From Patescibacteria group bacterium (GTDB lineage Bacteria; Patescibacteriota; Minisyncoccia; Phycocordibacterales; SBAW01): a stretch of 64,000 nt of DNA. The stretch is from contig JACOWS010000002.1 of the NCBI GenBank assembly GCA_016176685.1, positions 94,608-158,607 of the forward strand, in the 5' to 3' direction. The position numbers were made by a program, and so were the translations under genes. Positions 1-64,000 of the stretch are shown piece after piece. How positions within the stretch are numbered: the stretch's first letter is position 1; the number at the start of each line of letters is the position of its first letter. The notes below the pieces were generated by a model that did no database searches, was not told where the DNA came from, and saw only the letters and a list, made by a program, of their open reading frames with translations.

Positions 1-11
1 CCACAAAGGCA

Positions 12-461
12 CTATACCATGCGCTCTAGCCCTCTGCCTGCCACCCAGACCGCGAACACTGCCAGTAGAGCACCAACCGCAATATCCAGAGGGTAGTGTA
101 AACCGGCCGCCATGCGCGCGATGCCTATGCACAAGGTAAGCACCCACAGCAGGAGCCCCACGCGCCGGTTTGCCAAAAACGCCACGGATGCAAAAATACC
201 CGCCGCTAGTGTGTGGTCGGACGGAAAAGTATTACCCACCGCGTGCGGTACAAGCGGCTCAAACCCTTCTGTGGCAAAGGGCTGCGCGTGCGAGTAAAAG
301 AGGCCTGCCAAGCGGGCTAACGCGTAGCCAAGCGGGAGCGACACCGCCAGGAGCCAAAGTAGGCGCCGGCGGCCCTCTGCCTTCCACACCACTGCCAAAA
401 CCCCCACCAGTGCAACCAGCACTACTAGATATGTGGCGGCAAAAATAATGAGAGTGTCCAT
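12..461 (-). CDS. PAP2-family membrane phosphatase (undecaprenyl-PP / phosphatidate phosphatase-like)
   Basis: 149-aa ORF, multiple TM helices. PAP2 motifs PSDHT and GLHYPLD present. Annotated from these motifs. Confidence 0.65.
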   Translation of the reverse strand: MDTLIIFAATYLVVLVALVGVLAVVWKAEGRRRLLWLLAVSLPLGYALARLAGLFYSHAQPFATEGFEPLVPHAVGNTFPSDHTLAAGIFASVAFLANRRVGLLLWVLTLCIGIARMAAGLHYPLDIAVGALLAVFAVWVAGRGLERMV

Positions 462-474
462 ACACTTAATACTA

Positions 475-1212
475 CTACGAGCGCACGTCGGTATATCCTT
501 TAGTATATGGCCTGTCCAATATACTTACCCATATAAAATTAGCAGCGTAGCGGATACCCATACGCACAATACCCTCGTGTGCGAGTCGCCGACCCGAGGT
601 ATACATAGGGAGCTTCCAGGTCCAGCGCACCTCGCCCACCTGCCCCAAGCGCTTGGCGATGTCGGTATCTTCGCCATAAAACGCAATGCGAGTATCAAAA
701 CCGCCTATAGTATCAAGCGCCTCGCGGCGCACCACATAGTTGCCACCCTGAAGCATCGCTCCGAGGTGCAGTACATAGTGCGCGACAAAGTAAAACAGGT
801 AGCCGACTGCATAAAATAATTTTACCAGTGCGCGCTTGGGTAAAGATAGGTCCTTATATATATATGGTCCCGACAGCGCAACCAGATGAGGGTTGTTCTC
901 AAAAACGTCAAGTACCGTGTCGACCCAGCCCAAGGGCAGTTGGGTATCGGCATCTATATGTGCCTCAAGCTCGCCCACCGCCGCACTGTGGCCGGTGTGG
1001 CGTGCCTGTACAAGACCCTTTTTCGGTTCGTCCACCACTTTGACCCCGGGGAAGCTTAGTACTATTTCTTTGGTGCGGTCGGTTGATGCGTTGTTTATGA
1101 CAATAATTTCCGCGTCATAACTACCCCGCGCCAGCTCGCGCCCTACCGACTCAAGGCACCGGGCAATAAGCGCCTCTTCATTATACGCCGGGATAACAAA
1201 ACTAAGCTTCAT
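475..1212 (-). CDS. GT2 family glycosyltransferase
   Basis: ORF 475..1230. N-terminal FVIPAYNEE...ASTDRT GT-A signature. Start placed at MKLSF (1212). Confidence 0.8.
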   Translation of the reverse strand: MKLSFVIPAYNEEALIARCLESVGRELARGSYDAEIIVINNASTDRTKEIVLSFPGVKVVDEPKKGLVQARHTGHSAAVGELEAHIDADTQLPLGWVDTVLDVFENNPHLVALSGPYIYKDLSLPKRALVKLFYAVGYLFYFVAHYVLHLGAMLQGGNYVVRREALDTIGGFDTRIAFYGEDTDIAKRLGQVGEVRWTWKLPMYTSGRRLAHEGIVRMGIRYAANFIWVSILDRPYTKGYTDVRS

Positions 1213-1265
1213 TTCTAACAAGCCTATCACAATTCTTCAGCCACGATACCACAATAATACTGCTA

Positions 1266-1300
1266 AACCTTATTATCCACGACCGTTGTAACTAAGGTTA
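1266..1300. repeat. cassette-1 flanking element, copy A (AACCTTAttatccaCGACCGTTgtaacTAAGGTTA)
   Basis: 7-nt terminal inverted repeat AACCTTA/TAAGGTT. Ends 4 nt from the stop codon of the 1305..1886 gene. Confidence 0.7.
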
Positions 1301-1304
1301 ACGA

Positions 1305-1886
1305 CTAAAGACCGAACCACTGTCGCAACTTCTGATCGTTCTCTATCCCTTCTGCTATAAGATATATAACTCCACCACCAAGTCGTAAATCCACTCTCAA
1401 AAAAGCAACGAGCTCTTCGCAGTCAAATGGACATATCCATACACTATTTTGAATACGCCGGAATCCCGCCTTTTGTAAAGCGAGGCGTAATTTGTCACGC
1501 ATTAGCCGGCGACTTTCCCAAATATCAAACATGACTATCCTCCACTTTCCATCCCACGTTTTTGGAACGCGTATGCGAATATGCTCGGCCGCATGCAACT
1601 TTTCTGCATGCGCCATTCCCTTTTCAGTAAGAGTGGCCGACCAGCCCTGCACGCCTTTCTTCCATTGTACCAGGCCTTTTTGCTCGAGCCGGCGAACGGC
1701 CTGCCTTAGCCGCCGTGTCAGCGTTCCTCTCGTAGATTCTGGGAAAAGATGTTTGCGTAGAACCGCCTCAGGGGCAAGGGCGGCACGCGCGTTTCGGGCA
1801 GTTAAACGAAAAATAGCCAGCGTGATTTTTTGTTGGATTTTCTCCCGTCGCGCGCGCTGTGCTATTTTTTCTTCCAGTTTTTCCAT
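1305..1886 (-). CDS. PaaX-like regulator-type protein: N-terminal winged HTH + C-terminal Cas2-like fold domain (paralog 1 of 3)
   Basis: 193 aa. wHTH-like segment LTRRLRQAVRRLEQKGLV. C-terminal W-D-G-K-W-R-I-V-M-F-D-I...LQKAGFRRIQNSVW matches the Cas2/PaaX-middle-domain pattern (hhVhYD....R......L...G.R.Q.SVF). Paralogs at 39728..40318 and 53698..54280. Confidence 0.7.
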   Translation of the reverse strand: MEKLEEKIAQRARREKIQQKITLAIFRLTARNARAALAPEAVLRKHLFPESTRGTLTRRLRQAVRRLEQKGLVQWKKGVQGWSATLTEKGMAHAEKLHAAEHIRIRVPKTWDGKWRIVMFDIWESRRLMRDKLRLALQKAGFRRIQNSVWICPFDCEELVAFLRVDLRLGGGVIYLIAEGIENDQKLRQWFGL

Positions 1887-1887
1887 G

Positions 1888-1922
1888 AACCTTAGTATAC
1901 ACGACCGTTACACTTATGGTTA
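1888..1922. repeat. cassette-1 flanking element, copy B (AACCTTAgtatacaCGACCGTTacactTATGGTTA)
   Basis: 28/35 identical to copy A. Starts 2 nt from the ATG. In gene orientation it provides TGTATACT 7 nt upstream of the ATG, a leaderless-type -10. Confidence 0.7.
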
Positions 1923-2017
1923 GTTTAATAAAATATACAAACATGGCATATCTATAAAATAAAGTGAGCGCGCAGTGGTAAGCTACGCGCCCGAGAAAAA
2001 CCTGGAACAGGGCTCGA

Positions 2018-2644
2018 TTATCGCAGGGCCCACCAAGAAAACCCGGCGAGTATTGCGGCCACGCCGCCGACCGGCGCCAGAGTTCCCACATCCAGCACCC
2101 CGTGGTAGGGGAACCACGTGGCACCCGACAGTTTCATCGGCGCATGCACACCGATGACCACGTGCACCCACAGCCATGCGGCCGTGAGGTATACCCAGAA
2201 TGGATCCGGGTGTGGGGTAGCGAGATAGAAGAGGCCTATTATTGCAAAAGCCGCTCCCATATACACCACGTGCTCCCACCCGGCCGGGGTGAGGTGCCCT
2301 CCGTAGGTCTGCGCCTCGGGGAACTTTAAGCCGCCTTGGATGTAGGTCCAGTGCATCACCGCGCTGAAGACCAGCGCAATGATGCCGATGACCGCAATCT
2401 GCTTGAGGCCCCACCCCGCCCCATACTTGGCCACCAGAGTGGCCAGGAGGATGGGGAGAATAAAGTCTAGATAGGCTGCGGCCCAGTGGCCGAGTAAGGG
2501 GATACCCTTCTGGAACCCCGCCCCTTTGCTCTGCATCTGCGCGACCGTGAGCATGTTGTCACGGTCGGCAAAAATATAACTGGCGAGGACCAGGACGGCG
2601 AACCACCCGTAGACCTCCACCCAAATAACCCAACTTGTGGGCAT
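2018..2644 (-). CDS. hypothetical polytopic membrane protein
   Basis: 208-aa ORF with ~6 hydrophobic helices. No recognisable catalytic motif. Confidence 0.55.
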   Translation of the reverse strand: MPTSWVIWVEVYGWFAVLVLASYIFADRDNMLTVAQMQSKGAGFQKGIPLLGHWAAAYLDFILPILLATLVAKYGAGWGLKQIAVIGIIALVFSAVMHWTYIQGGLKFPEAQTYGGHLTPAGWEHVVYMGAAFAIIGLFYLATPHPDPFWVYLTAAWLWVHVVIGVHAPMKLSGATWFPYHGVLDVGTLAPVGGVAAILAGFSWWALR

Positions 2645-2754
2645 TGCTGTCTCCTCCTCTGAATTTTAAAGGTTTCACCTATGAATATTATATCACAAAT
2701 TATTTATATAAGTCAATGGTTAGAAAAGTTACAAAATAAGCGTAAAATAGCGGG

Positions 2755-3960
2755 ATGCGCATCTCTTTTTTTGCCGACAATTTTTACCCGGAACTCTCCG
2801 GGATCCCCGACTCTATCCTCATAACCGGCAAAGAGCTCGTGCAACGCGGTCATCAGGTGTGCTACGTGGCGCCGCACTATGGCGCGCGCGATTACGAAGT
2901 AGTCGCGCGCGCACTGCCCCAGAGGCCGGAGTACCTCGAGGGTATGCCGGTTTTCCGGCTTCCTTCGATACCGCTTCTGCGTTCGCCTACCGGACAATCG
3001 CGTATCGCGCTCCCTACCGGACGCTCCTTTTCTTTTTTGCACGCGTTCAAACCCGACATACTCCATACACACAGCCCTTACGGCGCAGGGCTCGAGGCCC
3101 TGCGTGCGGCGAAGATGTTACGCGTGCCGCTTGTAGGGACAAACCATACGCCGGTTGAAGAATTTTATCGTTTTGCACCAAACATCGCGCGGCGGCTGGA
3201 CGCATGGTATTACAACCATTGTGCCCTCATCACCACGCCCTATCAGGGACTCGTCTCCCGCATGCAAGAGAAGGGTTTTAAACGCCCAGGCCGGGCAATG
3301 CCCAACCCGTTGGAGTTGTCGCTTTTTTATCCTGCAAGAAACGAAGAAGAAAGGGAGCATTTGCGTGCAGAAATGGGGCTTTCTGGACCGGTTGTCATAT
3401 ACTCCGGCAGGCTCGCGAGTGAAAAGCGTGTTGATGTTTTGCTCCACGCGATCAAATTATTGGTCCCAAAGTTCCCTTCCCTCACGCTCCTTGTAACGGG
3501 GCTCGGGATTGAGGCCCATTCTCTGCATACGTTGGCGCAAGAGCTTGATATAGAGGGGCGCGTGCGCTTTACCGGGTTTGTACCGCAAGACGAGCTGGCG
3601 CGCTACTATCGCGCTGCGGACGTCTTTGCCATCATGTCTACAGCCGACAGCCAGTCACTCTCTCTTATGCAAGCATATGCAACCGGCATACCGGCCGTGT
3701 GCGCGGACAGCCGCGGACTCCATGACTACACGCCGAGCGACTGCGGATTTTTGGTAGAGCCGGGCAACCACCACACCTTGGCAGGAAAATTGAAACTTCT
3801 TTTAAACGACTCCGCCTTGCGCGAGCGCATGGGTAAGGCGGCGGCGACTTTCGTTAAAACATTCTCCCCCGAAAAAATCGTAACGGAGTGGGAGAAAATC
3901 TACCGCGACGCTATTGTCCGAAATCTTTCTTTAAAAACTGCGAGCGTACAGAGTGGGTAA
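2755..3960 (+). CDS. GT4 (group 1) glycosyltransferase
   Basis: 401 aa. GT-B C-terminal domain with an E..E-like motif region (YSGRLASEKRVDVLL...GIPAVCAD). Confidence 0.85.
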   Translation: MRISFFADNFYPELSGIPDSILITGKELVQRGHQVCYVAPHYGARDYEVVARALPQRPEYLEGMPVFRLPSIPLLRSPTGQSRIALPTGRSFSFLHAFKPDILHTHSPYGAGLEALRAAKMLRVPLVGTNHTPVEEFYRFAPNIARRLDAWYYNHCALITTPYQGLVSRMQEKGFKRPGRAMPNPLELSLFYPARNEEEREHLRAEMGLSGPVVIYSGRLASEKRVDVLLHAIKLLVPKFPSLTLLVTGLGIEAHSLHTLAQELDIEGRVRFTGFVPQDELARYYRAADVFAIMSTADSQSLSLMQAYATGIPAVCADSRGLHDYTPSDCGFLVEPGNHHTLAGKLKLLLNDSALRERMGKAAATFVKTFSPEKIVTEWEKIYRDAIVRNLSLKTASVQSG

Positions 3961-4510
3961 TAAGATAGTAGATGCCGAATACGACCGCGGTGGCGGCGAT
4001 CAATATTTCCACCCGCACAAGCGTGCTTTCGACGGTCGCAAAGTATCCGCCGAAAAAGTATCCAAGCCCTATCAAAACCGTGTATTGGAAGACGGCGAGG
4101 ATTGCGCTGTATCGCCAAAAAATCTTAAACGGCAAGTGTACCAATCCTGCGCTGATGAGAAGCGGGGTCGAGAGTCCGTACGCAAACTTGGTGATAGCCA
4201 TAGCTTTGAACGGATGTGAGTGCCAAAGACCCCGTACCATTTCGAAATGCTCGGGAGTTATGCGCAGTTTAGGGCCAACCCTTTCGATGAGCGATTTTTT
4301 CTTTCCCCACCGTCCGAAAAAATAATAACCAATGTCGGGAAGTACGTCGGCAAGCACCAGCGTCACAAAGAGCGGCAGTGGGTGGAAGTACCCGAGCGGC
4401 ACCAAGGACCCCGTGATGAAGCCGAGCATCGGGCCCTCGAGGCTCGCCAAGGGAAAGAGTATGAGGTAGCGGTATTGCTCGAGGAGCGCGATAATTGTGG
4501 CAAGTTCCAT
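3911..4510 (-). CDS. DedA/SNARE-associated family membrane protein
   Basis: 199 aa. LILFPLASLEGPMLGFITG motif typical of the DedA family. 4-5 TM helices. Confidence 0.75.
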   Translation of the reverse strand: MELATIIALLEQYRYLILFPLASLEGPMLGFITGSLVPLGYFHPLPLFVTLVLADVLPDIGYYFFGRWGKKKSLIERVGPKLRITPEHFEMVRGLWHSHPFKAMAITKFAYGLSTPLLISAGLVHLPFKIFWRYSAILAVFQYTVLIGLGYFFGGYFATVESTLVRVEILIAATAVVFGIYYLITHSVRSQFLKKDFGQ

Positions 4511-4569
4511 ATGCTCTAGTAGTATTAGTATATAACGGTATGCCCCCGCACAAGACCCTTGAGCAAGAA

Positions 4570-5235
4570 ATGACTATAGAGGTCTGGCACGTGCGCCTGT
4601 GGCGGCGCTATCAGGAAAGCTGGTTTGACAAGTCTTTTCGCTTCTCTGCGCCGTTCGCGCTTTTGTTTTTTACGTTGTCGATAGTTGCTAACTACTACGC
4701 GGGTATATACGCCACCAGCCGTGCGAGTAACTATGTGGAGGATATTGTGCTTTCTAACATTCCTGCTCTTGATGTAGATATTTTCTTTGTGTATGGAGCC
4801 GTACTGCTTGTCGCTGTTATTTTTTGGCTCTGCTTTGAAAACCCCAAGCGTATCCCTTTCTTACTTCACTCTCTCACGCTGTTCATATTTATACGTGCAG
4901 CATTTGTCTCCATGACCCACCTCGGCCCCTTTCCGACCGCAATACTCGTAGACGACGTACAGATTTTTTTCAGCAAATATTTTCTTTTCGGCGGAGATTT
5001 ATTTTTTTCTGGGCACACGGGGATCCCCTTTCTTATGGCTCTTATGTTCTGGCACCGCCCGATGCTGCGATACTTGTTTCTTGCGTGGTCGGTATTCTTC
5101 GGCGTTATTGTGCTACTGGGCCACCTGCACTACACAATAGATGTGGCTTCGGCGTTTTTTATCACCTACGGCATTTACCACTTGGCACTGTGGATATTCC
5201 CCCGCGAACGCGCGCTATTTTTGTCCGACCGATGA
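4570..5235 (+). CDS. PAP2_C / sphingomyelin-synthase-like membrane protein
   Basis: ORF 4495..5235. Contains GGDLFFSGHTG and HYTIDVASAFFITYGIYH, matching the SMS D3 (C-G-D-x3-S-G-H-T) and D4 (H-Y-T-x-D-V-x3-Y...Y-H) motifs. Start probably at MTIEVW (~4570). Confidence 0.65.
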   Translation: MTIEVWHVRLWRRYQESWFDKSFRFSAPFALLFFTLSIVANYYAGIYATSRASNYVEDIVLSNIPALDVDIFFVYGAVLLVAVIFWLCFENPKRIPFLLHSLTLFIFIRAAFVSMTHLGPFPTAILVDDVQIFFSKYFLFGGDLFFSGHTGIPFLMALMFWHRPMLRYLFLAWSVFFGVIVLLGHLHYTIDVASAFFITYGIYHLALWIFPRERALFLSDR

Positions 5236-5282
5236 GCAGTTTTCCACCTGCCGGGTATACTCTTTTCAACTTTTGCCGTGTA

Positions 5283-5546
5283 CTAACTGCCCCTCTTGTA
5301 TATATCGTCAAGTCGCACGATATCGTCTTCGCCAAGGTAGCTCCCTGTTTGTACCTCCACTAACTCTAGTTGGATTTTGCCGGGGTTGCCGAGGCGGTGT
5401 AGAGCCCCCATCGGTACATATATGGACTCGTTTTCGTGCAGCAGTCTTTTTTCTTCATTGACGGTTGCTTCTGCCACACCGCGCACCACCACCCAATGCT
5501 CGGAGCGGTGCAGGTGTTTTTGGAGTGAAAGTATCTCACCCGGCAA
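5283..5546 (-). CDS. manC: C-terminal cupin (type II phosphomannose isomerase) fragment of manC, frameshifted relative to upstream ORF
   Basis: [18 protein letters not shown]...[33 protein letters not shown] matches the ManC C-terminal cupin. The same frame continues upstream ([16 protein letters not shown]) to ~5585 with no ATG/GTG start, overlapping the 3' end of the upstream ORF. Confidence 0.6.
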
Positions 5547-5560
5547 AACGACGATGCGCT

Positions 5561-6667
5561 TTACATGGAAACGGTCACCGATGTCACGCGGCTGTGTTCG
5601 CGCGCCTCTTTGTGGCCGGCATCGTGGAGGGCACCGACGAGTTTTTTTACATCTTCGGCGCGGTCCCGCGACGCCACCATGACCGCGTCTTGCGTCGTTA
5701 TGACCACAAGGTCTTTTACGCCCAGCAGTGCGGTTACCCGCTCGGCATGCACCAGGGAGTTCTCCGTATCAAGTAGCACCGCGGCGCCGCGCACCGCATT
5801 GCCGAGCGGGTCCTTATCGACACTTTGATACATCCCCTCCCAGCTGCCGATGTCCGACCAGCGAAAACGGCCTTCCACCACCGCGGCTTTGGAAGTTCGC
5901 TCCATAACCGCGTAATCAACGGACTTCTGCGGGGCGCGCGCAAACGCCGCCGGCTCAAGGCGCGTGAATCCAAGGTCAGATTTTGCGTGCGTTACGGCCT
6001 GTTCCACTTCTTTAAACATCTGCGGCTCATAGCGCGCGACTTCTTGTAAAAATACATCCGCTCTAAAGAGAAAATTCCCAGAATTCCATAAAAACCCGCT
6101 TTCCAGGTAGTATTGCGCGGTTTCTCTGTCCGGTTTTTCTACAAATGTAGAGACAACAAAAACATCGGGGACATCCAGAACCTCGCCTTGGCGTATGTAT
6201 CCGTAGCTGGTCTTGGGCTCTGTGGGGCGGATGCCGAACAGCACGATGCTGCCGTCCTCTGCCGCCCGTCTCCCCGTGATACACGCTTTATGAAATAATT
6301 CCGTATCGGGAATAAGCTGATCCGCGGCTAGCACCAACACAAGCGCTTTTGGGTTTTGCCGCGCCGCCAAGAATGTTCCGGCGAGTATCGCGGGTCCGGA
6401 ATCCCGTCGCACGGGTTCGAGAACTATGGTGGGAGAGACACCCTCCTCCTGCGCCTGCTGCCGTACAAAAAAACGAAAGGATTCGGATGTCAACACTATC
6501 GGTGTGGAAAAAAGATTTGGGTCGCTTACCCTACTCAACGTCTGCTGAAAAGTGGATTTTTCCCCAAACAGGGGTAAAAACTGCTTCGGCATCGTGTCGC
6601 GGGATACAGGCCAGAGCCTGGTGCCGCTGCCGCCGGTCAGTAGTATCGGTATGATGGGCGTTTCCAT
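5561..6667 (-). CDS. manC: mannose-1-phosphate guanylyltransferase (GDP-mannose pyrophosphorylase), nucleotidyltransferase part
   Basis: 368 aa. [13 protein letters not shown]...PKQF N-terminal NTP-transferase motif. C-terminal end ...EAREHSRV aligns to ManC ...EATEHRKV just before the cupin, then the frame breaks. Confidence 0.85.
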
Positions 6668-6817
6668 TGCACCTTTTTGCCTCTAAGGAGGCCTATATAA
6701 TACGCGCGCAGTGTAGCAGAGGTCTCAAGAAAAGTCATGCATGCGACTTTGTACTAAGGCGGGTTTTATACCCAACCAAAAAAATATTTTTGCAGTATTC
6801 TGTATTACAATAGGTGT

Positions 6818-7171
6818 ATGGGTGAAATCTCACATCATCTTAAGGAGGTGCGTCCGTGGGGCTACTTCGAGCGCTTTACGCTTAACGAACCTTGCACGGT
6901 AAAAATAATCACCCTCGACCCCGACCAGGAACTTTCCCTGCAGCAACATGAACACCGCGACGAAGAGTGGCGCATACTGCATGGATCCGGCACCGTAAGC
7001 ATAAACGGTGTTGATACGGCCGTAGGACCTGGGGGCGAATTTAAGGTGCTGCGCGGAGAGCGTCACCGCGTTGCAAGCGGCTCTGACGGACTAGTATTCC
7101 TTGAGATATCGTTCGGACAGTTTGATGAAAAGGACATTACCCGACTAGAGGATAAATACGGGAGGAAATGA
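6818..7171 (+). CDS. standalone cupin, ManC-C-terminal/PMI type II-like
   Basis: 117 aa. RPWGYFE...LSLQQHEHRDEEWRILHGSG...LEISFG cupin-2 signature. Confidence 0.75.
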   Translation: MGEISHHLKEVRPWGYFERFTLNEPCTVKIITLDPDQELSLQQHEHRDEEWRILHGSGTVSINGVDTAVGPGGEFKVLRGERHRVASGSDGLVFLEISFGQFDEKDITRLEDKYGRK

Positions 7172-8337
7172 ACACGGGACATGCAATACTAGCCGCGGCC
7201 ACAGCGCTTTCCACCGAGGCGGCTGGTGTTTTACTTGCGTTGTGTTTACTTGTTGTCGGGTTTATAGTTTTGCTCCTGTTTTGGTTTTTTGAGACTCGGC
7301 GGCCGCTTGTACTTACCCGCACGGCAGAAAACCCCGTCCTTGGGCCAAACCCTTCTAGTTGGTGGGAGTCTGCCGCTGTTTTTAACCCCGCCGCGGTCGT
7401 ACATGACGGCCGCGTGCACCTGTTTTACCGCGCATTGGGGCAAGATGGCATATCGCGCATCGGACACGCCAGTAGCCTCGACGGCATCCATTTTGACGAG
7501 CGCTCACCCGACCCGGTGTATGACTGGGGAATGTTCAATGCCACACAGGCCAGAAACCTCGGCAGGCAACCATACCGACCACTTTCCTACCGCACAGACC
7601 TCTATGCCTCCGGCGGCGGCTGGGGCGGGTGCGAAGACCCGCGCGCGGTCAAGATAGGCGGGAAAGTCTATATGACCTTCGGTATTTTTGGCGGGTGGCA
7701 GTCTCTGCGTTTGGCAGTCACTTCACTTGCGCTTGGAGACTTTTCAAAACGAGCGTGGGCGTGGGCACGGCATATTACCATATCTCCGCAGAACGAAACG
7801 CACAAAAACTGGGTACTCTTTCCGGAAAAAATCGGCGGCCAATTTGCCATTTTACACGCACTTACCCCGCAGGTACTGGTCGACTATGTCGACTCGCTTG
7901 AGAACCTTGCCGACAATCCTATACGAAGCAATAACAATCGGGTCGGTTTTTCAAACGGCTGGGACTCATTTGTGCGCGGTGCCGCGGCCCCGCCAATAAA
8001 AACTCCCTATGGGTGGCTGCTCTTTTACCACGGGATGGACCCCGCGCGCGAGCCCCATATCGGCTACAAGGTGGGGGCGCTTCTGCTAGACCTCAACGAC
8101 CCGACCAAAATTTTATACCGCTCACAGGAACCCGTACTGACACCGGCACAGTGGTACGAGCATGACTGGAAGCCGAATGTAGTATACGCCTCCGGGGCGG
8201 TGGTATGGGGTGAGGATGTGGTGGTGTACTACGGCGGCGGCGACAAATACATTGCCGCCGCGAAAGCAAACTTGCGCGACTTTGTACGCAAACTAATGCA
8301 ACACGAGCATGCAGTACTTACTCCGGTGAAAAAATAA
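7168..8337 (+). CDS. GH130 family glycoside phosphorylase (beta-mannoside phosphorylase-like) with N-terminal TM anchor
   Basis: 389 aa. NPVLGPNPSSWWESAAVFNPAAVVHDGRVHLFYRALG...SRIGHASSLDGIHF is the canonical GH130 N-terminal signature. Hydrophobic helix at residues ~20-42. Confidence 0.85.
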   Translation: MNTGHAILAAATALSTEAAGVLLALCLLVVGFIVLLLFWFFETRRPLVLTRTAENPVLGPNPSSWWESAAVFNPAAVVHDGRVHLFYRALGQDGISRIGHASSLDGIHFDERSPDPVYDWGMFNATQARNLGRQPYRPLSYRTDLYASGGGWGGCEDPRAVKIGGKVYMTFGIFGGWQSLRLAVTSLALGDFSKRAWAWARHITISPQNETHKNWVLFPEKIGGQFAILHALTPQVLVDYVDSLENLADNPIRSNNNRVGFSNGWDSFVRGAAAPPIKTPYGWLLFYHGMDPAREPHIGYKVGALLLDLNDPTKILYRSQEPVLTPAQWYEHDWKPNVVYASGAVVWGEDVVVYYGGGDKYIAAAKANLRDFVRKLMQHEHAVLTPVKK

Positions 8338-8354
8338 ACGTATACTTATTCCAT

Positions 8355-10295
8355 ATGTACGTCATACGCAGAAGCTCGCACAACCCTATCATCGCCCCTC
8401 TGACCGACAAGTCGTGGGAGGCGCGCGGCACTTTTAACCCCTGCCCCACCAAAAAAGGCACCATAACGCATGTGCTCTACCGAGCCTTGGGCCTGCCCGA
8501 TGCTCTTATGACCCCTGCCGGCATTTCAACCATCGGCAAAGCGCTTTCGCTCGATGGCAAGCACTTTCAAAACAGACGGCAGTTTATCATCCCGGAAGAG
8601 CCGTGGGAAAAGTATGGCTGTGAGGACCCGCGGGTAACCTATTTTGAAGGAAAGTATTATATTTTTTATACTGCGCTTGGCGGCCAGCCCTTTGGCCCGG
8701 GCAATATCAAAGTAGCGTGCGCCGTATCAAAAGACCTGGAGACGGTAACCGAGCGACACTTGGTGACCCCATTTAACGCTAAAGCCATGGCACTCTTTCC
8801 CGAGCGCATTGGCGGCCCTGGCCGGGCAGGCAAAATAACGGTCATTGTGACCACCCACACCGACGAGCCGCCGGCCAAAATAGCCATTGCGCAGTGCGAC
8901 CGCATTGAAGAGCTGTGGGACCTCTCCTTTTGGGAGAAGTGGCACAGCGAGCTCGACGAGCACACTATAAATCCTCTGCGTTTCGATCACGACCATGTCG
9001 AGGTTGGCTCCCCGCCTATCAAAACAAAAGAGGGGTGGCTCTTATTTTACTCCTACATTCAAAACTACTTTGGCGGGGGTGAGCGGGTGTTTGGTATTGA
9101 AGCGATGCTCTTAAATCTGACCGACCCGCACCAGATTGTCGGTAAAACCAATGGGCCCATTATGGTGCCCGAAGATATGTATGAAAAGTACGGCATAGTG
9201 CCTAACGTCGTTTTTCCTTCCGGAGCATTGCTGCAAAAAAACGACCGGGTGGACATTTACTACGGCGGCGCCGACACGGTGTGTGCGCGCGCCTCACTCA
9301 ACCTACCAGACCTTATAGCCGCGCTTATTCCGCAAAAGCGGGTGGAGCTTGCGGTGCGCGCTAAAGAAAACCCCATCATAGAACCAAATCCCGAGCACCC
9401 GTGGGAAAAGAATGCGACTTTTAATGCGGGCGCTATAGACCTCGGCGGTTCGGTGCACTTGCTGTACCGCGCGATGGGCGACGACAACACCTCGGTCTTG
9501 GGGTATGCGTCAAGCAAAAATGGCATTACATTTAGCGAGCGCTCCAAGAGGCCGGCGTACATCCCGCGTGAAGAGTTTGAAAAGAAGCACGGATCGCCCA
9601 CCGGAAACTCCGGCTGTGAGGACCCGCGCATTACAAAAATAGGCGGCACTCTCTATATGACCTACACCGCCTTCGACGGCGTACACCCCACCCGCGTGGC
9701 GCTTACCACCATTACAGCCAGAGACTTTCTCGCCAAACGTTGGGATAAATGGAGTAAACCAATTTTAACCACGCCGGAGAATGTCAACGACAAAGACATG
9801 TGCCTCCTGCCCGAGAAAGTGCGCGGGCAGTATATGCTCTTCCACCGCATTGACCCGATGATCTGCGCCGATTTTTTGAACACGCTCGACTTTAGCAAAA
9901 GCAAGCTCACCCGCTGTATCGAGATCATGGGCCCCAGGCCGGGCATGTGGGACTCTCAAAAGATAGGCATTGCCGGGCCGCCTATAAAAACTAAAAAGGG
10001 GTGGCTCCTCATTTACCACGGCGTTTCCAAAACAAACACCTACCGGCTCGGTGCGGTACTTTTGGACCTTAAAAACCCGTCTATTGTGCTTTCCCGCAGT
10101 GTCGACACCATTTTTGAGCCGCTGGAAGAGTACGAGCGCGTGGGGTTGGTGCGCAATGCGGTGTTTTCCTGCGGGCAAGTGGTGCGCGGTGACACGCTCT
10201 ATATTTACTACGGCGGGGCCGACACGGTGCTGGGGGTTGCAAAAGTGTCGCTCAAAAAACTCCTCAAAATTTTACTGCCGGACAATTTGGCATAA
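8355..10295 (+). CDS. tandem double GH130 glycoside phosphorylase
   Basis: 646 aa with two complete GH130 repeats. NPIIAPL...GTFNPC...LYRALG at the start and NPIIEPNPEHPWEKNATFNAGAIDLGGSVHLLYRAMG from residue ~330. Confidence 0.85.
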   Translation: MYVIRRSSHNPIIAPLTDKSWEARGTFNPCPTKKGTITHVLYRALGLPDALMTPAGISTIGKALSLDGKHFQNRRQFIIPEEPWEKYGCEDPRVTYFEGKYYIFYTALGGQPFGPGNIKVACAVSKDLETVTERHLVTPFNAKAMALFPERIGGPGRAGKITVIVTTHTDEPPAKIAIAQCDRIEELWDLSFWEKWHSELDEHTINPLRFDHDHVEVGSPPIKTKEGWLLFYSYIQNYFGGGERVFGIEAMLLNLTDPHQIVGKTNGPIMVPEDMYEKYGIVPNVVFPSGALLQKNDRVDIYYGGADTVCARASLNLPDLIAALIPQKRVELAVRAKENPIIEPNPEHPWEKNATFNAGAIDLGGSVHLLYRAMGDDNTSVLGYASSKNGITFSERSKRPAYIPREEFEKKHGSPTGNSGCEDPRITKIGGTLYMTYTAFDGVHPTRVALTTITARDFLAKRWDKWSKPILTTPENVNDKDMCLLPEKVRGQYMLFHRIDPMICADFLNTLDFSKSKLTRCIEIMGPRPGMWDSQKIGIAGPPIKTKKGWLLIYHGVSKTNTYRLGAVLLDLKNPSIVLSRSVDTIFEPLEEYERVGLVRNAVFSCGQVVRGDTLYIYYGGADTVLGVAKVSLKKLLKILLPDNLA

Positions 10296-10298
10296 GGT

Positions 10299-11066
10299 AT
10301 GCAGGCCCGCCCAAAACTAGTGGTGTTCGACCTTGATGGCACGTTGGTTGAAAGCAAACAGCCGATGTCGGCACAGATGGGCGAATTGGTTGGAGAGCTC
10401 CTGCAAATGATGCCGGTGGCGGTTATGTCCGGCGCGGCCTTCCATCAGTTTGAACGGCAATTTTTGCCGGCGCTCCCCGAGCAAGCGCGGTTTGAGCGGC
10501 TATACCTCTTTCCCACTAACGCGGCGGTATGCTACATACACAAAGACGGTGGGTGGCAAACCGCTTATGACCACTCGCTTACCATTATAGAAAAGAGTCG
10601 TATCTTGCAAGCGCTTAAAGAAGCCCGCGCGGAAACCGGCCTTGCCGTGGTACCGGAGTACAACCCAAAGTGGGGCGAACAGGAGGAGGACCGCGGCACA
10701 CAAATCACCTTCTCGGCTCTTGGCCAACGCGCCCCGGTGGGAGAAAAGAAAAGGTGGGATCCGACGAAGGAAAAGCGTTTGCCTTTGTATAAAGCGCTTG
10801 TGCGGCGGCTGCCAGATTTTTCCGTAGGGCTCAACGCGACAACCTCGATAGACATCACACGCAAAGGAATAAGCAAAGCGTACGGGGTGCGGCGCCTTAT
10901 AGAGATGACCGACATTTCCGTTTCCGAAATGCTCTATATCGGCGACGCCCTCAAAGAGGGCGGCAACGACGCCGTGGTTAAAGAGACGGGTATCCGCACC
11001 CAGGAGGTCTTTGGCCCGGAGGAGGCGGCTATTATTATACAAGACCTGCTCAACCGCGCACACTAG
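10299..11066 (+). CDS. HAD-superfamily phosphomannomutase of the eukaryotic PMM type
   Basis: 255 aa. FDLDGTL, FPTNAAVCYIHKDGGW, SIDITRKGISKAYG, YIGDALKEGGNDAVV align with PMM1/2 motifs (FDVDGTL, FPENGLVAYKDGK, SFDVFPxGWDKxY, FFGDKTMPGGNDHEI). Confidence 0.7.
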   Translation: MQARPKLVVFDLDGTLVESKQPMSAQMGELVGELLQMMPVAVMSGAAFHQFERQFLPALPEQARFERLYLFPTNAAVCYIHKDGGWQTAYDHSLTIIEKSRILQALKEARAETGLAVVPEYNPKWGEQEEDRGTQITFSALGQRAPVGEKKRWDPTKEKRLPLYKALVRRLPDFSVGLNATTSIDITRKGISKAYGVRRLIEMTDISVSEMLYIGDALKEGGNDAVVKETGIRTQEVFGPEEAAIIIQDLLNRAH

Positions 11067-11087
11067 TTTGTCGAGCGGTTTTTGGGT

Positions 11088-11540
11088 TTAGCGACTACCA
11101 AAGAAGGAAAAGAAGTTTGAAAACCAGTGCGAGACATTGCCGGGGAGACTGTAAGTAAAAAAGTAAAAATCTTGCCACACCCCCGCCCGTGCACTGACAC
11201 CGGCGCCGCTGGAGGTTGCTACAAATACCTGCACCGACTTGTCGCTGGGGGAAATAGTTTTTATTACTGACTCCTTGTGTACTACCCCCCCTGCCTCTGT
11301 TTGTACCTCGACTTCTACCACGCCGCTACCCGCGTTTGTGTTGAGCGTATTTTTTATTTCTACCGAGGCGCTCCCCGACTCGGAGTAGGCACTGCCGCTG
11401 CCGCCGACCTGTATACCGCCGGTTGAAACTTCCGAAGAGCTGTAGGTGGTCAACGCCAACCCGCCGCCCCCCGCAAAAGCAAGCGCAAAGAGCGGGTGAA
11501 GGGACAGAAGTATGCTTATGCCGGTAACGAAGTATTTCAT
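11088..11540 (-). CDS. small secreted Gly/Ser-rich protein
   Basis: ORF 11088..11570. Signal peptide MKYFVTGISILLSLHPLFALAFA. Shares a V..NT.NTNAG-like repeat flavour with the neighbouring giant protein. 13-nt gap to the next gene. Confidence 0.5.
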   Translation of the reverse strand: MKYFVTGISILLSLHPLFALAFAGGGGLALTTYSSSEVSTGGIQVGGSGSAYSESGSASVEIKNTLNTNAGSGVVEVEVQTEAGGVVHKESVIKTISPSDKSVQVFVATSSGAGVSARAGVWQDFYFFTYSLPGNVSHWFSNFFSFFGSR

Positions 11541-11583
11541 GGTGAGTACAGTACCAAGCACTTGGTACAAAAGGAAGACGGCT

Positions 11584-14500
11584 CTAGAGACCGCCGAGTA
11601 GGCCCTTGAGCACAGAGAACCACCCTGCCTTTTTGGGCGCAGGCGCTTGCTCTACGTCCGGGGCCAATGGCGCCAAAAAGGCGCCCGATGGCGGAACACT
11701 TTTAGGCGTTTTTGGTTCTGACTTTGGTGCGCTCGGCGCCGCGCTATGTACCGCAGCCGCAGCGGCAACCTGCGGCGCCGGTGCGCCAACCACTATAGGC
11801 GCCTTGCCGCCGCAGGCGAGCTGGTTTATTTTGCTCTGCGTCATTGAGTACACTCCTCCGGTGGGGGTCTTGAGCCCTAGCGGGGTCAGAACCTCGGCGG
11901 CATACTTTTGCTGAAATGCATTGACTGCCGCCGCGGTTAATGGCCCGTAGTAGCCGGTGGTCGGCAGGTGTGCATTTTGATGTGCGTTGAGAAAGGCCTG
12001 CAGATTGACCACCTCGGCACGGTTGTTTTTCCTACTACGGGACATAAAGCTGGTAAGGAGCGGCTTGCAATCTACTTCATCATCATCGGCAATCGCAACT
12101 GTGGAAGTACCGAGTACCTCTCCCGCTTCTGTAAACTCTACCTCGCTTGACGCCTCAACCGGCGTAAAGGGGTTGCCGACAACCGGGTGGTTGCGCATAC
12201 CGGTAACGCGGGCGACATTGCGATATATGCCCGGCTTGGTGCTGGTGCCAAACGCTATTGAGTACGAGAGGGTAATGAGGTCGGCCGGTGCCACGGTCTC
12301 GAGGTCCCACGAGCGCGCGTACATAACGCCGCCCGAGGGGTCGTAGAGCGTGTCGGTGAGCAAGCCGTGGTACAGAGCGCCCGCGCTGGTATTGTTTTCA
12401 ATAACTACCTGGTAGTCGACCATCGTGGGGGCGGTGGTTGTGCCTATACTTAGGGTCTTTTTAACCGTGATTTTTGGGTCTGGCGTTGCGCTGTATGTAC
12501 CGTTTGCGGTTATGCCGGCAATGAGTCCGCCACCACCGCCACCGCCTCCACCACCTCCTCCTCCGCCCCCACCGCCATTATTGACGACGGGTGCCGGCGA
12601 AGTGACATCTACTGTAACCACGGTAAATCCCGCCGTGTCTCCGCCTTCAACTGTAGCAGTCAGAGGGATAGTCATTGATGTGCCCGCCGGTGTATCGCCC
12701 ACCTCTGCCGTATAGGTAAACGTGCGCGTCTCGCCCCGAGCCACCCTGCCCAAGTTCCACTTCTTGCCGTTGTCGGTATCCGTTGCTCCGCTATCGGCGG
12801 CAAAGGTAAGCAAATTTTTGTCAAAGTCGGCCTTTAGCGCCACATCCTCCGCGTCGGCATCGCCGCTGTTTGTAACGGTAAAGCGGTACTCCACCGTGGA
12901 GCCCGGCAAGACCGCCCTGGTGGCGTTGGTAAAGGCCTCGAGAGAAAGGTCGGATTGTCCAAAAGCGATATCGCCGCTCCAGTCGCCAAAGATGTTAAAG
13001 ACGGCAAATATCCAGTTGCGCCCGACTATGTTGGTGTTGATGAGGTTTATAACATTGGCTACCGCGTAGGCATTGCCGGTATTGATATATCCGGTACCGT
13101 CTTCTGTCAGAGTTTCGTTTGCGCCAGTTTCTGCAGAGACGTCCACATTGTTTTCAACCACGGCAACATTGGTAGATGATGCTAGGAAGTGCGAGGAGTT
13201 GTAGCAGTTGGAGACGGGTCCCAACTTTTCTTTACAATTAGCATCAGGAGCTTCAGGCAACTCTACCCCGCTGTTGTCACTGGTGACCAAAATAACTGTT
13301 GAGGTGCTGTTTCCCTCGGAGTTCTCCGGAAGTGCCACCCACGAGAGCCCCGCGGGCAGGCCGGTAACATTGCCGCTCCACTCGCCCGAAACGCGGAAGA
13401 AGAAGAATGCCGAGGTACCGCCAAAGTAGCTCCCGTTGGCGTCGGTAAAGGTAGTGGCCGAGCTGTAGGCGTCGCCTGTTTCAACTTCGCCATGACCAAG
13501 ACCCGTGGTGGTAGCCACATTCTCGCCTGTCTCGGCACTTGCGGTAGTGGTACCGACAAAGTTTACATCGTTGGTGTTATTAACCCCGTAGGTGCTCGCG
13601 TTCATCGCCGGGGCAGAGCCGCCGTGGGCAAAAAGCTTCCCGAAGAAGTCGGCATTGGGCAGGGTGATGTTGCCCGCCAAGCTGCCAAAGTTGTTAAACG
13701 AGACAAGCAGGTAGCTTGAGTTGATGATGTTGGTGTTGACCACGTTAAGCACGTTGGCCGCGGCATAGGCGTCGCCGGTGTTTATAGAAGCACCGCCGCT
13801 CTCGGTTGAGGAAGCCACATTCTCCCCCGTTGAAGCGCGCACCAGGACGCTGTTGGTTACGGTGGCGGTGTTGTCGTTTACCACGTTAAGCTCGCTGGCA
13901 TTGAGGCAGGTTAAGAGGGTGCACTGCGGCTCGCCGGTTGTCTCGTTGACCGTTTGGGACGCGCCCGCCTCGCCGTCAAAGAAATAGGAGAGGTTGAAGT
14001 CGCGCAGGTCAAACCCGCCGCCGAAAAGCTGATTCAAAAAGAGGATGAGCCCGTAGGAGTTGAAGATGTTGGTGTTGACGAGGTTTATGACATTGGATGT
14101 TGCGGCGGCGTTGCCGGTATCAATGGTCGAGGTGGCTACCCCTCCATCGGCCATGTTCTCGCCCGTTGTCGCCAAGGTCTCGGACTCGCTCCCCAGCTCG
14201 GCCTCGTTTGTGGTAGAGGCGGTAAGGTTGGAGGAATTCATTTCCTCTCCCGGCGCGTCGCACAGCTCATCCGAGTCTTCCGAGCAGGTGTCTGCAACAT
14301 TTATAATGTTGGTGTTAAGCTCGTTGTCGACGGTTGTCGAAGCGGTGGCATCACCGGTGACTATCTCGCCGCCCACAAGACCGCCCGTGCCGTCGGTGGA
14401 GGTGGCTATGGTGGTGTTTAATTCGTCCGGCAGTATTTCATCGGTACTGGTGGCTGTGGTTGTAGGAGTGGAGGTAGCCACTGGAGCCGGCTCATCCGCG

Positions 14501-14724
14501 GGAGGTGGCGGCAGTTCGCAGGAATCACCGTTCCAGGAGCCGCCGTCTGTAGTGCACTGCACATCGGCGCATGGCTCGGCATCTTGCTCGCCCGGCACAT
14601 TTGCGCACACGTCAACCGGAGGTGGAGCTTCTTCAGCCCGTACGACGATAGACCCGGCCCCGGCCGCAAAGATGAGAAAAAGGCCCGTCCATAGAAAGTA
14701 GCGCGATGCAGAGGATATGGTCAT
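11584..14724 (-). CDS. giant secreted surface protein: repeat modules + DUF11/CARDB-like domain + Gly18 linker + C-terminal peptidoglycan-binding (PG_binding_1-like) domain
   Basis: 1046 aa. Signal peptide. At least five copies of module TGEN.A....G.A.I.TGDAYA.ANV(I/L)N.VNTNI..S. Domain TVEYRFTVTNSGDADAEDVALKADF. Run of 18 Gly. C-terminus AEVVNLQAFLNAHQ...TGYYGPLTAAAVNAFQQKY typical of the PG-binding domain. Confidence 0.85.
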   Translation of the reverse strand: MTISSASRYFLWTGLFLIFAAGAGSIVVRAEEAPPPVDVCANVPGEQDAEPCADVQCTTDGGSWNGDSCELPPPPADEPAPVATSTPTTTATSTDEILPDELNTTIATSTDGTGGLVGGEIVTGDATASTTVDNELNTNIINVADTCSEDSDELCDAPGEEMNSSNLTASTTNEAELGSESETLATTGENMADGGVATSTIDTGNAAATSNVINLVNTNIFNSYGLILFLNQLFGGGFDLRDFNLSYFFDGEAGASQTVNETTGEPQCTLLTCLNASELNVVNDNTATVTNSVLVRASTGENVASSTESGGASINTGDAYAAANVLNVVNTNIINSSYLLVSFNNFGSLAGNITLPNADFFGKLFAHGGSAPAMNASTYGVNNTNDVNFVGTTTASAETGENVATTTGLGHGEVETGDAYSSATTFTDANGSYFGGTSAFFFFRVSGEWSGNVTGLPAGLSWVALPENSEGNSTSTVILVTSDNSGVELPEAPDANCKEKLGPVSNCYNSSHFLASSTNVAVVENNVDVSAETGANETLTEDGTGYINTGNAYAVANVINLINTNIVGRNWIFAVFNIFGDWSGDIAFGQSDLSLEAFTNATRAVLPGSTVEYRFTVTNSGDADAEDVALKADFDKNLLTFAADSGATDTDNGKKWNLGRVARGETRTFTYTAEVGDTPAGTSMTIPLTATVEGGDTAGFTVVTVDVTSPAPVVNNGGGGGGGGGGGGGGGGGLIAGITANGTYSATPDPKITVKKTLSIGTTTAPTMVDYQVVIENNTSAGALYHGLLTDTLYDPSGGVMYARSWDLETVAPADLITLSYSIAFGTSTKPGIYRNVARVTGMRNHPVVGNPFTPVEASSEVEFTEAGEVLGTSTVAIADDDEVDCKPLLTSFMSRSRKNNRAEVVNLQAFLNAHQNAHLPTTGYYGPLTAAAVNAFQQKYAAEVLTPLGLKTPTGGVYSMTQSKINQLACGGKAPIVVGAPAPQVAAAAAVHSAAPSAPKSEPKTPKSVPPSGAFLAPLAPDVEQAPAPKKAGWFSVLKGLLGGL

Positions 14725-14862
14725 GGGTAAATTCCTGTTATATAAGCGTATAAGCGAAGGCTGTCTTGCTGGTTTCCCTCTCTGAAGCCTCGTTCTTTTA
14801 TCATAAACAAGGCCTCATGAGAAGGAGGGAGTCAAAAATTGGCTCCCTTCCCTCAACTCGCA

Positions 14863-16974
14863 TTACAACTCGCAACTTGTCAGCACATTGAAGCCTCCGC
14901 CAGCATTGCAGGTGTCGGTGCCTCCCTGGCCGTTTATCTTGTCGTTGCCGCCCTGCGCCATGATGGAGTCGTCTCCGCCACCCGCATCGACCTTATTGTT
15001 GCCGTCGCCGGCGTCTATGGTGTCGGCACCGGAGCCAGTCGTAATTTTGTCGTTTCCTGCACCTGTGGTAACGGTATAGCCGCCATCGCCCGCAATGATA
15101 GTGTTGTTACCGAACATAGAGAAGAGTGTGCCGCCGCCGTTGCCGACAGTAACTTTGTCGTTGCCGGCACCGGCATCTACCACTGCATCGCCGTCGCCGA
15201 GGTCTACCTTATCGTTGCCGCTACCAAGGCAGACGATAAAGTTGCCGTCGCCGCCCGTAACCTTGTCGTTGCCGCCAAGGCCGACAAACATGGTCATGGA
15301 TGCGAGCACTACTTTGTCGTGTCCGGCAGTGCCGTTTTGGAGCGTGTAGCCAGCCGGTGCCACGCCCGGAGTCTCGCACGCCTCTGCCAAAGACGGCGGC
15401 GCGGGAGGTGTATTGTCCACCGTAACCTTCCAGGCATCACTCCACGGGCTCATGTTGCCGTCGTTATCAACCGCGCGCACGTGCCAATAGTAGACTCCCT
15501 CGGGCGTGCCGGGGGTCGGGATTTCAGACACAGCCAGTGGGCCGGAAGTGTATACCGGGGTCGTAAACGAGCCGTCCGGGTTTGTCGCGGAAGAGTTGGA
15601 CGATTGATAGCGATAGGTCATCGGCAATGCCGGGTCGGTGACATCTGTCCAGTCGATTTTGTCCAGCGCGGCCGATGTTAGCGTGCTGTTGTCTGCCGGA
15701 GAAAGGTGCACCGGCGCGGGGACGCATATCTTGTTCCACACAATAACGTACTTGTCGCCGGTGATGCCGGTGAAGCTCGGGACAGTGAGTGACACGGGCG
15801 CACCTGCCGCCTCAACAGGCGTGTCGCCGGTGCTGTAGCCAACTAACGCATATGGCTGGCCGGTACTGCAGTCGGCGCCAACTACCGCGCCGCCTGTTAC
15901 CTCGTAGGTACTGTAGTCGGCACCCGAGGTCATCTCGGAGGTGATTGCCTGGTAGGGAGTGGGGTCGCCGTTAAAGCCGTCGGCATCGAGGTCGTACGAG
16001 CCGCTTCCTGCGCCGATGTTTGCGGCATCCCAGGTTGCCGACATAGGGAATGCGGATGAGTCCGCACTCACTGCCGTTGCCTGTGCCCCGTCAATAAACT
16101 TGTTGATGGTGACGGTCACTGGAGGCATAGGGCCAGAAAGGAGCGAGAGGTTGTCGAATAGGAAGCCGTTACCCGCCGTATCCGGAGCCGCCCCGCCGCC
16201 AGTGCGGAAGATGAGGTCGTCGGTCGTGCGCGGACTCTGTTCCGCGGATGCTTCGGAGTCAAAGCGGAAGTAGTTTTCCCAAGTGGTTCCCGTATGTACC
16301 AACACGCCGTCTATGTAGATTTTGACAATGTCGTTGGAAGCACTATCAACATAGTCAATTACGAACTTTGCCGAATGCGTTGTCGAGCGAGAAAGGCCTG
16401 TTGCAACCGTTGTCGGCGAGAAAGTTGCCGGGTTACCTGTGCCTGGCGTGTCATAGAAGATAACGTCAATACCGCCCGGCTCGTCGGAGAATCCTAGATA
16501 GCTCATACGCGAGCCGTCGCCGCGGTCTGGAGATACAGATACAAAGAGTCCCGGCTGTTGGGTTGATTCTGTAGAGGCAAAGTCAAACTGTGCCTCAAAG
16601 TGCGGCTGCCTGGTGCCGCCGGACATACCGCCGCTGGTAGAATCAACCTCGCCCGCTTCGTCTATTAGAGATTTAGAAAAGGTCATGTCGCCAAAACAAC
16701 CGCTCGTGACTGCGTTGGAGATGCGCAATACCTTCGAGCCGAATTCTACGAAACCGTAGGAGTTTGATACAACCGCGTGGTCATATATTGCACAGCCGGA
16801 TCCTACACTGCCGAGGCTAGACCACCCGTCTTGTCCGTTGACCGTTCCAAGCGTAAAGCTCTCGAAGTCGGTGGCGGTGCTGTCGGCAGATGCGTAAGAG
16901 AACAAGGCAAGGGCGCCGAGCAGTATCGCTACTGTTGTGAGAGTTCCTGCGCCGATTGATACTGTTTTACTCAT
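14863..16974 (-). CDS. secreted surface protein: ConA/LamG-like N-domain, Ig/Fn3-like middle, C-terminal RTX-type Ca-binding GG.G.D repeats
   Basis: ORF 14863..17112. Probable start at MSKTVSIGAGTLTTVAILLGALALFSYASA (signal peptide). C-terminal run GGNDKVTGGDGN...GAGNDKVTVGNGG...GAGNDKITTGSGADTIDAGDGNNKVDAGGGDD. Confidence 0.8.
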   Translation of the reverse strand: MSKTVSIGAGTLTTVAILLGALALFSYASADSTATDFESFTLGTVNGQDGWSSLGSVGSGCAIYDHAVVSNSYGFVEFGSKVLRISNAVTSGCFGDMTFSKSLIDEAGEVDSTSGGMSGGTRQPHFEAQFDFASTESTQQPGLFVSVSPDRGDGSRMSYLGFSDEPGGIDVIFYDTPGTGNPATFSPTTVATGLSRSTTHSAKFVIDYVDSASNDIVKIYIDGVLVHTGTTWENYFRFDSEASAEQSPRTTDDLIFRTGGGAAPDTAGNGFLFDNLSLLSGPMPPVTVTINKFIDGAQATAVSADSSAFPMSATWDAANIGAGSGSYDLDADGFNGDPTPYQAITSEMTSGADYSTYEVTGGAVVGADCSTGQPYALVGYSTGDTPVEAAGAPVSLTVPSFTGITGDKYVIVWNKICVPAPVHLSPADNSTLTSAALDKIDWTDVTDPALPMTYRYQSSNSSATNPDGSFTTPVYTSGPLAVSEIPTPGTPEGVYYWHVRAVDNDGNMSPWSDAWKVTVDNTPPAPPSLAEACETPGVAPAGYTLQNGTAGHDKVVLASMTMFVGLGGNDKVTGGDGNFIVCLGSGNDKVDLGDGDAVVDAGAGNDKVTVGNGGGTLFSMFGNNTIIAGDGGYTVTTGAGNDKITTGSGADTIDAGDGNNKVDAGGGDDSIMAQGGNDKINGQGGTDTCNAGGGFNVLTSCEL

Positions 16975-17005
16975 AATTGGTTTTACTAAATTAATAACTT
17001 GTTTG

Positions 17006-17437
17006 TTAGCGGGTGCGCGCGGCGTCCCTGGTTGAACAGCTGGATGTAGAGAGTCTGTCGCACTGCGTCTCCGGCTCCGGCGCCGGCTCATCGCCCCCAT
17101 CATCGCCGCCATAGCTGGTGTCTGGGGTGTTGGTTGGCCCTATGTTGACCACATACACCTCCACGTGCTCGTCGCCGGTGATGACCGTGCCGCCCTCGTT
17201 GCCGCCGGAGTCGGCGGTGCCGCTCGTTGAGTTTGAAATGTTGCCTGCACTTGGATTAATCGGAGCCGGAGTAGGAGTGCTCGGGGGAGCGTCGGTGGAG
17301 GGGCTCCCCGACCCGCCGCGGTCGCGTACCGAAGCGTCCCTGACCTCTGCCTGCGCGCTAAAGGCAAGCACATACATCGCAAGAATGGCGAGCGCCACCG
17401 CGACTACTTTTGTGGTGACCGAAAGTGTTTTAGTCAT
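17006..17437 (-). CDS. small secreted Pro/Gly/Ser-rich protein
   Basis: 143 aa. Signal peptide with AQA|EV cleavage-like site. Low complexity. Confidence 0.5.
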   Translation of the reverse strand: MTKTLSVTTKVVAVALAILAMYVLAFSAQAEVRDASVRDRGGSGSPSTDAPPSTPTPAPINPSAGNISNSTSGTADSGGNEGGTVITGDEHVEVYVVNIGPTNTPDTSYGGDDGGDEPAPEPETQCDRLSTSSCSTRDAARTR

Positions 17438-17595
17438 ACTTTTTTATACTTAGCTGATAATACTGTTAATGGTATACCCTCGGGAGAACCTTCTTTATTC
17501 CCTCAAGAAAGCTCTCCCGAGGGCGGCACCTCGGCCAAAGCCTAGGTACCGACCCCCAGAAAGAACCTTCGCGAACCGAACAAACCGAAACGAAA

Positions 17596-18309
17596 CTAGA
17601 TGCGAACGCGAACCAGCGTCGTGTTGAGTATGTTGATGCTGCCTGCCTCTGAAGTTGCAACACCTGTTGTAACCCAGCCGCCGCCAGCACCTGCGCCGCC
17701 ATTACCACCATCGCCGGCCTCTGCGCCGCCGTTGTTGTTGTCGCCGTCGTCAACTTCAACCTCGCCGCCTGTGCCACCGTTGCCGCCTGTGCTACCTGCA
17801 GCATTGTTGTCGCCAGTGCGTGCCTTAGCGCGAGTAGTGTTGTCGATGGAATTGCACCCGCAATCCTCATTTTCTACCTTAACCTTGATCTCGGAGCTGT
17901 TCATGTCCTCTCCGTCGAGGTCAATGTCAACGTCAGTTGCGTTGAGCGAGTTTGCCGAGCCAGCCGCCGCCCCTGCGTCGCCCGTCTCTACCGTGCCGCC
18001 GATACCGGCGTTGCCGCCGTTGCCGCCCTCGCCGGCCAATGCGCCGCCGTTGTTGTTGTCGCCGTCGTCAACCTCGATGTCGCCGCCCGAGCCGCCTTCT
18101 CCGCCCCTGCTACCGCCAGCCACATTGCTTCCGGTTGAAGCGCGAGCCGAGGTTGTGTTGGTGATCGAGCCGGAGTTTTCAGTCTCTATCTTAATCGAGC
18201 TGCTGTTCATAGCCGCCGAAGCAGGCATCGCAATCGCCAAGAGCGAGAGCGCCAGTGCCGCCGTCATAGAGAGAGCAACCGCGCGATTAAGTGTTGTGCT
18301 TTGAGTCAT
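17596..18309 (-). CDS. secreted protein with internal tandem duplication (Gly/Asn-rich, acidic)
   Basis: 237 aa. Signal peptide. Two ~95-aa repeats (AR/KA.TG.N.AGGS.GG.GG.GG.IEVDDGDNNNGGA.AG.GGNGG). Repeat tail ETGDAGAAAGSANSLNATDVDID resembles the TGDAYAAANVLNVVNTNI module of the 1046-aa protein. Confidence 0.65.
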   Translation of the reverse strand: MTQSTTLNRAVALSMTAALALSLLAIAMPASAAMNSSSIKIETENSGSITNTTSARASTGSNVAGGSRGGEGGSGGDIEVDDGDNNNGGALAGEGGNGGNAGIGGTVETGDAGAAAGSANSLNATDVDIDLDGEDMNSSEIKVKVENEDCGCNSIDNTTRAKARTGDNNAAGSTGGNGGTGGEVEVDDGDNNNGGAEAGDGGNGGAGAGGGWVTTGVATSEAGSINILNTTLVRVRI

Positions 18310-18882
18310 ATCTGTATTCTGTATTAATCTTTCTAATGTATAAATCTGTCATCCCGCTTCCGTACGGACAAGCGTGAAGCCAGGCATCGACCCGCGAACT
18401 GGACTTTATTAAGTACAGCTCACAGGAGCACTCGCCTTCCCCCGCGGGTGGTGCTGTGAACTTTACTGCCTGCTGCTGTCTTCCTGTTGTGCTGGTGTCA
18501 AGGTTCGTCCGGGAAACAAAAACGCGCAACACCTTGAGCGATGTTACGCTTTGTCTGACGCTATTCTGTTGTACAGAGAAAACAACAGCATAATTTTATG
18601 CCGCTGGTTTCCCCGCACACTCGCAACCAACCTGGCGCTGTGTACCTGTCCATTATTGAACACCGCCCAGGCATGTCAACACTTTTTTCCACTATCGAGC
18701 ATACTACGATATACTATAGAGGAGCGTGTCAAACTTTTGTGCGGGCGCGGAAAAAACAGAAACACTACCGCGGTTGCGTACGCGGGCAAGACGGGCCCCA
18801 AACCCTGGGAAACCAGCGGAAAACTGGAGTTTTTGGGGCCCCTCTCGCCCGCTTACTTTTATGGTAAGCGGGCCCTGTAGTT

Positions 18883-19881
18883 TTAAGGAAGCGGCGGGAT
18901 AGGCAGGTTAAGTGCGGCGCACGTGAGGTTGTTTATTTTGCGCAGGGTTGTTTTGTACACGTAACCGGTTGCGGTTTGGTTACTTTGCAAGCCAAACGGC
19001 ACCCACGGCGCAAGTATCTCGCCTGCGTACTTAAGTTGGAATGCGCGCACAGCCGCATCGGTCAGCGGGCCGAAATAGCCGGTCACCGGCAACCCCGAGG
19101 CCATATGTTCGTTGAGAAATGTTTGCAGTTTTTTTACCTCTGCCGAGTCGTTTTGTTTGCCGCGGCGCAAGTAGGAGTTTAGGTAGGGGCCGCAGGATGC
19201 TTCCGCCGGAGCCGCAACTTCTGCCACGGTCGTGGTACCTAATACTTCCCCGCCGCCGACTTGATATCCCACCGAAAGTGGGCCGCCTATAACACCATTG
19301 CCACCTCCTCCGCTCGAAGACCCCGAGCTGGGAGAAGGGCTGCCCCCTCCAGTATTGGAAGGGGGGGGGTTTGAATCGTCTTCTCCACCCCCGGTGTCGG
19401 TATCGCCATCTTCCTCGCCAGTGTCTCCCGTATCGCCAGAATCGCCGGTGTCGCCGGTGGCCTGCTCGACACAGTTACCTTCGCCATCAAGCTCGTACCC
19501 TTCAGGGACAGCTTCTTGCACGCCATCTATGTTTGGGCACAGGTCGGTTGGTGCCGGCGGCGGCACAAACGCCGCGCAGTCCGGGTCGGCAAGGTCTATA
19601 AGGCCGTCCCCATCGTTGTCCAGGCCATCGCTACAGAGCGCCTGCGTATTTTCGGGCTCTGTGGGTGTGGCATCGTCGGGGCACGAGCCGCCATCCAACA
19701 CCGGTATAGGCGTGCCGATACCGCCAAGCTCGGTAAAGACGAGACACACGATATCGCCGCCGAGCGATGCCTGTGCCACGTGAGAATGTATAAAAAACGA
19801 ACCGGAAAAAAACAGCCCGAGCATCATACCCGCAAACATAGTTGCGCAATGCGCAGAAAAACCCAGAGTTTTCATAAGCAT
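18883..19881 (-). CDS. secreted acidic protein with thrombospondin-type-3-like Asp repeats and C-terminal peptidoglycan-binding domain
   Basis: 332 aa. Signal/TM at N-terminus. DGDGLIDLADPDC and (GDT)n acidic repeats. C-terminus AEVKKLQTFLNEHMASGLPVTGYFGPLTDAAVRAFQLKYAGE is homologous to the C-terminus of the 1046-aa protein. Confidence 0.7.
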   Translation of the reverse strand: MLMKTLGFSAHCATMFAGMMLGLFFSGSFFIHSHVAQASLGGDIVCLVFTELGGIGTPIPVLDGGSCPDDATPTEPENTQALCSDGLDNDGDGLIDLADPDCAAFVPPPAPTDLCPNIDGVQEAVPEGYELDGEGNCVEQATGDTGDSGDTGDTGEEDGDTDTGGGEDDSNPPPSNTGGGSPSPSSGSSSGGGGNGVIGGPLSVGYQVGGGEVLGTTTVAEVAAPAEASCGPYLNSYLRRGKQNDSAEVKKLQTFLNEHMASGLPVTGYFGPLTDAAVRAFQLKYAGEILAPWVPFGLQSNQTATGYVYKTTLRKINNLTCAALNLPIPPLP

Positions 19882-20015
19882 TCCAGAAAAACAGCGAATA
19901 AAGAGTTATAGACAACCGACAGTACAGACTGCCAACTACCATATACTTCTTTGGTGCGCTGTCAAAATTGACAATACCTTTTGGCTATGTCAGAAATTGC
20001 TACCCTTTTTCGACG

Positions 20016-21113
20016 CTACCTCCTAGATTGTATAAGCGTGCGTATGGTGCGCCACAGCGTGGCGTCGCCCCGAGCGCTGTCGGGCAGATACCAGCCATCT
20101 CCCTCTTTGGCGCCGTACTTAAAGAACGCGACACCGATGAGATTTTCTGTTTTGAGCGCCTGGGTATAGTCGTTTATTAGGTGTGCGGTTGTGGGTTTAA
20201 CCCATATGGGCGGCTCCTCCCATACCCCGAGCGACGGGATAAAAACAACTTTTGGGTCAATGGCATAGATCGAGCGCGTGGCGCGAAGCATAACGGTTGA
20301 GACAAAGTCGGGAAAGTATTCGTCTACATTTGAGTAGGCATTGACCATCACTATGTCGGCAACATTGTTTGCAAAGCTGTTGCCCGGCCGGAAGAAGTCG
20401 TCGGCATAGTCATAAAAATACCAGCCGTTCATCCGTATCATCACCGGATGCGCCAAGTCGACACTCTTTACATCAAGGTAGGCCTGCCCGAGCTGTGCGG
20501 CCGAGAGAGCAAATTTTGTCTCCCACTGTGGGTCGGGCTGTATCCCGCCGGTGCCAAACGGGAATACGCCGCCGTCTTCGTTTGAAGTATCCCACGCATA
20601 CAAAGCCGGGTGGCCCTTCCATGCGGCAACCCACTGTTTAACCTTTTCGCTCTGCCACACTGGCTTTTGCCCAGGAATAAAGTTGTCGTCGCACGTATAG
20701 CCCCACTCCGCCTCCCCCGCTCCGGCATTGAGTATTACCTTGAGGCCGGCGTCTCGCGCGCTGTCGAGAAAGTACTGCACGTCTTCCCTACCGGCGCAGA
20801 TGTCGAAGTTGCCTTCAATGACGTCAAACCCGGCCTCTTTTATTGCCGAGAAGTCTTTTTGCGTAAGGCCGAAATGGTCGTATACCGCTTCCCCCACGTC
20901 TTTGAGTATGGCAAGAGTGCCGCCCTGCGGGGCGGGTGCGGTTGCAGAGAAGTTTGTTGTTGAAGCTTTTTCTGGCTCGCTCACGGATTGTACCTCTTGA
21001 GCGGTTTGCAAAGGAGCGTTTGTTGACGGCGGTGTACGGAGCGCGAGTGCGACAGCAAACACAACCACTGCTACTAGCGCCAGGGTGGTAATTAATTTAC
21101 TCTCGGTTGACAT
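20016..21113 (-). CDS. membrane-anchored TIM-barrel glycoside hydrolase (clan GH-A-like; family unresolved)
   Basis: 365 aa. N-terminal TM anchor. Candidate acid/base in AWDTSNEDGG and nucleophile in SLGVWEEPP. 17-nt overlap with the upstream CE4 gene. Confidence 0.6.
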   Translation of the reverse strand: MSTESKLITTLALVAVVVFAVALALRTPPSTNAPLQTAQEVQSVSEPEKASTTNFSATAPAPQGGTLAILKDVGEAVYDHFGLTQKDFSAIKEAGFDVIEGNFDICAGREDVQYFLDSARDAGLKVILNAGAGEAEWGYTCDDNFIPGQKPVWQSEKVKQWVAAWKGHPALYAWDTSNEDGGVFPFGTGGIQPDPQWETKFALSAAQLGQAYLDVKSVDLAHPVMIRMNGWYFYDYADDFFRPGNSFANNVADIVMVNAYSNVDEYFPDFVSTVMLRATRSIYAIDPKVVFIPSLGVWEEPPIWVKPTTAHLINDYTQALKTENLIGVAFFKYGAKEGDGWYLPDSARGDATLWRTIRTLIQSRR

Positions 21114-22341
21114 AGGAAGCGGAGTTGTAGTTTAGGCCCGCGCTCTCTCCATTACGGGCAAACAGCTCCACGTTGTCTATGAAGACACTGCCTTTTGTCC
21201 CTGGAGTCGCATACACCTGCACGGCGGCGGTCTTAACCAGCACCGAGGTCGGCTGGTACACATAGGAGCGGTCAATGACATTTTGGTTATAGAGCGCGCC
21301 TTGCCACTTGCCGGAGACCCAGGCGCCGCTCTCATCGTACTCGTCTATATAGAAGCCGACTTCTCCCGAAGTAAGATTTTGGCTATCGGTATAGACTCGC
21401 AGCCCGTAGGTTACCCCATGGGATACGGAGACTTTTTTTCCAAACAAGTGGCCGCCTTTTGCGGTGCCCACCACCTTGACGGTGTTTTTGGGTGTCGGGT
21501 AGCTGCCATTGTTGGCGGTATTGAGCTTCATGCTGTTTGTATTGTCGGTAATCCAGCCGGCAAGCTCCTCTTCGAAGCTCGGGTTTGCAATGAGGTTAAC
21601 GGACTGCATAAGCACTTTTGCCACCGTCTTTGTTCTAATGTTTTTTGCGTCCAGATAGTCAATAAAGCTCTGGAACGTAGCCGTCTCCCAGGAGTAGTCG
21701 TCCGTTGGATCAACCGCGGGCAAAATCTCGTGGAATACCAGCACCAGCCAGCCGTCTTGTGCCACCGCTTCGTCTACCCACACTTTTGCCTGTTCCAGAC
21801 TTGTTTGGTTTGTCACATAGCGCACATACAAAAGATATTTGTTGTACGGCCAAAAATTGAGCCCCTGGTTTGCGAAAGCGCGGTGAGAATTATATTTTTT
21901 GGCAATAGCTGAAAGCACAATATTGTCATAAGCGCCAAAAGGAGTCGCAAAGTCGGTTGGGGTGATACCTTTGGCCACAAAGTTGCTGTAGTCTTGGTTA
22001 AGTTCACTGCGAATGGTCGAAAGCGGCACCGTCGGCAGCTCTATGTGCATGAGGCCGTGTGCGGCTACCTCAAAGCCGGTGGTATGAAGGTTCTTTACCT
22101 GATTCCAGGTCATGTACCAATCACTTTGACCTACCAGCCCGGAGTTTATGTAGAAGGTGGCCGTTTGACCCGCGGCTTTCAATAGTTGTGCGGGAGTCTG
22201 GTACTGCGAAGGGTTGCCGTCATCGAACGTCAAGGTCACGGTGCCTGCGGCATGTGCGACGGCCCCGCCTATGACAAACAACATACTCACCACCGCAATG
22301 CGCAGAGTGTGGAGAGAAATATAATTGAAGGAGAGCTTCAT
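21097..22341 (-). CDS. polysaccharide deacetylase (CE4, NodB domain) with C-terminal CBM-like beta-sandwich
   Basis: ORF 21097..22473. Start at MKLSF...AVAHA signal peptide. TLTFDDGNPSQY and HGLMH NodB motifs. C-terminal NLIANPSFEEELAGW-type CBM4/9-like region. Confidence 0.8.
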   Translation of the reverse strand: MKLSFNYISLHTLRIAVVSMLFVIGGAVAHAAGTVTLTFDDGNPSQYQTPAQLLKAAGQTATFYINSGLVGQSDWYMTWNQVKNLHTTGFEVAAHGLMHIELPTVPLSTIRSELNQDYSNFVAKGITPTDFATPFGAYDNIVLSAIAKKYNSHRAFANQGLNFWPYNKYLLYVRYVTNQTSLEQAKVWVDEAVAQDGWLVLVFHEILPAVDPTDDYSWETATFQSFIDYLDAKNIRTKTVAKVLMQSVNLIANPSFEEELAGWITDNTNSMKLNTANNGSYPTPKNTVKVVGTAKGGHLFGKKVSVSHGVTYGLRVYTDSQNLTSGEVGFYIDEYDESGAWVSGKWQGALYNQNVIDRSYVYQPTSVLVKTAAVQVYATPGTKGSVFIDNVELFARNGESAGLNYNSASYVNRE

Positions 22342-22583
22342 ACTTTTAACTATAGTTACTAATCTAATAATAAATAGCTGTTGCGATGATAATTGATTAC
22401 GTATCGGCACAGCGTACAAACGACTAGACACGCGGACACGGCGGTGAGGGTTAAAAAGCCGATGCTTATCCATATATTGCCAGCACTCAAGAGCATATAT
22501 CCTGCGTACCCGCTCAAAGCAGCGGTACTGATTCCTGATATACCTGAACCGCCATTGAAATTAAACATATTATTAGTAGTATT

Positions 22584-23816
22584 TTAGCTTACTCGCGTAC
22601 CCCAACCGTCAGTATAGCCGACTAGCAGGAACAGTTTGCGACAGCGGGTAACCAGACCCTGCGGTACCAAACCGTTTTTTTGCGTCACGGTACGGGTTAA
22701 CATAGTAAAAATAAAAAACAGATACGAGCCGACCACCACCAGGGTGAGTATATTGCTGTACACAAACTCCGGGACCATACTCGCGCGTAGTACCCAGTCG
22801 TACCTATCCTTTTCCTTATAGAACCTCATAAGCCATAGTTGGAACAGGTACCAGACGGCAACTTGCAAAAGAGACAAGCCTATAATCCAGCGAGCGAGCT
22901 GCGGATGCGCCGCCCCGCCGCCAAAGAGCGTGAGCACTATAAGCAGGTCTATCATGAGCACGGTGGAAAAGAACACGCCGTGGCCCAGGAGGTCTTGCAA
23001 CACCGGGGCCGCGCGCTTGGCTTTTGCTATAACCGTAATGCCGCCGTAACTCCAGCGCGTTCTTTGCCGCCACAACACAGAAAAGCGCTCCGGCACTTTG
23101 GTCCACGCATAGGCGTTTATGGCTGCCTTCACGCGCCATCCGCGTGTTTTAAGCCGTGCCGTTATTTCGTAATCTTCTATCAGATGCTTTTCCGCAAAAC
23201 CCCCCGCCCCGAAAAGCGCGCGCGCTCTAAAAGCGGTGAGCATGCCGTGCATCACCAGCGGCCCGCCATAAAAACCCTCATCAGCCAAGCGTGTGGCGTT
23301 AAAACCAAGATATTCGAGCCCTTGCAAGCGCGTGAGTAAATTTTTATCTTTATTCAGCACCGCGCACTGGGAGCAGACTGCGCCAAGATTGTTGTCTGAC
23401 ATAAGTTCTGCAACCAGGTTTTGCACGGTGGTTGGACTAACGACCACATCATCGTCAAGTGTCAGAATAACATCTGGCATATACTCTTTTTTCCCTTCAA
23501 AGATATATTTGAGGGCATAATTGAGCGCCCCCGCTTTGAGTGCGTTGGCGGGTGTGCGAAGCAGGGTTATCCGGCTAGACACTCGAGCAATTTTTTCAAA
23601 AATTTGAAAGGGGTCTTTTTCGTCCCGCGGAGTGCAGTCGTCGACCACATATACCGCGAGGCGCGGATTCCACCGTATTAAATCTTCCACCAGAGTTACC
23701 GTGAGTTCTCCCGGTTTGTAGGTCGGGATTATGGCGCATACGCTTGTCTTCTCTACATCAAAAAATGATTTAGTGGCCCGAGTCGGCAGGATAAAATTTT
23801 TGAAATTGATTGCCAT
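22584..23816 (-). CDS. processive membrane GT2 synthase (cellulose/chitin/PNAG-synthase-like)
   Basis: 410 aa. VYVVDDCT, TLDDD, and the Q-x-x-R-W motif (WRQRTRW), followed by 4 TM helices. Confidence 0.85.
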   Translation of the reverse strand: MAINFKNFILPTRATKSFFDVEKTSVCAIIPTYKPGELTVTLVEDLIRWNPRLAVYVVDDCTPRDEKDPFQIFEKIARVSSRITLLRTPANALKAGALNYALKYIFEGKKEYMPDVILTLDDDVVVSPTTVQNLVAELMSDNNLGAVCSQCAVLNKDKNLLTRLQGLEYLGFNATRLADEGFYGGPLVMHGMLTAFRARALFGAGGFAEKHLIEDYEITARLKTRGWRVKAAINAYAWTKVPERFSVLWRQRTRWSYGGITVIAKAKRAAPVLQDLLGHGVFFSTVLMIDLLIVLTLFGGGAAHPQLARWIIGLSLLQVAVWYLFQLWLMRFYKEKDRYDWVLRASMVPEFVYSNILTLVVVGSYLFFIFTMLTRTVTQKNGLVPQGLVTRCRKLFLLVGYTDGWGTRVS

Positions 23817-23983
23817 GGGGAAACGTTACTGCGACACCACAAAATAACAGAGCCTTGGTCGGCTATGCCGGTTTCCCATGCGCCATGCCAGAGCAGCACG
23901 ACGCACTACTTAAGTGTAAGTTACACCACTGCAGCGTCAATGTTTTTGTGTTGATAAAAATAGTGTGCCGGATGGTTTTTACC

Positions 23984-24778
23984 CTACCACAGGGCGTCTT
24001 TGACGTCGTGCTCGCCCACCCTGGTGCGTAAAATGTGGAGCGCGAGCGCGGGCACCCCCAGCAGCTTGCCAAGCTCGTGCGCTATAGAGCGCACGTAGGT
24101 GCCGGAAGAACACTCCACGGAGATGGTAGCTGCGGGGAAAAGGCGCGTACCGCTTTTTTTGAGATATCTCTGCCAGGTGCGGAGTATCTCCTCTTGGCGG
24201 AAGTCTCCTTGCACTAGTCCGACGCTTTGCTCGATGTAGGAGAGAAGCGTTTTTTCATCTACCTGGTACATTTCTTTCAGCTCGATATGGTAGATGGTGA
24301 CCGAGCGCTGGGGAAGTACTATAGCGCTTAGAGTCCCATTGCGCGCCCACTCTATAAGCGACCTGCCTTCGACTGTTTTGGAAGAAAAGGGCGGGTACTC
24401 CTGTTCGCGCTTGCCGCGGAACTCGTTGATGCCTTGCGCCACTCTGCGGCGGCGCACGCTTTTGGTGCTGCCGGCATCCATAACGCGGCCGAGGATGTCG
24501 TAGGTGTCGGTTGTAAAGCCAAACAAAACGTCTAGCGTGTACTCTTTATTTAAATCAAGATAGTTTGAGCGGTGCTTGTTGGCGCTCCCCACCAAACACA
24601 AAAGTACTCCTTCGGCCATAGGGTCAAGGCGCCCGGCATAGGACAGAACCTCGTGCAGGTAGCGCGGGTTTAACTCGCGTAGGCGTTCCAGACACTCGCG
24701 CGGCGTCTCGCCCTGCTTTTTATAGAGGTTGAGCACGATATCGCCCGCAGTGGCATGCTCGTTTTTGATATCATCCAT
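23984..24778 (-). CDS. truB: tRNA pseudouridine(55) synthase
   Basis: ORF 23984..24883. GRLDPMAEGVLLCLVGSANK and KEYTLDVLFG TruB motifs. Start at MDDIK. Confidence 0.85.
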   Translation of the reverse strand: MDDIKNEHATAGDIVLNLYKKQGETPRECLERLRELNPRYLHEVLSYAGRLDPMAEGVLLCLVGSANKHRSNYLDLNKEYTLDVLFGFTTDTYDILGRVMDAGSTKSVRRRRVAQGINEFRGKREQEYPPFSSKTVEGRSLIEWARNGTLSAIVLPQRSVTIYHIELKEMYQVDEKTLLSYIEQSVGLVQGDFRQEEILRTWQRYLKKSGTRLFPAATISVECSSGTYVRSIAHELGKLLGVPALALHILRTRVGEHDVKDALW

Positions 24779-24802
24779 TTCTGCTACAATGTACCATACC
24801 CT

Positions 24803-26050
24803 ATGGTTAAAAGAGAAAAATTGTCGGTGGAACCATACAAAGGAGTGCGCGACTTCTATCCAAAGGAGTTTGCCTTCATGCACTACCTAATGGCCACATG
24901 GCGGGCGGTCTGCGAGCGTTATGGCTATGTCGAGTACAGTGCTTCCATACTGGAACCGGCCGAGCTGTACCGCGCCAAAGGTGCCGCAAACGAAGAGCTT
25001 TCAAACGAGCAAACCTACACTTTTGTGGACCGCGGTGAGCGAGAGGTCACGCTCCGGCCGGAGATGACTCCGTCGGTTGCTCGACTCGTGGCGGGAAAAT
25101 ACCGCGAGCTTGCCTACCCGCTGCGATGGTACTCGGTGCAAAACTTTTTCCGCTACGAGCGGCCGCAGCACGGCAGGTTGCGCGAGTTTTGGCAGCTTAA
25201 CTTCGATATTTTTGGTTCCCGCTCGCGCGTCGCCGATGCCGAGGTTATTGAGCTCTCGTATGCAATGATGCTGGCCTTGGGTGCCACAGAGAATGATTTT
25301 GTTATCAAAGTGGGTAGCCGCAACTTCCTCGACGCACTGGTGCGCGAGCTTAAACTCGACGAGCCGGCGGCTAAAAAACTGCGGATGTTTCTTGACCGGC
25401 GCGCCAAGATGCCGCACGGCGAGTTTGAGCGCGAACTAGCCGACCTTGGAGTGGCGGCCGAGCTGATTTCTCCCGAAAAGGTGCCGGGCGATGTCGCAGA
25501 GATACTCTCGATATTGAAAGACCGCGGGGTCACCAATGCGGTGTTTGACCCTTCCATTGTGCGGGGTTTTGACTACTACAGCGGGGTGGTGTTTGAGCTT
25601 TTTGATACCGACCCCGCAAACCCGCGCTCGCTGTGCGGAGGCGGTCGCTACGACAATATTCTTGACCTCTTTTGCGACGACAAGCTCCCCGCCGTCGGTG
25701 CCGCCGCGGGCGATGCGACTCTGCAACACTTCCTTTCCTCCCGCGGACTCCTCCCCGAGTATATGCCGCCGACAAAAGTGTATCTGGCGGTTACTTCGCC
25801 CTCACTGGTAAAGGAGGCTGCCGCGATTGCCGATGAATTGCGTAAAAAAAATGTGGCAACCGCGATCGATTTTGGCGAAAAGAAGTTGGGCGACCAGATA
25901 AAAGCCGCCGCCAAACACGGCATCCCCTACCTGGTGGTCATCGGCGACAACGAACTACAGTCGGGCGAGTTTGTCGTGCGCGACCTCATGACCGGCAAAG
26001 AGGAGCGGCGGTCGCGCGCAGAGCTTTCCTCACTCTTTCTTACCTTGTAA
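24803..26050 (+). CDS. hisS: histidyl-tRNA synthetase
   Basis: ORF 24755..26050. Class II motifs, RDFYP, LRPEMTPSVAR, GGGRYD. Start probably MVKREK. Confidence 0.9.
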   Translation: MVKREKLSVEPYKGVRDFYPKEFAFMHYLMATWRAVCERYGYVEYSASILEPAELYRAKGAANEELSNEQTYTFVDRGEREVTLRPEMTPSVARLVAGKYRELAYPLRWYSVQNFFRYERPQHGRLREFWQLNFDIFGSRSRVADAEVIELSYAMMLALGATENDFVIKVGSRNFLDALVRELKLDEPAAKKLRMFLDRRAKMPHGEFERELADLGVAAELISPEKVPGDVAEILSILKDRGVTNAVFDPSIVRGFDYYSGVVFELFDTDPANPRSLCGGGRYDNILDLFCDDKLPAVGAAAGDATLQHFLSSRGLLPEYMPPTKVYLAVTSPSLVKEAAAIADELRKKNVATAIDFGEKKLGDQIKAAAKHGIPYLVVIGDNELQSGEFVVRDLMTGKEERRSRAELSSLFLTL

Positions 26051-26634
26051 TGCGGCGCATAACCCTGGACATAGAAACAGCGGGCTCCTTTTCGGGCCCC
26101 ATGCAAGACCCAACCGAGTTGGAACTAACTATTGTGTGCACCCACAACTCGGAGACAAACCAGTATGACAGCTTTTTAAAAGAGGAGCTTCCGCGCCTGT
26201 GGCCTATACTTGAACACGCGGACCTTTTGGTTGGCTACAACTCCGACCACTTTGACATCCCCATACTCAACAAGTACTATGCTGGCGACCTCGCCCGAGT
26301 GCCGAGTCTCGACCTCTTAAAAGAGATAAAAAACGTGCTGGGTCGGCGGCTCAAGCTCGACAACCTGGCCGAGGCTACGCTTGGCAAAAAAAAGAGCGGT
26401 AACGGGCTCCAAGCGGTCAAGTGGTGGGAGGAGGGCGAGGTGGAGAAGGTACGTGAGTATTGCATCGATGACGTGCGGCTTACGCTCGAGTTGTACGAGT
26501 ATGCAAAAAAACATGGGCTCCTGAAGTACCGCGACTTTTCAGGAGGCGACGTGCGCGACATCAAATTAGATACTTCAAACTGGGAAAAAACCCGCGGCCC
26601 TGCCCAAGCCATGACCCACACTTTGCCGTTTTAA
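26050..26634 (+). CDS. DEDDh 3'-5' exonuclease (DnaQ/RNase T-like)
   Basis: 194 aa. Exo I LDIETAG, Exo II GYNSDHFDIPIL, Exo III YCIDDVRLT. ATG overlaps the hisS TAA by 1 nt (TAATG). Confidence 0.75.
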   Translation: MRRITLDIETAGSFSGPMQDPTELELTIVCTHNSETNQYDSFLKEELPRLWPILEHADLLVGYNSDHFDIPILNKYYAGDLARVPSLDLLKEIKNVLGRRLKLDNLAEATLGKKKSGNGLQAVKWWEEGEVEKVREYCIDDVRLTLELYEYAKKHGLLKYRDFSGGDVRDIKLDTSNWEKTRGPAQAMTHTLPF

Positions 26635-26681
26635 TACTTGTGCTACAATGCTCTTAAGAAATTAACATAATATATACAGAT

Positions 26682-27380
26682 ATGAGATCACCATATGCAT
26701 TGCCTATCACTATTGTTGTTGCGGGGTTGCTTATTGCCGGAGCGGTTTTTTTGGTCGGTACGAGCAGAACGCCGGGGACTACCGGCACCGATGGAACAAT
26801 TAAGGCGCAGGCCTACGACCCAAGCCGCGACCATATTTTGGGCAACCCCAATGCGCCGGTTAAAGTCATAGAGTATGCGGACCTTGAGTGCCCGTATTGC
26901 AAGACCTTCCACACCACGATGCACCAGGTTATGGACTACTACGGCGAGGGCGGCCAAGTGGCGTGGGTATACCGGGCATTCCCGCTTACTTCAATCCACT
27001 CCAAAGCACCTAAAGAAGCTGAAGCGTCCGAGTGTGCAGCAGCACAGGGTGGCGATGCGGCCTTCTTTGCCTACCTCGACAAAATCTATGAGATTACCCC
27101 ATCGGAAAACAATCTCGACTTGGCAGAGCTTCCTCTGGTGGCCGGGCAGTTGGGGCTCAATGTAGACGCATTCAACAAATGCTTAAACGACGGCACCTAC
27201 TCGGCAAAAGTCACCGCAAGTTATAACGAAGCTATAATTGCAGGCGGCCAGGGCACGCCCTACGTGCTGATTATGGCAAACGATGCGTTGGTGCCGGGCG
27301 GCAACCTCTCCGGCTCACAGCCGTACGACTCTATGCGCGCCATCATCGACGCAGTCCTCCAAGGGATCCCGAGCAACTAG
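26682..27380 (+). CDS. membrane-anchored DsbA-like thiol:disulfide oxidoreductase
   Basis: 232 aa. N-terminal TM anchor. Thioredoxin-fold CPYC active site. Confidence 0.75.
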   Translation: MRSPYALPITIVVAGLLIAGAVFLVGTSRTPGTTGTDGTIKAQAYDPSRDHILGNPNAPVKVIEYADLECPYCKTFHTTMHQVMDYYGEGGQVAWVYRAFPLTSIHSKAPKEAEASECAAAQGGDAAFFAYLDKIYEITPSENNLDLAELPLVAGQLGLNVDAFNKCLNDGTYSAKVTASYNEAIIAGGQGTPYVLIMANDALVPGGNLSGSQPYDSMRAIIDAVLQGIPSN

Positions 27381-27385
27381 AGCCA

Positions 27386-27446
27386 AACAAAAACCCTCCG
27401 CGCAAGAGTAAGGGTCGCGTGTATCTCTCCGGAGCGGAGGGTTTTT
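27386..27446. terminator. palindromic element at the dsbA-like / nuclease convergent junction (family element A)
   Basis: AAAAACCCTCCGCgcaagagtaagggtcgcgtgTATCTCTCCGGAGCGGAGGGTTTTT. Outer stem CCCTCCGC/GCGGAGGG. Homologous to 43861..43936. Confidence 0.5.
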
Positions 27447-27459
27447 GCTTGGCTCCTCC

Positions 27460-28302
27460 TTACTCCTGCGGGCGGAAGTGTGCGTCATACTCTTCGGGGT
27501 TTACGTTGATGCGGTAAATATCAAACGAGTTCTCCCCCTCAAACAGGTCGGAGGGGTTAGGGAGGAACACCTGTGTTTTAGCAACTGCGGCCGTCGCGTC
27601 GCGTATAAGGCGGTTAAAGATAACAAACTCCTGCCGATAGACACGAAAGTCTATACTATAGCGCCGCATCTGGGAGGCGCCGTCGCGGTTAGCGGACACT
27701 TTGCACTCGTGCACGATAAAGCGCCGAACCGGCCTGTTAAACGTCTTTTTGACCGTGTAGTAATTAAAAATCGCTTGGAGAACAAACAGTGGTTTGTCCG
27801 CCTTTTGCGGGCTAAAAGCCGAGACAAATTTAAAGTCGACCACATCGACCCCGCGCGGGTCTACCTTGCTTTGTACCACCAAGTCCGAAACTGCTTTGAT
27901 AGGCAGCGGCAGCCCGGACACCTCTACCGTGGCCTTGGACTCGACCCCCAGCACGCGGTACTTAGGCGGCCGCGCCAAAAAAAAGTTAACGGCCTGCAGA
28001 TACTCGCGTTCCATCCCCGCGCGCCTCTTTTTTTTGGCGGCGCGGGTTTTTGCTTTACCAAAATTTATTTCAAAGTCGGGAGTGTTGCGCATATACTCTA
28101 GCCCCAGTGCCACCGCACCCTCCTTCCCTATCCCGCTGTAGTAATGCTCAAGCGCCTTGTGCGCCGCCCGCCCGATAACCGCCGCGGGCGAGGTGGGCGT
28201 GTCGTACACTTCCTCGACATAGCGCTTGTACCAAGCTAAAGGATTTCGCAAAAAGGTCACCAAAGAGGAGTGGCTCCAGTGTTTTATAGGTAGCTCGGCC
28301 AT
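27460..28302 (-). CDS. PD-(D/E)xK superfamily nuclease-like protein (RecB/Cas4-like fold, no Fe-S cysteines)
   Basis: 280 aa. N-terminal HWSHSSLVTF...YKRY and a D...VDVVDFK motif consistent with PD-(D/E)xK. Only one Cys, so not Cas4. Confidence 0.55.
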   Translation of the reverse strand: MAELPIKHWSHSSLVTFLRNPLAWYKRYVEEVYDTPTSPAAVIGRAAHKALEHYYSGIGKEGAVALGLEYMRNTPDFEINFGKAKTRAAKKKRRAGMEREYLQAVNFFLARPPKYRVLGVESKATVEVSGLPLPIKAVSDLVVQSKVDPRGVDVVDFKFVSAFSPQKADKPLFVLQAIFNYYTVKKTFNRPVRRFIVHECKVSANRDGASQMRRYSIDFRVYRQEFVIFNRLIRDATAAVAKTQVFLPNPSDLFEGENSFDIYRINVNPEEYDAHFRPQE

Positions 28303-28380
28303 TACCCCGCCAGTATACCCCAGGCGTATATGTCACAAAAAACAAACCCACTATCCTGCAGATTTATTTTTTGCTCTTCA

Positions 28381-29676
<1,296 letters not shown>

Positions 29677-29735
29677 GTAGCGCACAGCATACCACACCAG
29701 GACATATAAGGGAACAGACGTCTATGCGGGAGGCC

Positions 29736-31442
29736 CTACTTTCGCAACTCTTGCTGGCGGCGCGCAAGCTCTGTAATTTTTTTTGTATCTTCGCCTGCTT
29801 GGGACAATTCCTCGCCGACAATGTGCTCCTCCACGCGGCGCAGCAGGTCGCCAACCACCTTGACTTCGTTTTCGCTGGCATCGCATTCGCTGTCGAATGC
29901 AAACCGTAAGGCCTCCGCGTGCGACAGTAACTTTTCTTCCAGTGCTAGTATCCGCTCGGCCCCCACCAACTCTATAAGGCGTTTATGCATCGGGCCGTCT
30001 TTTTCTCCTCCGGAAAAATGATACAAAAGCATGCCAACCGCCCGCTCAAAAGCGGATAGTTCCGGCATGGCTGGAGCCCCTTGTGGCGAATCCTCGGCCG
30101 GCTCGGTAAGAGCCGGCCGTTTGGCCACCTCGGCCATAACCGCTTCTTCGGGGACCTTAAGGCGAGCCGCTACCAAAGATATAAAGTGTGCCTGCTCTAT
30201 ACGGCTTTTAAGCGCCGCAACAAGAGGCAGCACCTGCGCCTCAATCAGGCGCTCATATGCTCGGTTATCGCGCGCGCCCGCTTGCAGTGTGTCGAGAAAA
30301 AACTCTACGGCGGTTTTAGAGGTGCGGATAGCCGCCTTGAGAAGCTCGGGGTTTTGCCCGGCAAGGTCGGCCGGGTCCTTACCCTCGGGGAAAGTTGCGA
30401 CCTTTACCTCAAACCCGTCCTTGAGTGCCATAAGGGTGGACTTGAGGCCTGAACGTAGCCCCGCTTGGTCGGCATCAAGCGCCAGGACGAGGCGTTTGGA
30501 GAACCGTCCGAGTAGAGACAGGTGCTCTTGCGTAAGCGCCGTGCCGGAGAGCGCCACGGCAAACGGCAAACCAGACTGATGCGACAAAATGAGGTCAAAC
30601 TGCCCCTCGACTAACAGGATGCAGTCGGCCTTGCGGATAGCCTGCTTGGCGCGGTCAAAGCCATAGAGAATGCGAGATTTTTTAAACAGCAAAGTCTCCG
30701 GTGAGTTTACATATTTGGCGCTAGACAGCTCGCCCCGCGAGCTGTCGGCCGAACTTCCGGCTTTGCCGGAAGTTTTAGGCGGCATTTCTTCAAAGATCCT
30801 GCCCGAAACCGCGACCACCCGCCCGCCGGTATCCATAATGGGAAATATGATCCGGCCGCGGAAGCGGTCAAAAATTTCGCCCGGCTTTTTTTCCGACCGC
30901 ACGGCAAACCCCGCTTCAACAATGTGGTCTTTGCTAAAACCTTTTGCAAGCAGATGTTTTGAAAGCTCTTCCCAAGCGGCAGGAGCATACCCCAGCCGCC
31001 ACGTTGCCTCGGTAGTCGGCTCTACCCCGCGGTGGTGTAAATACTCCCGCACATCCTTTCGTCCCTTAAGATTTGCTTCAAAAAATTTTACCGCTTCTTC
31101 GCACACTTCTCGCAAGTGTTCTTCTTTTTGTTTGTCTTCCGGACGTTTTGGAGCCCTGTGTTCCAGTGTGACCCCTGCCTTTTCTGCAAGTTGCGCGAGC
31201 GCGGTCGGGAAGTCGCTCCCCTCTATTTTTTGCACGAAGGAAAAGACATCGCCCTTTTCCCCGCAACCAAAACACATGTAGGTGCCGCGCTCCGGCGAGA
31301 CAAAAAACGACGGCGTGCGCTCTTTGTGGAAGGGGCACCGCGCGGTGTAGTTGCGGCCGGCTTTTTTGAGCGGTACATACTGCCCCACCACGTCCACAAT
31401 ATTCAGCCGTGCCTTTATTTTTTCAACATCCGACCCTGCCAT
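29736..31442 (-). CDS. dnaG: DNA primase
   Basis: ORF 29736..31472. CPFHKERTPSF...CFGCG zinc ribbon, Toprim domain. Start at MAGSDVEK. Confidence 0.9.
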   Translation of the reverse strand: MAGSDVEKIKARLNIVDVVGQYVPLKKAGRNYTARCPFHKERTPSFFVSPERGTYMCFGCGEKGDVFSFVQKIEGSDFPTALAQLAEKAGVTLEHRAPKRPEDKQKEEHLREVCEEAVKFFEANLKGRKDVREYLHHRGVEPTTEATWRLGYAPAAWEELSKHLLAKGFSKDHIVEAGFAVRSEKKPGEIFDRFRGRIIFPIMDTGGRVVAVSGRIFEEMPPKTSGKAGSSADSSRGELSSAKYVNSPETLLFKKSRILYGFDRAKQAIRKADCILLVEGQFDLILSHQSGLPFAVALSGTALTQEHLSLLGRFSKRLVLALDADQAGLRSGLKSTLMALKDGFEVKVATFPEGKDPADLAGQNPELLKAAIRTSKTAVEFFLDTLQAGARDNRAYERLIEAQVLPLVAALKSRIEQAHFISLVAARLKVPEEAVMAEVAKRPALTEPAEDSPQGAPAMPELSAFERAVGMLLYHFSGGEKDGPMHKRLIELVGAERILALEEKLLSHAEALRFAFDSECDASENEVKVVGDLLRRVEEHIVGEELSQAGEDTKKITELARRQQELRK

Positions 31443-31480
31443 AGTCCCCCTAGTGTACTCCACCCACCCCACCCCTCCGA

Positions 31481-31509
31481 CTTGACGAGGTGAGAAATTA
31501 AAGTTAAAA
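31481..31509 (+). promoter_or_regulatory. candidate sigma-70-type promoter (TTGACG-17-TAAAAA) for small ORF
   Basis: Hexamers read directly. Followed by SD AAAGGGGAGG 8 nt before the ATG at 31539. Confidence 0.3.
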
Positions 31510-31538
31510 AGTATTTAGAAAGAAAAGGGGAGGTCCTT

Positions 31539-31718
31539 ATGGAAAACTCAAGATACAGACCGGTTACCCTTGCGTGTGCTTTTATGTTGAGCGCCTATAT
31601 CGGCTTTTTGTCCGGCATGATGGTGTGGGTGGAGTTTGCATCCGCGCAGTTGAGCCTAGGCGTTGCCGCGCTTGTATGTGCGGTTATGATGGCAGCCTGG
31701 CTCACCAAGTGTATTTAA
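31539..31718 (+). CDS. 59-aa two-helix hydrophobic small protein (below the ORF-track cutoff)
   Basis: ATG preceded by strong SD (AAAGGGGAGG, 8-nt spacer). Translation MENSRYRPVTLACAFMLSAYIGFLSGMMVWVEFASAQLSLGVAALVCAVMMAAWLTKCI. Intrinsic terminator hairpin ~60 nt downstream. The track's 31574..31792 ORF in another frame is Arg/Cys-rich junk. Confidence 0.4.
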   Translation: MENSRYRPVTLACAFMLSAYIGFLSGMMVWVEFASAQLSLGVAALVCAVMMAAWLTKCI

Positions 31719-31776
31719 GGCACTGGCCAAGGACAGCAGCCCACGCGGGTAACACTCGCACCAGTTCGCAACGCCA

Positions 31777-31810
31777 AACGGCGGCCCCATAGGCCGCCGT
31801 TTAATTTTTT
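31777..31810 (+). terminator. Rho-independent terminator (AAACGGCGGCC-loop-GGCCGCCGTTT + T7)
   Basis: 11-bp perfect stem followed by AATTTTTTTAT. Lies between the small ORF and the rpoBC stop. Confidence 0.5.
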
Positions 31811-31824
31811 TATAACTCAATTTG

Positions 31825-38703
<6,879 letters not shown>

Positions 38704-38941
38704 AGTGTTATAGGTTACGCGAGCGAACGGTTAGTAATTGGGGCAAAACTACTTATGTAAAAAGTTGCAAGGACGTTATCCACAACCCATTAACACGAAA
38801 ATGGCGGACACATAGAGCGTCCTCCTTTGCAGGTCCTTATTTCCTCTTAGGTGGCTCCCATTGCCACTTTGTTATTATCGAAACCGAGTCACCGTTACTC
38901 AATCTCCGCCGGCTGGCGGATGCCCTCTTAGTTTCGCTACC

Positions 38942-38969
38942 CAGTATACTCGGCCCATGCAAGCTGTCA
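38942..38969 (-). promoter_or_regulatory. candidate promoter TTGACA-16-TATACT upstream of rpoBC (about 230-nt leader)
   Basis: On the minus strand: cTTGACAgcttgcatgggccgagTATACTg. Confidence 0.4.
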
Positions 38970-39051
38970 AGAGCCGTTTCCACAACCTTGTCACCGTCTC
39001 TTAATTATGGCATAGTGACCAGCAGACAGTCTGACGCGAAAGGAACTGATC

Positions 39052-39588
39052 ATGCACGAGTTAAAACATTATACGGATCCTTTTGACTTTATCCGCTACG
39101 CTCTTTCCTGCGAGCAAAGTTATGCAGGGGGCGGCAAAGCGGCATCCGTTCCTGAAATGCCCGGGTGGAAGGGGTACGAAGTATCAGACCCAGAGCGTAA
39201 ATGGCGGTTGGTTGATCGCTACTGGGTCAACAAGAGTGGAATGTCCGGCGGCTATACCTGCATGTGGGACGGCCGTGACATAAAAATGTACATGACCCTC
39301 CAAGGGTTTTACCCAAAAGAAGCCACGCTATTTCTGCGTGAGGTTCTCAAGTTCACCCACACGCACCATAAAGAGTTCCTCGGCTTCCGTGGTGCTTCGT
39401 GGTTGTCTAGGCCAAAACTCGGCTTCATATACAAAAATCGAATGTCTTCTGCTGAGGGGTTTGATCAGCCAAGCTGCTTCCGTGGCAAAGAGGCCGTCTA
39501 CAGGATTCTTCCGTCTAGTGAAGACGACCCGACCTCTTCAGCAACCCAGGTCGGATATCACCTCTATCAAGGTGCGATGTTCGCTTAA
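39052..39588 (+). CDS. hypothetical protein
   Basis: 178-aa ORF with SD AAAGGA 8 nt upstream. No recognisable domain. Followed by a strong terminator. Confidence 0.55.
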   Translation: MHELKHYTDPFDFIRYALSCEQSYAGGGKAASVPEMPGWKGYEVSDPERKWRLVDRYWVNKSGMSGGYTCMWDGRDIKMYMTLQGFYPKEATLFLREVLKFTHTHHKEFLGFRGASWLSRPKLGFIYKNRMSSAEGFDQPSCFRGKEAVYRILPSSEDDPTSSATQVGYHLYQGAMFA

Positions 39589-39593
39589 AAATA

Positions 39594-39628
39594 GAGCCGG
39601 AGCGCATTTGCGCTCCGGCTCTCAATAT
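39594..39628 (+). terminator. Rho-independent terminator (12-bp stem GAGCCGGAGCGC/GCGCTCCGGCTC)
   Basis: Perfect inverted repeat with 4-nt loop, followed by a T-rich tract. Confidence 0.55.
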
Positions 39629-39676
39629 TTCTACTAAATTTCTACCAATTTATAAAAACTTTACACAAAACTAGTC

Positions 39677-39716
39677 TTTACCATATATACCGCTATAGCA
39701 TTGTTTATGGTAAATA
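39677..39716. repeat. cassette-2 flanking element, copy A (TTTACCATATATACCGCTATAGCATtgtTTATGGTAAATA)
   Basis: 37/40 identical to copy at 40324..40362. Terminal inverted repeat TTTACCATA/TATGGTAAA. Ends 11 nt from the stop codon of the 39728..40318 gene. Confidence 0.7.
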
Positions 39717-39727
39717 CCTTGTTGCAT

Positions 39728-40318
39728 TTATTCTAAATCAAAATGCTGTTTAAGGTGTTTATCGTTCTCTAATCCTTCCGCAATGATATATAGAATGCCC
39801 GACCCAAGCTTTAGATCACTCCGTATGAATGCAATAAGTTCTTCGCAGGGATACGGGTGTACCCAGACGCTGTCTTGCAACATATAAAATCCAGCTTTCT
39901 TAAGGATGTTTCGCAACCGCTCTCGAACTTGCTTGCGTTTCTCCCACACATCAAAAATGACCACCCTCCATTTTCCATCCCATCGACGCGGCTGGCGAAT
40001 TTCTATACGACGGACAACCTCAAGCCGTTCGGCAAATTTCTCACCCTTTGTGGTCAATAGTATTCTCCACTCCTTCCCTTTTCCTTCTTGCTGAACAAGA
40101 CCACGAGACTCTAGACGTCTTACAGCTTGTTGGATACGATACCCAGGCTTACGTTTTTTTGCGAGGTCTGGATCAATGCGCTTTAACAGCCTGAGAGTGT
40201 TTGGAGCTAGTAGCACCATAGAAAGTGCGGCCGCACTGTACAGAGCAAGGACGAGGCCATCCTGTACTCGAACTCGTTTAGTAATTTTTCGGCTTCGCTC
40301 CTCTAACTGCCCCATCAC
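39728..40318 (-). CDS. PaaX-like wHTH + Cas2-fold protein (paralog 2 of 3)
   Basis: 196 aa. RRWDGKWRVVIFDVWEKRKQVRERLRNILKKAGFYMLQDSVWVHPYPCEELIAF. About 45% identical to the 1305..1886 protein over the C-terminal half. Confidence 0.7.
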   Translation of the reverse strand: MMGQLEERSRKITKRVRVQDGLVLALYSAAALSMVLLAPNTLRLLKRIDPDLAKKRKPGYRIQQAVRRLESRGLVQQEGKGKEWRILLTTKGEKFAERLEVVRRIEIRQPRRWDGKWRVVIFDVWEKRKQVRERLRNILKKAGFYMLQDSVWVHPYPCEELIAFIRSDLKLGSGILYIIAEGLENDKHLKQHFDLE

Positions 40319-40323
40319 TCCAG

Positions 40324-40362
40324 TTTACCATATATACCGCTATAGCATAAATTATGGTAAAT
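40324..40362. repeat. cassette-2 flanking element, copy B
   Basis: Direct repeat of 39677..39716. Begins ~5 nt upstream of the GTG/ATG start. Confidence 0.7.
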
Positions 40363-40410
40363 ATGTTTTGATTTAGATTGTAACTGTAAAAACTATAGCC
40401 ATTGAGCTAC

Positions 40411-41088
40411 CTATGCAGGCTTGCTGCGCTTTTTTTGCTTCCAGCTATCCATGTTGGCGTGGTGGCCGGAAAGGAGCACTTTGGGGACCCGGTACGACTT
40501 CCCTCTTACCTTCAAAGCTTCTGGGCGGGTATATACATCGTGGCTGGCTACTCGCGACTCTTCCAGTGACTCAAACTTCCCCAACACACCCTTAAGTTGG
40601 CGTGCTGTGGCGTCTATAACAGCTAGTGCTGGCACCTCGCCGCCGGTCAAAATGTAGGGACCTACAGACACTTCCTGTGCTTTTAGTATCTTTTTTGCAC
40701 GTGCATCGATACCCTCATATCGGCCACAGACAATGATGACATCTTTTTGTTTAGTAAGTTCTTTGGCGTAAGCGTTTGTCAGAGGTTTGCCGCCTGCCGC
40801 GGTGATAATCACCTTGGCGCGAGGCTTGTTCTCTTTTATCTTACGCACCGCCGCTAGTATCGGTTCGGCGCGCAAAACCATACCCGGGCCGCCGCCGTAG
40901 GGACGCCCGTCTACTTTGCCCCACTTGTTGCCTGCAAAGTCGCGCAATTGGTAGGTTTTAACCGACAAAATTTTCTCCCGCCGGGCAGAGCTCTCTGGGC
41001 GGCGCCTTTTTTGCGCGCGGCCCAAAATAGACGCGCTCGTATACGCCTCTATTACTTTGGGAAAAAGAGTGACGACGTGAAAATTCAC
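40411..41088 (-). CDS. trmD: tRNA (guanine37-N1)-methyltransferase
   Basis: 225 aa. SPOUT knot motifs YEGIDAR, GGEVPALAVIDA. Confidence 0.9.
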   Translation of the reverse strand: MNFHVVTLFPKVIEAYTSASILGRAQKRRRPESSARREKILSVKTYQLRDFAGNKWGKVDGRPYGGGPGMVLRAEPILAAVRKIKENKPRAKVIITAAGGKPLTNAYAKELTKQKDVIIVCGRYEGIDARAKKILKAQEVSVGPYILTGGEVPALAVIDATARQLKGVLGKFESLEESRVASHDVYTRPEALKVRGKSYRVPKVLLSGHHANMDSWKQKKRSKPA

Positions 41089-41112
41089 GTGTTATTTAAT
41101 ACCACAAAAAAA

Positions 41113-41484
41113 CTAGAGTTTCAAGTCTTCCATCGCTTCATCGACAGATTTCATCGAGGGGGATGCGGGCTTCTCGTGGGAGCCGTCCCATCCTTCGCCA
41201 GTCTCCTTTTCGCCCCCAACAAAACGAGTGCTCCCTGCGGGCTCGTTTATTTTGAGGTTTACTCGGGCATTGTGCTTCATGCCAACCACGCGCAAAAGCG
41301 TACGTATAGCTTTGGCGGTATTGCCGGAGCGGCCTATCACCTTGCCCATGTCTTCCGGATTAAGGTCGAGAGCCAAAAGAACGCCCATCTCGTCGACGGT
41401 GCGGTTGATTTTGACATCGTCCGGATGCTCAACCAGCCCTTTTACCACAAACTCCAAAAAATCTTGGTCTCTCTCTGCCATCAC
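41113..41484 (-). CDS. KH-domain RNA-binding protein (YlqC-like)
   Basis: 123 aa. KH fold (VIGRSGNTAKAIRTLL). Canonical position between rpsP and trmD. Confidence 0.8.
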   Translation of the reverse strand: MMAERDQDFLEFVVKGLVEHPDDVKINRTVDEMGVLLALDLNPEDMGKVIGRSGNTAKAIRTLLRVVGMKHNARVNLKINEPAGSTRFVGGEKETGEGWDGSHEKPASPSMKSVDEAMEDLKL

Positions 41485-41519
41485 AGTATATTTAGTTAAA
41501 TAAAAGTACCTCTTATATT

Positions 41520-41864
41520 CTATTGAGTGGGAGTCTCTTCGGCAACCGCGTTATCCACTGCGGGGGCTTGCGCATCCTTGCCTTCCATGGCTTTCGCATA
41601 GGATGGGAGCACGTTTATTTTTTTGGCGTCTATAATTTTTTGCGAGACCAGCAGATTATGCACCGTGTCGCTTGTTTGCGCGCCGTGCGCCATCCAGTGT
41701 TTGATACGCTCAATTTTAAGGTCAACCCGGTCACTGCGCGAGTCGTAGGAGCCCACCATTTCGAGATAATTGCCGGTCTTTGGTTTTTTCTTTGAGTCAA
41801 CTACAATAACCCGAAAACTCGGGTCATTTTTGCGGCCAACGCGGCTGAGGCGGATCATGAGCAT
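41520..41864 (-). CDS. rpsP: 30S ribosomal protein S16
   Basis: MLMIRLSRVGRKNDPSFRVIVVDS... with typical C-terminal extension. Confidence 0.9.
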   Translation of the reverse strand: MLMIRLSRVGRKNDPSFRVIVVDSKKKPKTGNYLEMVGSYDSRSDRVDLKIERIKHWMAHGAQTSDTVHNLLVSQKIIDAKKINVLPSYAKAMEGKDAQAPAVDNAVAEETPTQ

Positions 41865-41905
41865 GTGCGCGACACTGTAGCATACTCATGCTATAGTGGC
41901 AAGAA

Positions 41906-43861
41906 GTGACGCATAATAAGGATTCTTCGGAGAAGAAGAGTATCTCCGGCATTATTGAAATAACCCGCCGCGGCGTAGGGTACGTACCTTTTAGCGCGAA
42001 AACTACAAAGGGTAGTAAATCTCTCGAGGACATCGAAATCCATACAGAAGACCTGGCTGGTGCCTTAAATGGCGACGAAGTGGAAGTAGCGGTGTCAAAC
42101 CTATTTCCACGCCCCAAGGGCTTTGTAATACGCGTAGTGGCGAGGGTAAAAGAGGATTTTGTCTGTACACTTAAAAAAGAGGGCGCGGTGATGTTTGCAT
42201 TGCCGGATGATAAAAAGTTTTATAAACCAATTCTACTAAAAAAAGTTCCGCCGTATGCCGAGGGAGAAAAGGTGCTGGTGCACCTGCTCTCTTTTGACGG
42301 AAAGACGGACCCGCTCGGGAGTGTGACCGAACACTTGGGCCGTGCGGGAGAACATCGCGTAGAGATGAACGCGATAGTTTTGGAAAAAGGATTTGCCACC
42401 CGCTTCCCTGAAGTGGTTCTGAAAGAGGCGCGAGAGATAGAGCGCACCCACAAAAAAACAATTCAAGAAGAGGCGCGCGTGCGCACCGACTTCCGCGACA
42501 CCCCGACCTTTACCATCGACCCCGCGGATGCAAAAGACTTTGACGATGCGCTTTCTTTTGTGGCACTCCAAGACGGCACGTTTGAGGTCGGGGTGCACAT
42601 TGCCGATGTCACTCACTTTGTGCGCCCCGGCATGGCGCTTGAGGAAGAGGTGGTTAAACGCGGCACGAGTGTCTACCTGGTTGACTCGACCATACCCATG
42701 CTCCCGTTTGAGTTGTCGGCCGGTGTATGCAGTTTAAAACCAGGCGAGGACCGACTCGCCTTCTCTGCTATCTTTCGCCTCAACGACCAAGGAAAGGTGC
42801 TTTCTAGGCGGTTTGAAAAGACAATTATCCGCTCACACAAACGCTTTAGTTACGAAGAGGCTCAATCGGTTCTCAACTCCGGCAAAGGGCACTTTGCCGC
42901 AGAGCTCTGCACCTTGCGACACCTTGCGCGCATCTTGCGCAAAGGTCGCGAGCAAAAAGGAGCTATAGACTTTGGCGACAACGAGGTGCGCTTTACCCTG
43001 GATGAACACGGCAAGCCGATCAGCGTGGTGCGCAAAGAGCGGCTAGAGACCATGCAGCTTATAGAGGAGTTTATGCTCCTGGCCAATCGCGCGGTGGCGG
43101 AGCATATACACGAGCTGGCTTCGAAGGTGCCTGAAAAGAGGATGGTGTTTCTCTACCGGATACACGACGAGCCGAAAGAAGACCGGATAGAGGAACTCGC
43201 CACTTTTGTGCGAGCTATTGGGTATGAGTTTGGGCAGCACAAAAAAACGCCAAGCGCCAAAGACATCGCTAAACTTTTAAAAGATATAGCCGGCAAGCCG
43301 GAAGAGCACTTGATACGCACGGCAACCCTGCGCTCGATGGCCAAGGCCATTTACTCGACCAAAAACATCGGGCACTTCGGCCTGGCTTTTGAACACTATA
43401 CGCACTTCACCTCGCCTATACGCCGCTACCCCGACATGCTGGCACATAGGATACTAGCTTCACACTTAAGCGGTGCCCCGATTGAGCGGCAAGAGTTTGC
43501 CGACCTAGAAAAGAAGTGCGTTGCCGCTTCCCTTTCCGAGGCAAAAGCGGTTGACGCAGAGCGCGAGTCTATACGCTACAAACAGGTGGAGTATATGGGC
43601 ACAAAAATTGGCCAAATGTTTGATGCCGTCATCTCCGGCGTTACAGACTGGGGACTGTATGTCGAAGAAAAAGGCAGCGCCGCCGAGGGGTTGGTGCGCA
43701 TCTCTACCATCGGCAGGGAGTTTTACCGCCACGACCCCAAAAAGTACGCCATTGTCGGCGAGCGTACTAAAACTAAATATACGTTGGGCGACCGTGTGCG
43801 GGTCAAGTTGGTGGCGGCAGACCTCTCCGCCCGCACGCTAGATTTTGAGTTAGGTAGGTAG
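41906..43861 (+). CDS. rnr: ribonuclease R / RNase II family 3'-5' exoribonuclease
   Basis: 651 aa. RNB domain motif FTIDPADAKDFDDALS. C-terminal S1 domain. Confidence 0.9.
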   Translation: MTHNKDSSEKKSISGIIEITRRGVGYVPFSAKTTKGSKSLEDIEIHTEDLAGALNGDEVEVAVSNLFPRPKGFVIRVVARVKEDFVCTLKKEGAVMFALPDDKKFYKPILLKKVPPYAEGEKVLVHLLSFDGKTDPLGSVTEHLGRAGEHRVEMNAIVLEKGFATRFPEVVLKEAREIERTHKKTIQEEARVRTDFRDTPTFTIDPADAKDFDDALSFVALQDGTFEVGVHIADVTHFVRPGMALEEEVVKRGTSVYLVDSTIPMLPFELSAGVCSLKPGEDRLAFSAIFRLNDQGKVLSRRFEKTIIRSHKRFSYEEAQSVLNSGKGHFAAELCTLRHLARILRKGREQKGAIDFGDNEVRFTLDEHGKPISVVRKERLETMQLIEEFMLLANRAVAEHIHELASKVPEKRMVFLYRIHDEPKEDRIEELATFVRAIGYEFGQHKKTPSAKDIAKLLKDIAGKPEEHLIRTATLRSMAKAIYSTKNIGHFGLAFEHYTHFTSPIRRYPDMLAHRILASHLSGAPIERQEFADLEKKCVAASLSEAKAVDAERESIRYKQVEYMGTKIGQMFDAVISGVTDWGLYVEEKGSAAEGLVRISTIGREFYRHDPKKYAIVGERTKTKYTLGDRVRVKLVAADLSARTLDFELGR

Positions 43862-43936
43862 TTGGGCGGAAAAGTCCTCCGTGCAGGAGTAGGGCTCTTG
43901 TTTATCTCTCCGGAGCGGAGGACTTTTCCGCCCAAC
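43861..43936. terminator. 21-bp perfect stem-loop filling the rnr/smc convergent junction (family element B)
   Basis: GTTGGGCGGAAAAGTCCTCCG ... CGGAGGACTTTTCCGCCCAAC. The loop carries TATCTCTCCGGAGCGGAGG, shared with the element at 27386..27446. Confidence 0.5.
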
Positions 43937-46180
43937 TTATTTCGCTACGGCGAGCGCTTCTTCGAATTTTACTGAAAGGAGTTTGGATGCACCATCGGTG
44001 CCCATGGTGATGCCGTAGAGGACGCCGGCACGCGACATTGTCTCGCGATTGTGGGTTATCAAAATGAGCTGTGACTTCTTCGCCAAATTTTCTATCATAT
44101 CGCCGTAGCGGCGGCTGTTGGCCTCGTCCAGTGCCGCATCTGTCTCGTCGAGTATCAAAAACGGCGGTGGATTGACCTGGCTCATGGCAAAAATGAGCGC
44201 GATGGAGGTAAGCGCGCGCTCTCCTCCCGAGAGCGCGTTGAGACCTTTGAGGCGCTTGTGCGGGAGGTTAACCGCAATGTCCACCCCCTCTTCCACAGCA
44301 ACATCCTCTTCGTCATCATTAAGGTTCGACCTTACATCAAGGCTCCCCAAGGTCGAACCTTTTCGTAATCTTTTCTCCTTTACGACAGAAAGCGTGGCGC
44401 TCCCGCCGCCAAACATCAGTTTAAAAAACGCGTCAAACTCCCTGTTGATTTTTTTAATACCTTCTACAAAACGGGTCTCTAGTGTGTCGGTAAGATTGCC
44501 GATAAGTGCGTGGAGTTTTTCGCTCGAGGTCTCTAGGTCGGCCAACTCGCGGGCAAGAAACTGGTCGCGCTTTGTGGTGTCCTGGTACTCTTTAAGCACC
44601 TCCGCTCCCCCTCCAGCGCCAAGCCCTTCGAGTTTTATTTTCATCCTCTCAAGCGCCCTTCGTCTGCCTTCTTGTTTTGTACGTGACTCTTCCATTATTT
44701 CTGCAGTACCAACCTCCTCACCTCCCGCGGCGCTGATGCGGTAAGATTCGTACTCTAAAATTTCGCGCCCCAACAGCACTCCCGCTTCGGTAAACTCGGC
44801 CTTAAACGCCGCCTGGTCGCGCGCCAACATCTCCCCCTTGGCGCGCAAGCCCACCAATTGTGCCTCAAGCTCTCCGCGGCGAGCCATTGCCTCAAACAAT
44901 TCCCTCTGGGCCTCGTTTGCCGCGTCTTTCTCACTTTCTATACGGCGGCGCAGTGCGGCGACCTCAACCACCATGCGCTCTTCAACATTACCGATGTCGC
45001 AGAGCTCTTTTTCAAGTACGCGCTTTCTTTTTGCCAGTTCTTCGCCCTCTTTGGCGGGGACGTCCAGCGCCGTGATGCGTCCCACAAAATCTTTGGCGAT
45101 AGCGATGAGTGTTTTTATACGGTTGGTAAGTTCCGCGCCTTCAAGCGAGAGTGCTTCGCTAAGACCCTGCTCTACCTGCGTCGCAAATGCGCGTGTTTCC
45201 GCCGCTGGTACCTGCCCCTCTTGGTGCGCCACAAGGCGAGTGTGTGCGGCAAGCTCGCCCTCGATGCGGCCAAGCTCGCGGGTAACCGCCTCTTTGCGCT
45301 CACGTGCGGTGCGACCTCGAGCCTCAAGCGCTATAAGCTCCTTGGTATCCCTGTCACCACCTTTCTTTCCGCTAAGTTCTTCGCGCAAGCCGGCAATGCG
45401 TTGGTCGAGCGCCGCGCGCTCGGCAAGAGGAACTTCGTTTGCATCAGCCAATTCCTGCCCAACTTTTGCAATATAGACACTTTCCCGCTTAAGATACTCG
45501 GCATAAGCGCTGACGAGTGTATCGCGTAGTTCTTTCGCCTCTTCAATTTTTTTTACCTGGGCGGCAAGAAACTTTATGTGTGGCATAAGTTCGCGACGCA
45601 AGCTTGCCACCTCGCGCATATTTTCTGCAGTTTTTGCCATCTTGCGCTCGGCCTCTTCTCTCTTATATAGGTATGCGGTTAAACCAAGTGCATCCTCTAG
45701 CATCTCCCGACGCTCGCGGGTAGAGGCTAAGAGCGCGCGGTCTGCCTCGCCTTGTGAGATGATGTGGTGTCCCGTGCCGCCTATGTTGGCCTGCGACAAG
45801 AGCTCGGCTATGTCGCGCAGACGCACCTGCGAATTATTCAACAGGTAGTCGTTGACGCCGTCGCGGTGGACCACGCGTTCTATCACCACCTCGTCAAAGT
45901 CGAGGTTTAACCCGCGGTCGTGGTTGTCAAAGGTGAGCTTAACGCTTGCGCGGCCGGCGCGTGGCGAGCTTGTCGAACCATTCCATATCAAATCTTCTCC
46001 GCGCCGGCCGCGCATCGACTTCATCGACTGCTCGCCCAGGCAAAAGCGAAATGCCTCCGCAATGTTGCTCTTGCCGGAGCCGTTTGGGCCGACTATGCCG
46101 GTGACCGCGGACCCAAACTGTAGTTGGGTCTTTTTAACAAACGACTTGAACCCCGCGAGCTCTACCGACTTCAATCGCAT
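43937..46180 (-). CDS. smc: SMC-family chromosome segregation ATPase, shortened (~747 aa)
   Basis: ORF 43937..46306. Start at MRLKSVELAGFKSF. Walker A GPNGSGKSN. C-terminal LSGGERALTSIALIFA...LILDETDAALD. Long coiled coils. Confidence 0.85.
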   Translation of the reverse strand: MRLKSVELAGFKSFVKKTQLQFGSAVTGIVGPNGSGKSNIAEAFRFCLGEQSMKSMRGRRGEDLIWNGSTSSPRAGRASVKLTFDNHDRGLNLDFDEVVIERVVHRDGVNDYLLNNSQVRLRDIAELLSQANIGGTGHHIISQGEADRALLASTRERREMLEDALGLTAYLYKREEAERKMAKTAENMREVASLRRELMPHIKFLAAQVKKIEEAKELRDTLVSAYAEYLKRESVYIAKVGQELADANEVPLAERAALDQRIAGLREELSGKKGGDRDTKELIALEARGRTARERKEAVTRELGRIEGELAAHTRLVAHQEGQVPAAETRAFATQVEQGLSEALSLEGAELTNRIKTLIAIAKDFVGRITALDVPAKEGEELAKRKRVLEKELCDIGNVEERMVVEVAALRRRIESEKDAANEAQRELFEAMARRGELEAQLVGLRAKGEMLARDQAAFKAEFTEAGVLLGREILEYESYRISAAGGEEVGTAEIMEESRTKQEGRRRALERMKIKLEGLGAGGGAEVLKEYQDTTKRDQFLARELADLETSSEKLHALIGNLTDTLETRFVEGIKKINREFDAFFKLMFGGGSATLSVVKEKRLRKGSTLGSLDVRSNLNDDEEDVAVEEGVDIAVNLPHKRLKGLNALSGGERALTSIALIFAMSQVNPPPFLILDETDAALDEANSRRYGDMIENLAKKSQLILITHNRETMSRAGVLYGITMGTDGASKLLSVKFEEALAVAK

Positions 46181-46193
46181 GGTATGTATGGTA

Positions 46194-46895
46194 TCACCAC
46201 CCTTTTTCCTCAAGCGCATTTTGAGACGCGTCTTGCTCGGCCTCTTGTTTGCTTTTGCCGCTCCCTTCCGCCAAGAGCATATTTTTGACATACACTCCCA
46301 CGACAAACACTTTGTCGTGGTCTGGGCCGGTCTCGCGGATAACCGAGTAAAAAGGAGTGGCTCCTTCGGCTTCTTGCACTTTTTCCTGCAGGGTAGACTT
46401 GGAGTCGCGCCAAAGATTTTTCTTCACTATTTCGTCAATTTTTACCAGGAGATGCGCGGTGATAAAGTTTTTTGCCGCATCATATCCCTGGTCTAGGTAA
46501 ATGGCGCCGATGAGCGCCTCAAATGCGTTGGCAAGGAGCACTCCGCGCGCGCGGCCCTGGTCTTTTGCCTCGCCGCGCGACAAGAGTAAAAAGTCGTTCA
46601 TTTTTATGTCGTTTGCCACCGCGGCGCAGGTCACTGCATTAACCAAAGCCGCGCGATAGGCGGTCAGATCCCCCTCGGTTTTTTCCGGAAATTTATTGTA
46701 CAAAAAATGTGTTGAGACAAGCTCAAGCACCGCATCTCCCAAAAACTCTAAGCGCTCGTTGTGCTCAAGCGCTTCGCCGCGATGCTCGTTTAAGTAGGAG
46801 CGGTGCGTAAACGCCTGCCGCAAGAGCGCCGGGTTTTTAAACGTGAGGTTAAGACTGTGTGCAAAGGTATGTATGTCGCCCTGGGTGTCGTTCAT
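46194..46895 (-). CDS. rnc: ribonuclease III
   Basis: ERLEFLGDAVLELVSTHFLY signature plus dsRBD. Confidence 0.9.
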   Translation of the reverse strand: MNDTQGDIHTFAHSLNLTFKNPALLRQAFTHRSYLNEHRGEALEHNERLEFLGDAVLELVSTHFLYNKFPEKTEGDLTAYRAALVNAVTCAAVANDIKMNDFLLLSRGEAKDQGRARGVLLANAFEALIGAIYLDQGYDAAKNFITAHLLVKIDEIVKKNLWRDSKSTLQEKVQEAEGATPFYSVIRETGPDHDKVFVVGVYVKNMLLAEGSGKSKQEAEQDASQNALEEKGW

Positions 46896-47812
46896 GTCTT
46901 TTTGCCTGTCCGTGCTGGCTTTTGATTATCGTGTAACAACTGCATTGCTTTGGTTACAATTGGGAGCACATCATCGTAAAAGTTAAGTTCGAGAGCGTCG
47001 TGGAGTTTAAACCAGCGGGCATCGTCGAGCCCGCCGGTTTGTTTAAGCGTGATTTCCGAAAAAGGCGACTCTGCCAAAAAGTATGTCACCTGTTTGCGTT
47101 TTTTACCCACCTCGGGGTCGGAGGCGATATACTCGTTCTCGCCCACCTTGTGTTTGATGGTGATGTCGAGATTCATCTCCTCTTTTATCTCGCGCACGGT
47201 GGCTTGCTCGACCTCTTCATTTTCCTCGATACGGCCCTTGGAAAGCGTCCAGTGCCCAAAGATGTCATGCACGAGTGCGAGATACAACTCGCCCTGGTGT
47301 TTCGCATAGACTATCGCTCCGCCCAGGCGCTCGAGCGGCATCTGCTCGTACGGGACCGTCTTTTTCTTTTTTGAAGTTTCGTCCTTGCCGGGCTCGCCGA
47401 GCTCTTTGTATACCGCTCCCAACACCCCGTTGACAAAACGGCCGCTGTTTTCGCCGCCAAAACTTTTGGCAAGTTCTATGGCCTCGTTGATAGCCACTTT
47501 GGCCGGCACCTTGTCGCGGTCGGCAAACAAGAGCTCAAAGAGCCCGAGCCGCAAAACATTCCTGTCGACCGGTGCGATACGCGCAAGCGGCCACTCGGGG
47601 GCCGCTTTTTCTATCACGAGGTCAAGGTCGCCACGGCGCTCGATAACTCCTTTTAAAAGGTCGGCCATAAAAGCCGAGTCACCCGCCGCAGGAGCGAACT
47701 CCGCCGTGTTACGCAGAAGCGACTCGTGAGCAGAGGCGCTGGTGGCATTGCGGAAGTCCCACTCGAAGAGCGATTGTAGGACGACCGATCTTGAAAGGTG
47801 CCTGTTTGCCAT
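46892..47812 (-). CDS. nusB: NusB antitermination factor fused to a C-terminal NUDIX hydrolase domain
   Basis: 306 aa. Residues 1-150 are NusB (RHLSRSVVLQSLFEWDF...AINEAIELAKSFGGENSGRFVNGVLGAV). Residues ~185-300 carry the Nudix box GHWTLSKGRIEENEEVEQATVREIKEEMNL. Confidence 0.8.
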   Translation of the reverse strand: MANRHLSRSVVLQSLFEWDFRNATSASAHESLLRNTAEFAPAAGDSAFMADLLKGVIERRGDLDLVIEKAAPEWPLARIAPVDRNVLRLGLFELLFADRDKVPAKVAINEAIELAKSFGGENSGRFVNGVLGAVYKELGEPGKDETSKKKKTVPYEQMPLERLGGAIVYAKHQGELYLALVHDIFGHWTLSKGRIEENEEVEQATVREIKEEMNLDITIKHKVGENEYIASDPEVGKKRKQVTYFLAESPFSEITLKQTGGLDDARWFKLHDALELNFYDDVLPIVTKAMQLLHDNQKPARTGKKT

Positions 47813-47884
47813 TGTTTTTAAAGAGCTCCTCTACCTCCACTCCCCCGCACAAAGAAACAAAGCCGACGCTCCGGTCTGCTGTAG

Positions 47885-48133
47885 TTACCGGCTCTCGGAT
47901 TTGCTTCCTTCCTTCTTCTTCACCTTTTCTCGCTTAGCTGCCTTAGCGGCCGCTTTGCTTGCATGGTCAACAACGACACGGCCCTTGTACCGGCCGCACG
48001 AAGCACACGCGCGGTGCGACAGACGCGCCGCCCCGCACTCGCAGGTTGAGAGCCCCTGCGCTTTGAGCGCATGGTGGCTGCGGCGGTTAGCCGTGTGGGC
48101 CCTGGTGTGTCGCATCCTGACGACCATGCTCAC
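47885..48133 (-). CDS. rpmF: 50S ribosomal protein L32
   Basis: 82 aa. RRSHHALK...C.CG...C..CG.YKGR zinc ribbon. Confidence 0.85.
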
Positions 48134-48177
48134 ACTGTAGCAAGAACACCCTTAAAACACAATCGGGTGTGGGTATG

Positions 48178-48219
48178 TGAAAAGCCGGCCGCGTTGATAC
48201 GCGCCGGCTTTTGATTTTT
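48178..48219. terminator. intrinsic terminator hairpin flanked by A-tract and T-tract (bidirectional)
   Basis: AAAAGCCGGCCGCG-TTGATA-CGCGCCGGC-TTTTGATTTTTT. Confidence 0.5.
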
Positions 48220-48556
48220 TCTCCGTTGAAGATTATTCGGCGTGCAGATCTTGACCTGCTTGTGCCGGCGACTGCGAGGTGCGTGGCGAAGGTAAAAACT
48301 CCGCACACTTACACGGGATATGTCTTGTCCCATACTTGAGACATACTACCTCGGTAGGTGTCGACCCCATGCAAGGAGAGAACATATCCTCTCCTCCGTA
48401 TGTGCACCTCGCACAAAGGCACGTTTGATGTTTGCCCTTTCCACCATTTTTTAGACTCACGATTTCCTCCTCAAGTCTTTTGGTTTAAATTTTCCAACCC
48501 AAAAAACAAACAACAACTGATGATAAATACTACGCAACTTATGTTGCACTGTCAAC

Positions 48557-49132
48557 TTACAAAAAACTGCGGCGGTGTATAGCTGACGGCCCGTGTTTTT
48601 TAAGTGCGCCGTAGTGCGCCTTGGTGCCGTATCCTTTGTGCGTTTCAAATCCATATTCCGGATAGCGCATGGCAAGCCGCCGCATCAGCCGGTCGCGGCG
48701 CACCTTGGCGGCTATGGAGGCCAGCGATATCAGTGGCTCGGTTTCGTCTCCCCGTATGATAGTTTGTTGGAAAATAAACCGCGCGGGCGCCTTGAGTGAG
48801 CCGTCTAAAAGAATACGGGAGGTTTCTGCCGATGCTTCCAAAGAGCGCAGCGCCCGCGCGAGCGCTACCTGCACGGCAGGAACAATACCTTTAGCATCTA
48901 TGTAATGTGCAGAGGAAAAAACCACGGCGTAACGCAGACCCTCCTCTTGTTCTAAAATACGCAGCTTTTCAAACCAAATCTCCCGCCCCAGCTCCGACAT
49001 CTGCTTACTGTCGCGTACGCCCGCAAGCAATGCAAAGTCGAAGTGGCGCGGCACCGCAACCGCTCCAACCGCCACGGGCCCGGCCAAAGGCCCGCGGCCC
49101 GCCTCGTCTATGCCAATCAACAATCGCGCCAT
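48557..49132 (-). CDS. rnhB: ribonuclease HII
   Basis: Track ORF 48557..49741. RNase HII starts at MARLLIGIDEAGRGPLAGPV. The upstream 200 codons of the ORF are non-homologous read-through. Confidence 0.85.
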   Translation of the reverse strand: MARLLIGIDEAGRGPLAGPVAVGAVAVPRHFDFALLAGVRDSKQMSELGREIWFEKLRILEQEEGLRYAVVFSSAHYIDAKGIVPAVQVALARALRSLEASAETSRILLDGSLKAPARFIFQQTIIRGDETEPLISLASIAAKVRRDRLMRRLAMRYPEYGFETHKGYGTKAHYGALKKHGPSAIHRRSFL

Positions 49133-49150
49133 TAGTAGTAGTATAGAGGT

Positions 49151-52100
49151 ATGGCGGCTCCGTTTGTACACTTGCATGTCCACTCGCACTACTCCCTGCT
49201 TAAAGCCCTGCCCAAAATCCCCGACCTGGTAGCTGCGGCAAAAAAAGAGGGGTGCGAGGCGCTCGCGCTCACCGACCTTGGCAGCATGTATGGCACCATC
49301 GAATTTATAAAAGAGTGCCGCAAGGCCGATATAAAACCAATCGTCGGGCTCGACATCGCGGCCGAGGGAGGCGGGCGCATCATCCTTTTGGTAGAAAACG
49401 CGGCTGGGTACAAAAACCTGCTGGCGCTTATAACCGCCGCCAACTTTGCCGAGCACCAGGGCGAGCCATTGGTGACCCTTGAGGAACTTGCGGGCCGCAC
49501 CGAGGGGCTCCTTGCCATAGGAAATCATCTGGGCGGAGTTCGTGTGTTTGAGTATCAGAAACTGTTTGGCAAAGATAATTTTTATGCCAATGTCGCGATG
49601 CAGGAAATCTTTTATATTGCACCTGGGGACCGGCGCGCGTGGGAAACGCTGTGCGCCATAGGCGAGCGCGGGCCCGCCGACCGTGGCGACATAAACGACG
49701 AGGAGGAGAGCTACGCCTTCCCCACCGCTAAAGAAATGCAAAAACGCTTTTCAAAAGAAGCGCTCGATCAAACGCTGGCCATAGCGGCGCGATGCAACCT
49801 GGAGATTACTCTCGGCTCGTGGATATTCCCACCCTACCTTACCCAAAAAGGCGCTACCTATGACCAAGAACTGCGCCGCAATATAGAAAAAGGGTTGGCC
49901 GACCGCGGGCTCACAAAGACACCAGCCGTATGTGAGCGCATCGAGTACGAATATAAAATCATTTGCGACAAAGGGTACTCGCCGTACTTTTTGGTGGTTG
50001 CCGACCTTCTCCATTTTGCTCGCGAAAGCGGGATACTCGCCACCACGCGCGGCAGCGCCGGCGGCTCGCTCATTTCCTACTTAACCGGCGTCACCACCAT
50101 AAATCCGCTCGAGTATCTGCTACCCTTCGAGCGCTTTTTAAACCCCGAGCGCCCAAAAGCACCCGACATCGACATGGACTTTGCCGACAACCGCCGCGAC
50201 GAAGTTATAGACTACGTCCGCACAACGTACGGCGAAAACCGGGTAGCACAGATAGGCACCTTTGGTACTATGCTCGCGCGCGGGGTGGTGCGCGACGTGG
50301 CGCGTGCGCTTGGGCACCCGTACGGACTCGGCGACCGCATCGCGCGCGAAGTGCCGTTTGGTAGCCAAGGGTTCCCCATGACGCTTGACCGCGCGCTTGA
50401 AGAAAACTCGGCGCTGAAAAAAATGTACGAGAGCGAGCCCGACGTACACGACATTATCGACTTGGGAAAAAAAATAGAGGGCTGTGCGCGCCACATCTCG
50501 GTGCACGCGGCCGGGGTGGTTATCGCACCTGGACCCTTACTCGAGTACGCACCGCTTCAACGCGACCCAAAGGGGGGAAAAATTATCACCCAGTACGACA
50601 TGTACTCCATAACCGACGAGTATGGCGGCGTGGGGTTGCTCAAGTTTGACTTCCTTGGCATACGCAACCTGGCGATTTTAGCGCATGCGGTGAAGCTCGT
50701 GGAGCATATACGAGGGATAAGAGTAGACATAGAGCGCGTCCCCGTGGATGATGCCAAAACATTCGAGATGCTCGCGCGCGGCGAAACCGAGGGGACCTTC
50801 CAGCTGGGCGGCGCCGGGATGACACGGTATCTAAAAGAATTGCGGCCAACCTCCATACACGACATCAACGCGATGGTTGCGCTCTTCCGCCCCGGGCCGA
50901 TGGAGACCATTCCTTCCTACATTGAGCGCAAGCACAACCCCGCGCTCATTACCTACCTCGACCCGCGGATGAAGGATTATCTCGACTTTTCCTACGGCCT
51001 GTTGGTGTACCAGGATGACGTGCTGTTGAGCGCAATAAAAATCGCCGGCTACTCGTGGCTAGAGGCCGACGCTCTGCGCAAAGCGATGGGTAAAAAGATC
51101 CCCGCAGAGATGGAAAAGCAACGGGAAAAACTTATCGCGGGCGCGGTAAAAAACGGGATGTCGCCACAAAAAGCGGAACAGTTGTGGAAACTCATCGAGC
51201 CTTTTGCGGCGTACGGTTTTGGCAAGGCGCACGCCGCAAGTTATGGGCGCGTGGCATACCAAACCGCGTATATGAAGGCAAATTTCCCCGTGGAGTACAT
51301 GGCGGCGGTACTCACCGCCGAGGCGGGCGACATCGACACCGTGTCGGTGATGGTGCGCGAGTGCAAGCGCATGGGCGTGCCGGTCCTGCCGCCGGACATA
51401 AATGAGAGTTTTGGCGACTTTACCGTGGTGCTTAAGGGGTCGGGAAATCCTAAGGTGGAGCCTATTACTCGCTTTGCTCATGGCTCAGTCTCCACTTTAG
51501 GATTTCCCGACCCAAAAAAAGCTCCGCCTCCTGGGGGCGAGACTGAGCCGTCCGCAAAGCGGACTATAGGCTCGCCCCCAGGAGGCGGAGCTGCGGTAAA
51601 GGACTCGATCCGTTTCGGCCTTTACTCTATTAAAAATGTTGGCAGCGGTGTGGCCGACAGCATTATAGCCGAGCGTAAAGCACGGGGTCCTTTTGTATCT
51701 ATCTCCGACTTTTTGCGCCGCATCAAAGACCAAAACCTCAACAAAAGAGGGCTCGAGTCTTTAATAGAGTGCGGTGCGCTTGATTGTCTTGGCGAGCTTG
51801 GTTCGACAGACGCCGGCCGCGGCGCCATGCTCGCATCGATAGAGCTTTTGCTAGAGTATCACCGCGAAATGTCCAAAGAACAGCCGCAAGACTCGCTCTT
51901 TGCCGGGCAGGGTGACACGGCCGACATCACACTGCCGCCTGCAGAAGCCGCCACGCAAGCACAGCGCCTTGCGTGGGAAAAGGAGCTCCTTGGGCTCTAC
52001 GTTTCCGGACACCCGCTCGACCGGTTTACAGAACAACTTTCCAAACGGCCGATGACCTTGGAAGAGTTGCACAAAAAAATGACACCGGGTATGACCGCCA

Positions 52101-52333
52101 TTGCGGCGGGGATGGTAGAGAGTGTGCGCACCATATTAACCCGCGGCGGCGACCAAATGGCATTTGTCAAAATCACCGACCACAGCGGCTCGATAGAGGC
52201 GGCGGTTTTCCCCCGGGTGTTCGCCGAGCACAAAGACATACTCAAACCCGAGACGGTTATCGCTCTCAAGGGGCGCCTAAGCCAGCGCAACGGCGAGCTT
52301 TCCATGGTGGCCGACAAACTCAAGGTGCTGTAA
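49151..52333 (+). CDS. dnaE: DNA polymerase III alpha subunit
   Basis: 1060 aa. PHP domain HLHVHSHYSLL. Polymerase core. Low-complexity insertion around residues 780-830. Confidence 0.9.
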   Translation: MAAPFVHLHVHSHYSLLKALPKIPDLVAAAKKEGCEALALTDLGSMYGTIEFIKECRKADIKPIVGLDIAAEGGGRIILLVENAAGYKNLLALITAANFAEHQGEPLVTLEELAGRTEGLLAIGNHLGGVRVFEYQKLFGKDNFYANVAMQEIFYIAPGDRRAWETLCAIGERGPADRGDINDEEESYAFPTAKEMQKRFSKEALDQTLAIAARCNLEITLGSWIFPPYLTQKGATYDQELRRNIEKGLADRGLTKTPAVCERIEYEYKIICDKGYSPYFLVVADLLHFARESGILATTRGSAGGSLISYLTGVTTINPLEYLLPFERFLNPERPKAPDIDMDFADNRRDEVIDYVRTTYGENRVAQIGTFGTMLARGVVRDVARALGHPYGLGDRIAREVPFGSQGFPMTLDRALEENSALKKMYESEPDVHDIIDLGKKIEGCARHISVHAAGVVIAPGPLLEYAPLQRDPKGGKIITQYDMYSITDEYGGVGLLKFDFLGIRNLAILAHAVKLVEHIRGIRVDIERVPVDDAKTFEMLARGETEGTFQLGGAGMTRYLKELRPTSIHDINAMVALFRPGPMETIPSYIERKHNPALITYLDPRMKDYLDFSYGLLVYQDDVLLSAIKIAGYSWLEADALRKAMGKKIPAEMEKQREKLIAGAVKNGMSPQKAEQLWKLIEPFAAYGFGKAHAASYGRVAYQTAYMKANFPVEYMAAVLTAEAGDIDTVSVMVRECKRMGVPVLPPDINESFGDFTVVLKGSGNPKVEPITRFAHGSVSTLGFPDPKKAPPPGGETEPSAKRTIGSPPGGGAAVKDSIRFGLYSIKNVGSGVADSIIAERKARGPFVSISDFLRRIKDQNLNKRGLESLIECGALDCLGELGSTDAGRGAMLASIELLLEYHREMSKEQPQDSLFAGQGDTADITLPPAEAATQAQRLAWEKELLGLYVSGHPLDRFTEQLSKRPMTLEELHKKMTPGMTAIAAGMVESVRTILTRGGDQMAFVKITDHSGSIEAAVFPRVFAEHKDILKPETVIALKGRLSQRNGELSMVADKLKVL

Positions 52334-52347
52334 TATACCTTTTATAT

Positions 52348-53574
52348 ATGGAAGAACGCGATCATAAAAAGTTGGGGCCGGCACTGGGCCTCTTTTACAT
52401 AGACCAAACGGTTGGCAAGGGGCTCCCTATGTTTTTACCAAAAGGGGCGATAATCAAACGCGAGCTTGAAAAGTTTGTGGTGGAAGAGGAAACCAAACGC
52501 GGCTACCTACACGTTATCACCCCCGACCTGGCGCGGTTGGAGCTATACAAAAAAAGCGGCCACTACCCGCACTACAGAGACTCCATGTACGCGCCCATTG
52601 TGATAGACGACGAGGAGTTTATGCTCCGGCCGATGACCTGCCCGCACCACTTCCAACTCTACCTGTCTCGACCGCACAGCTACAAAGAGCTCCCGATGCG
52701 CATTGCCGAGCTGGCACAGCTATACCGCTACGAGCAGTCCGGCGAGCTGATGGGCCTCCAGCGCGTACGCACATTTTGCCTGGCAGATGCGCACATTATC
52801 TGCGCGAACGAAGAGCAGGCAATGCAGGAAATGAGCGACGCGCTCGACCTCATCGAGCATATGGCGGGAGTATTTGGGCTCAAACTGGGCGAGCACTATC
52901 GTTACCGCCTGTCGCTTGGCGACCGCGCTAACACCGAAAAGTATTACAAAAACGACGCCGCGTGGGAAAAAGGCGAGGACATGCTGCGCCGCGTGATGCA
53001 AAACCGCGAATGCGAGTTCGAGGAGGCCAAAGACGAGGCCGCGTTTTACGGCCCCAAGGTGGACATACAGATGAAGAACGCCAATGGCAAAGAAGACACG
53101 GCGTTTACCTGCCAATACGACTTTTGCATGCCGGACCGCTTTAACCTCACCTACATCGGCGAGGACGGCAAAGACCACCGCGCGTTTGTGGTGCACCGCT
53201 CCTCCATAGGCGCCATAGAGCGCAGTATGGCGTTTTTGATAGAGCACTATGCCGGGGCCTTCCCCACGTGGCTCTCGCCCGTGCAGGCGCGGGTCTTGCC
53301 TATTGCCGACGCGCACAAAACCTTTGCAAAAGATGTTTTAAAACAATTGAAGGATGCCGGTATCCGCGCCGATATAGACGAGAGCAACGAAACGCTGGGT
53401 AAAAAAGTGCGCGAGGCAAAGACGGAAAAGATCCCCTACCTTTTGGTAATAGGCGACAAAGAAATGCAGGAGCAAAAAGCGGCGCTGGAAGGCCGCGACC
53501 ACGGCAAGCTCGGGGTACTGCCTGTGGCCGACATTATTTCAAAACTCAAAGAAGAAATAAAAAACCGATCTTAG
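52348..53574 (+). CDS. thrS: threonyl-tRNA synthetase catalytic core + anticodon-binding domain (no N-terminal TGS/editing domains)
   Basis: Starts MEERDHKKLGPALGLF, the beginning of the class II catalytic domain. 409 aa. The track ORF is artificially extended upstream in the dnaE overlap. Confidence 0.85.
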   Translation: MEERDHKKLGPALGLFYIDQTVGKGLPMFLPKGAIIKRELEKFVVEEETKRGYLHVITPDLARLELYKKSGHYPHYRDSMYAPIVIDDEEFMLRPMTCPHHFQLYLSRPHSYKELPMRIAELAQLYRYEQSGELMGLQRVRTFCLADAHIICANEEQAMQEMSDALDLIEHMAGVFGLKLGEHYRYRLSLGDRANTEKYYKNDAAWEKGEDMLRRVMQNRECEFEEAKDEAAFYGPKVDIQMKNANGKEDTAFTCQYDFCMPDRFNLTYIGEDGKDHRAFVVHRSSIGAIERSMAFLIEHYAGAFPTWLSPVQARVLPIADAHKTFAKDVLKQLKDAGIRADIDESNETLGKKVREAKTEKIPYLLVIGDKEMQEQKAALEGRDHGKLGVLPVADIISKLKEEIKNRS

Positions 53575-53617
53575 AGCTAAAGAACCGATCTTAGAGGTAT
53601 TACTGAGTCGCAACAGT

Positions 53618-53657
53618 ATGTAATATTTACTACACTATAGTTTCTTATTTATTACAT
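53618..53657. repeat. cassette-3 flanking element, copy A (ATGTAATatttACTACACTATAGtttcTTATTTATTACAT)
   Basis: Direct repeat of 54283..54322 (shared ACTATAG..TT.TTATTTATTACA). Terminal inverted repeat ATGTAAT/ATTACAT. Confidence 0.6.
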
Positions 53658-53697
53658 TCCTCTTACCTTATTAAGATGGTGTTGCGGTAGCAGGATA

Positions 53698-54280
53698 TTA
53701 GCCGAGTCTGAAGTGGATGCGCAGAGCCCGATCGTCTTCCACCCTATCAACGATCAGATACAAGACATCCCTACCCAATCCAAGCTCCGCTTTGAGTAAA
53801 ACAACAAACTCTTCACAATTATATGGATATATCCATACGCTATCCTGGAGTCGCACAAAACCGATACCAGTAAGTATTGCCCGCACCTCGCCACGGAGTG
53901 CGTCTTTCAGGGATATCAAAAATCACAACGCGCCACTTTTTATCCCATTTTTTGGGTTTTTTTACCTTGTAGCCGCGAAGTTCCCATTGAGCTACACAAT
54001 TCTTTCCTTTTTTAGTTAGTACAACAAAGGATCCCCGACGGGTCTTTTCCATCATAAGAAATCCCCCTGCGACGAGTCTGGAAATTGCTTTTTTTGTTTG
54101 ATATTTTTTCTGCCGTTCGTACTGCTTCAAAAAAGGTTTTAGCATTGATAGAGCGTTTGGGGCTATGAGTGCTGTGGAGATTACTCCAACCGCAGCTACC
54201 GAGCCGAGTACGGCACGCCGGACAGTGGTCATGCGCATTTTTTTCCGCAGGTCTTTCTCAAGAGATACAGGTGGTTTCAT
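53698..54280 (-). pseudogene. PaaX-like wHTH + Cas2-fold paralog 3, disrupted by a frameshift near 53900-53920
   Basis: Two overlapping ORFs. 53840..54280 ends ...KWDKKWRVVIFDIPERR (then out of frame). 53698..53919 is the C-terminal half ...LRGEVRAILTGIGFVRLQDSVWIYPYNCEEFVVLL. Restoring one A in a GAAAGA run reunites them. Confidence 0.55.
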
Positions 54281-54282
54281 AC

Positions 54283-54322
54283 TTGTAGCGGATAACCTAC
54301 TATAGAATTTTATTTATTACAA
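54283..54322. repeat. cassette-3 flanking element, copy B
   Basis: TTGTAgcggataaCCTACTATAGaattTTATTTATTACAA. Begins 3 nt upstream of the start codon. Confidence 0.6.
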
Positions 54323-54374
54323 TAAGTTTCGATTTGTCACAGATTTGCCACATCAGACTGGTATCAGGAAACAC

Positions 54375-54402
54375 AAAACCCGCCGTACGGCGGGTTTTGT
54401 GT
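54375..54402. terminator. palindromic terminator AAAACCCGCCGTACGGCGGGTTTT
   Basis: Perfect palindrome flanked by A/T tracts, downstream of the 54473..55393 gene. Confidence 0.5.
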
Positions 54403-54472
54403 TGGACAATGTTTTGCCTTGTCATCCATAGCCATTGGCGACGGAGGGGAGCTCACATCCGCTTTCTTTTAT

Positions 54473-55393
54473 TTATGCGCGGGCGCGAGAAATTTGCGCT
54501 GCGATGAACGGGTCGACACCGGACGGGATCTTGGCAGAGACCGGCTCGTTTTTGGAGAAAGTTGGCGCAGTTACCTCGGCTGACTTTTCAACACTCCGCT
54601 CTGCCGTAGGCGAACCAAAGAGAAACGAGTTCAGCGAGCGGTAGATGCCGGTCTGTACGCGCTTGACCACCAAGAGGTACGCGATGAAGAAGGCCCACAG
54701 CGCGAGGAAGCCCCAGTAGAGCGCGGTGCCAACCGGCCCCAGCTCCAAGCCCGTGTAGGGCACCTGCGAAAGGGTCACATACGGAGTGGTCGGGTTGTTG
54801 TAGACAACCGGGTTGTATTTGTAGCAGTTGGGATAGGTACCGTACCAGCCAGACTGACAGGCGGGCTGCGTGTAGGTATTGTAATAATTGTTGACCGGCT
54901 GTACCACCTGCGTCGCAGGAATATTGACCGTTACCGTATTGTTGTTGGTGTTAGTGTTGGTAACGGTAGTGGTCTGTGTTTGCTGTTGCTGTTGTGTTTG
55001 GGTCTGCGTCTGCGAACCGCCGCCGGTGGAGCCGGACGGGCCGTACGCAAAGCCGTAGTTGCTGTAAAAACCAGGAGAGGAATACGAGTATGAGGGATAG
55101 GAGTAAGAAGGAGTGGAGTAGCTGTACGAAGGATACGAATAGTCAATTGAGGAGGTGTAGCTCGGAGTATAGTAGTCGTAGGATGGATAAGAGTAGTCAA
55201 TGGACGACGTGTAGCTTGGAGTGTAGTAGTCGTAGGAAGGGTATGAGTAGTCTATAGAGTCGGTGTAGCTGGGGTAGTAGCCATAGTCTGCCGCATGAGC
55301 AACAGCCGGTGTGATAACCGGAGCGACAGAGAACACAAGCGCCGCAAAAGCGATGCTTACTGCACGAGGTGTGTTGGTCATGCTGTTTTTCAT
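54473..55393 (-). CDS. secreted Tyr/Ser/Pro-rich repeat protein with polyQ/T linker and C-terminal TM segment preceded by VPYTG
   Basis: 306 aa. Signal peptide. 3x 18-aa repeat SIDYSYPSYDYYTPSYTS then YSYPSYSYSSP heptad-like units. TQTQTQQQQQTQTTT. C-terminal VPYTG-LELGPVGTALYWGFLALWAFFIAYLLVV-KR. Confidence 0.7.
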   Translation of the reverse strand: MKNSMTNTPRAVSIAFAALVFSVAPVITPAVAHAADYGYYPSYTDSIDYSYPSYDYYTPSYTSSIDYSYPSYDYYTPSYTSSIDYSYPSYSYSTPSYSYPSYSYSSPGFYSNYGFAYGPSGSTGGGSQTQTQTQQQQQTQTTTVTNTNTNNNTVTVNIPATQVVQPVNNYYNTYTQPACQSGWYGTYPNCYKYNPVVYNNPTTPYVTLSQVPYTGLELGPVGTALYWGFLALWAFFIAYLLVVKRVQTGIYRSLNSFLFGSPTAERSVEKSAEVTAPTFSKNEPVSAKIPSGVDPFIAAQISRARA

Positions 55394-55558
55394 AAATTAA
55401 CGGCTTAACGATGCTATGTTATCACATCTAATAATTTTGTCAACTCCCCTCACGAGAGTCTAGCTAGGCACCTTGCAAGGCGCGCAGTTAGAAAATAGTG
55501 AAGAAAAATGGGAGGCGGGGGTTTGTGTATTGCTACACGCAACCCCGCCCCACCGATG

Positions 55559-56461
55559 TTATTGACGCACACCGCACACTTGGTGTGCGATGCCTGCCGG
55601 CATACCGTTGCGCGGCGGAATCTGGATATCATAACGATATCCAGCCGGCTTGCCACGGCAATTCGGGTCGTCCGCCCGGTCCGGCATGATTTTCTGGACC
55701 GCCACCGGGTCGGAGATGTGCAGGACGCATGCCCCGATTTCCCGGACGAAGACCGAGCCTGGGATTTTGCAGCCCCGGCGGCCCTGCTGTTGCTGCTGGC
55801 CCTGATACATGCCGGCCAGTTGAACCGGCTGCGGCTCGTCGGCGACCGGCGGCTGTTCACACCGCGCGAACTGGTTCGCGCGGTCCTCGGGCAACATGCC
55901 CGCGGCCCGCCCGGCCTTCCATCCGCACATGACTTCGACGTCATGTGAGGAAGGAGCGTAGGTCTGCAAAGCCTCCTCCTGCGATGCAGGTTGGTCGGCC
56001 TGTACCACCTGTTCTTCGGCAGGCGGCGGCAGGATTTGCTCCTCCCCGATCTTGACCGGTTCTTCGACCGGCTGGTCGAGGCGGTCGGCCAGCTTCTTGG
56101 TCGGCTGTTCGACCGAGGTTTTCTTTTCCTCGGTCGGGGTGGCCGGCAACTCGATCTTGGTCGGCGCGAAATACGTCGACTCCAACAACCAGTTGGACCG
56201 AAGGATGCCCAGCCCGGCCATAAAAAAGCTAAACAGCCCGGCCAGAAGGCCGACAAGAAAGAGGACCACAATAATTACGGTCTTCATCTTGCCGCCGGAC
56301 TTCGGCTTCGGCGAGTCCGGCGGCTCCGGCGTCGCGCCCGGGGCCGGACCAGTCGCCGCCTTAAGAGCGGCATTTTCCGCGGCGAGGCGCACGATTTCCT
56401 CGTGTGCCTCCACCAACCGGTCGGTTGGTGTTGGACGTTTCGTCACAGTCTTGGCCATCAC
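55559..56461 (-). CDS. hypothetical single-pass membrane protein with Pro/Glu-rich extracellular region and Cys-containing C-terminal domain
   Basis: 300 aa. TM helix VIIVVLFLVGLLAGLFSFFMAGL. Lies in the GC-rich patch. The alternative-frame ORF 55450..56271 is Arg/Ser-rich and was rejected. Confidence 0.45.
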   Translation of the reverse strand: MMAKTVTKRPTPTDRLVEAHEEIVRLAAENAALKAATGPAPGATPEPPDSPKPKSGGKMKTVIIVVLFLVGLLAGLFSFFMAGLGILRSNWLLESTYFAPTKIELPATPTEEKKTSVEQPTKKLADRLDQPVEEPVKIGEEQILPPPAEEQVVQADQPASQEEALQTYAPSSHDVEVMCGWKAGRAAGMLPEDRANQFARCEQPPVADEPQPVQLAGMYQGQQQQQGRRGCKIPGSVFVREIGACVLHISDPVAVQKIMPDRADDPNCRGKPAGYRYDIQIPPRNGMPAGIAHQVCGVRQ

Positions 56462-56615
56462 TGGCCTCCTTTCTGCCCCCGCAGGGGCGGTTTGTTATTA
56501 TTTCAGTACTTTCCCTCCTCCGCGGCACCTTCCGGCGCCGCGGTGGCGAAATTGTCTCCTACTTTAGCAAGGCCTTGCCTTGCTATTGCAGGGACATACC
56601 CGACCGCCTCTCGAT

Positions 56616-57257
56616 TTAATTCGAGGCGAGCGCGTATGTTCCCACAAACTCCGCCGTGACCACAAAACGGGCGGTCTTTTTGGCAAAGGACAGGTCGCAG
56701 GTCACCAACACCAGACGTTTGCCATCCTTGGGCATCTCTATCACATCCTCGTCGGCATCCGCAAGTTTGACCCCAACGACACTGTAGCGATACTCGGCAG
56801 AGCCGGAGTATACGCTCACCATCTGCCCGCTCTTCAAATTTTGTATCGAGTTGAAGGCCTTGTACGCCTGATTGTACACGACGGGCAGATTGCTCGAGTG
56901 CCCAAATAAAAGTACCGTCCCTTCCTCGCCAAGCAGAGCCGAGGTCGGGTAGCGCACCGCGCCCGAAAGGAGCGCTTGGTCGAGCACTTCTATGTCGGTC
57001 GAGGTCGGATTGTTGATTGCAACATCAAGGCCGATATTTTTGGCTACCACGCGCACAGGCGCCTCTTGCGCGCCACTTTGTGATAGTTCCTGTTGAGAAG
57101 CAGCGGGAGTCTGTGCCACCGCCGCCGTGGGGTCCGGCGTTGCGCCCACACCCCACAAAAAGGCGTAGGAAAGCAAAAATATGCCAACAAAGGTGGCCGA
57201 AAACGATTTCGGCTGGTTGAGTATGCGCGGTATGATGCCTCCTTTGCGAGTTTGCAT
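56616..57257 (-). CDS. sortase family transpeptidase
   Basis: 213 aa. N-terminal TM anchor. Catalytic His in LLFGHSS, Cys in LVLVTCD (TLxTC), downstream Arg. Confidence 0.8.
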   Translation of the reverse strand: MQTRKGGIIPRILNQPKSFSATFVGIFLLSYAFLWGVGATPDPTAAVAQTPAASQQELSQSGAQEAPVRVVAKNIGLDVAINNPTSTDIEVLDQALLSGAVRYPTSALLGEEGTVLLFGHSSNLPVVYNQAYKAFNSIQNLKSGQMVSVYSGSAEYRYSVVGVKLADADEDVIEMPKDGKRLVLVTCDLSFAKKTARFVVTAEFVGTYALASN

Positions 57258-57337
57258 AGTGTGTGCCCGGTGGTGTATACCTAAACCAGAGCTGTGAATA
57301 GCTTATGCCATAAACACCATTTTGTCAATAGCAAAGC

Positions 57338-57366
57338 TTGACATTAAAAATCTAATATGCTACGAT
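57338..57366 (+). promoter_or_regulatory. candidate promoter TTGACA-17-TACGAT, near-leaderless for the 57380 gene
   Basis: aagcTTGACAttaaaaatctaatatgcTACGATattttttacctatATG. Confidence 0.35.
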
Positions 57367-57379
57367 ATTTTTTACCTAT

Positions 57380-58273
57380 ATGACTGAACACAAAAAAGAA
57401 GAGTCGGGTGTCCGCGAGCTTTTTCTGCGCACTGTGGCCATAGTTGGCTTGGTGGCCGTACTCTTGCTTGGCGCATGGGGCATTATCCTTATCGCCTTTA
57501 ACCTTCCCAACCTTTTTAGTACTCTCGGCGGGAGCGTCAGTTCACTCTTTGCTCCGTCACAGCAGCCGGAGAGCGCTACACCTGCCATCGGTGCTATCGC
57601 GCAAGACACACCCGCCACTGTGCCCACAACAAAGAGCAACGCTGCAGTTGCAGCAAAGTCTACCGCTACCGCAAGCACAGGAGGCGCCAGTGCAAAGTAT
57701 GTCGCGAGCGGCACGCGCACCAACCTCTATGGCGCCGCGGACCTTTCTGTGCGCATTCTTTCCGTTGTGCCTGCCGGCGCGCGCACCAACGTGCAGTTTG
57801 AAGTGCAAAACATCGGTTCCAATGTAACCCCAAGCAACTGGACCTTTGACGCACAGCTCCCGCTTACCCCCGCCTACACCTACCGCTCGCAAGGCCAGCA
57901 GGCGCTCTACCCGGGCGACAAGATTGTCTACACAATCGGCTTTGACACGCCTTACACCTATACCAACTGGTACTGCACGCTCCAGTACCCAAACTATAAC
58001 TGCCCGCAGTACAACTATTCGTACAACAATCAGTACCCGTACAACTACTACAACTCTGGTACGTGCTACCACTACGACGGATACAACAACTACCCCACCA
58101 CTTGCCCCGGTGTAAACTACAACCAAAATTACTACAGCAATTATATTTACGGCTCTAGCAACTATGCATACTTGCCGCAGCAGACGGGCCGCCTGGTCAC
58201 GGTCACGGTTGACCCATATAATTTGGTAGCCGACTACAACCGCGCCAACAACACCGCCAGCGTTTCTATCTAG
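57380..58273 (+). CDS. membrane-anchored protein with CARDB/DUF11-like beta-sandwich and Tyr/Asn-rich C-terminal region
   Basis: 297 aa. N-terminal TM anchor. LSVRILSVVPAGARTNVQFEVQNIGSNV domain. YNYSYNNQYPYNYYN... low complexity. LPQQTG near the C-terminus, without a following TM segment. Confidence 0.6.
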   Translation: MTEHKKEESGVRELFLRTVAIVGLVAVLLLGAWGIILIAFNLPNLFSTLGGSVSSLFAPSQQPESATPAIGAIAQDTPATVPTTKSNAAVAAKSTATASTGGASAKYVASGTRTNLYGAADLSVRILSVVPAGARTNVQFEVQNIGSNVTPSNWTFDAQLPLTPAYTYRSQGQQALYPGDKIVYTIGFDTPYTYTNWYCTLQYPNYNCPQYNYSYNNQYPYNYYNSGTCYHYDGYNNYPTTCPGVNYNQNYYSNYIYGSSNYAYLPQQTGRLVTVTVDPYNLVADYNRANNTASVSI

Positions 58274-58283
58274 TTTAGCAAGG

Positions 58284-58399
58284 AGCGACGCCGCAAAAAC
58301 AAATAAAAAAGAGAGTCTAAGACGCGACGGCGTCGAGGCGAGGGAATTTATCAGCAGGAAATTCCCGCTCTCTTTTTTATTTGTTTTTGCGGCGTCGCT
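58284..58399. terminator. large bidirectional cruciform terminator between the 57380 gene and gyrB
   Basis: 32-nt arms AGCGACGCCGCAAAAACAAATAAAAAAGAGAG / CTCTCTTTTTTATTTGTTTTTGCGGCGTCGCT with nested hairpins GGGAATTT-9-AAATTCCC and CGACGGCGTCG in the loop. Confidence 0.5.
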
Positions 58400-60419
58400 A
58401 AATATCCAAGTTTGCCAACTTTGCGTTGGACTGGATAAACGACTTGCGGCTTGAGACATCCTCGCCCATCAAAATGTCGAAAACTTGGTCAGCGTCGGCG
58501 GCGTCTTCTACCGTAACCTGTTTGAGCACGCGCCGCGCCGGGTCCATGGTGGTTTCCCACAGCTCCTCCGGGTTCATCTCGCCCAAACCTTTGTAGCGTT
58601 GGATGTGGAGTTTGGATTTTTTGCCGGAACCAGATGGAAAATCACCTTCTGACGAGCGCAACGCGGCGTCTTCGGCAGTGAGCGAGGAGGAGGGTGATTT
58701 TCCATCTGGTTCCTCGCCCTCGCCTTCATCAACCACCTCTTCCTTGCCGACAAATTTCGCCTTTTCTTCCTCGCTGTAGGCGTACACCACCTCCTTGCCC
58801 TTTTTTATTTTGTAGAGCGGCGGCTGTGCGATGTAGAGGAATCCGCCGTCGATAACCGGCTTAAAGTGACGGAAGAAGAGGGTTAGCAGGAGCGTGCGAA
58901 TGTGCGCACCGTCTACGTCGGCATCGGTCGCGATAATAACCTTGTGGTAGCGCAGTTTGGTGAGGTCGAACACGTCGCCTATGGCGGTGCCGAGCGCCAG
59001 TATCAAATATTTAATTTCTTGGCTCGCGAGCATTTTGTCGAGCCGCGCGCGCTCGACGTTCAAAATCTTTCCGCGAAGCGGCAAAATCGCCTGGGTGCGG
59101 CGGTCGCGCCCCTGCTTGCCGGAGCCGCCTGCCGAGTCGCCCTCGACGATAAACAGTTCCGACTCGCTCGCCTCTTTGCTTTGACAGTCGGCCAATTTGC
59201 CCGGCAGGCCAAAACCTTCGAGTGCTCCCTTGCGCAAAACGGAGTCTTTGGCCGCCTTGGCGGCTTTGCGCGCCTTGAGCGCCAGCGCCGCTTTGCCAGC
59301 CATGGCGCGCGCATCCTCTGGATTTTCTTCCAAAAAGGCGGCGAGCTGTTCGCTCACTACACTTTCAACCGCGCCGCGCGCCTCCACACTCCCCAGCTTT
59401 GCTTTTGTCTGGCCTTCAAACTGCACCTCGCGCAGCTTCACCGAGATAACGGCGGTCAGACCCTCAAGCACGTCGTCGCCGGTAAAGTTCTCTTCGCTGT
59501 CTTTGAGTGCTCCAACTTTGCGCGCGTAGGCGTTGAGTGTGCGGGTAAGCGCTGTGCGAAATCCGGTGATGTGCGTACCTCCCTCGCCGTTGTATATGTT
59601 GTTTGCAAACGGGGAAATGAGTGAGCGTAAGCCCCCCTCAAAATAAAAAGATTGCGACGGAAAATCGGTGAGATAGTCGCGCAGGTACAACTCTTTGCCA
59701 ACCTCGGTAAAAGCAATAGTACTTGTGCGCGCGTCTATTATGGTGATGCGCAGACCTTTTACCAGGTATGCCTGCTCGCGCAGGTGCGAAACCACTTTGT
59801 CGAAGTCGTACTCGATTGTTTGAAAAATTTCAGGGTCGGCGGTGTAAGTCTGGACCGTGCCGTGGAGTTTGGAGGTACCAACTTTTTTGACAGCTACCTT
59901 GCGCTTGCCGCGCACATACTCTTGTACATACGCCGCGCCCTCGCGGTGCACCTCGGTGCGCATCCAAATTGAAAGTGCGTTTACTACCGACACGCCGACG
60001 CCGTGCAACCCTCCTGAAACCTTGTACCCTTCGCCGCCAAACTTGCCGCCGGCGTGGAGCGTGGTCATCACCGTCTCGAGAGCCGAGACTTTGGTTTGTT
60101 TGTGGGTGTCTACCGGGATACCGCGGCCGTTGTCGGCGATGCGAACGACATTGTTTGGCAAGAGAACCACCTCGATATCGTTGGCAAAGCCGCCCATTGC
60201 CTCATCGCGGCCGTTGTCGAACACTTCCCAAATGAGATGGTGCAAGCCGTCAGGACCGGTGGTGCCGATGTACATGCCGGGGCGGCGACGTACCGCCTGA
60301 AGCCCCTCGAGTACGGTAATGTCCTCGGCGCTATACCTATGGGGTTTTTTCCCCTGCGCGTCTTTAGGAGTTGTTTTTTTAGCCTTGTTTTCAGCCACAA
60401 AATTGAAGAAAGCCCACAC
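58398..60419 (-). CDS. gyrB: DNA gyrase subunit B
   Basis: 673 aa. GHKL ATPase, Toprim, acidic insertion near C-terminus. Confidence 0.9.
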   Translation of the reverse strand: MWAFFNFVAENKAKKTTPKDAQGKKPHRYSAEDITVLEGLQAVRRRPGMYIGTTGPDGLHHLIWEVFDNGRDEAMGGFANDIEVVLLPNNVVRIADNGRGIPVDTHKQTKVSALETVMTTLHAGGKFGGEGYKVSGGLHGVGVSVVNALSIWMRTEVHREGAAYVQEYVRGKRKVAVKKVGTSKLHGTVQTYTADPEIFQTIEYDFDKVVSHLREQAYLVKGLRITIIDARTSTIAFTEVGKELYLRDYLTDFPSQSFYFEGGLRSLISPFANNIYNGEGGTHITGFRTALTRTLNAYARKVGALKDSEENFTGDDVLEGLTAVISVKLREVQFEGQTKAKLGSVEARGAVESVVSEQLAAFLEENPEDARAMAGKAALALKARKAAKAAKDSVLRKGALEGFGLPGKLADCQSKEASESELFIVEGDSAGGSGKQGRDRRTQAILPLRGKILNVERARLDKMLASQEIKYLILALGTAIGDVFDLTKLRYHKVIIATDADVDGAHIRTLLLTLFFRHFKPVIDGGFLYIAQPPLYKIKKGKEVVYAYSEEEKAKFVGKEEVVDEGEGEEPDGKSPSSSLTAEDAALRSSEGDFPSGSGKKSKLHIQRYKGLGEMNPEELWETTMDPARRVLKQVTVEDAADADQVFDILMGEDVSSRKSFIQSNAKLANLDI

Positions 60420-60565
60420 AGGCTTTACCTATTTATTATACCAAATACCGGCCTATTTTGAAAGGGTGTGGATAGCCAATCCACCTTGCAAAACAAGGGT
60501 TCTAGGGGAGCGACCGGCACTTTGTTTTTTAAAGTCTATTGTATAAATAGGGTCAATTATAAATT

Positions 60566-60600
60566 AACCTTAATCGTAACGACCGTTATAGCTAAGGTTA
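60566..60600. repeat. solo copy of the cassette-1 element (AACCTTAatcgtaaCGACCGTTatagcTAAGGTTA)
   Basis: 28/35 identical to 1266..1300. Lies in the pheT-gyrB intergenic region with no adjacent PaaX-like gene. Confidence 0.6.
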
Positions 60601-60621
60601 AAATGTTTTAAATAATTGATG

Positions 60622-62436
60622 CTAGCGGATATCAAGCCCTTGTGCCTGGAGAGCGGCGTGAACCCTTGCCATCGCCTCATTTGCCTCTGCTTCGGTCAAC
60701 GTCCTTTCAAACGACTGGAAGACAAGTCGAAACGCCAGCGACACTTTTCCCTCCCCGCCCGCCCGCCCGGAGTCGTCCGGGCGGGCGGGCTTCTCAAACC
60801 GATCAAAGAGATATACACGCACAGCAAGATGGCCCGCTTCCTTTGCGATGTGTTTTTCGATTTCCTCGATTTTTACTTCTCCTGTGGTCCAAAACGCAAT
60901 ATCACGGACGATGTACGGATAGCGTGAGTACGGCTGGTAGCGCCGCGCAGTCGAGAGCGGAAGACTCTCATACGCTGAGGCTTTCTCCGGCTGCAGTTCT
61001 TTTTCTGATACTCCTTCCTTTTCATTAGCGGTGCCGATCATTATTTTTTCCTCACCTTCTTTCCAGACCGTCCCGATTTCAAAAAGTTTTATTTCCTCGA
61101 GCCCGAGTAGATCTTTATTCGGTCTGTTTTTTTCAATAGCCGCCTGAAGCCCCGGGATCAGGCTCTCGCGCAGGTATGGACGCACGCTGTCTACTTTGTT
61201 TAAGACCGCATACTCGCCCGCCTCGGCAAAGACGCTGGTGTACACCTCGCTGTAACCTTGCGCAGCAAGCTCTTCGCGGACCCGCTCTGCGGTATAAAAA
61301 TTTGGGTTTACTGTTGCCCCCTCTGCATATACCGGCAAGGGAATTTCCGGAATCTTGTCGTACCCAACTATCCTCCCCACCTCTTCCACGAGGTCCTCGG
61401 CAATTTCAATATCTAGTCGCTCAAACGGCACCACCACCTCGAACTTCCCCCCTTCTTCTTTGTAGTTAAAACTTAATCGAGAAAAGACATCTGCAACCTC
61501 CGCACCTGTGAGCTTTGTCCCAAGGACGTTGTTTACTTTATCTACCGAAATCTCGACTCTTTTTTCTTTCTGGGGTGCGGGGTACACATCCACAAACCCT
61601 TCCGCCGCTCCGCCGGACAACTCTACAATAAGTTTTGCCGCCTGGCGCATACCATACCCCGCAAGTTCCGGTGAAAGTCCTTGCTCAAAGCGTATTGAGG
61701 CATCAGTGCGCAGTTTAAGGAGCTGTGAGCTTTTGCGGACAGAAAAACTGTTGAAGTTAGCCGCCTCTATGACGATGTTTTGCGTCGTCTCGTCTATCCT
61801 ATCGGCCATGCCACCCTTAATGCCTGCTATTCCCACCGGGCGGTCTGCGGCGGTAATAACCAATGTGGAGCCTCCAAGCTCGTACTCTTTTTCGTCGAGT
61901 GCTTTGAGTACCTCGCCTTGCCGCGCGAGGCGCACGCCTATGGCGCTGCTCCCGAGCCGCCCCGCGTCAAAAGCGTGCAGGGGCTGGCCCAGGTTAAACA
62001 TCACAAAATTGGTTGCGTCGACAATGTTATTTATAGCGTGCTGACCCATGGCCGTAAGGCTCTTTTGAAGCCACTCGGGCGAAGGGCCGACCCTTACCCC
62101 CGTGATATATCCCGCCAGATAACGCGGGCACAAGGCCGCATCTTCCACCACCACGGTTACCCGGTCTGTTTTCTTTGATATATCAAACCCGAGCGAAAAC
62201 GGGTCGCGGGTCATCGGGATTTTTAAAATGGCGGAAAGCTCCTTGGCTATGCCGCGGTGAGAGAGGCAGTCGTGCCCGCGGTTGGGGGTAATTTTTACGT
62301 CCAAGATATCGTCACCGTCTATATTTTCTATCCCATCTATCTCAAATGTGTGGAAGGTAAGTGCTTTCGCTAGTATGTCTGTAGACGGGAGTGTTTCATC
62401 AAAAAAATTCTGCAACCACTGGCGCGATATTTTCAT
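60622..62436 (-). CDS. pheT: phenylalanyl-tRNA synthetase beta subunit (shortened, 604 aa)
   Basis: N-terminus MKISRQWLQNF. B3/4, B5, catalytic-like and FDX-ACB domains recognisable. Confidence 0.9.
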   Translation of the reverse strand: MKISRQWLQNFFDETLPSTDILAKALTFHTFEIDGIENIDGDDILDVKITPNRGHDCLSHRGIAKELSAILKIPMTRDPFSLGFDISKKTDRVTVVVEDAALCPRYLAGYITGVRVGPSPEWLQKSLTAMGQHAINNIVDATNFVMFNLGQPLHAFDAGRLGSSAIGVRLARQGEVLKALDEKEYELGGSTLVITAADRPVGIAGIKGGMADRIDETTQNIVIEAANFNSFSVRKSSQLLKLRTDASIRFEQGLSPELAGYGMRQAAKLIVELSGGAAEGFVDVYPAPQKEKRVEISVDKVNNVLGTKLTGAEVADVFSRLSFNYKEEGGKFEVVVPFERLDIEIAEDLVEEVGRIVGYDKIPEIPLPVYAEGATVNPNFYTAERVREELAAQGYSEVYTSVFAEAGEYAVLNKVDSVRPYLRESLIPGLQAAIEKNRPNKDLLGLEEIKLFEIGTVWKEGEEKIMIGTANEKEGVSEKELQPEKASAYESLPLSTARRYQPYSRYPYIVRDIAFWTTGEVKIEEIEKHIAKEAGHLAVRVYLFDRFEKPARPDDSGRAGGEGKVSLAFRLVFQSFERTLTEAEANEAMARVHAALQAQGLDIR

Positions 62437-62439
62437 AAC

Positions 62440-63225
62440 CTAAAATTGATTTACAAAACGCAGGTCTGCCGAGTGCATAAGCCGCACATCGTCTATCCCC
62501 CATCGCAGCATAGCCAAGCGGTCGAGTCCCATGCCAAATGCAAAACCCTGAAATGTGGTATGGTCCACACCCGCGTTTTTGAGGACTTGTGGATGAACCA
62601 TACCGGCGCCCATCATCTCTATCCACTTGTCCCGCAGTTTTTCCGGCACCTGCTTGCCCACCAAGCGCGCGTCTACCTCTACCCCCGGCTCGACAAACGG
62701 AAAGTAGCTTGGGCGAAAGCGGACTTCGACCGACGCTCCCTTAAATATCTCTTGGTAAAAGCGCGCCAGCGTGTCCTTGAGGTGTGCGAGCGAAATATCT
62801 TTGCCCACGCAGAGCCCCTCGAGTTGGTAAAACTCGGCCTCGTGGGTCATGTCGGTCGCCTCGTTGCGAAACACCTTGCCCGGGACAATGATGCGGTACG
62901 GCGGCGGAATACCCTTTTGTATTTGCTCTTCCATATAGCGGATTTGTACGTTGCTGGTGTGTGTGCGCAACACCATGCCCGGAGAGTCTTTAATAAAAAA
63001 GGTGTCCTGCATGTCGCGCGCGGGGTGGTCTTTGGGGACGTTGAGCGCATCAAAATTGTGCCACTCGTCTTCCAAGAGCGGCCCCTCTGCAAAAGAAAAA
63101 CCCATGCGATAAAAAATGTCGTTTGCCTCCCGGATAAGGAGCGAGAGCGGGTGTATGTGTCCCCTCGACTGCGCTTTGGATAAACCTACATTGATATCCA
63201 TAGAAGTAGAACAATTATGGCTCAA
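62440..63225 (-). CDS. pheS: phenylalanyl-tRNA synthetase alpha subunit catalytic core (no N-terminal coiled coil)
   Basis: Class II motifs HPL...FSFAEGP, FRNEA, GAGMVHP, GFAFGMGLDRLAML. Start at 63225 or 63201 (MDINV). Confidence 0.85.
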   Translation of the reverse strand: MSHNCSTSMDINVGLSKAQSRGHIHPLSLLIREANDIFYRMGFSFAEGPLLEDEWHNFDALNVPKDHPARDMQDTFFIKDSPGMVLRTHTSNVQIRYMEEQIQKGIPPPYRIIVPGKVFRNEATDMTHEAEFYQLEGLCVGKDISLAHLKDTLARFYQEIFKGASVEVRFRPSYFPFVEPGVEVDARLVGKQVPEKLRDKWIEMMGAGMVHPQVLKNAGVDHTTFQGFAFGMGLDRLAMLRWGIDDVRLMHSADLRFVNQF

Positions 63226-63253
63226 AAGCGTCTAAAATGCTATAGTTCCTGCC

Positions 63254-64000
63254 ATGGATCTAGGGGCCCTTGGTGTATATGCATGCCTTTTTATGGGCCT
63301 CTACTTCGAGGTGTTTTTGCTGATCAGTTTTTTTGAAAAACGCCCGAGTCAAAAGACCGCTCACGGGCCGCGCCGCTTCCCCGCTGTTTCTATCATTGTG
63401 CCCTGTTATAACGAAGAGCGAACTATTGCAGCAACCGTGCAATCGCTCTTGGCGCTTGAGTATCAAAAAAAAAAACTCAATATTGTGGTGGTGGACGAGA
63501 AGGTGTATAGGCCGCGCAATCTTCTTGAACACATGCAGGCGGTTGAGTATATCTTTGGCGTCTTTTTTAAAAAAATGTTCGACAATCTCGCCTCTATAAG
63601 CGTTTTGCCGGGACCATTTTCGCTCTATCGGCGGGAGGTGTTTCAGAAGGTGGGGACCTTCCGACATGCGCACAATACGGAAGATATGGAAATGGCCTTT
63701 CGCATGCATGCACACGGGCTTAAAATCGCAAATGCGCACACGGCGTATGTCCATACCACGGTACCCAAGACACTACGCACATTGCTTACCCAGCGGGTGC
63801 GCTGGTCGCAGGGGTACCTGCAAAATTCACTAGATTATCGGTACATGTACGGTAACCTGCGCTTCGGGCATTTTGGTATGTTTACGCTCCCGTTTGGGCT
63901 CGCGGCGTTTGCGGCCGGGCTCTACCTAGCGGGCTATATGCTCTACCACGTGGCGACAACCCTTGGGGCCCGCACGCTTACCTTGTGGGCAACCGGCATA
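63254..64000 (+). CDS. membrane GT2 glycosyltransferase (processive type, QxxRW), partial, runs off window end
   Basis: Not in the ORF track (no stop inside window). Translated by hand as MDLGALGVYACLFMGLYFEVFLLISFF...SIIVPCYNEE...NIVVVDE...QRVRWSQGYLQN...(TM helices). Contains an A11 homopolymer at 63465..63475. Confidence 0.65.
   Translation, partial: MDLGALGVYACLFMGLYFEVFLLISFFEKRPSQKTAHGPRRFPAVSIIVPCYNEERTIAATVQSLLALEYQKKKLNIVVVDEKVYRPRNLLEHMQAVEYIFGVFFKKMFDNLASISVLPGPFSLYRREVFQKVGTFRHAHNTEDMEMAFRMHAHGLKIANAHTAYVHTTVPKTLRTLLTQRVRWSQGYLQNSLDYRYMYGNLRFGHFGMFTLPFGLAAFAAGLYLAGYMLYHVATTLGARTLTLWATGI

Follow-up and report, generated by a model that had tools for sequence, protein, structure and literature searches.

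A pseudogene of a putative small PaaX-like autorepressor lies between two copies of its own candidate operator in a Patescibacteria genome

In E. coli and Pseudomonas, PaaX is a repressor that responds to phenylacetyl-CoA, which its PaaX_C domain senses. In lambda, the operators OR and OL bracket cI-rexAB, and CI regulates its own synthesis by long-range looping; lac O1/O2 and gal OE/OI are comparable arrangements. The operator of E. coli PaaX, TGATTC(N27)GAATCA, measures 39 bp (PMC9493321).

The locus described here belongs to a family that resembles both kinds of system in part. As in PaaX, a predicted winged helix stands ahead of the central Cas2-like domain (PF20803), and similarity to PaaX can be detected in both sequence and fold. 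The putative sites likewise share with the PaaX operator a length of ~38–39 bp, short inverted arms set far apart and an overlap with promoters, the comparison being one of geometry only. Unlike PaaX (~310 aa), the family proteins are ~190 aa long, lack PaaX_C and have no paa genes nearby; many divergent paralogs are found per genome, each with a private putative operator; the sites carry a conserved central CTATAG or CGRYCG; and in ~90% of family members a second site copy follows the gene at its 3′ end. Common to the family and to lambda CI, lac and gal are a repressor gene, here a putative one, placed between two operators, here candidates, for its own product (looping being a suggested role here) and an auxiliary operator that is not the promoter of another gene. 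The proteins are unrelated, however, and the putative loop of ~650 bp is here filled by the gene itself.

The window, that is, the whole stretch of 64,000 nucleotides that was analysed, contains three such loci, of which the third (cassette 3) is broken. The features of cassette 3 and its surroundings are as follows:

53698..54280, minus strand: mini-PaaX regulator pseudogene, split into the ORFs 53840..54280 and 53698..53919
53899..53900, minus strand: 5-nt deletion (AAACA/CAAAC in orthologs) giving a frameshift, from alignment of the window to the related loci L001–L003 and L089–L093
54283..54322, minus strand: upstream site (U), presumed operator over the promoter, in gene orientation TTGTAATAAATAAAATTCTATAGTAGGTTATCCGCTACAA; conserved in orthologs
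53618..53657, minus strand: downstream site (D), presumed second operator copy, in gene orientation ATGTAATAAATAAGAAACTATAGTGTAGTAAATATTACAT
52348..53574, plus strand: thrS (short ThrRS with class II core and anticodon domain); orthologs carry PF00587 and PF03129
53553..53592, plus strand: 20-nt tandem duplication across the thrS stop codon, specific to the window lineage and single-copy in related contigs
54370..54403, no strand assigned: bidirectional terminator-like GC-rich hairpin with perfect 17-bp arms, conserved in orthologs

The gene 53698..54280(−) codes for a small predicted DNA-binding regulator, PaaX-like by sequence, and was broken recently. Two overlapping minus-strand ORFs had been reported in the sequence-only reading and were confirmed by ORF and frame analysis; they are in different frames (53840..54280, 146 aa, and 53698..53919, 73 aa). 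The further claim of that reading, that this is a third, disrupted paralog of one gene type, was borne out; both halves together are collinear with the two intact paralogs, 39728..40318(−) and 1305..1886(−). The lesion that the reading proposed, a −1 nt change in an A/T run, was wrong. DNA alignment to intact orthologs places a 5-nt deletion between 53899 and 53900 (orthologs GAAAAACGCAAACAACTCCGT, window GAAAGACGC-----ACTCCGT), so that the check for a homopolymer error suggested at the time is inapplicable as framed. The passage from the N-terminal to the C-terminal frame corresponds to one skipped base, and a 1-nt frameshift model was ruled out by frame arithmetic together with the ortholog alignment. 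Part of a conserved E-K-R-K-Q-L-R stretch, which follows β1 in the Cas2-like domain, is removed by the deletion. In related contigs with the same gene order and ~95% nucleotide identity, the gene is intact in 10 of 10, the deletion being found in the window only; the intact orthologs of the cassette-3 protein (195/201 aa) show 93–94% identity. Codon differences between window and ortholog amount to 18 synonymous and 11 nonsynonymous overall, and to 8 and 2 downstream of the frameshift, which indicates that the loss is recent. A programmed +1 frameshift was rejected, no slippery or stall motif being present at CCT GAA AGA CGC ACT and the orthologs being collinear without a shift. The protein P0006 (120 aa) was also considered as a second, independent disruption and was rejected; its short product is a start-codon call only, because all five of its contigs carry an intact full-length ORF.

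Cassette 3 is accordingly a young pseudogene that has kept both putative operators, unless the deletion is an assembly error. That the deletion is an artefact of assembly or consensus, or a minority variant, with the gene intact in the real organism and no pseudogene at all, is judged unlikely. The source is a metagenome-assembled genome, the 5 nt are present in all ten related contigs, and the segment past the frameshift still looks selected from its 8 synonymous and 2 nonsynonymous differences. On the other hand, a 5-nt deletion outside homopolymers is atypical of short-read error, and the NCBI record has the same truncated product of 146 aa. Three other lineage-specific indels (20, 11 and 5 nt) lie within the same 800 bp, from which it follows that real small indels have accumulated at this locus.

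The gene thrS is convergent with the pseudogene. Its start is uncertain: the ORF extends to 51973, and the first ATG that matches the ortholog N-terminus is at 52348. The duplication across its stop codon (units 53553–53572 and 53573–53592, 85% identical) exists as the sequence-only reading had stated. It is absent from all related contigs with the same gene arrangement and is therefore unrelated to any cassette insertion; to judge from these alignments, it is an independent, lineage-specific and incidental micro-duplication. The position described in the sequence-only reading was upheld: thrS lies on one side, and on the other the terminator-like hairpin at 54370–54403 closes the surface-protein gene 54473..55393(−). 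An Rfam scan at this hairpin gave chance sub-threshold matches only; Rfam and promoter/terminator scans of the cassette-3 locus returned only the same known hairpin, and a simple sigma-70 scan of 53450–54500 gave no consensus promoter. The neighbours of the three window paralogs are dnaE, thrS, the surface-protein gene, trmD and a glycosyltransferase gene; at related loci they are aaRS, NUDIX, Obg and GatB genes.

PF20803 (PaaX_M) was matched above its 24-bit cut-off by repaired cassette 3 (E=1.7e-16) and by the two paralogs (E=6.9e-20 and 3.9e-20). Identity is 32–35% among the three window paralogs and 31–63% among same-genome paralogs overall. The layout of the family consists of a predicted N-terminal PaaX-type winged helix and the Cas2-like PaaX_M domain; PaaX_C (PF08223) gave no match, and the protein, ~195 aa long, does not extend beyond the Cas2-like domain. 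A profile match (E=2.5e-5) to 8a39, the structure of E. coli PaaX, spans helix, wing, linker, β1 and α1, and the AF2 model finds 8a39 as its best Foldseek match, followed by Cas2 structures. The recognition helix, wing and linker align to residues 57–135 of 8a39 and to positions 35–133 of TIGR02277, for which the score (45–56 bits) is far under the cut-off of 264.55. The first ~56 residues were modelled at a pLDDT below 50, and PF07848 had no match in the Pfam search. No paa genes were seen among the neighbours of the window paralogs or of the related loci.

With Cas2 the family shares the ferredoxin-like β-α-β-β-α-β fold and a conserved β1 Asp. Unlike Cas2, the domain is fused to a predicted winged helix, and Cas2 profiles match over the first ~40 residues only (profile positions 2 to ~40), the TIGR01573 match being marginal (21–31 bits against a cut-off of 24.5) and covering part of the model. 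No cas1 was found beside the window paralogs, whose neighbouring ORFs are housekeeping genes, and no regularly spaced repeat family of the kind that forms a CRISPR array was found in the 64-kb window. The label "Cas2", which many database records attach to these proteins, is best regarded as a mis-annotation. At 50% identity (E≤1e-30) the family forms 630 clusters, and at 90% identity it forms over 1,800; a search for PaaX or PF20803 regulators in Patescibacteria returned nothing relevant from the searchable literature.

The private pair of flanking repeats that had been claimed for cassette 3 is real and still recognisable. The direct repeats 53634–53656 and 54299–54321 are identical at 20 of 23 positions and the 40-mers 53618–53657 and 54283–54322 at 26 of 40; the pair is conserved at the orthologous loci, and its alignment score of 31 stands just over the 99th percentile (29.3) of cross-locus controls. 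Both copies are imperfect palindromes (15/20 and 13/20 paired positions). U has the outer arms TTGTA/TACAA, the centre CTATAG and a candidate −10 box, TATAGT; it is the weaker palindrome (13/20), and the ATG lies 18 nt past TATAGT, which makes it a poor fit to a leaderless model. D has the arms ATGTAATA/TATTACAT and the centre CTATAG and lies ~40 nt past the stop codon; with D included, such palindromes number 4 in the 64 kb, where 0.55 would be expected. The comparable features elsewhere in the window are:

39677..40362, minus strand: intact paralog 2 (gene 39728..40318) with its own putative operator pair (39677–39715 and 40324–40362)
1266..1922, minus strand: intact paralog 1 (gene 1305..1886) with its own putative operator pair (1266–1300 and 1888–1922)
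60566..60600, no strand assigned: orphan third copy of the paralog-1 type of site, AACCTTAATCGTAACGACCGTTATAGCTAAGGTTA

The site pair of paralog 2 has the form TTTACCATA-N7-CTATAG-N7-TATGGTAAA and that of paralog 1 the form AACCTTA-N6-ACGACCGTT-N6-TAAGGTT, with TATACT 7 nt before the ATG in the upstream copy of paralog 1. The orphan site lies 22 nt after the pheT stop codon and ~150 nt upstream of gyrB. It stands ~125 nt from the gyrB −10 box and may, instead of being a regulatory target, be a solo site left as a relic. A scan of metagenomes for the cassette-3 type of site (TGTARTAAATAANNNNCTATAGT) gave no second target in the limited part of the related genomes that was searched; its matches were three related contigs, each with the known downstream copy only, and 16 chance AT-rich stretches. 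A weak third match to the cassette-3 repeat at 22349–22371 was discarded as an operator, being a promoter-like TATAGT-N7-ATG stretch without outer arms.

Among 76 homologous loci from other Patescibacteria genomes, a private site pair brackets the gene in 89%, a locus being counted when the score of its upstream flank aligned to its downstream flank exceeded the 99th control percentile. The same criterion selected 1.5% of 130 neighbouring genes and ~1% of cross-locus controls. The median score was 49 in the 76 loci and 16 in cross-locus and shuffled controls. The site is a sharply bounded near-palindrome of ~38 bp (range 36–40 bp), in which a CTATAG or CGRYCG centre is flanked by 8-nt outer arms specific to the locus. 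When 57 loci were aligned on their site centres, the identity between U and D was ~0.9 in the arms (±11 to 18) and in the centre (±2 to 4), 0.55–0.8 in the spacers and at the background of 0.3 beyond ±19. This profile is the signature of a bounded, constrained candidate binding site and not of a duplication scar. An ATG stands at the site edge in 20 of the 57 loci, and TANNNT occurs at +6 in 28% of U copies against 11% of D copies, which suggests that U often contains a −10 box and ends at the ATG of a leaderless mRNA; D usually lacks the −10 box.

Several smaller observations were made on the sites. The spacer identity of 0.55–0.8 between U and D exceeds what a pure read-out of arms and centre would need, and gene conversion or recent duplication may contribute. 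Centres that differ between U and D (CGACCG against CGGTCG) were considered as inversion footprints and rejected; they reflect R/Y degeneracy, because all four CGRYCG variants occur. The U–D distance was examined for helical phasing at six periods without a convincing signal (best p~0.02), a result that speaks neither for nor against looping at ~650 bp. Downstream of a homolog, loci L084 and L085 differ by 155 nt; this proved to be a scaffold gap of Ns and was set aside as uninformative.

The arms also vary together with the protein. Arm identity is ~0.8 for protein pairs at least 60% identical and ~0.33 for pairs below 45%, and the excess mutual information with the arm bases peaks at residues 50–67 (9 of the 10 top columns), at the start of the helix before the wing (the predicted recognition helix), and is lowest in the Cas2-like domain, both analyses being confounded by shared ancestry. 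Sites are found apart from family genes as well, at 60566–60600 in the window and at locus L067 between three membrane-protein genes, and these count in favour of the explanation preferred below.

The explanation preferred here, to which a probability of about two in three is assigned, is that cassette 3 is a pseudogene of an autorepressor bracketed by two copies of its own putative operator. The gene 53698..54280(−) would once have encoded a "mini-PaaX" repressor of ~195 aa without the C-terminal ligand domain of true PaaX, in which a Cas2-like domain, acting in dimerisation, is fused to a winged-helix DNA-binding domain. The flanking repeats would be two palindromic operators of ~38 bp, with 8-bp specificity arms at ±11 to ±18 around the CTATAG/CGRYCG centre. 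One would overlap the promoter and start, giving autorepression, and the other would follow closely on the stop codon. The lesion, the architecture of the sites, its generality in the family and its co-variation with the protein are shown by the data; binding, repression and looping or insulation are what we infer, and may be pictured as follows. A dimer, or a dimer of dimers, would bind each site through two winged helices, and RNA polymerase would be occluded when the upstream site is occupied. The downstream site would be under selection for the sake of the gene itself. Its role is the least certain step, and would most likely be cooperative looping between U and D over ~650 bp (as lambda CI does between OR and OL) and/or a roadblock of bound protein that shields the small gene against readthrough from both sides.

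An outside chance is given to a different use of the same architecture, in which U, gene and D form a self-bracketing module whose protein synapses its private palindromes (for excision, inversion or gene conversion) or makes an insulated chromatin domain of 650 bp. Under synapsis, the module would be a minimal, Cas1-independent relative of repeat-duplicating integration that leaves solo sites such as 60566–60600. Under the domain version, such modules would serve throughout Patescibacteria as a system of gene punctuation, an idea prompted by locus L067, where the same site separates four consecutive genes.

A small transposable or integrative element, of which cassette 3 would be a decaying insertion, is a slimmer prospect. 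Its palindromes would be ends bound by the wHTH/Cas2-like protein, or whole-site duplications made on insertion (compare CRISPR repeats and casposon target sites). A single gene between two sites that co-vary with its protein, with promoter elements in the upstream end, does resemble an insertion sequence with TIRs; a Cas2-like domain is present, the gene often occupies "safe" intergenic spots between convergent genes, D is found both in the same orientation as U (28 direct) and in the opposite one (10 inverted), and the solo site 60566–60600 could be an excision relic. Against it, no target-site duplication was detected outside the sites: the longest substring shared by the sequence outside U on the left and that outside D on the right was 3.60, against 3.54 in permuted controls (57 loci). 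Near-identical recent copies are absent, the paralogs being as divergent as stated above, and the gene keeps the same position in ten related contigs, a limited sampling of close relatives. The idea of a cassette lodged between genes, as put forward in the sequence-only reading, is unsupported on these three counts. Moreover, searches of Pfam, NCBIfam, PADLOC and PHROGs revealed no transposase, recombinase, integrase or Cas1 domain, and no CRISPR array accompanies the genes; each end is a palindrome complete in itself, whereas an inverted pair would have one half at each end; the spacers have diverged and the arms and centre have been kept; and the same site lies between unrelated genes in L067. 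The sites also differ from those of integron cassettes, in that they fold weakly as single-stranded DNA (−1.1 to −5.5 kcal mol−1), flank the gene on both sides and are gene-specific; no integron integrase was seen among the ORFs neighbouring the window paralogs.

The notion that D is the promoter or operator of the next gene only, with no role for the regulator gene, is very improbable. D of cassette 1 does lie upstream of a codirectional glycosyltransferase gene, and the downstream neighbour is codirectional in 41/77 loci. It is convergent in the other 36/77, however, cassettes 2 and 3 included; D is kept equally in both contexts (90% and 90%, Mann–Whitney p=0.76), and it usually lacks the −10-like element of U. 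This explanation is largely refuted as a general one, and may hold at individual loci.

Least credible of all is that the repeats work as hairpins, in RNA or in single-stranded form (5′ and 3′ UTR structures, terminators, or ends of the attC or IS200 kind), in place of double-stranded protein sites, since, for all that the sites are near-palindromic and D has a 3′ UTR position, their single-strand folding is weak (z-scores +0.75 to −2.6 for the energies given above), U-tracts and an Rfam family are lacking, an upstream copy of the leaderless class would go untranscribed and yet is conserved as well as the downstream copy, and conserved arms and centre with free spacers show no compensatory stem pattern.

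Cassette 3 itself is an ordinary young pseudogene. Its flanks are characteristic of a large family, undescribed as far as the searchable literature goes, in which each gene stands between two copies of a private 38-bp palindrome, probably its operator. The family reading would also correct a widespread error in Cas2 and PaaX annotation. If the palindromes are operators, hundreds of transcription-factor/operator pairs can be read from the genomes of uncultivated Patescibacteria. With such pairs one could train a recognition code for winged helices, ask what an autorepressor gains from a second operator downstream of its gene, be it looping or insulation, and begin to predict regulons in organisms about whose regulation almost nothing is known.

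Cassette 3, a disrupted mini-PaaX-type gene with its flanking repeats, is predicted to be an ordinary and very young pseudogene of an autorepressor, or else its lesion is an assembly error. The genes compared within the window were the following:

53840..54280, minus strand: N-terminal ORF of cassette 3 (146 aa), overlapping the second ORF
53698..53919, minus strand: C-terminal ORF of cassette 3 (73 aa), overlapping the first ORF
39728..40318, minus strand: cassette 2, intact single-frame paralog (196 aa), compared by tblastn with each part of cassette 3
1305..1886, minus strand: cassette 1, intact single-frame paralog (193 aa), compared by tblastn with each part of cassette 3

Cassettes 1 and 2 are each read in a single frame, whereas the N- and C-terminal parts of cassette 3 match them from two different frames; the earlier description as a disrupted third paralog of the same gene type was thereby borne out. 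PF20803 ("PaaX central Cas2-like domain") was found in all three proteins (E=1e-16 to 1e-20), all three match TIGR02277 (PaaX) in part and Cas2 models over the first ~40 positions, and their pairwise identity is merely 32–35%.

The lesion itself had been described as a −1 nt change in an A/T run, which was not upheld: the frame change from the N- to the C-terminal part skips one base, so a single missing base cannot be the cause. Intact orthologs (P0001–P0004; 195/201 aa, 93–94% identity) are present in the database, which also lists the truncated product of the window itself as P0005 (NCBI HYS79_01595, "Patescibacteria group bacterium"). DNA alignment with the related contigs L001–L003 (~95% nucleotide identity, same order of terminator, gene and convergent thrS) revealed that 5 nt are missing from the window between 53899 and 53900, at a site without a homopolymer (GAAAAACGCAAACAACTCCGT in the orthologs versus GAAAGACGC-----ACTCCGT in the window). 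The gene was likewise intact in a further five related contigs (L089–L093) and in the three that a metagenome scan returned (L096, L104 and L107), and the 5 nt are present in 10 of 10 relatives. Compared with L001, the window has 18 synonymous and 11 nonsynonymous codon differences, of which 8 and 2, respectively, lie 3′ of the shift; this argues that the gene was lost very recently, or that the assembly is in error.

Four indels lie within ~800 bp of mostly non-coding DNA at the pseudogene. The 20-nt tandem duplication noted at the thrS stop is present (53553–53592, across the stop codon), but it has no tie to the cassette, as it is missing from every related contig. An 11-nt tandem duplication (GATTTGTCACA/GATTTGCCACA, 54331–54352) is likewise confined to the window, and a tandem copy of AATGT (5 nt, window site 53658–53662) beside the downstream repeat occurs in the relatives only. 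These three changes are classed as ordinary lineage-specific indels in non-coding DNA, and the small indels carry no information on cassette insertion. The nearby surface-protein gene (54473–55393, minus strand) codes for a protein with a signal peptide, three Y/S/P-rich tandem repeats of 18 aa (54 nt each; SIDYSYPSYDYYTPSYTS), a linker rich in Q/T/N and a membrane anchor at the C terminus; this end differs strongly from that of the L001 ortholog.

The private direct-repeat pair reported around cassette 3 was confirmed, and a local match between the 150 nt upstream and the 150 nt downstream of the gene was obtained for all three paralogs:

1266–1300 and 1888–1922: cassette 1 repeat pair, 28/35 identical
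39677–39730 and 40324–40375: cassette 2 repeat pair, local match
53634–53656 and 54299–54321: cassette 3 repeat pair, 20/23 identical
54283–54322: cassette 3 upstream site, TTGTA...CTATAG...TACAA, 13/20 palindromic positions
53618–53657: cassette 3 downstream site, ATGTAATA...CTATAG...TATTACAT, 15/20 palindromic positions

Homologous loci (80, of which 76 were usable) were sampled from Patescibacteria assemblies, one genome per species. The median upstream-versus-downstream flank score was 49, versus 16 for cross-locus pairs and shuffles, and 89% of the 76 loci exceeded the 99th percentile of the cross-locus control; neighbouring genes from the same loci (n=130) gave a median of 16, with 1.5% above that threshold. 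The repeat pair is therefore a hallmark of the gene family and not a peculiarity of the window.

Each copy is a near-palindrome of 36–40 bp. When the upstream (U) and downstream (D) copies of 57 loci were anchored at the palindrome centre, identity between them was ~0.9 in two 8-nt outer arms (±11 to 18) and ~0.9 to 1.0 at the centre (±2 to 4; typically (G/C)CTATAG(G/C) or CGRYCG), was 0.55–0.8 in the spacers, and fell abruptly to a background of 0.3 past ±19. This profile is that of a bounded, selected, predicted protein-binding site and not of a decaying duplication; the direct repeats of cassette 3 are best read as two putative operator copies typical of the family. Relative to U, D is direct in 28 of the 57 loci and inverted in 10; the other 19 allowed no call. 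As single strands the window sites fold weakly (−1.1 to −5.5 kcal/mol), and no Rfam family matches them. In cassette 2 the likeness runs ~15 nt past the palindrome, distal to the gene start (TAAAT-CAA-AAC, 39716–39730/40363–40375), and downstream it reaches the stop codon, unlike the sharp family-wide edge at ±19. Elsewhere in the window, two 58-nt hairpin-like copies (AAAAACCCTCCGCGC...GGAGCGGAGGGTTTTT; 27389–27446 and 43870–43927, 81% identical, 16.5 kb apart) are candidates for shared terminators or for a small structured RNA.

The sequence-only reading saw a decaying cassette lodged between genes; taken as a mobile unit, this is not supported. Target-site duplication is lacking outside the sites (3.60 versus 3.54 in controls), same-assembly paralogs are divergent (31–63% identical), searches for transposase, integrase or Cas1 domains found none, and synteny holds over ten related contigs.

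A search with the family profile retrieved crystal structure 8a39, E. coli PaaX (E=2.5e-5), in an alignment that runs from the recognition helix through the wing and linker into the first beta-alpha of the Cas2-like domain. With the AF2 model (pLDDT 74 on average, >85 from residue 60 onward), 8a39 again ranked first, ahead of Cas2 structures. The protein is a truncated PaaX relative that keeps the wHTH and Cas2-like domains but lacks PaaX_C. Its score stays far short of the equivalog threshold, and no paa genes accompany it; it is judged not to be a PaaX equivalog, with a PaaX-like mode of action predicted. The E. coli PaaX operator, TGATTC(N27)GAATCA (39 bp; review PMC9493321), has the long-range inverted-arm geometry common to the family sites. 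Nor is the protein Cas2, though databases often name it so (public names vary between "CRISPR-associated endonuclease Cas2", "DNA-binding transcriptional regulator PaaX" and "hypothetical protein"): that name stems from the match of ~40 residues; neither cas1 nor an array lies nearby, and the 64-kb window contains no CRISPR array.

In exploratory analyses, confounded by phylogeny, protein pairs of at least 60% identity had ~80% of arm positions in common and pairs below 45% had ~33%, and excess mutual information with arm bases was concentrated at residues 50–67 (9 of the top 10 alignment columns), the N-terminal part of the helix before the wing, and was lowest in the Cas2-like domain. This within-protein contrast points to the winged helix as the probable reader of the arms. 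In L084/L085 (2587–4582), the gene of P0011 (52% identical to cassette 3) adjoins a class II aminoacyl-tRNA synthetase gene, downstream of and codirectional with it, and its site has TTGTAC...GTACAA arms as in cassette 3, which hints at an old association with a synthetase neighbourhood.

The ATG lies exactly at the U edge (17–19 nt from the centre) in 20 of the 57 loci, and a TANNNT hexamer at +6 occurs in 28% of U copies versus 11% of D copies. Together these suggest that U would be promoter and operator for a leaderless mRNA and D a promoter-less copy. TATAAT-N7-ATG is found at U of L005, L013 and L015, and TATACT-N7-ATG in cassette 1. Cassette 3 fits less well (TATAGT-to-ATG distance 18 nt), and a simple sigma-70 scan of its locus reported nothing. 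At 22335–22375, TATAGT-N7-ATG precedes a minus-strand ORF probably starting at 22341; this spacing, that of many family promoters, raises the possibility that the genome has many leaderless mRNAs.

Sites also occur away from family genes. A third, orphan cassette-1-type site (AACCTTAATCGTAACGACCGTTATAGCTAAGGTTA, 60566–60600) lies between pheT and gyrB, 22 nt past the pheT stop, and an extended −10 box (TGGTATAAT) precedes gyrB ~125 nt downstream of the site. This copy may act from a distance as operator or roadblock, or it may be a solo relic. In locus L067 (1–2600), four copies of the regulator's 38-bp site follow one another about every 600 nt; they separate three tandem paralogous membrane-protein genes (131–133 aa) and then bracket the regulator gene, an arrangement suggestive of gene punctuation or a small regulon. 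Both cases fit a regulon or gene-punctuation role. In L079 (1873 and 3171–4400), an additional site ~600 nt upstream of U, with no ORF of at least 50 aa between, may mark a lost paralog; a convergent reverse-transcriptase-like gene (409 aa) lies downstream.

Of the downstream neighbours, 41 are codirectional and 36 convergent, and D is kept in 90% of either class (p=0.76), which argues that D exists for the sake of the regulator gene rather than of a target operon. The U–D distance is 594–749 bp (median 651), with no convincing signal of helical phasing. We infer that D would act in looping, as a roadblock or as both: U and D might loop cooperatively, as lambda OR–OL around cI, where a repressor gene likewise lies between two operators, and/or protein bound at D might keep readthrough out of this small gene under autoregulation, the genome being compact.

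This large family comprises 1820 clusters at 90% identity (word-indexed search), and 630, 3211 and 6375 representatives at 50% identity with E≤1e-30, 1e-10 and 1e-3, respectively. In a literature search with incomplete journal coverage, no paper connected Patescibacteria with PaaX-like proteins, and none described a gene bracketed by operators in this way. That bracketed architecture, found family-wide, is an interesting by-product of the study of cassette 3.

Follow-up and report, generated by a model that had tools for sequence, protein, structure and literature searches.

The window, a stretch of 64,000 nucleotides from a Patescibacteria group bacterium with a tiny genome, contains on its minus strand a sortase gene, a gene for a 300-aa transmembrane (TM) protein and a gene for a 306-aa exported protein, here called the PYTG protein. 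These open reading frames and their order agree with the first-pass annotation of this DNA. A divergently oriented gene on the plus strand, which that annotation did not include, encodes a third conserved member of the cassette, a putative CARDB membrane protein. The positions of all features are listed in Table 1.

Table 1. Genes and features of the sortase cassette, in window coordinates.
Feature	Protein position (aa)	Nucleotide position	Strand	Basis or remark
Sortase, 213 aa		56616..57257	-	Pfam PF04203
Sortase N-terminal TM anchor	19-37	57147-57203	-	
Sortase H120 (FGHSS)		56892-56906	-	
Sortase C187 (LVTCD)		56694-56708	-	
Sortase R197 (TARFVV)		56658-56675	-	
Middle-slot gene, 300 aa		55559..56461	-	identical with GC-rich patch
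Middle-slot protein, TM helix	61-87	56201-56281	-	
Promoter-like site TTGACA-16-TAACAT with TG extension		55416..55443	-	22 nt upstream of PYTG-protein ATG
PYTG protein, 306 aa, exported type I membrane precursor, putative dedicated sortase substrate		54473..55393	-	
Signal peptide, ending PAVAHA/AD	1-34	55292..55393	-	read from sequence
Tyr/Ser/Pro/Thr-rich low-complexity region	35-120	55034..55291	-	
Three 18-aa repeats SIDYSYPSY(D/S)Y(Y/S)TPSY(T/S)(S/Y)	46-99	55097-55258	-	TRF
Gly/Gln/Thr/Asn spacer	121-157	54923..55033	-	read from sequence
Cys loop CQSGWYGTYPNC	179-190	54824..54859	-	
Juxtamembrane module PYVTLSQVPYTGLELGP	204-220	54734..54784	-	
Pentapeptide VPYTG	211-215	54749-54763	-	
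TM helix plus K244 R245	221-243 (helix)	54659..54733	-	
Cytoplasmic tail	246-306	54476..54658	-	
Tail-end motif VDPFIAAQISR	293-303	54485-54517	-	
Divergent partner, 297 aa, putative CARDB membrane protein		57380..58273	+	
Partner TM helix (LLGAWGII), nearly invariant	14-42	57419-57505	+	
Partner CARDB-type beta-sandwich	107-189 and 272-297		+	AF2 model
Partner Tyr/Asn/Cys-rich insert splitting the sandwich	190-271	57947-58192	+	

The minus-strand genes are separated by gaps of 154 nt and 165 nt, and just ahead of the PYTG-protein gene there is a good promoter-like site; this site is a pattern match only, with 10 of 12 matches in a consensus scan. The strict term operon, which had been applied to this gene set, is not supported by such a layout.

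In the sortase a linker of about 30 aa joins the TM anchor to the catalytic beta-barrel. It matches the Pfam Sortase family over aa 74-204 (E=3.6e-17; 62.7 bits against a cutoff of 26.6). H120, C187 and R197 are invariant across 22 family members and the catalytic triad is intact. The first-pass annotation had proposed a class assignment by HMM. The protein fell below the cutoff of every NCBIfam class model (A-F and GN; cutoffs 140-166), the bit scores and cutoffs being 30.2/160 for class E, 29.4/158 for GN, 29.2/165 for D, 19.7/160 for C and 19.2/166 for F; the models for classes A and B gave no match at E≤0.1. With the generic model TIGR01076 it scored 29.1 bits (cutoff 39.35). An AF2 model (pLDDT 81.4) has the eight-stranded beta-barrel of the sortase fold. 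A Foldseek search with this model returned 132 PDB matches at E≤0.001, of which the best 50 were all sortases; among the matches listed, the best TM-score was 0.78 (normalised to the target). The target-normalised TM-scores with SrtA, SrtE, SrtD and SrtC were 0.6-0.78 at 17-25% identity. The enzyme is no nearer to class C than to class A, D or E, and no lid is evident in the model. By Pfam match, triad and modelled fold the protein belongs to the sortase superfamily, but it fits none of the class models.

The CARDB partner carries its TM helix close to the N-terminus, followed by a disordered linker and the split beta-sandwich. The partner itself has no Pfam match at E≤0.1 and no NCBIfam match; about 15 of 120 homologues among the matches listed have a precomputed match to PF07705 (CARDB). 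Its AF2 model aligned with the CARDB structure 3idu in Foldseek with a target-normalised TM-score of 0.62 (E=4.5e-3). The TM helix has a mean entropy of 0.74 bits and its conservation is helically periodic, as is that of the sortase TM helix. A Cys motif of the partner, CT[LQ]QYPNYNC, resembles the Cys loop of the PYTG protein. A homologue of the partner sits next to the sortase, in divergent orientation, in 69 of 80 genome loci and in 21 of 21 metagenome loci.

The PYTG protein is linked to the sortase in both directions. Among 55 related genome loci with at least 5 kb of sequence downstream of the sortase, 53 have a PYTG-TM gene there; the median distance from the sortase stop to this gene is 1476 nt. 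Conversely, in all 21 PYTG loci that were retrieved independently from metagenomes, sortase and CARDB partner are encoded upstream. The two exceptions in the forward direction are L057, in which the sortase directly abuts ThrRS and DnaE and which looks like a case of PYTG gene loss, and L062, which holds a divergent sortase paralogue in a different context. Comparative genomics found the cassette across the Paceibacteria lineage (Adler-, Kaiser- and Nomurabacteria), and its distribution is syntenic, not patchy. Other P.TG-TM candidate substrates were absent within 10 kb in any of the 80 loci. A PaaX-like neighbour of 146 aa (53840-54280) was also considered as a member of the system; it was rejected, being present in only 3 of the 80 loci.

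The gene in the middle slot behaves differently, and we rejected it as a conserved member of the cassette: only two weak homologues exist among the 80 loci, both in the same slot after the sortase (L018 and L030), while other loci have one to five unrelated small genes there. From its cytoplasmic N-terminus the product runs through the TM helix and a linker rich in P, E, A and Q to a C-terminal region that contains Cys. It gave no match in Pfam or NCBIfam, and recurrent gene clusters of this slot gave no Pfam match above cutoff, only weak Ig-like hints. The GC-rich patch that had been noticed at this place is real. GC between 55450 and 56500 is 0.621, where 1-kb segments average 0.541 (sd 0.030; z=2.7); only 3 of 630 1-kb segments reach this value, and the maximum (0.627) starts at 55501. 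The patch coincides exactly with the middle gene (GC 0.632; GC3 0.757 against 0.65-0.68 in its neighbours). The horizontal acquisition read from it is not supported. Since the only detectable homologues share the same slot in L018 and L030, the gene fits vertical descent of a fast-evolving slot better than import.

In the PYTG protein a signal peptide precedes a Tyr-rich ectodomain. An N-terminal hydrophobic h-region is present in 139 of 146 family members, as judged by a hydropathy proxy and not by SignalP. Neither Pfam nor NCBIfam gave a match to the protein. Tandem Repeats Finder confirmed the three 18-aa repeats (period 54 nt, 3.0 copies, score 196). The repeat is no recent duplication: copies 1 and 2 encode the same peptide, yet 9 of their 54 nt differ, every one a third codon position and every change synonymous. 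Purifying selection acts on the repeat peptide. Of the 166 residues of the mature ectodomain 35 are Tyr (21%), and Tyr richness, at 10-22%, characterises the main type of the family. In 47 of 157 PYTG-protein ectodomains the motif C-x(3-12)-YP-x(0-3)-C occurs, commonly as CPxG[YT]xG[TS]YPNC.

It had been suggested from this composition that the protein has heptads like those of the RNA polymerase CTD, or that it forms a dityrosine or DOPA polymer, encoded by a partly horizontally acquired sortase operon. The Tyr content, the selection on the repeat peptide and the reality of the GC patch agree with parts of this view, which we nevertheless regard as very improbable. Tyr-Tyr spacing shows a significant signal at period 18 alone (z=4.6) and none at period 7 (z=0.7), and even the closest matches to YSPTSPS miss 3 of 7 positions. 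CTD mimicry also makes no sense for an exported protein, and we therefore rejected RNA polymerase II CTD-like heptads; the likeness is compositional. No conserved oxidase or tyrosinase gene was found in the cassette, the GC patch is the middle gene with its same-slot homologues in relatives, and the cassette is syntenic and lineage-wide. For an adhesive or cross-linkable Tyr-rich polymer taken by itself, the evidence points neither way.

The segment in which VPYTG is followed by a hydrophobic helix and KR was described correctly by the first-pass annotation, and it is the best-conserved part of the protein. VPYTG ends 5 residues ahead of the helix. P-Y-T-G is invariant in 73 of 73 modules from related loci, as is L(-4). 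After PYTG, the conserved positions are L+4 (71/73), L+6 (72/73) and G+7 (72/73), then Y+14 (73/73), W+15 (72/73) and Y+27 (73/73) in the TM region and K+32 (65/73) and R/K+33 (60/73) in the basic pair. Position 1 of the pentapeptide is V, I, M, A, T or L (V in 51, I in 8 and M in 4 of the 73), while X is always Tyr. The juxtamembrane pattern was also seen across 129 distinct modules. Columns of the TM helix have a mean entropy of 1.18 bits, compared with 3.03 just upstream of the module. Only 17.6% of ectodomain pairs are similar, versus 100% of the pairs of module plus tail, and ectodomains are mostly unalignable. An exhaustive profile search gave 885 clusters at E≤1e-3, and in the matches listed the module reaches the protein's C-terminus. 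A distinct signal flavour, FVYLSE[VT]PYTG, accompanies the most divergent sortases (47-50% identity to that of the window).

Compared with LPXTG, the pentapeptide matches at P, T and G and has V, not L, at position 1; the TM segment and the basic cluster of an LPXTG-type signal are present. The module matched none of the NCBIfam LPXTG-anchor or other sorting-signal models at E≤0.1. Against the criteria for tripartite C-terminal sorting signals of Haft (10.1101/2023.06.07.544157), the family has a conserved motif (L(-4), P, Y, T and G invariant; L+4, L+6 and G+7 at least 97%), an N-terminal signal peptide in most members (criterion 6; 139/146) and the regular adjacency of enzyme and target that, for dedicated systems, stands in place of criteria 2, 7 and 8 (53/55 forward, 21/21 reverse). 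The signal is not at the extreme C-terminus; in the window protein 61 residues follow KR, and not 58 as had been counted.

This tail is itself conserved. Between 41 and 288 aa follow the G of PYTG across the family, and the motif D.F[ILVM]..Q[ILVM] occurs in 127 of 157 members (consensus (G)ID.FI.SQI.R). D294, F296 and Q300 are nearly invariant (alignments A1 and A3). The motif may resemble the C-terminal peptide of FtsZ, a likeness to which we give no weight. In a distant clade, called type 3, the tails have 257-288 aa with the conserved end ...SLTTAVDGSYS.G.TGVK.ALTRAL, and the basic cluster after the TM helix is absent. Pfam searches with these long tails and with large PYTG proteins gave nothing above cutoff, only weak Ig-like hints. 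Across all three architectural types the only invariant residues are P, T and G, which are those of the sortase consensus, and Tyr.

The first-pass annotation had paired the sortase with an LPXTG-like signal, and the linkage and conservation of the two agree with this. It had also named a conserved intracellular tail, together with a sortase without preference for VPYTG, as the mark of a protein that is simply anchored in the membrane; the conserved tail is what we find. Constraint on the tail end and the TM helix is unexpected for a discarded peptide and speaks against cleavage. It is more typical of signals that are handled by intramembrane enzymes (Haft, 10.1101/2023.06.07.544157). The PYTG protein might accordingly stay in the membrane as a stable, uncleaved type I protein, with the sortase serving another substrate or acting as a scaffold; PYTG-LDLG, TM helix and tail would then form an interaction module with the CARDB protein, for example one associated with the envelope or with division. 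The long tails of the distant clade, with their conserved end and missing basic cluster, and the almost invariant, helically periodic TM helix of the CARDB protein are in line with this explanation. We consider it rather unlikely, as the residues that are invariant in all three types lie outside the membrane, the triad is intact across the family, the 80 loci offer no other P.TG-TM candidate within 10 kb and the sortase is locked to the PYTG gene in both directions.

Because a conserved catalytic enzyme is locked to the PYTG gene in this way, enzyme and substrate are the simplest reading. It builds on what is observed of the cassette, namely its anatomy, conservation, linkage, catalytic triad and fold. 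We infer that the pair is probably a Paceibacteria-specific dedicated sortase and its cognate variant of the LPXTG-type signal. The signal peptide would export the 306-aa protein and the C-terminal TM helix would hold it in the membrane, so that [V/I]-P-Y-T-G would sit just outside the membrane, beside the membrane-tethered sortase domain. Cys187, His120 and Arg197 would cleave between Thr214 and Gly215, and the enzyme would hand the Tyr/Ser/Thr-rich low-complexity ectodomain to an acceptor amine, for which a peptidoglycan precursor is the likeliest candidate. The window also encodes proteins with peptidoglycan-binding domains, which implies that there is a wall for anchoring. The outcome would be a hypervariable surface coat or adhesin, attached covalently.

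The acceptor could instead be a protein. The sortase would then join the PYTG protein to the CARDB partner or to another PYTG subunit and so build a covalent surface fibre, pilus-like or heterodimeric, that is anchored by the N-terminal TM helix of the CARDB protein. Sortases dedicated to substrates encoded next to them typify pilus loci, the CARDB protein shares in the linkage (69/80 and 21/21 loci), both proteins have Tyr-rich segments and resemble each other in a Cys loop, ...YPN(YN)C, and K181 in the LYPGDK of the CARDB protein is nearly invariant (alignment A4). However, K181 may not be a nucleophile, since L.PG(D/E)K.. is presumably an ordinary CARDB strand motif. Pfam detected no pilin motif or isopeptide-domain signature, the alignment has no conserved Lys in the ectodomain of the window PYTG protein, and the sortase, without an evident lid, is no nearer to class C than to class A, D or E. 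A protein acceptor is thus improbable.

For the dedicated sortase and its substrate, the conserved TM helix and tail of the precursor, taken with the helically periodic conservation of the sortase and CARDB TM helices, suggest that sortase, CARDB partner and PYTG precursor assemble into a complex within the membrane. The conservation of TM helix and tail end in sequence likewise points to a separate role, perhaps in positioning, quality control or signalling, for the tail of the precursor or for the TM-tail stub that cleavage would leave behind. A bolder version, which we think unlikely, is a three-protein intramembrane machine that represents a new sortase class. With a single cut the sortase would covalently attach the hypervariable, Tyr-rich low-complexity coat to the wall or to the CARDB partner and at the same time free the conserved TM-tail stub, of which the motif ID.FI.SQI.R would recruit or signal to a cytoplasmic partner. 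If true, a sortase-coupled device for positioning or signalling would be near-universal in Paceibacteria, and the new class would use a bipartite sorting signal with parts outside and inside the membrane.

Several known systems resemble the cassette in part. SrtA and its LPXTG substrates (S. aureus, B. anthracis; PDB 2kw8, 2rui) have in common with it the beta-barrel fold and His-Cys-Arg triad of the enzyme and the signal peptide, xPxTG pentapeptide, TM helix and basic cluster of the substrate. SrtA, however, serves many scattered substrates, whereas the Paceibacteria sortase has one or two, encoded beside the enzyme. The signal also differs, with an invariant Tyr in [V/I]PYTG, a conserved L-[DE]-L-G after it, a TM helix conserved in sequence and an extension of 41-288 aa with a conserved terminal motif; the enzyme is only 17-25% identical to SrtA and other solved sortases and misses all class cutoffs. 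The class GN system pairs with an adjacent target. Its marine sortase, TIGR03784, is like the PYTG cassette in the one-to-one relation of enzyme and target and in regular gene adjacency, but the window enzyme scores 29.4 bits with that model (cutoff 158), it comes from Patescibacteria, which have no outer membrane, the motif differs, and the cassette has the additional conserved CARDB partner and a cytoplasmic tail. SrtD (C. perfringens, 4d70) and SrtE (Streptomyces/Thermobifida, 5go6, 9iok) are among the best sequence and fold matches; classes D and E recognise variant motifs (LPxTA, LAxTG), and differ from the PYTG system in motif, in substrate architecture and in score (29.2 bits against 165 and 30.2 against 160, respectively). 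The JDVT-CTERM/MrtJ type described by Haft is likewise a one-enzyme/one-target system revealed by gene adjacency, and residues within its TM helix are conserved, as in the PYTG signal. In S. gordonii, as cited in PMC11502775, the TM stub from an LPXTG adhesin signals as C-peptide. By analogy, a post-sortase stub of the PYTG protein may have its own function through intramembrane contacts; the C-peptide, however, is a short stub sensed by a histidine kinase, whereas the PYTG tail has 61 aa and no kinase is present in the cassette.

Patescibacteria (CPR) account for a large part of the diversity of bacteria. They live in attachment to other cells, and most of them are uncultured. To our knowledge, the way in which their envelope is built and decorated is largely uncharted. 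Sortases are common in CPR (Meheust 2019). Literature searches on sortases in Patescibacteria, CPR and Parcubacteria and on PYTG turned up only general statements that CPR have sortases; in the papers found, neither the PYTG motif nor the cassette is mentioned, and we met with no account of a substrate or motif that goes with a CPR sortase. The cassette points to an undescribed way for Paceibacteria to dress their surface and supplies a concrete candidate enzyme-substrate pair for the whole class. Its motif, [V/I]PYTG-L[DE]LG, can be tested with peptides and might serve as an orthogonal tag for sortase ligation. It also gives an annotation rule, sortase plus CARDB-TM protein plus PYTG protein, for genes that are now all labelled hypothetical protein. 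With its conserved TM helix and cytoplasmic end, the PYTG signal departs from the rule of the disposable C-terminal peptide.

The sortase gene of the window and the gene for a 306-aa exported protein, which carries a juxtamembrane xPYTG motif and a TM helix (together the PYTG module), occur close together in related genomes. For a forward count, 80 loci with sortase relatives were taken from species-representative genomes (Adlerbacteria, Kaiserbacteria, Nomurabacteria, Paceibacterota and Minisyncoccia MAGs), and the 55 in which the sequence extended 5 kb or more past the sortase were scored. In 53 of them a same-strand PYTG-TM protein followed, at a median of 1476 nt past the sortase stop. One exception (L062) is a divergent sortase paralogue in a different context. 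In the other (L057; CAYGIN010000027.1, 153-5852) the sortase abuts ThrRS and then DnaE, and the middle and PYTG genes are both missing; the locus is otherwise syntenic with the window, which suggests that the substrate gene has been lost naturally or falls in an assembly gap. The 80 sortase loci contained no further candidate substrate with P.TG and a TM helix. In the reverse direction, 80 metagenome loci were retrieved by the PYTG module alone, and a sortase was encoded upstream in all 21 that had at least 5 kb upstream.

The simplest reading of these sequences, and one we consider rather likely, is that the sortase is dedicated to the PYTG protein, its cognate substrate. The PYTG precursor would be exported and held in the membrane by its TM helix, the membrane-tethered sortase would cleave between Thr214 and Gly215, and the low-complexity ectodomain would be moved to an amine acceptor, for which a peptidoglycan precursor is the likeliest candidate. 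The PG_binding_1-domain proteins encoded in the same window indicate that a wall exists.

The first-pass annotation had described three minus-strand genes in the order sortase, 300-aa TM protein (middle gene) and 306-aa protein, the last with three 18-aa repeats and a VPYTG motif followed by a TM helix and KR; the ORFs and the translation bear this out (see table). The repeats have a period of 54 nt in 3.0 copies (TRF). Copies 1 and 2 encode the same peptide and differ at 9 of 54 nt, every one at a third codon position, which indicates purifying selection on the peptide repeat. The same annotation likened the protein to the heptads of the RNAP CTD. The sole period of Tyr spacing is 18 residues (z=4.6), with none at the heptad (z=0.7), and the closest YSPTSPS-like heptads have 3/7 mismatches; the likeness is therefore one of composition only, and the protein is exported besides.

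Features of the window discussed in the text (nucleotide positions unless marked aa)
Feature	Position	Strand	Remarks
Sortase, 213 aa	56616-57257	-	First of three minus-strand genes
Middle gene product, 300 aa, single TM	55559-56461	-	Second in order
PYTG protein, 306 aa	54473-55393	-	Third in order
PYTG protein, signal peptide	aa 1-34
PYTG protein, Tyr/Ser/Pro/Thr-rich region	aa 35-120		Three 18-aa repeats, aa 46-99
PYTG protein, G/Q/T/N spacer	aa 121-157
PYTG protein, Cys loop CQSGWYGTYPNC	aa 179-190; 54824-54859	-
PYTG protein, PYVTLSQ-VPYTG-LELGP	aa 204-220
PYTG protein, peptide TLSQVPYTGLELG			VPYTG segment; candidate sortase recognition peptide
PYTG protein, TM helix	aa 221-243		Then K244 R245
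PYTG protein, tail			61 aa after K244 R245
CARDB partner, Tyr/Asn/Cys-rich insert	57947-58192	+
146-aa protein	53840-54280	-	Directly downstream of PYTG gene
Surface/polysaccharide gene cluster	11584-23816	-	1046-aa DUF11 + PG_binding_1 protein; 749-aa protein with RTX nonapeptide repeats; 332-aa PG_binding_1 protein; polysaccharide deacetylase; GT2 (chitin-synthase-like) glycosyltransferase
RpoB/RpoC ORF, 2292 aa	31825-38703	-	RpoB domains aa 19-1047, RpoC domains aa 1066-2170
DnaE	49151-52333	+	Insert GFPDPKKAPPPGGETEPSAKRTIGSPPGGGAAV, roughly aa 745-790 (from translation)

The window is from a Patescibacteria (CPR) genome of Adlerbacteria/Paceibacteria type. Among NCBI proteins the sortase is 100% identical to a 'Patescibacteria group bacterium' entry and 86% identical to a Candidatus Adlerbacteria protein. 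It scores far over the cutoff of the Pfam Sortase model; the NCBIfam models for classes A-F and GN all fell far short (19-30 bits against cutoffs of 140-166). Across 22 aligned relatives with 56-86% identity, H120 (FGHSS), C187 (LVTCD) and R197 never vary. The AF2 model (pLDDT 81) shows a sortase barrel joined by a disordered linker to a TM helix at the N-terminus. In a PDB profile search the top matches, though distant, were B. anthracis SrtA (2kw8, E=3.7e-12) and SrtD of C. perfringens (4d70), and in Foldseek classes A, E, D and C were similarly close (target-normalised TM-scores 0.6-0.78, 17-25% identity). The enzyme is a genuine and probably active sortase, and by these profile and fold comparisons it is outside every described class.

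Homologues of the C-terminal half of the PYTG protein align across 'PYVTLSQVPYTGLELGPvGTalYW...AYL..VKR' and again at a terminal 'D.FI..QI.R'. When 1.84 billion representative proteins were searched exhaustively with a profile, 885 clusters matched at E<=1e-3, among them 332 at E<=1e-10 and 139 at E<=1e-30; in the matches listed, the module extends to the C-terminus of the protein. The module has no model in Pfam-A or in NCBIfam release 20. All 73 modules compared share L(-4), P, Y, T and G, and L+4, L+6, G+7, G+10, Y+14, W+15 and Y+27 are almost invariant. The ectodomains are hypervariable: similarity was detectable in 17.6% of ectodomain pairs, compared with 100% for module plus tail. A signal-peptide-like N-terminus is present in 139 of 146 proteins.

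Three types can be distinguished. Type 1 (127 of the 157 proteins compared, the window's among them) has a Y/S/T/G/N-rich ectodomain with 10-22% Tyr, a PYTG-TM-K[RK] module and about 76-124 aa of tail, which ends in '(G)ID.FI.SQI.R'. Type 2, frequently a second copy within one locus, combines a G/P/C-rich ectodomain with a short tail (41-61 aa). Type 3 carries 'FVYLSE[VT]PYTG', lacks the basic pair behind its TM helix and has a tail of 257-288 aa with a conserved end peculiar to it. Type 3 proteins accompany the most divergent sortases (47-50% identity); this pairing of signal flavour with sortase divergence supports functional coupling. The conserved tail would also suit a membrane protein that is never cleaved and in which PYTG is a structural motif. 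We consider this unlikely, since the residues invariant across all three types are just those of the sortase consensus and the adjoining sortase is catalytically intact.

The distant type 3 clade (L064, L067, L069, L070, L072, L074, L075, L079 and L080) comprises proteins of 655-864 aa. Their cytoplasmic region of 257-288 aa ends in 'SLTTAVDGSYS.G.TGVK.ALTRAL', has no Pfam match and could represent an uncharacterised domain joined to the signal. In L004, L008, L009, L011, L014 and L044 a second PYTG paralogue, 'SLSS[LI]PYTGLELGFWGT', lies between the CARDB and sortase genes, directly upstream of the sortase and in its orientation (about 8.7-9.9 kb in locus coordinates; 3354-4436 in L011).

The third conserved member of the cassette, absent from the first-pass annotation, is a 297-aa membrane protein (the CARDB partner), encoded at 57380-58273 on the plus strand and divergently from the sortase. 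A homologue is likewise divergent from the sortase in 69 of 80 genome loci and in all 21 scored metagenome loci. Its TM helix ('LLGAWGII') is almost invariant and leads through a disordered linker to a probable CARDB-type beta-sandwich, which is split by a Tyr/Asn/Cys-rich insert; some homologues have an additional Ig-like domain. The insert contains 'CT[LQ]QYPNYNC', an echo of the 12-residue Cys loop 'CPxG[YT]xG[TS]YPNC' of 47/157 PYTG ectodomains (loci L004-L126), which looks EGF-like. Pilus-like ligation of the PYTG protein onto the CARDB partner is possible, though quite improbable: neither a pilin signature nor a conserved ectodomain Lys was found.

The PYTG signal has the attributes that Haft lists for 'dedicated' systems, except closeness to the C-terminus (10.1101/2023.06.07.544157). 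Conserved TM residues are expected of signals for intramembrane enzymes, not of sortase signals (10.1101/2023.06.07.544157), and what is truly anomalous here is the conservation of the TM helix and tail. Mean entropy is 1.18 bits in the PYTG TM helix, compared with 3.03 immediately upstream of the module, and 0.74 bits in that of the CARDB partner. Conservation is helically periodic in the TM helices of the sortase (3.9x mean power at 100 degrees) and the CARDB partner (4.3x), and more weakly in that of the PYTG protein (2.1x, with the maximum at 60 degrees). From this conservation and periodicity we infer that the three proteins may form a specific intramembrane assembly. The cytoplasmic end of the PYTG protein may have a separate function. 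It might act before cleavage, in positioning or quality control of the precursor, or afterwards as part of the stub; a precedent for the latter is found in streptococci, where C-peptide stubs of LPXTG adhesins act as intramembrane signals (cited in PMC11502775).

The middle gene was rejected as a conserved cassette member because it has just two weak homologues in the same slot, L018 (one of two direct phmmer matches) and L030 (added through all-against-all clustering); elsewhere the slot holds one to five unrelated small genes. It coincides with the GC-rich patch (GC 0.632, GC3 0.757, A/P/E/Q-rich), which had been read as horizontally acquired and gives no sign of recent import. Neither this nor the CTD part is supported, and the first-pass reading as a whole, a CTD-like or dityrosine protein acquired horizontally, is very improbable; adhesion or cross-linking through Tyr is conceivable. 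The operon proposed earlier holds in that the three genes are co-directional; against it are gaps of 154 and 165 nt and a promoter-like site (TTGACA-16-TAACAT with TG, 55443-55416) just 5' of the PYTG gene. This site, and a second upstream of the CARDB gene, are pattern matches, CPR promoters being poorly known. The 146-aa protein combines an N-terminal TM segment with a PaaX-like wHTH/Cas2-like fragment (TIGR02277, E=3.9e-9, the score falling far short of the cutoff), and homologues occur in only 3/80 related loci.

Elsewhere in the window, RpoB domains directly precede RpoC domains in a single uninterrupted ORF, which indicates a fused rpoB-rpoC gene, and DnaE has a Pro/Gly-rich low-complexity insert.

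Sortases are frequent in CPR (Meheust et al. 2019, PMC6744442). The literature searched, which reached a minority of subscription journals, mentions neither the PYTG signal nor a link of sortase, CARDB protein and Tyr-rich substrate in Parcubacteria/Paceibacteria, and family members among the matches listed are named 'hypothetical protein' throughout. Sortase-mediated surface display is already known. Judged by sequence, the new elements would be a sortase clade that belongs to no class, its invariant motif, a dedicated one-to-one gene architecture that includes a third partner, and a signal that is not terminal and whose cytoplasmic end is conserved.

Follow-up and report, generated by a model that had tools for sequence, protein, structure and literature searches.

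What purpose is served by a single palindrome, of the kind that brackets a PaaX-like gene, when it stands alone between pheT and gyrB? The first-pass annotation of this DNA had suggested two answers: the palindrome could be the footprint left after excision of a cassette, or it could be an operator through which the PaaX-like protein regulates gyrB. We analyzed the 64-kb window (the whole stretch of DNA under study, from a Patescibacteria bacterium of the candidate phyla radiation, CPR) together with related loci from other genomes and metagenomes, and we arrived at an overall reading to which we give about an even chance: the solo palindrome may be a conserved orphan binding site of a short PaaX-family protein of the AACCTTA class, whose gene has been lost from the site, and it may now serve as a protein-bound boundary.

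The solo palindrome behind pheT

The element AACCTTAATCGTAACGACCGTTATAGCTAAGGTTA was present at 60566-60600, exactly where the first-pass annotation had placed it. Its identity to one flank of the PaaX-like gene at 1305-1886 (copy A) was the 28/35 originally given, and its identity to the other flank (copy B) was 26/35. The solo is a third copy of the palindrome that brackets this PaaX_M/Cas2-like gene. Terminal inverted repeats had also been described, and they are present, but the length of 7 nt assigned to them was an understatement. The outer arms are 9 nt long (TTAACCTTA at 60564-60572 and TAAGGTTAA at 60593-60601), and they enclose a second, inner pair of 5 nt (TAACG at 60577-60581 and CGTTA at 60584-60588) that shares its center with the outer pair, around the central dinucleotide AC. 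The features of the locus are as follows.

60564-60601, no strand: solo palindrome (copy C), TTAACCTTA-ATCG-TAACG-AC-CGTTA-TAGC-TAAGGTTAA, a conserved island in relatives
62440-63225, minus strand: pheS (Pfam)
60622-62436, minus strand: pheT (Pfam), whose stop codon is the constant neighbor of the solo
58398-60419, minus strand: gyrB (Pfam), with its GTG start at 60419
60435-60462, minus strand: predicted gyrB promoter, TTCAAA-16-TG-n-TATAAT, conserved in L046, L059, and L036
60505-60520, no strand: half of a terminator hairpin (minus-strand sequence GTGCCGGTCGCTCCCC), left behind when a convergent gene was deleted

The solo lies 21 nt past the pheT stop codon and 146 nt ahead of the gyrB GTG, in agreement with the earlier estimate of ∼150 nt for the latter distance. 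The pattern AACCTTA-N15..27-TAAGGTT occurred twice in the window, and a fuller pattern allowing up to three mismatches occurred at three places (1266-1299, 1888-1921, and 60566-60599); for each pattern, shuffled sequences gave an expectation of 0.00. A repeat search of the window likewise grouped the solo with copies A and B in one repeat family. PaaX-like coding sequence was detected by tblastn of the window only at 1308-1886, 39734-40315, and 53710-54172, which bears out the earlier observation that no such gene adjoins the solo.

The PaaX-like proteins and their palindromes

The gene bracketed by copies A and B, which we term paralog 1, is arranged as follows.

1305-1886, minus strand: paralog-1 gene, 193 aa, winged helix plus PaaX_M/Cas2-like domain (Pfam, structure model, NCBIfam)
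1886-1923, minus strand: copy B, the gene-proximal (upstream) palindrome, reading ...CGTG-TATACT-AAGGTT-C-ATG on the gene strand
1264-1301, minus strand: copy A, the downstream palindrome, 5 nt past the paralog-1 stop codon

The encoded PaaX-like protein is a truncated relative of the PaaX-family repressors. Residues 109-182 of paralog 1 matched PaaX_M (PF20803) in Pfam with an E value of 3.9e-20, and there was a weak match to Cas2 as well. Its AlphaFold model (pLDDT 80.6) combines an N-terminal winged helix (wHTH), made up of helices 40-47 and 55-69 and a hairpin of strands 73-78 and 81-86, with a ferredoxin-like domain after it. The best PDB matches of this model in Foldseek were E. coli PaaX (8A39), Rv0674 (3KFW), and 3L09; MarR-type and F-93 winged helices were matched too, and Cas2 chains matched the C-terminal half, which resembles 3EXC and 5ZYF. 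Pfam detected no PaaX C-terminal domain in paralog 1, which stops at residue 193. The score of paralog 1 against the PaaX equivalog TIGR02277 was 44.5 bits (cut-off 264.55), while its score against the Cas2 model TIGR01573 was 31.3 (cut-off 24.5) over only profile positions 2-43 of 96, and the PADLOC Cas2 models matched it in the same partial way. NCBI records name the protein Cas2 because this partial match just exceeds the Cas2 cut-off while the PaaX equivalog cut-off is far from reached; in all likelihood the protein is misnamed.

The family keeps the Asp of the Cas2 motif YDI, in the form FDI (at least 90% conserved); this Asp is missing from Rv0674, which reads IVTSI at the corresponding place. 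Searches with Pfam, NCBIfam, and PADLOC found neither a recombinase domain nor an HUH (Y1) transposase-like domain in the PaaX-like protein, the only matches being to PaaX_M/Cas2. We also considered a defense system and rejected it, as PADLOC returned partial Cas2 matches only. The family comprises 552 clusters at 50% identity (E ≤ 1e-30), or 3446 at E ≤ 1e-10. There were no paa genes near paralog 1; its neighbors, in the window and at orthologous loci, are a GT2 and a PAP2 gene, and the synteny of this GT2-linked paralog is preserved among orthologues as little as 57-65% identical in protein sequence.

The window contains two more paralogs with the layout of the first. Paralog 2 (39728-40318) has its own palindrome, TTTACCATA..GCTATAGC..TATGGTAAA, at both ends, and a third, frameshifted copy (∼53710-54280) is bracketed by the degenerate TGTAATA..CTATAG..TATTACA, so that the three window paralogs have three different palindromes in the same anatomy. 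Outside the window, three more distant family members from other assemblies were each bracketed by a different palindrome of their own, and the type-1 genes recovered in genome and metagenome motif scans were all bracketed, which gave 16 different upstream palindromes and 12 different downstream ones. Because the type of palindrome tracks the adjacent protein, we call the protein its probable cognate binder. For the AACCTTA-type palindrome the presumed binder is paralog 1, and the solo is very probably a genuine cognate site of the PaaX-like protein. The earlier claim that the site ties PaaX-like proteins to host DNA appears to hold on this basis, that is, through linkage and through the co-variation of palindromes with paralogs.

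The upstream and downstream copies differ in their relation to the gene. Copy A lies ∼54 nt ahead of position 1212, where the GT2 gene probably starts with an ATG. Copy B contains, inside the palindrome or at its edge, both a -10 box and a leaderless start. This arrangement was general: the hexamer before AAGGTT on the side facing the gene was TAnnnT in 16/16 distinct upstream copies (TATACT, TATAAT, TACAAT, TATTAT, TAAAAT, TACTAT, or TATATT), agreeing with TATAAT at 5.1/6 positions on average, and the start codon followed 0-1 nt past the motif, which puts the -10 box 6-7 nt before the ATG. In the same register, upstream copies read in the direction facing away from the gene scored 1.8/6, downstream copies 2.8/6 and 2.2/6 in the two orientations, and solos 2.25/6. 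The solo under study reads ACGATT in the family's -10 register, a match of 2/6. A one-base shift produces TTAACC-17-TACGAT, which at only 8/12 falls below the scan threshold, and we rejected the solo as a promoter.

The simplest reading of these data is a promoter embedded in the upstream palindrome that would give rise to a leaderless mRNA. Since the upstream copy always carries a -10 box just before the ATG, the gene is probably leaderless and presumably self-repressed. On sequence grounds, the gene-proximal palindrome resembles a classic autoregulatory operator. Unlike such an operator, however, the system includes an obligatory second copy past the stop codon, palindromes specific to each paralog, orphan copies at the 3' ends of essential genes, and a retained Cas2-like motif.

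Conservation and history of the site

A metagenome scan identified orthologous solos 16 nt past the pheT stop codon in L046, L059, L083, and L036, whose GyrB proteins are 93-95% identical to that of the window; with the window included, the spacing from the pheT stop codon to the solo is 16-21 nt. As L046, L059, and L083 represent one lineage and L036 another, the conservation comparison covers three lineages including the window. Across these, 31/38 columns of the solo were invariant, compared with 7/20 before it, 7/40 after it, and 6/13 adjacent third codon positions. Identity at four-fold sites between the window and L046 was 0.34 in pheT, 0.46 in pheS, and 0.67 in gyrB, and synonymous sites in pheT are saturated. 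Even if the neutral probability of invariance were 0.5 per column, the binomial P for the conservation of the solo would be ≤6e-5. The seven variable columns are all confined to the two spacers plus the central dinucleotide, as one would expect of a symmetric protein-binding site. Judging from these alignments, the solo is under purifying selection across the window's clade, with its position held.

In L036 and L059, a convergent gene of 215-218 aa (∼800 nt) and a terminator hairpin separate the solo from gyrB. The window retains half of this hairpin, and L046 has a larger deletion. Because of the half-terminator scar, we attribute the present closeness of the solo to gyrB (146 nt) to secondary deletion. 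The constant neighbor of the solo is pheT, not gyrB.

It had been suggested that relatives be checked for a PaaX-like gene at this site, and the outcome was positive in five Kaiserbacteria/Paceibacterota-type lineages, with a solo in a sixth. Bracketed PaaX-like genes lie between pheT and gyrB in L007 (Paceibacterota STE_50), L011 (Kaiserbacteria RIFCSPLOWO2_01_FULL_55_19; L041 and L090 are the same locus), L017+L022 (the complete 993-kb Kaiserbacteria chromosome OY969413.1), L034, and L084, and in every such lineage the gene is antisense to both neighbors. L047 shares flanking sequence with L007 but holds one palindrome between pheT and gyrB. The closest outgroup with synteny, L027-L029 (PheT 63-64% and GyrB 68-70% identity), keeps the order pheS-pheT-gyrB, and its gap holds unrelated ORFs without a Pfam match and no motif. 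This synteny without the motif rules out universal conservation of the motif upstream of gyrB.

Recombination between two 34-bp direct copies would leave a single one, and the idea of a footprint is therefore reasonable. It is upheld insofar as relatives hold a bracketed gene at this very site; it does not extend to a decaying scar, as the solo is conserved in place. Whether the solo did arise by loss of a cassette is, to judge from the sequences compared, a finely balanced matter, since loss and gain are not polarized by a nearest outgroup that has neither gene nor motif.

Candidate functions of the solo

In the explanation we prefer, a dimer of the PaaX-like protein, which joins a winged helix to a Cas2-like dimerization domain, would bind the two-fold symmetric palindrome. 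A dimer on the upstream copy would block the embedded promoter and thereby autorepress the leaderless mRNA, and the second copy, past the stop codon, would serve as an additional anchor, supporting a loop or a roadblock. A solo would be created when the two copies around a PaaX-like gene recombine and the gene is lost, and it would be retained because a protein of the same specificity (in the window, paralog 1) still binds it. Once bound, the solo would form a boundary or roadblock that ends the pheS-pheT unit and would not act as a gyrB operator. We propose this last step, a boundary or roadblock function at the 3' end of pheS-pheT, tentatively, and hold it to be somewhat less than an even prospect.

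The locations of other solos bear on this proposal. Among 34 solos, some of them redundant, 12 are located where two genes converge, between their 3' ends. Many begin between -8 and +31 nt from a stop codon: besides pheT and trmD, the genes concerned are gyrB (L079), cysS (L009, L086), msrA (L048, L076), ruvB (L014), and doc (L043). A few abut a start codon, namely that of uvrA (L042, L074) or of a zincin gene (L048), and these are more readily explained by regulation close to a promoter than by a 3' boundary. We disregarded roughly half of the scan matches, the GC-rich AACCATG-type from Proteobacteria and others, whose number is at chance level, with ∼9 expected by our estimate from the complexity of the pattern. 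In the complete 993-kb chromosome OY969413.1 there are only four exact copies, two of which bracket the gene. Such a low copy number fits a few protein-bound sites, mostly at the ends of transcription units, and fits REP-like proliferation poorly. The arm sequence is conserved across lineages assigned to Kaiserbacteria, Paceibacterota, and 'Saccharibacteria'. A LexA/SOS-type box was considered in view of the inner AAC-N4-GTT, spotted by eye, and of solos near uvrA, ruvB, and dnaB, and was set aside because the neighbors also include pheT, cysS, msrA, trmD, clpP, tig, and gatC. A phage origin was rejected too: the motif had no matches in viral contigs, and the single PHROG match was weak (E 8e-4) and to a family of unknown function.

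A different origin for the solos would follow if the PaaX/Cas2-like gene, together with one palindrome, moved by recombination, with cutting by the Cas2-like domain or a host enzyme; solos would then be empty or vacated sites. The pheT-gyrB site does exist in occupied versions (the five lineages above) and empty ones (L047 and the window's clade), and a second hot-spot lies downstream of trmD, where the window has the paralog-2 cassette and L005, L021, and L060 have solos. Several loci bear possible marks of mobility. The L007 cassette is flanked by a 300-nt spacer duplication (97% identical), the L017 cassette comes after an IS and a second copy of the 3' end of pheT, L022 and L062 have three palindrome copies delimiting two modules, the downstream repeat of L095 includes vestigial first codons of the gene, and L020 carries the bare motif in frame inside trmD, within a 13-aa insertion relative to its L005 orthologue (80% identical, tblastn), a hint that the palindrome may move by itself. 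The Cas2-type Asp, absent from Rv0674, would suit a cleaving enzyme. Yet the position and orientation of the gene are stable across deep lineages, with the pheT-gyrB paralog always antisense; the copies in a complete chromosome are as few as noted above; the motif is absent from viral contigs; the PaaX-like protein itself contains no recombinase domain; and the solo is conserved in place and not polymorphic. Nor is the polarity of the central dinucleotide consistent between bracketing copies: GT/AC has the same polarity in four pairs (window, L002, L008, and L013) and the opposite polarity in three (L001, L007, and L017/L022), and one pair (L011, GC) is symmetric. The lack of a fixed central polarity rules out a strict site of the serine- or tyrosine-recombinase type. 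We consider movement of the gene with one palindrome unlikely. It is similarly improbable that the short winged-helix/Cas2-like genes of CPR bacteria, each with its own 34-40-bp palindromes, are now, or were recently, self-contained mobile cassettes cleaved by the Cas2-like domain, and we are equally doubtful that the solo after pheT is the vacant attachment site of such a cassette, which would be of a kind previously undescribed.

A second alternative is the operator originally suggested, in which the paralog-1 protein would bind the solo and repress or activate gyrB. The solo is 101-146 nt upstream of the gyrB start in the window and L046, and in relatives of the Kaiserbacteria type the bracketed gene has its promoter-bearing copy turned toward the region upstream of gyrB; in L011 this copy ends ∼20 nt from the expected gyrB -35. 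The solo, however, has no counterpart to the -10 box found in all 16 gene-proximal copies, and it lies ∼100 nt upstream of the predicted gyrB -35. The convergent gene and terminator intervene in L036 and L059, and their deletion has left its scar in the window. Moreover, the distance between motif and gyrB varies from ∼75 nt (L011) to >800 nt (L022), and L027-L029 have gyrB downstream of pheT without any motif. Given this variable distance, and a predicted gyrB promoter that is remote from the solo and conserved, we regard a dedicated gyrB operator as quite unlikely, and this part of the earlier interpretation is poorly supported.

The palindrome might instead act as RNA, as a protein-independent hairpin that stabilizes the pheS-pheT 3' end or weakly terminates transcription there, in which case its likeness to the flanks of the gene would reflect common descent only. 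The conservation of the solo, too, could stem from such a hairpin. Starting 16-21 nt past a stop codon, the solo is suitably placed, and its RNA is predicted to fold into a 9-10-bp outer and a 4-bp inner stem at -10.7 kcal/mol (z -2.4) in the window and at -17.6 kcal/mol (z -3.8) in L046; arm changes in the family are often symmetric (ATCCTTA/TAAGGAT, GACCTTA/TAAGGTC, and AACCATA/TATGGTT). Copies A and B, on the other hand, show no folding advantage over shuffled sequences (z -0.4 and +0.3), the palindromes co-vary with the adjacent protein paralog, and what is kept across lineages is the arm sequence itself and not just its pairing, which is more typical of protein recognition. There was no match to an Rfam family, and the solo, which has no U-tract, was not called by a terminator scan. 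We therefore judge a hairpin acting by itself to be quite improbable. An intrinsic terminator in particular was rejected on account of the A+U-rich stem, the modest folding energy, the tail AAUUUAUAAUU without a U-tract, and the negative scan; a known RNA or tRNA was rejected because the whole window gave no Rfam matches at gathering thresholds and no tRNA or tmRNA genes with ARAGORN. Finally, the absence of an adjoining PaaX-like gene, and a pheT-gyrB gap that is a rearrangement hot-spot with contents differing among lineages, would suit a neutral relic without present function, but invariance of 31/38 columns against diverged flanks and synonymous sites makes such a relic very unlikely.

If the preferred explanation is right, the solo is one node of a design repeated in ultra-small CPR genomes: a PaaX/Cas2-like binder of ∼190 aa would have a promoter-operator palindrome before its gene, a second copy behind it, and a few orphan copies at the ends of essential genes (pheT, gyrB, cysS, msrA, ruvB, trmD, and uvrA). 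This would offer a testable case of how transcription-unit boundaries are set in organisms with very few regulators. Alternatively, it would exemplify a Cas2-like protein that acts, outside CRISPR, on repeats of palindromic form. The family is annotated as 'Cas2' or 'PaaX', and the label 'CRISPR-associated endonuclease Cas2' is misleading.

A full-text literature search found no paper describing this arrangement of gene and palindromes, and the known systems resemble it only in part. PaaX of the E. coli phenylacetate regulon (8A39) and Rv0674 (3KFW) share the order of a winged helix followed by PaaX_M, and PaaX operators share with the gene-proximal copies a palindrome that overlaps the promoter; the solo has no promoter. 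The PaaX-like protein differs from PaaX in its length of only 193 aa, in lacking the C-terminal domain, and in having no paa genes nearby, and its sites bracket the regulator's own gene and occur as orphans at the 3' ends of housekeeping genes. In REP/REPIN-RAYT systems, a small gene is flanked by its own, paralog-specific palindromes, and extra intergenic copies often lie just past stop codons. The layout here is alike, but the protein is not an HUH/Y1 transposase, the copies are few (three in the 64-kb window and four in the 993-kb chromosome), and the solos are positionally conserved. Integron attC cassettes and Xer/pdif modules similarly have imperfect palindromes of ∼30-40 bp that bound small modules, with empty and occupied gaps; here, by contrast, the PaaX-like protein has no recombinase domain, the central polarity is not fixed, and specificity appears to reside in the DNA-binding protein that the module encodes. 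CRISPR Cas2 resembles the C-terminal half of the PaaX-like protein, with a match confined to the first ∼40 profile positions and with the domain fused here to a winged helix, and the direct repeats of the window include no CRISPR-type array.

Rickettsia palindromic elements are found in frame inside conserved protein genes. The insertion in L020 trmD differs from these in being a single case of 33 nt with no definable target duplication. Another apparent instance of the motif inside coding sequence, in L051, was rejected, as the ORF concerned is gatC extended too far at its N terminus. The IS-type rve protein in L017 was the only integrase seen among the neighboring genes, which were screened unsystematically.

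The region upstream of gyrB

The first-pass annotation had proposed the solo palindrome between pheT and gyrB (60564-60601) as a possible operator for gyrB. Two other elements lie closer to the predicted gyrB promoter:

60468-60484, palindrome GTGGATAGCCAATCCAC, directly upstream of the predicted gyrB -35
60409-60426, hairpin AAAGCCTGTGTGGGCTTT then CTTCAATTTT, in the interval from the gyrB -10 to its GTG codon

The first is almost identical in the window's close clade (L046, L059, and L036) and is a better candidate than the solo for a real gyrB regulatory site. The hairpin is also kept in relatives and was called terminator-like by a terminator scan; a role as leader or attenuator is possible. 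At 60505-60520, half of a terminator hairpin is left, which is the scar of a deleted convergent gene of ~800 nt. Both L036 and L059 retain that gene, and its 215-218-aa product has no Pfam match.

The PaaX-like paralogs and the site after trmD

Public records name the paralog-1 protein, P0001 (1305-1886), "CRISPR-associated endonuclease Cas2." It matches the Cas2 profile over no more than the initial ~40 positions, no CRISPR array was found in the window, and the name is probably wrong. Two further paralogs are present:

39728-40318, minus strand, paralog 2, PaaX/Cas2-like, with bracketing palindromes at 39677-39715 and 40324-40362
~53710-54280 (within ~53618-54325), minus strand, third paralog, with a frameshift directly after the FDIPE motif

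The palindromes bracketing the third paralog are degenerate (TGTAATA..CTATAG..TATTACA), and this gene is probably a decaying copy, or else its sequence contains a sequencing error. Paralog 2 is bracketed by a palindrome of its own type (TTTACCATA..GCTATAGC..TATGGTAAA), which differs from the type-1 palindrome around paralog 1 and has no solo within the window. It sits directly downstream of trmD (40429-41088, minus strand), a position occupied in other genomes by solo palindromes (loci L005, L021, and L060). At L021, the 3' end of trmD is present in three copies (320-366, 495-550, and 1230-1292), with small ORFs between them in the trmD-rpoB interval and the solo just ahead of the last of them; the pattern resembles serial integration at the trmD end. 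At L020, a type-1 palindrome (3822-3854) lies in frame within trmD itself, where it encodes NLNSHGRRNKV and falls in a 13-aa stretch inserted relative to TrmD of L005 (80% identical by tblastn).

Repeats around cassettes, and palindromes beside other genes

The PaaX-like cassette at L007 is flanked by a 300-nt direct repeat of the pheT-gyrB spacer (3950-4249 and 5004-5303; 97% identical), a sign of recent duplication or insertion, or of two population variants assembled together. Three consecutive palindromes bound two modules in the complete Kaiserbacteria chromosome OY969413.1 (L017 7662-7695 with L022 336-369 and 3477-3510), the second module being a gene of 984 aa that includes a PG_binding_1 domain, and likewise at L062 (64-97, 657-690, and 1070-1103). 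At L095, the 57-nt repeat behind the PaaX-like gene is 88% identical to the front repeat (1457-1513 and 2090-2146). The rear repeat contains a remnant of the codons that open the gene (ATGGATATTGAGA versus ATAGAGAATAAGA), which suggests that it arose through duplication of the promoter-start region.

In two lineages, the uvrA start codon lies 2-8 nt past the end of a solo palindrome (L042 3260-3293 and L074 2981-3014). Another solo, at L048, overlaps the msrA stop and ends 1 nt ahead of a zincin metallopeptidase gene, and in a genome labeled Saccharibacteria a bracketed PaaX-like gene lies antisense between ftsA and ftsZ (L008 5245-5897).

The window also carries a 58-nt hairpin-like element, AAAAACCCTCCGC...GCGGAGGGTTTTT, in two copies (27389-27446 and 43870-43927; 81% identical). 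Both are situated at gene ends, and they look like terminator-type repeats.
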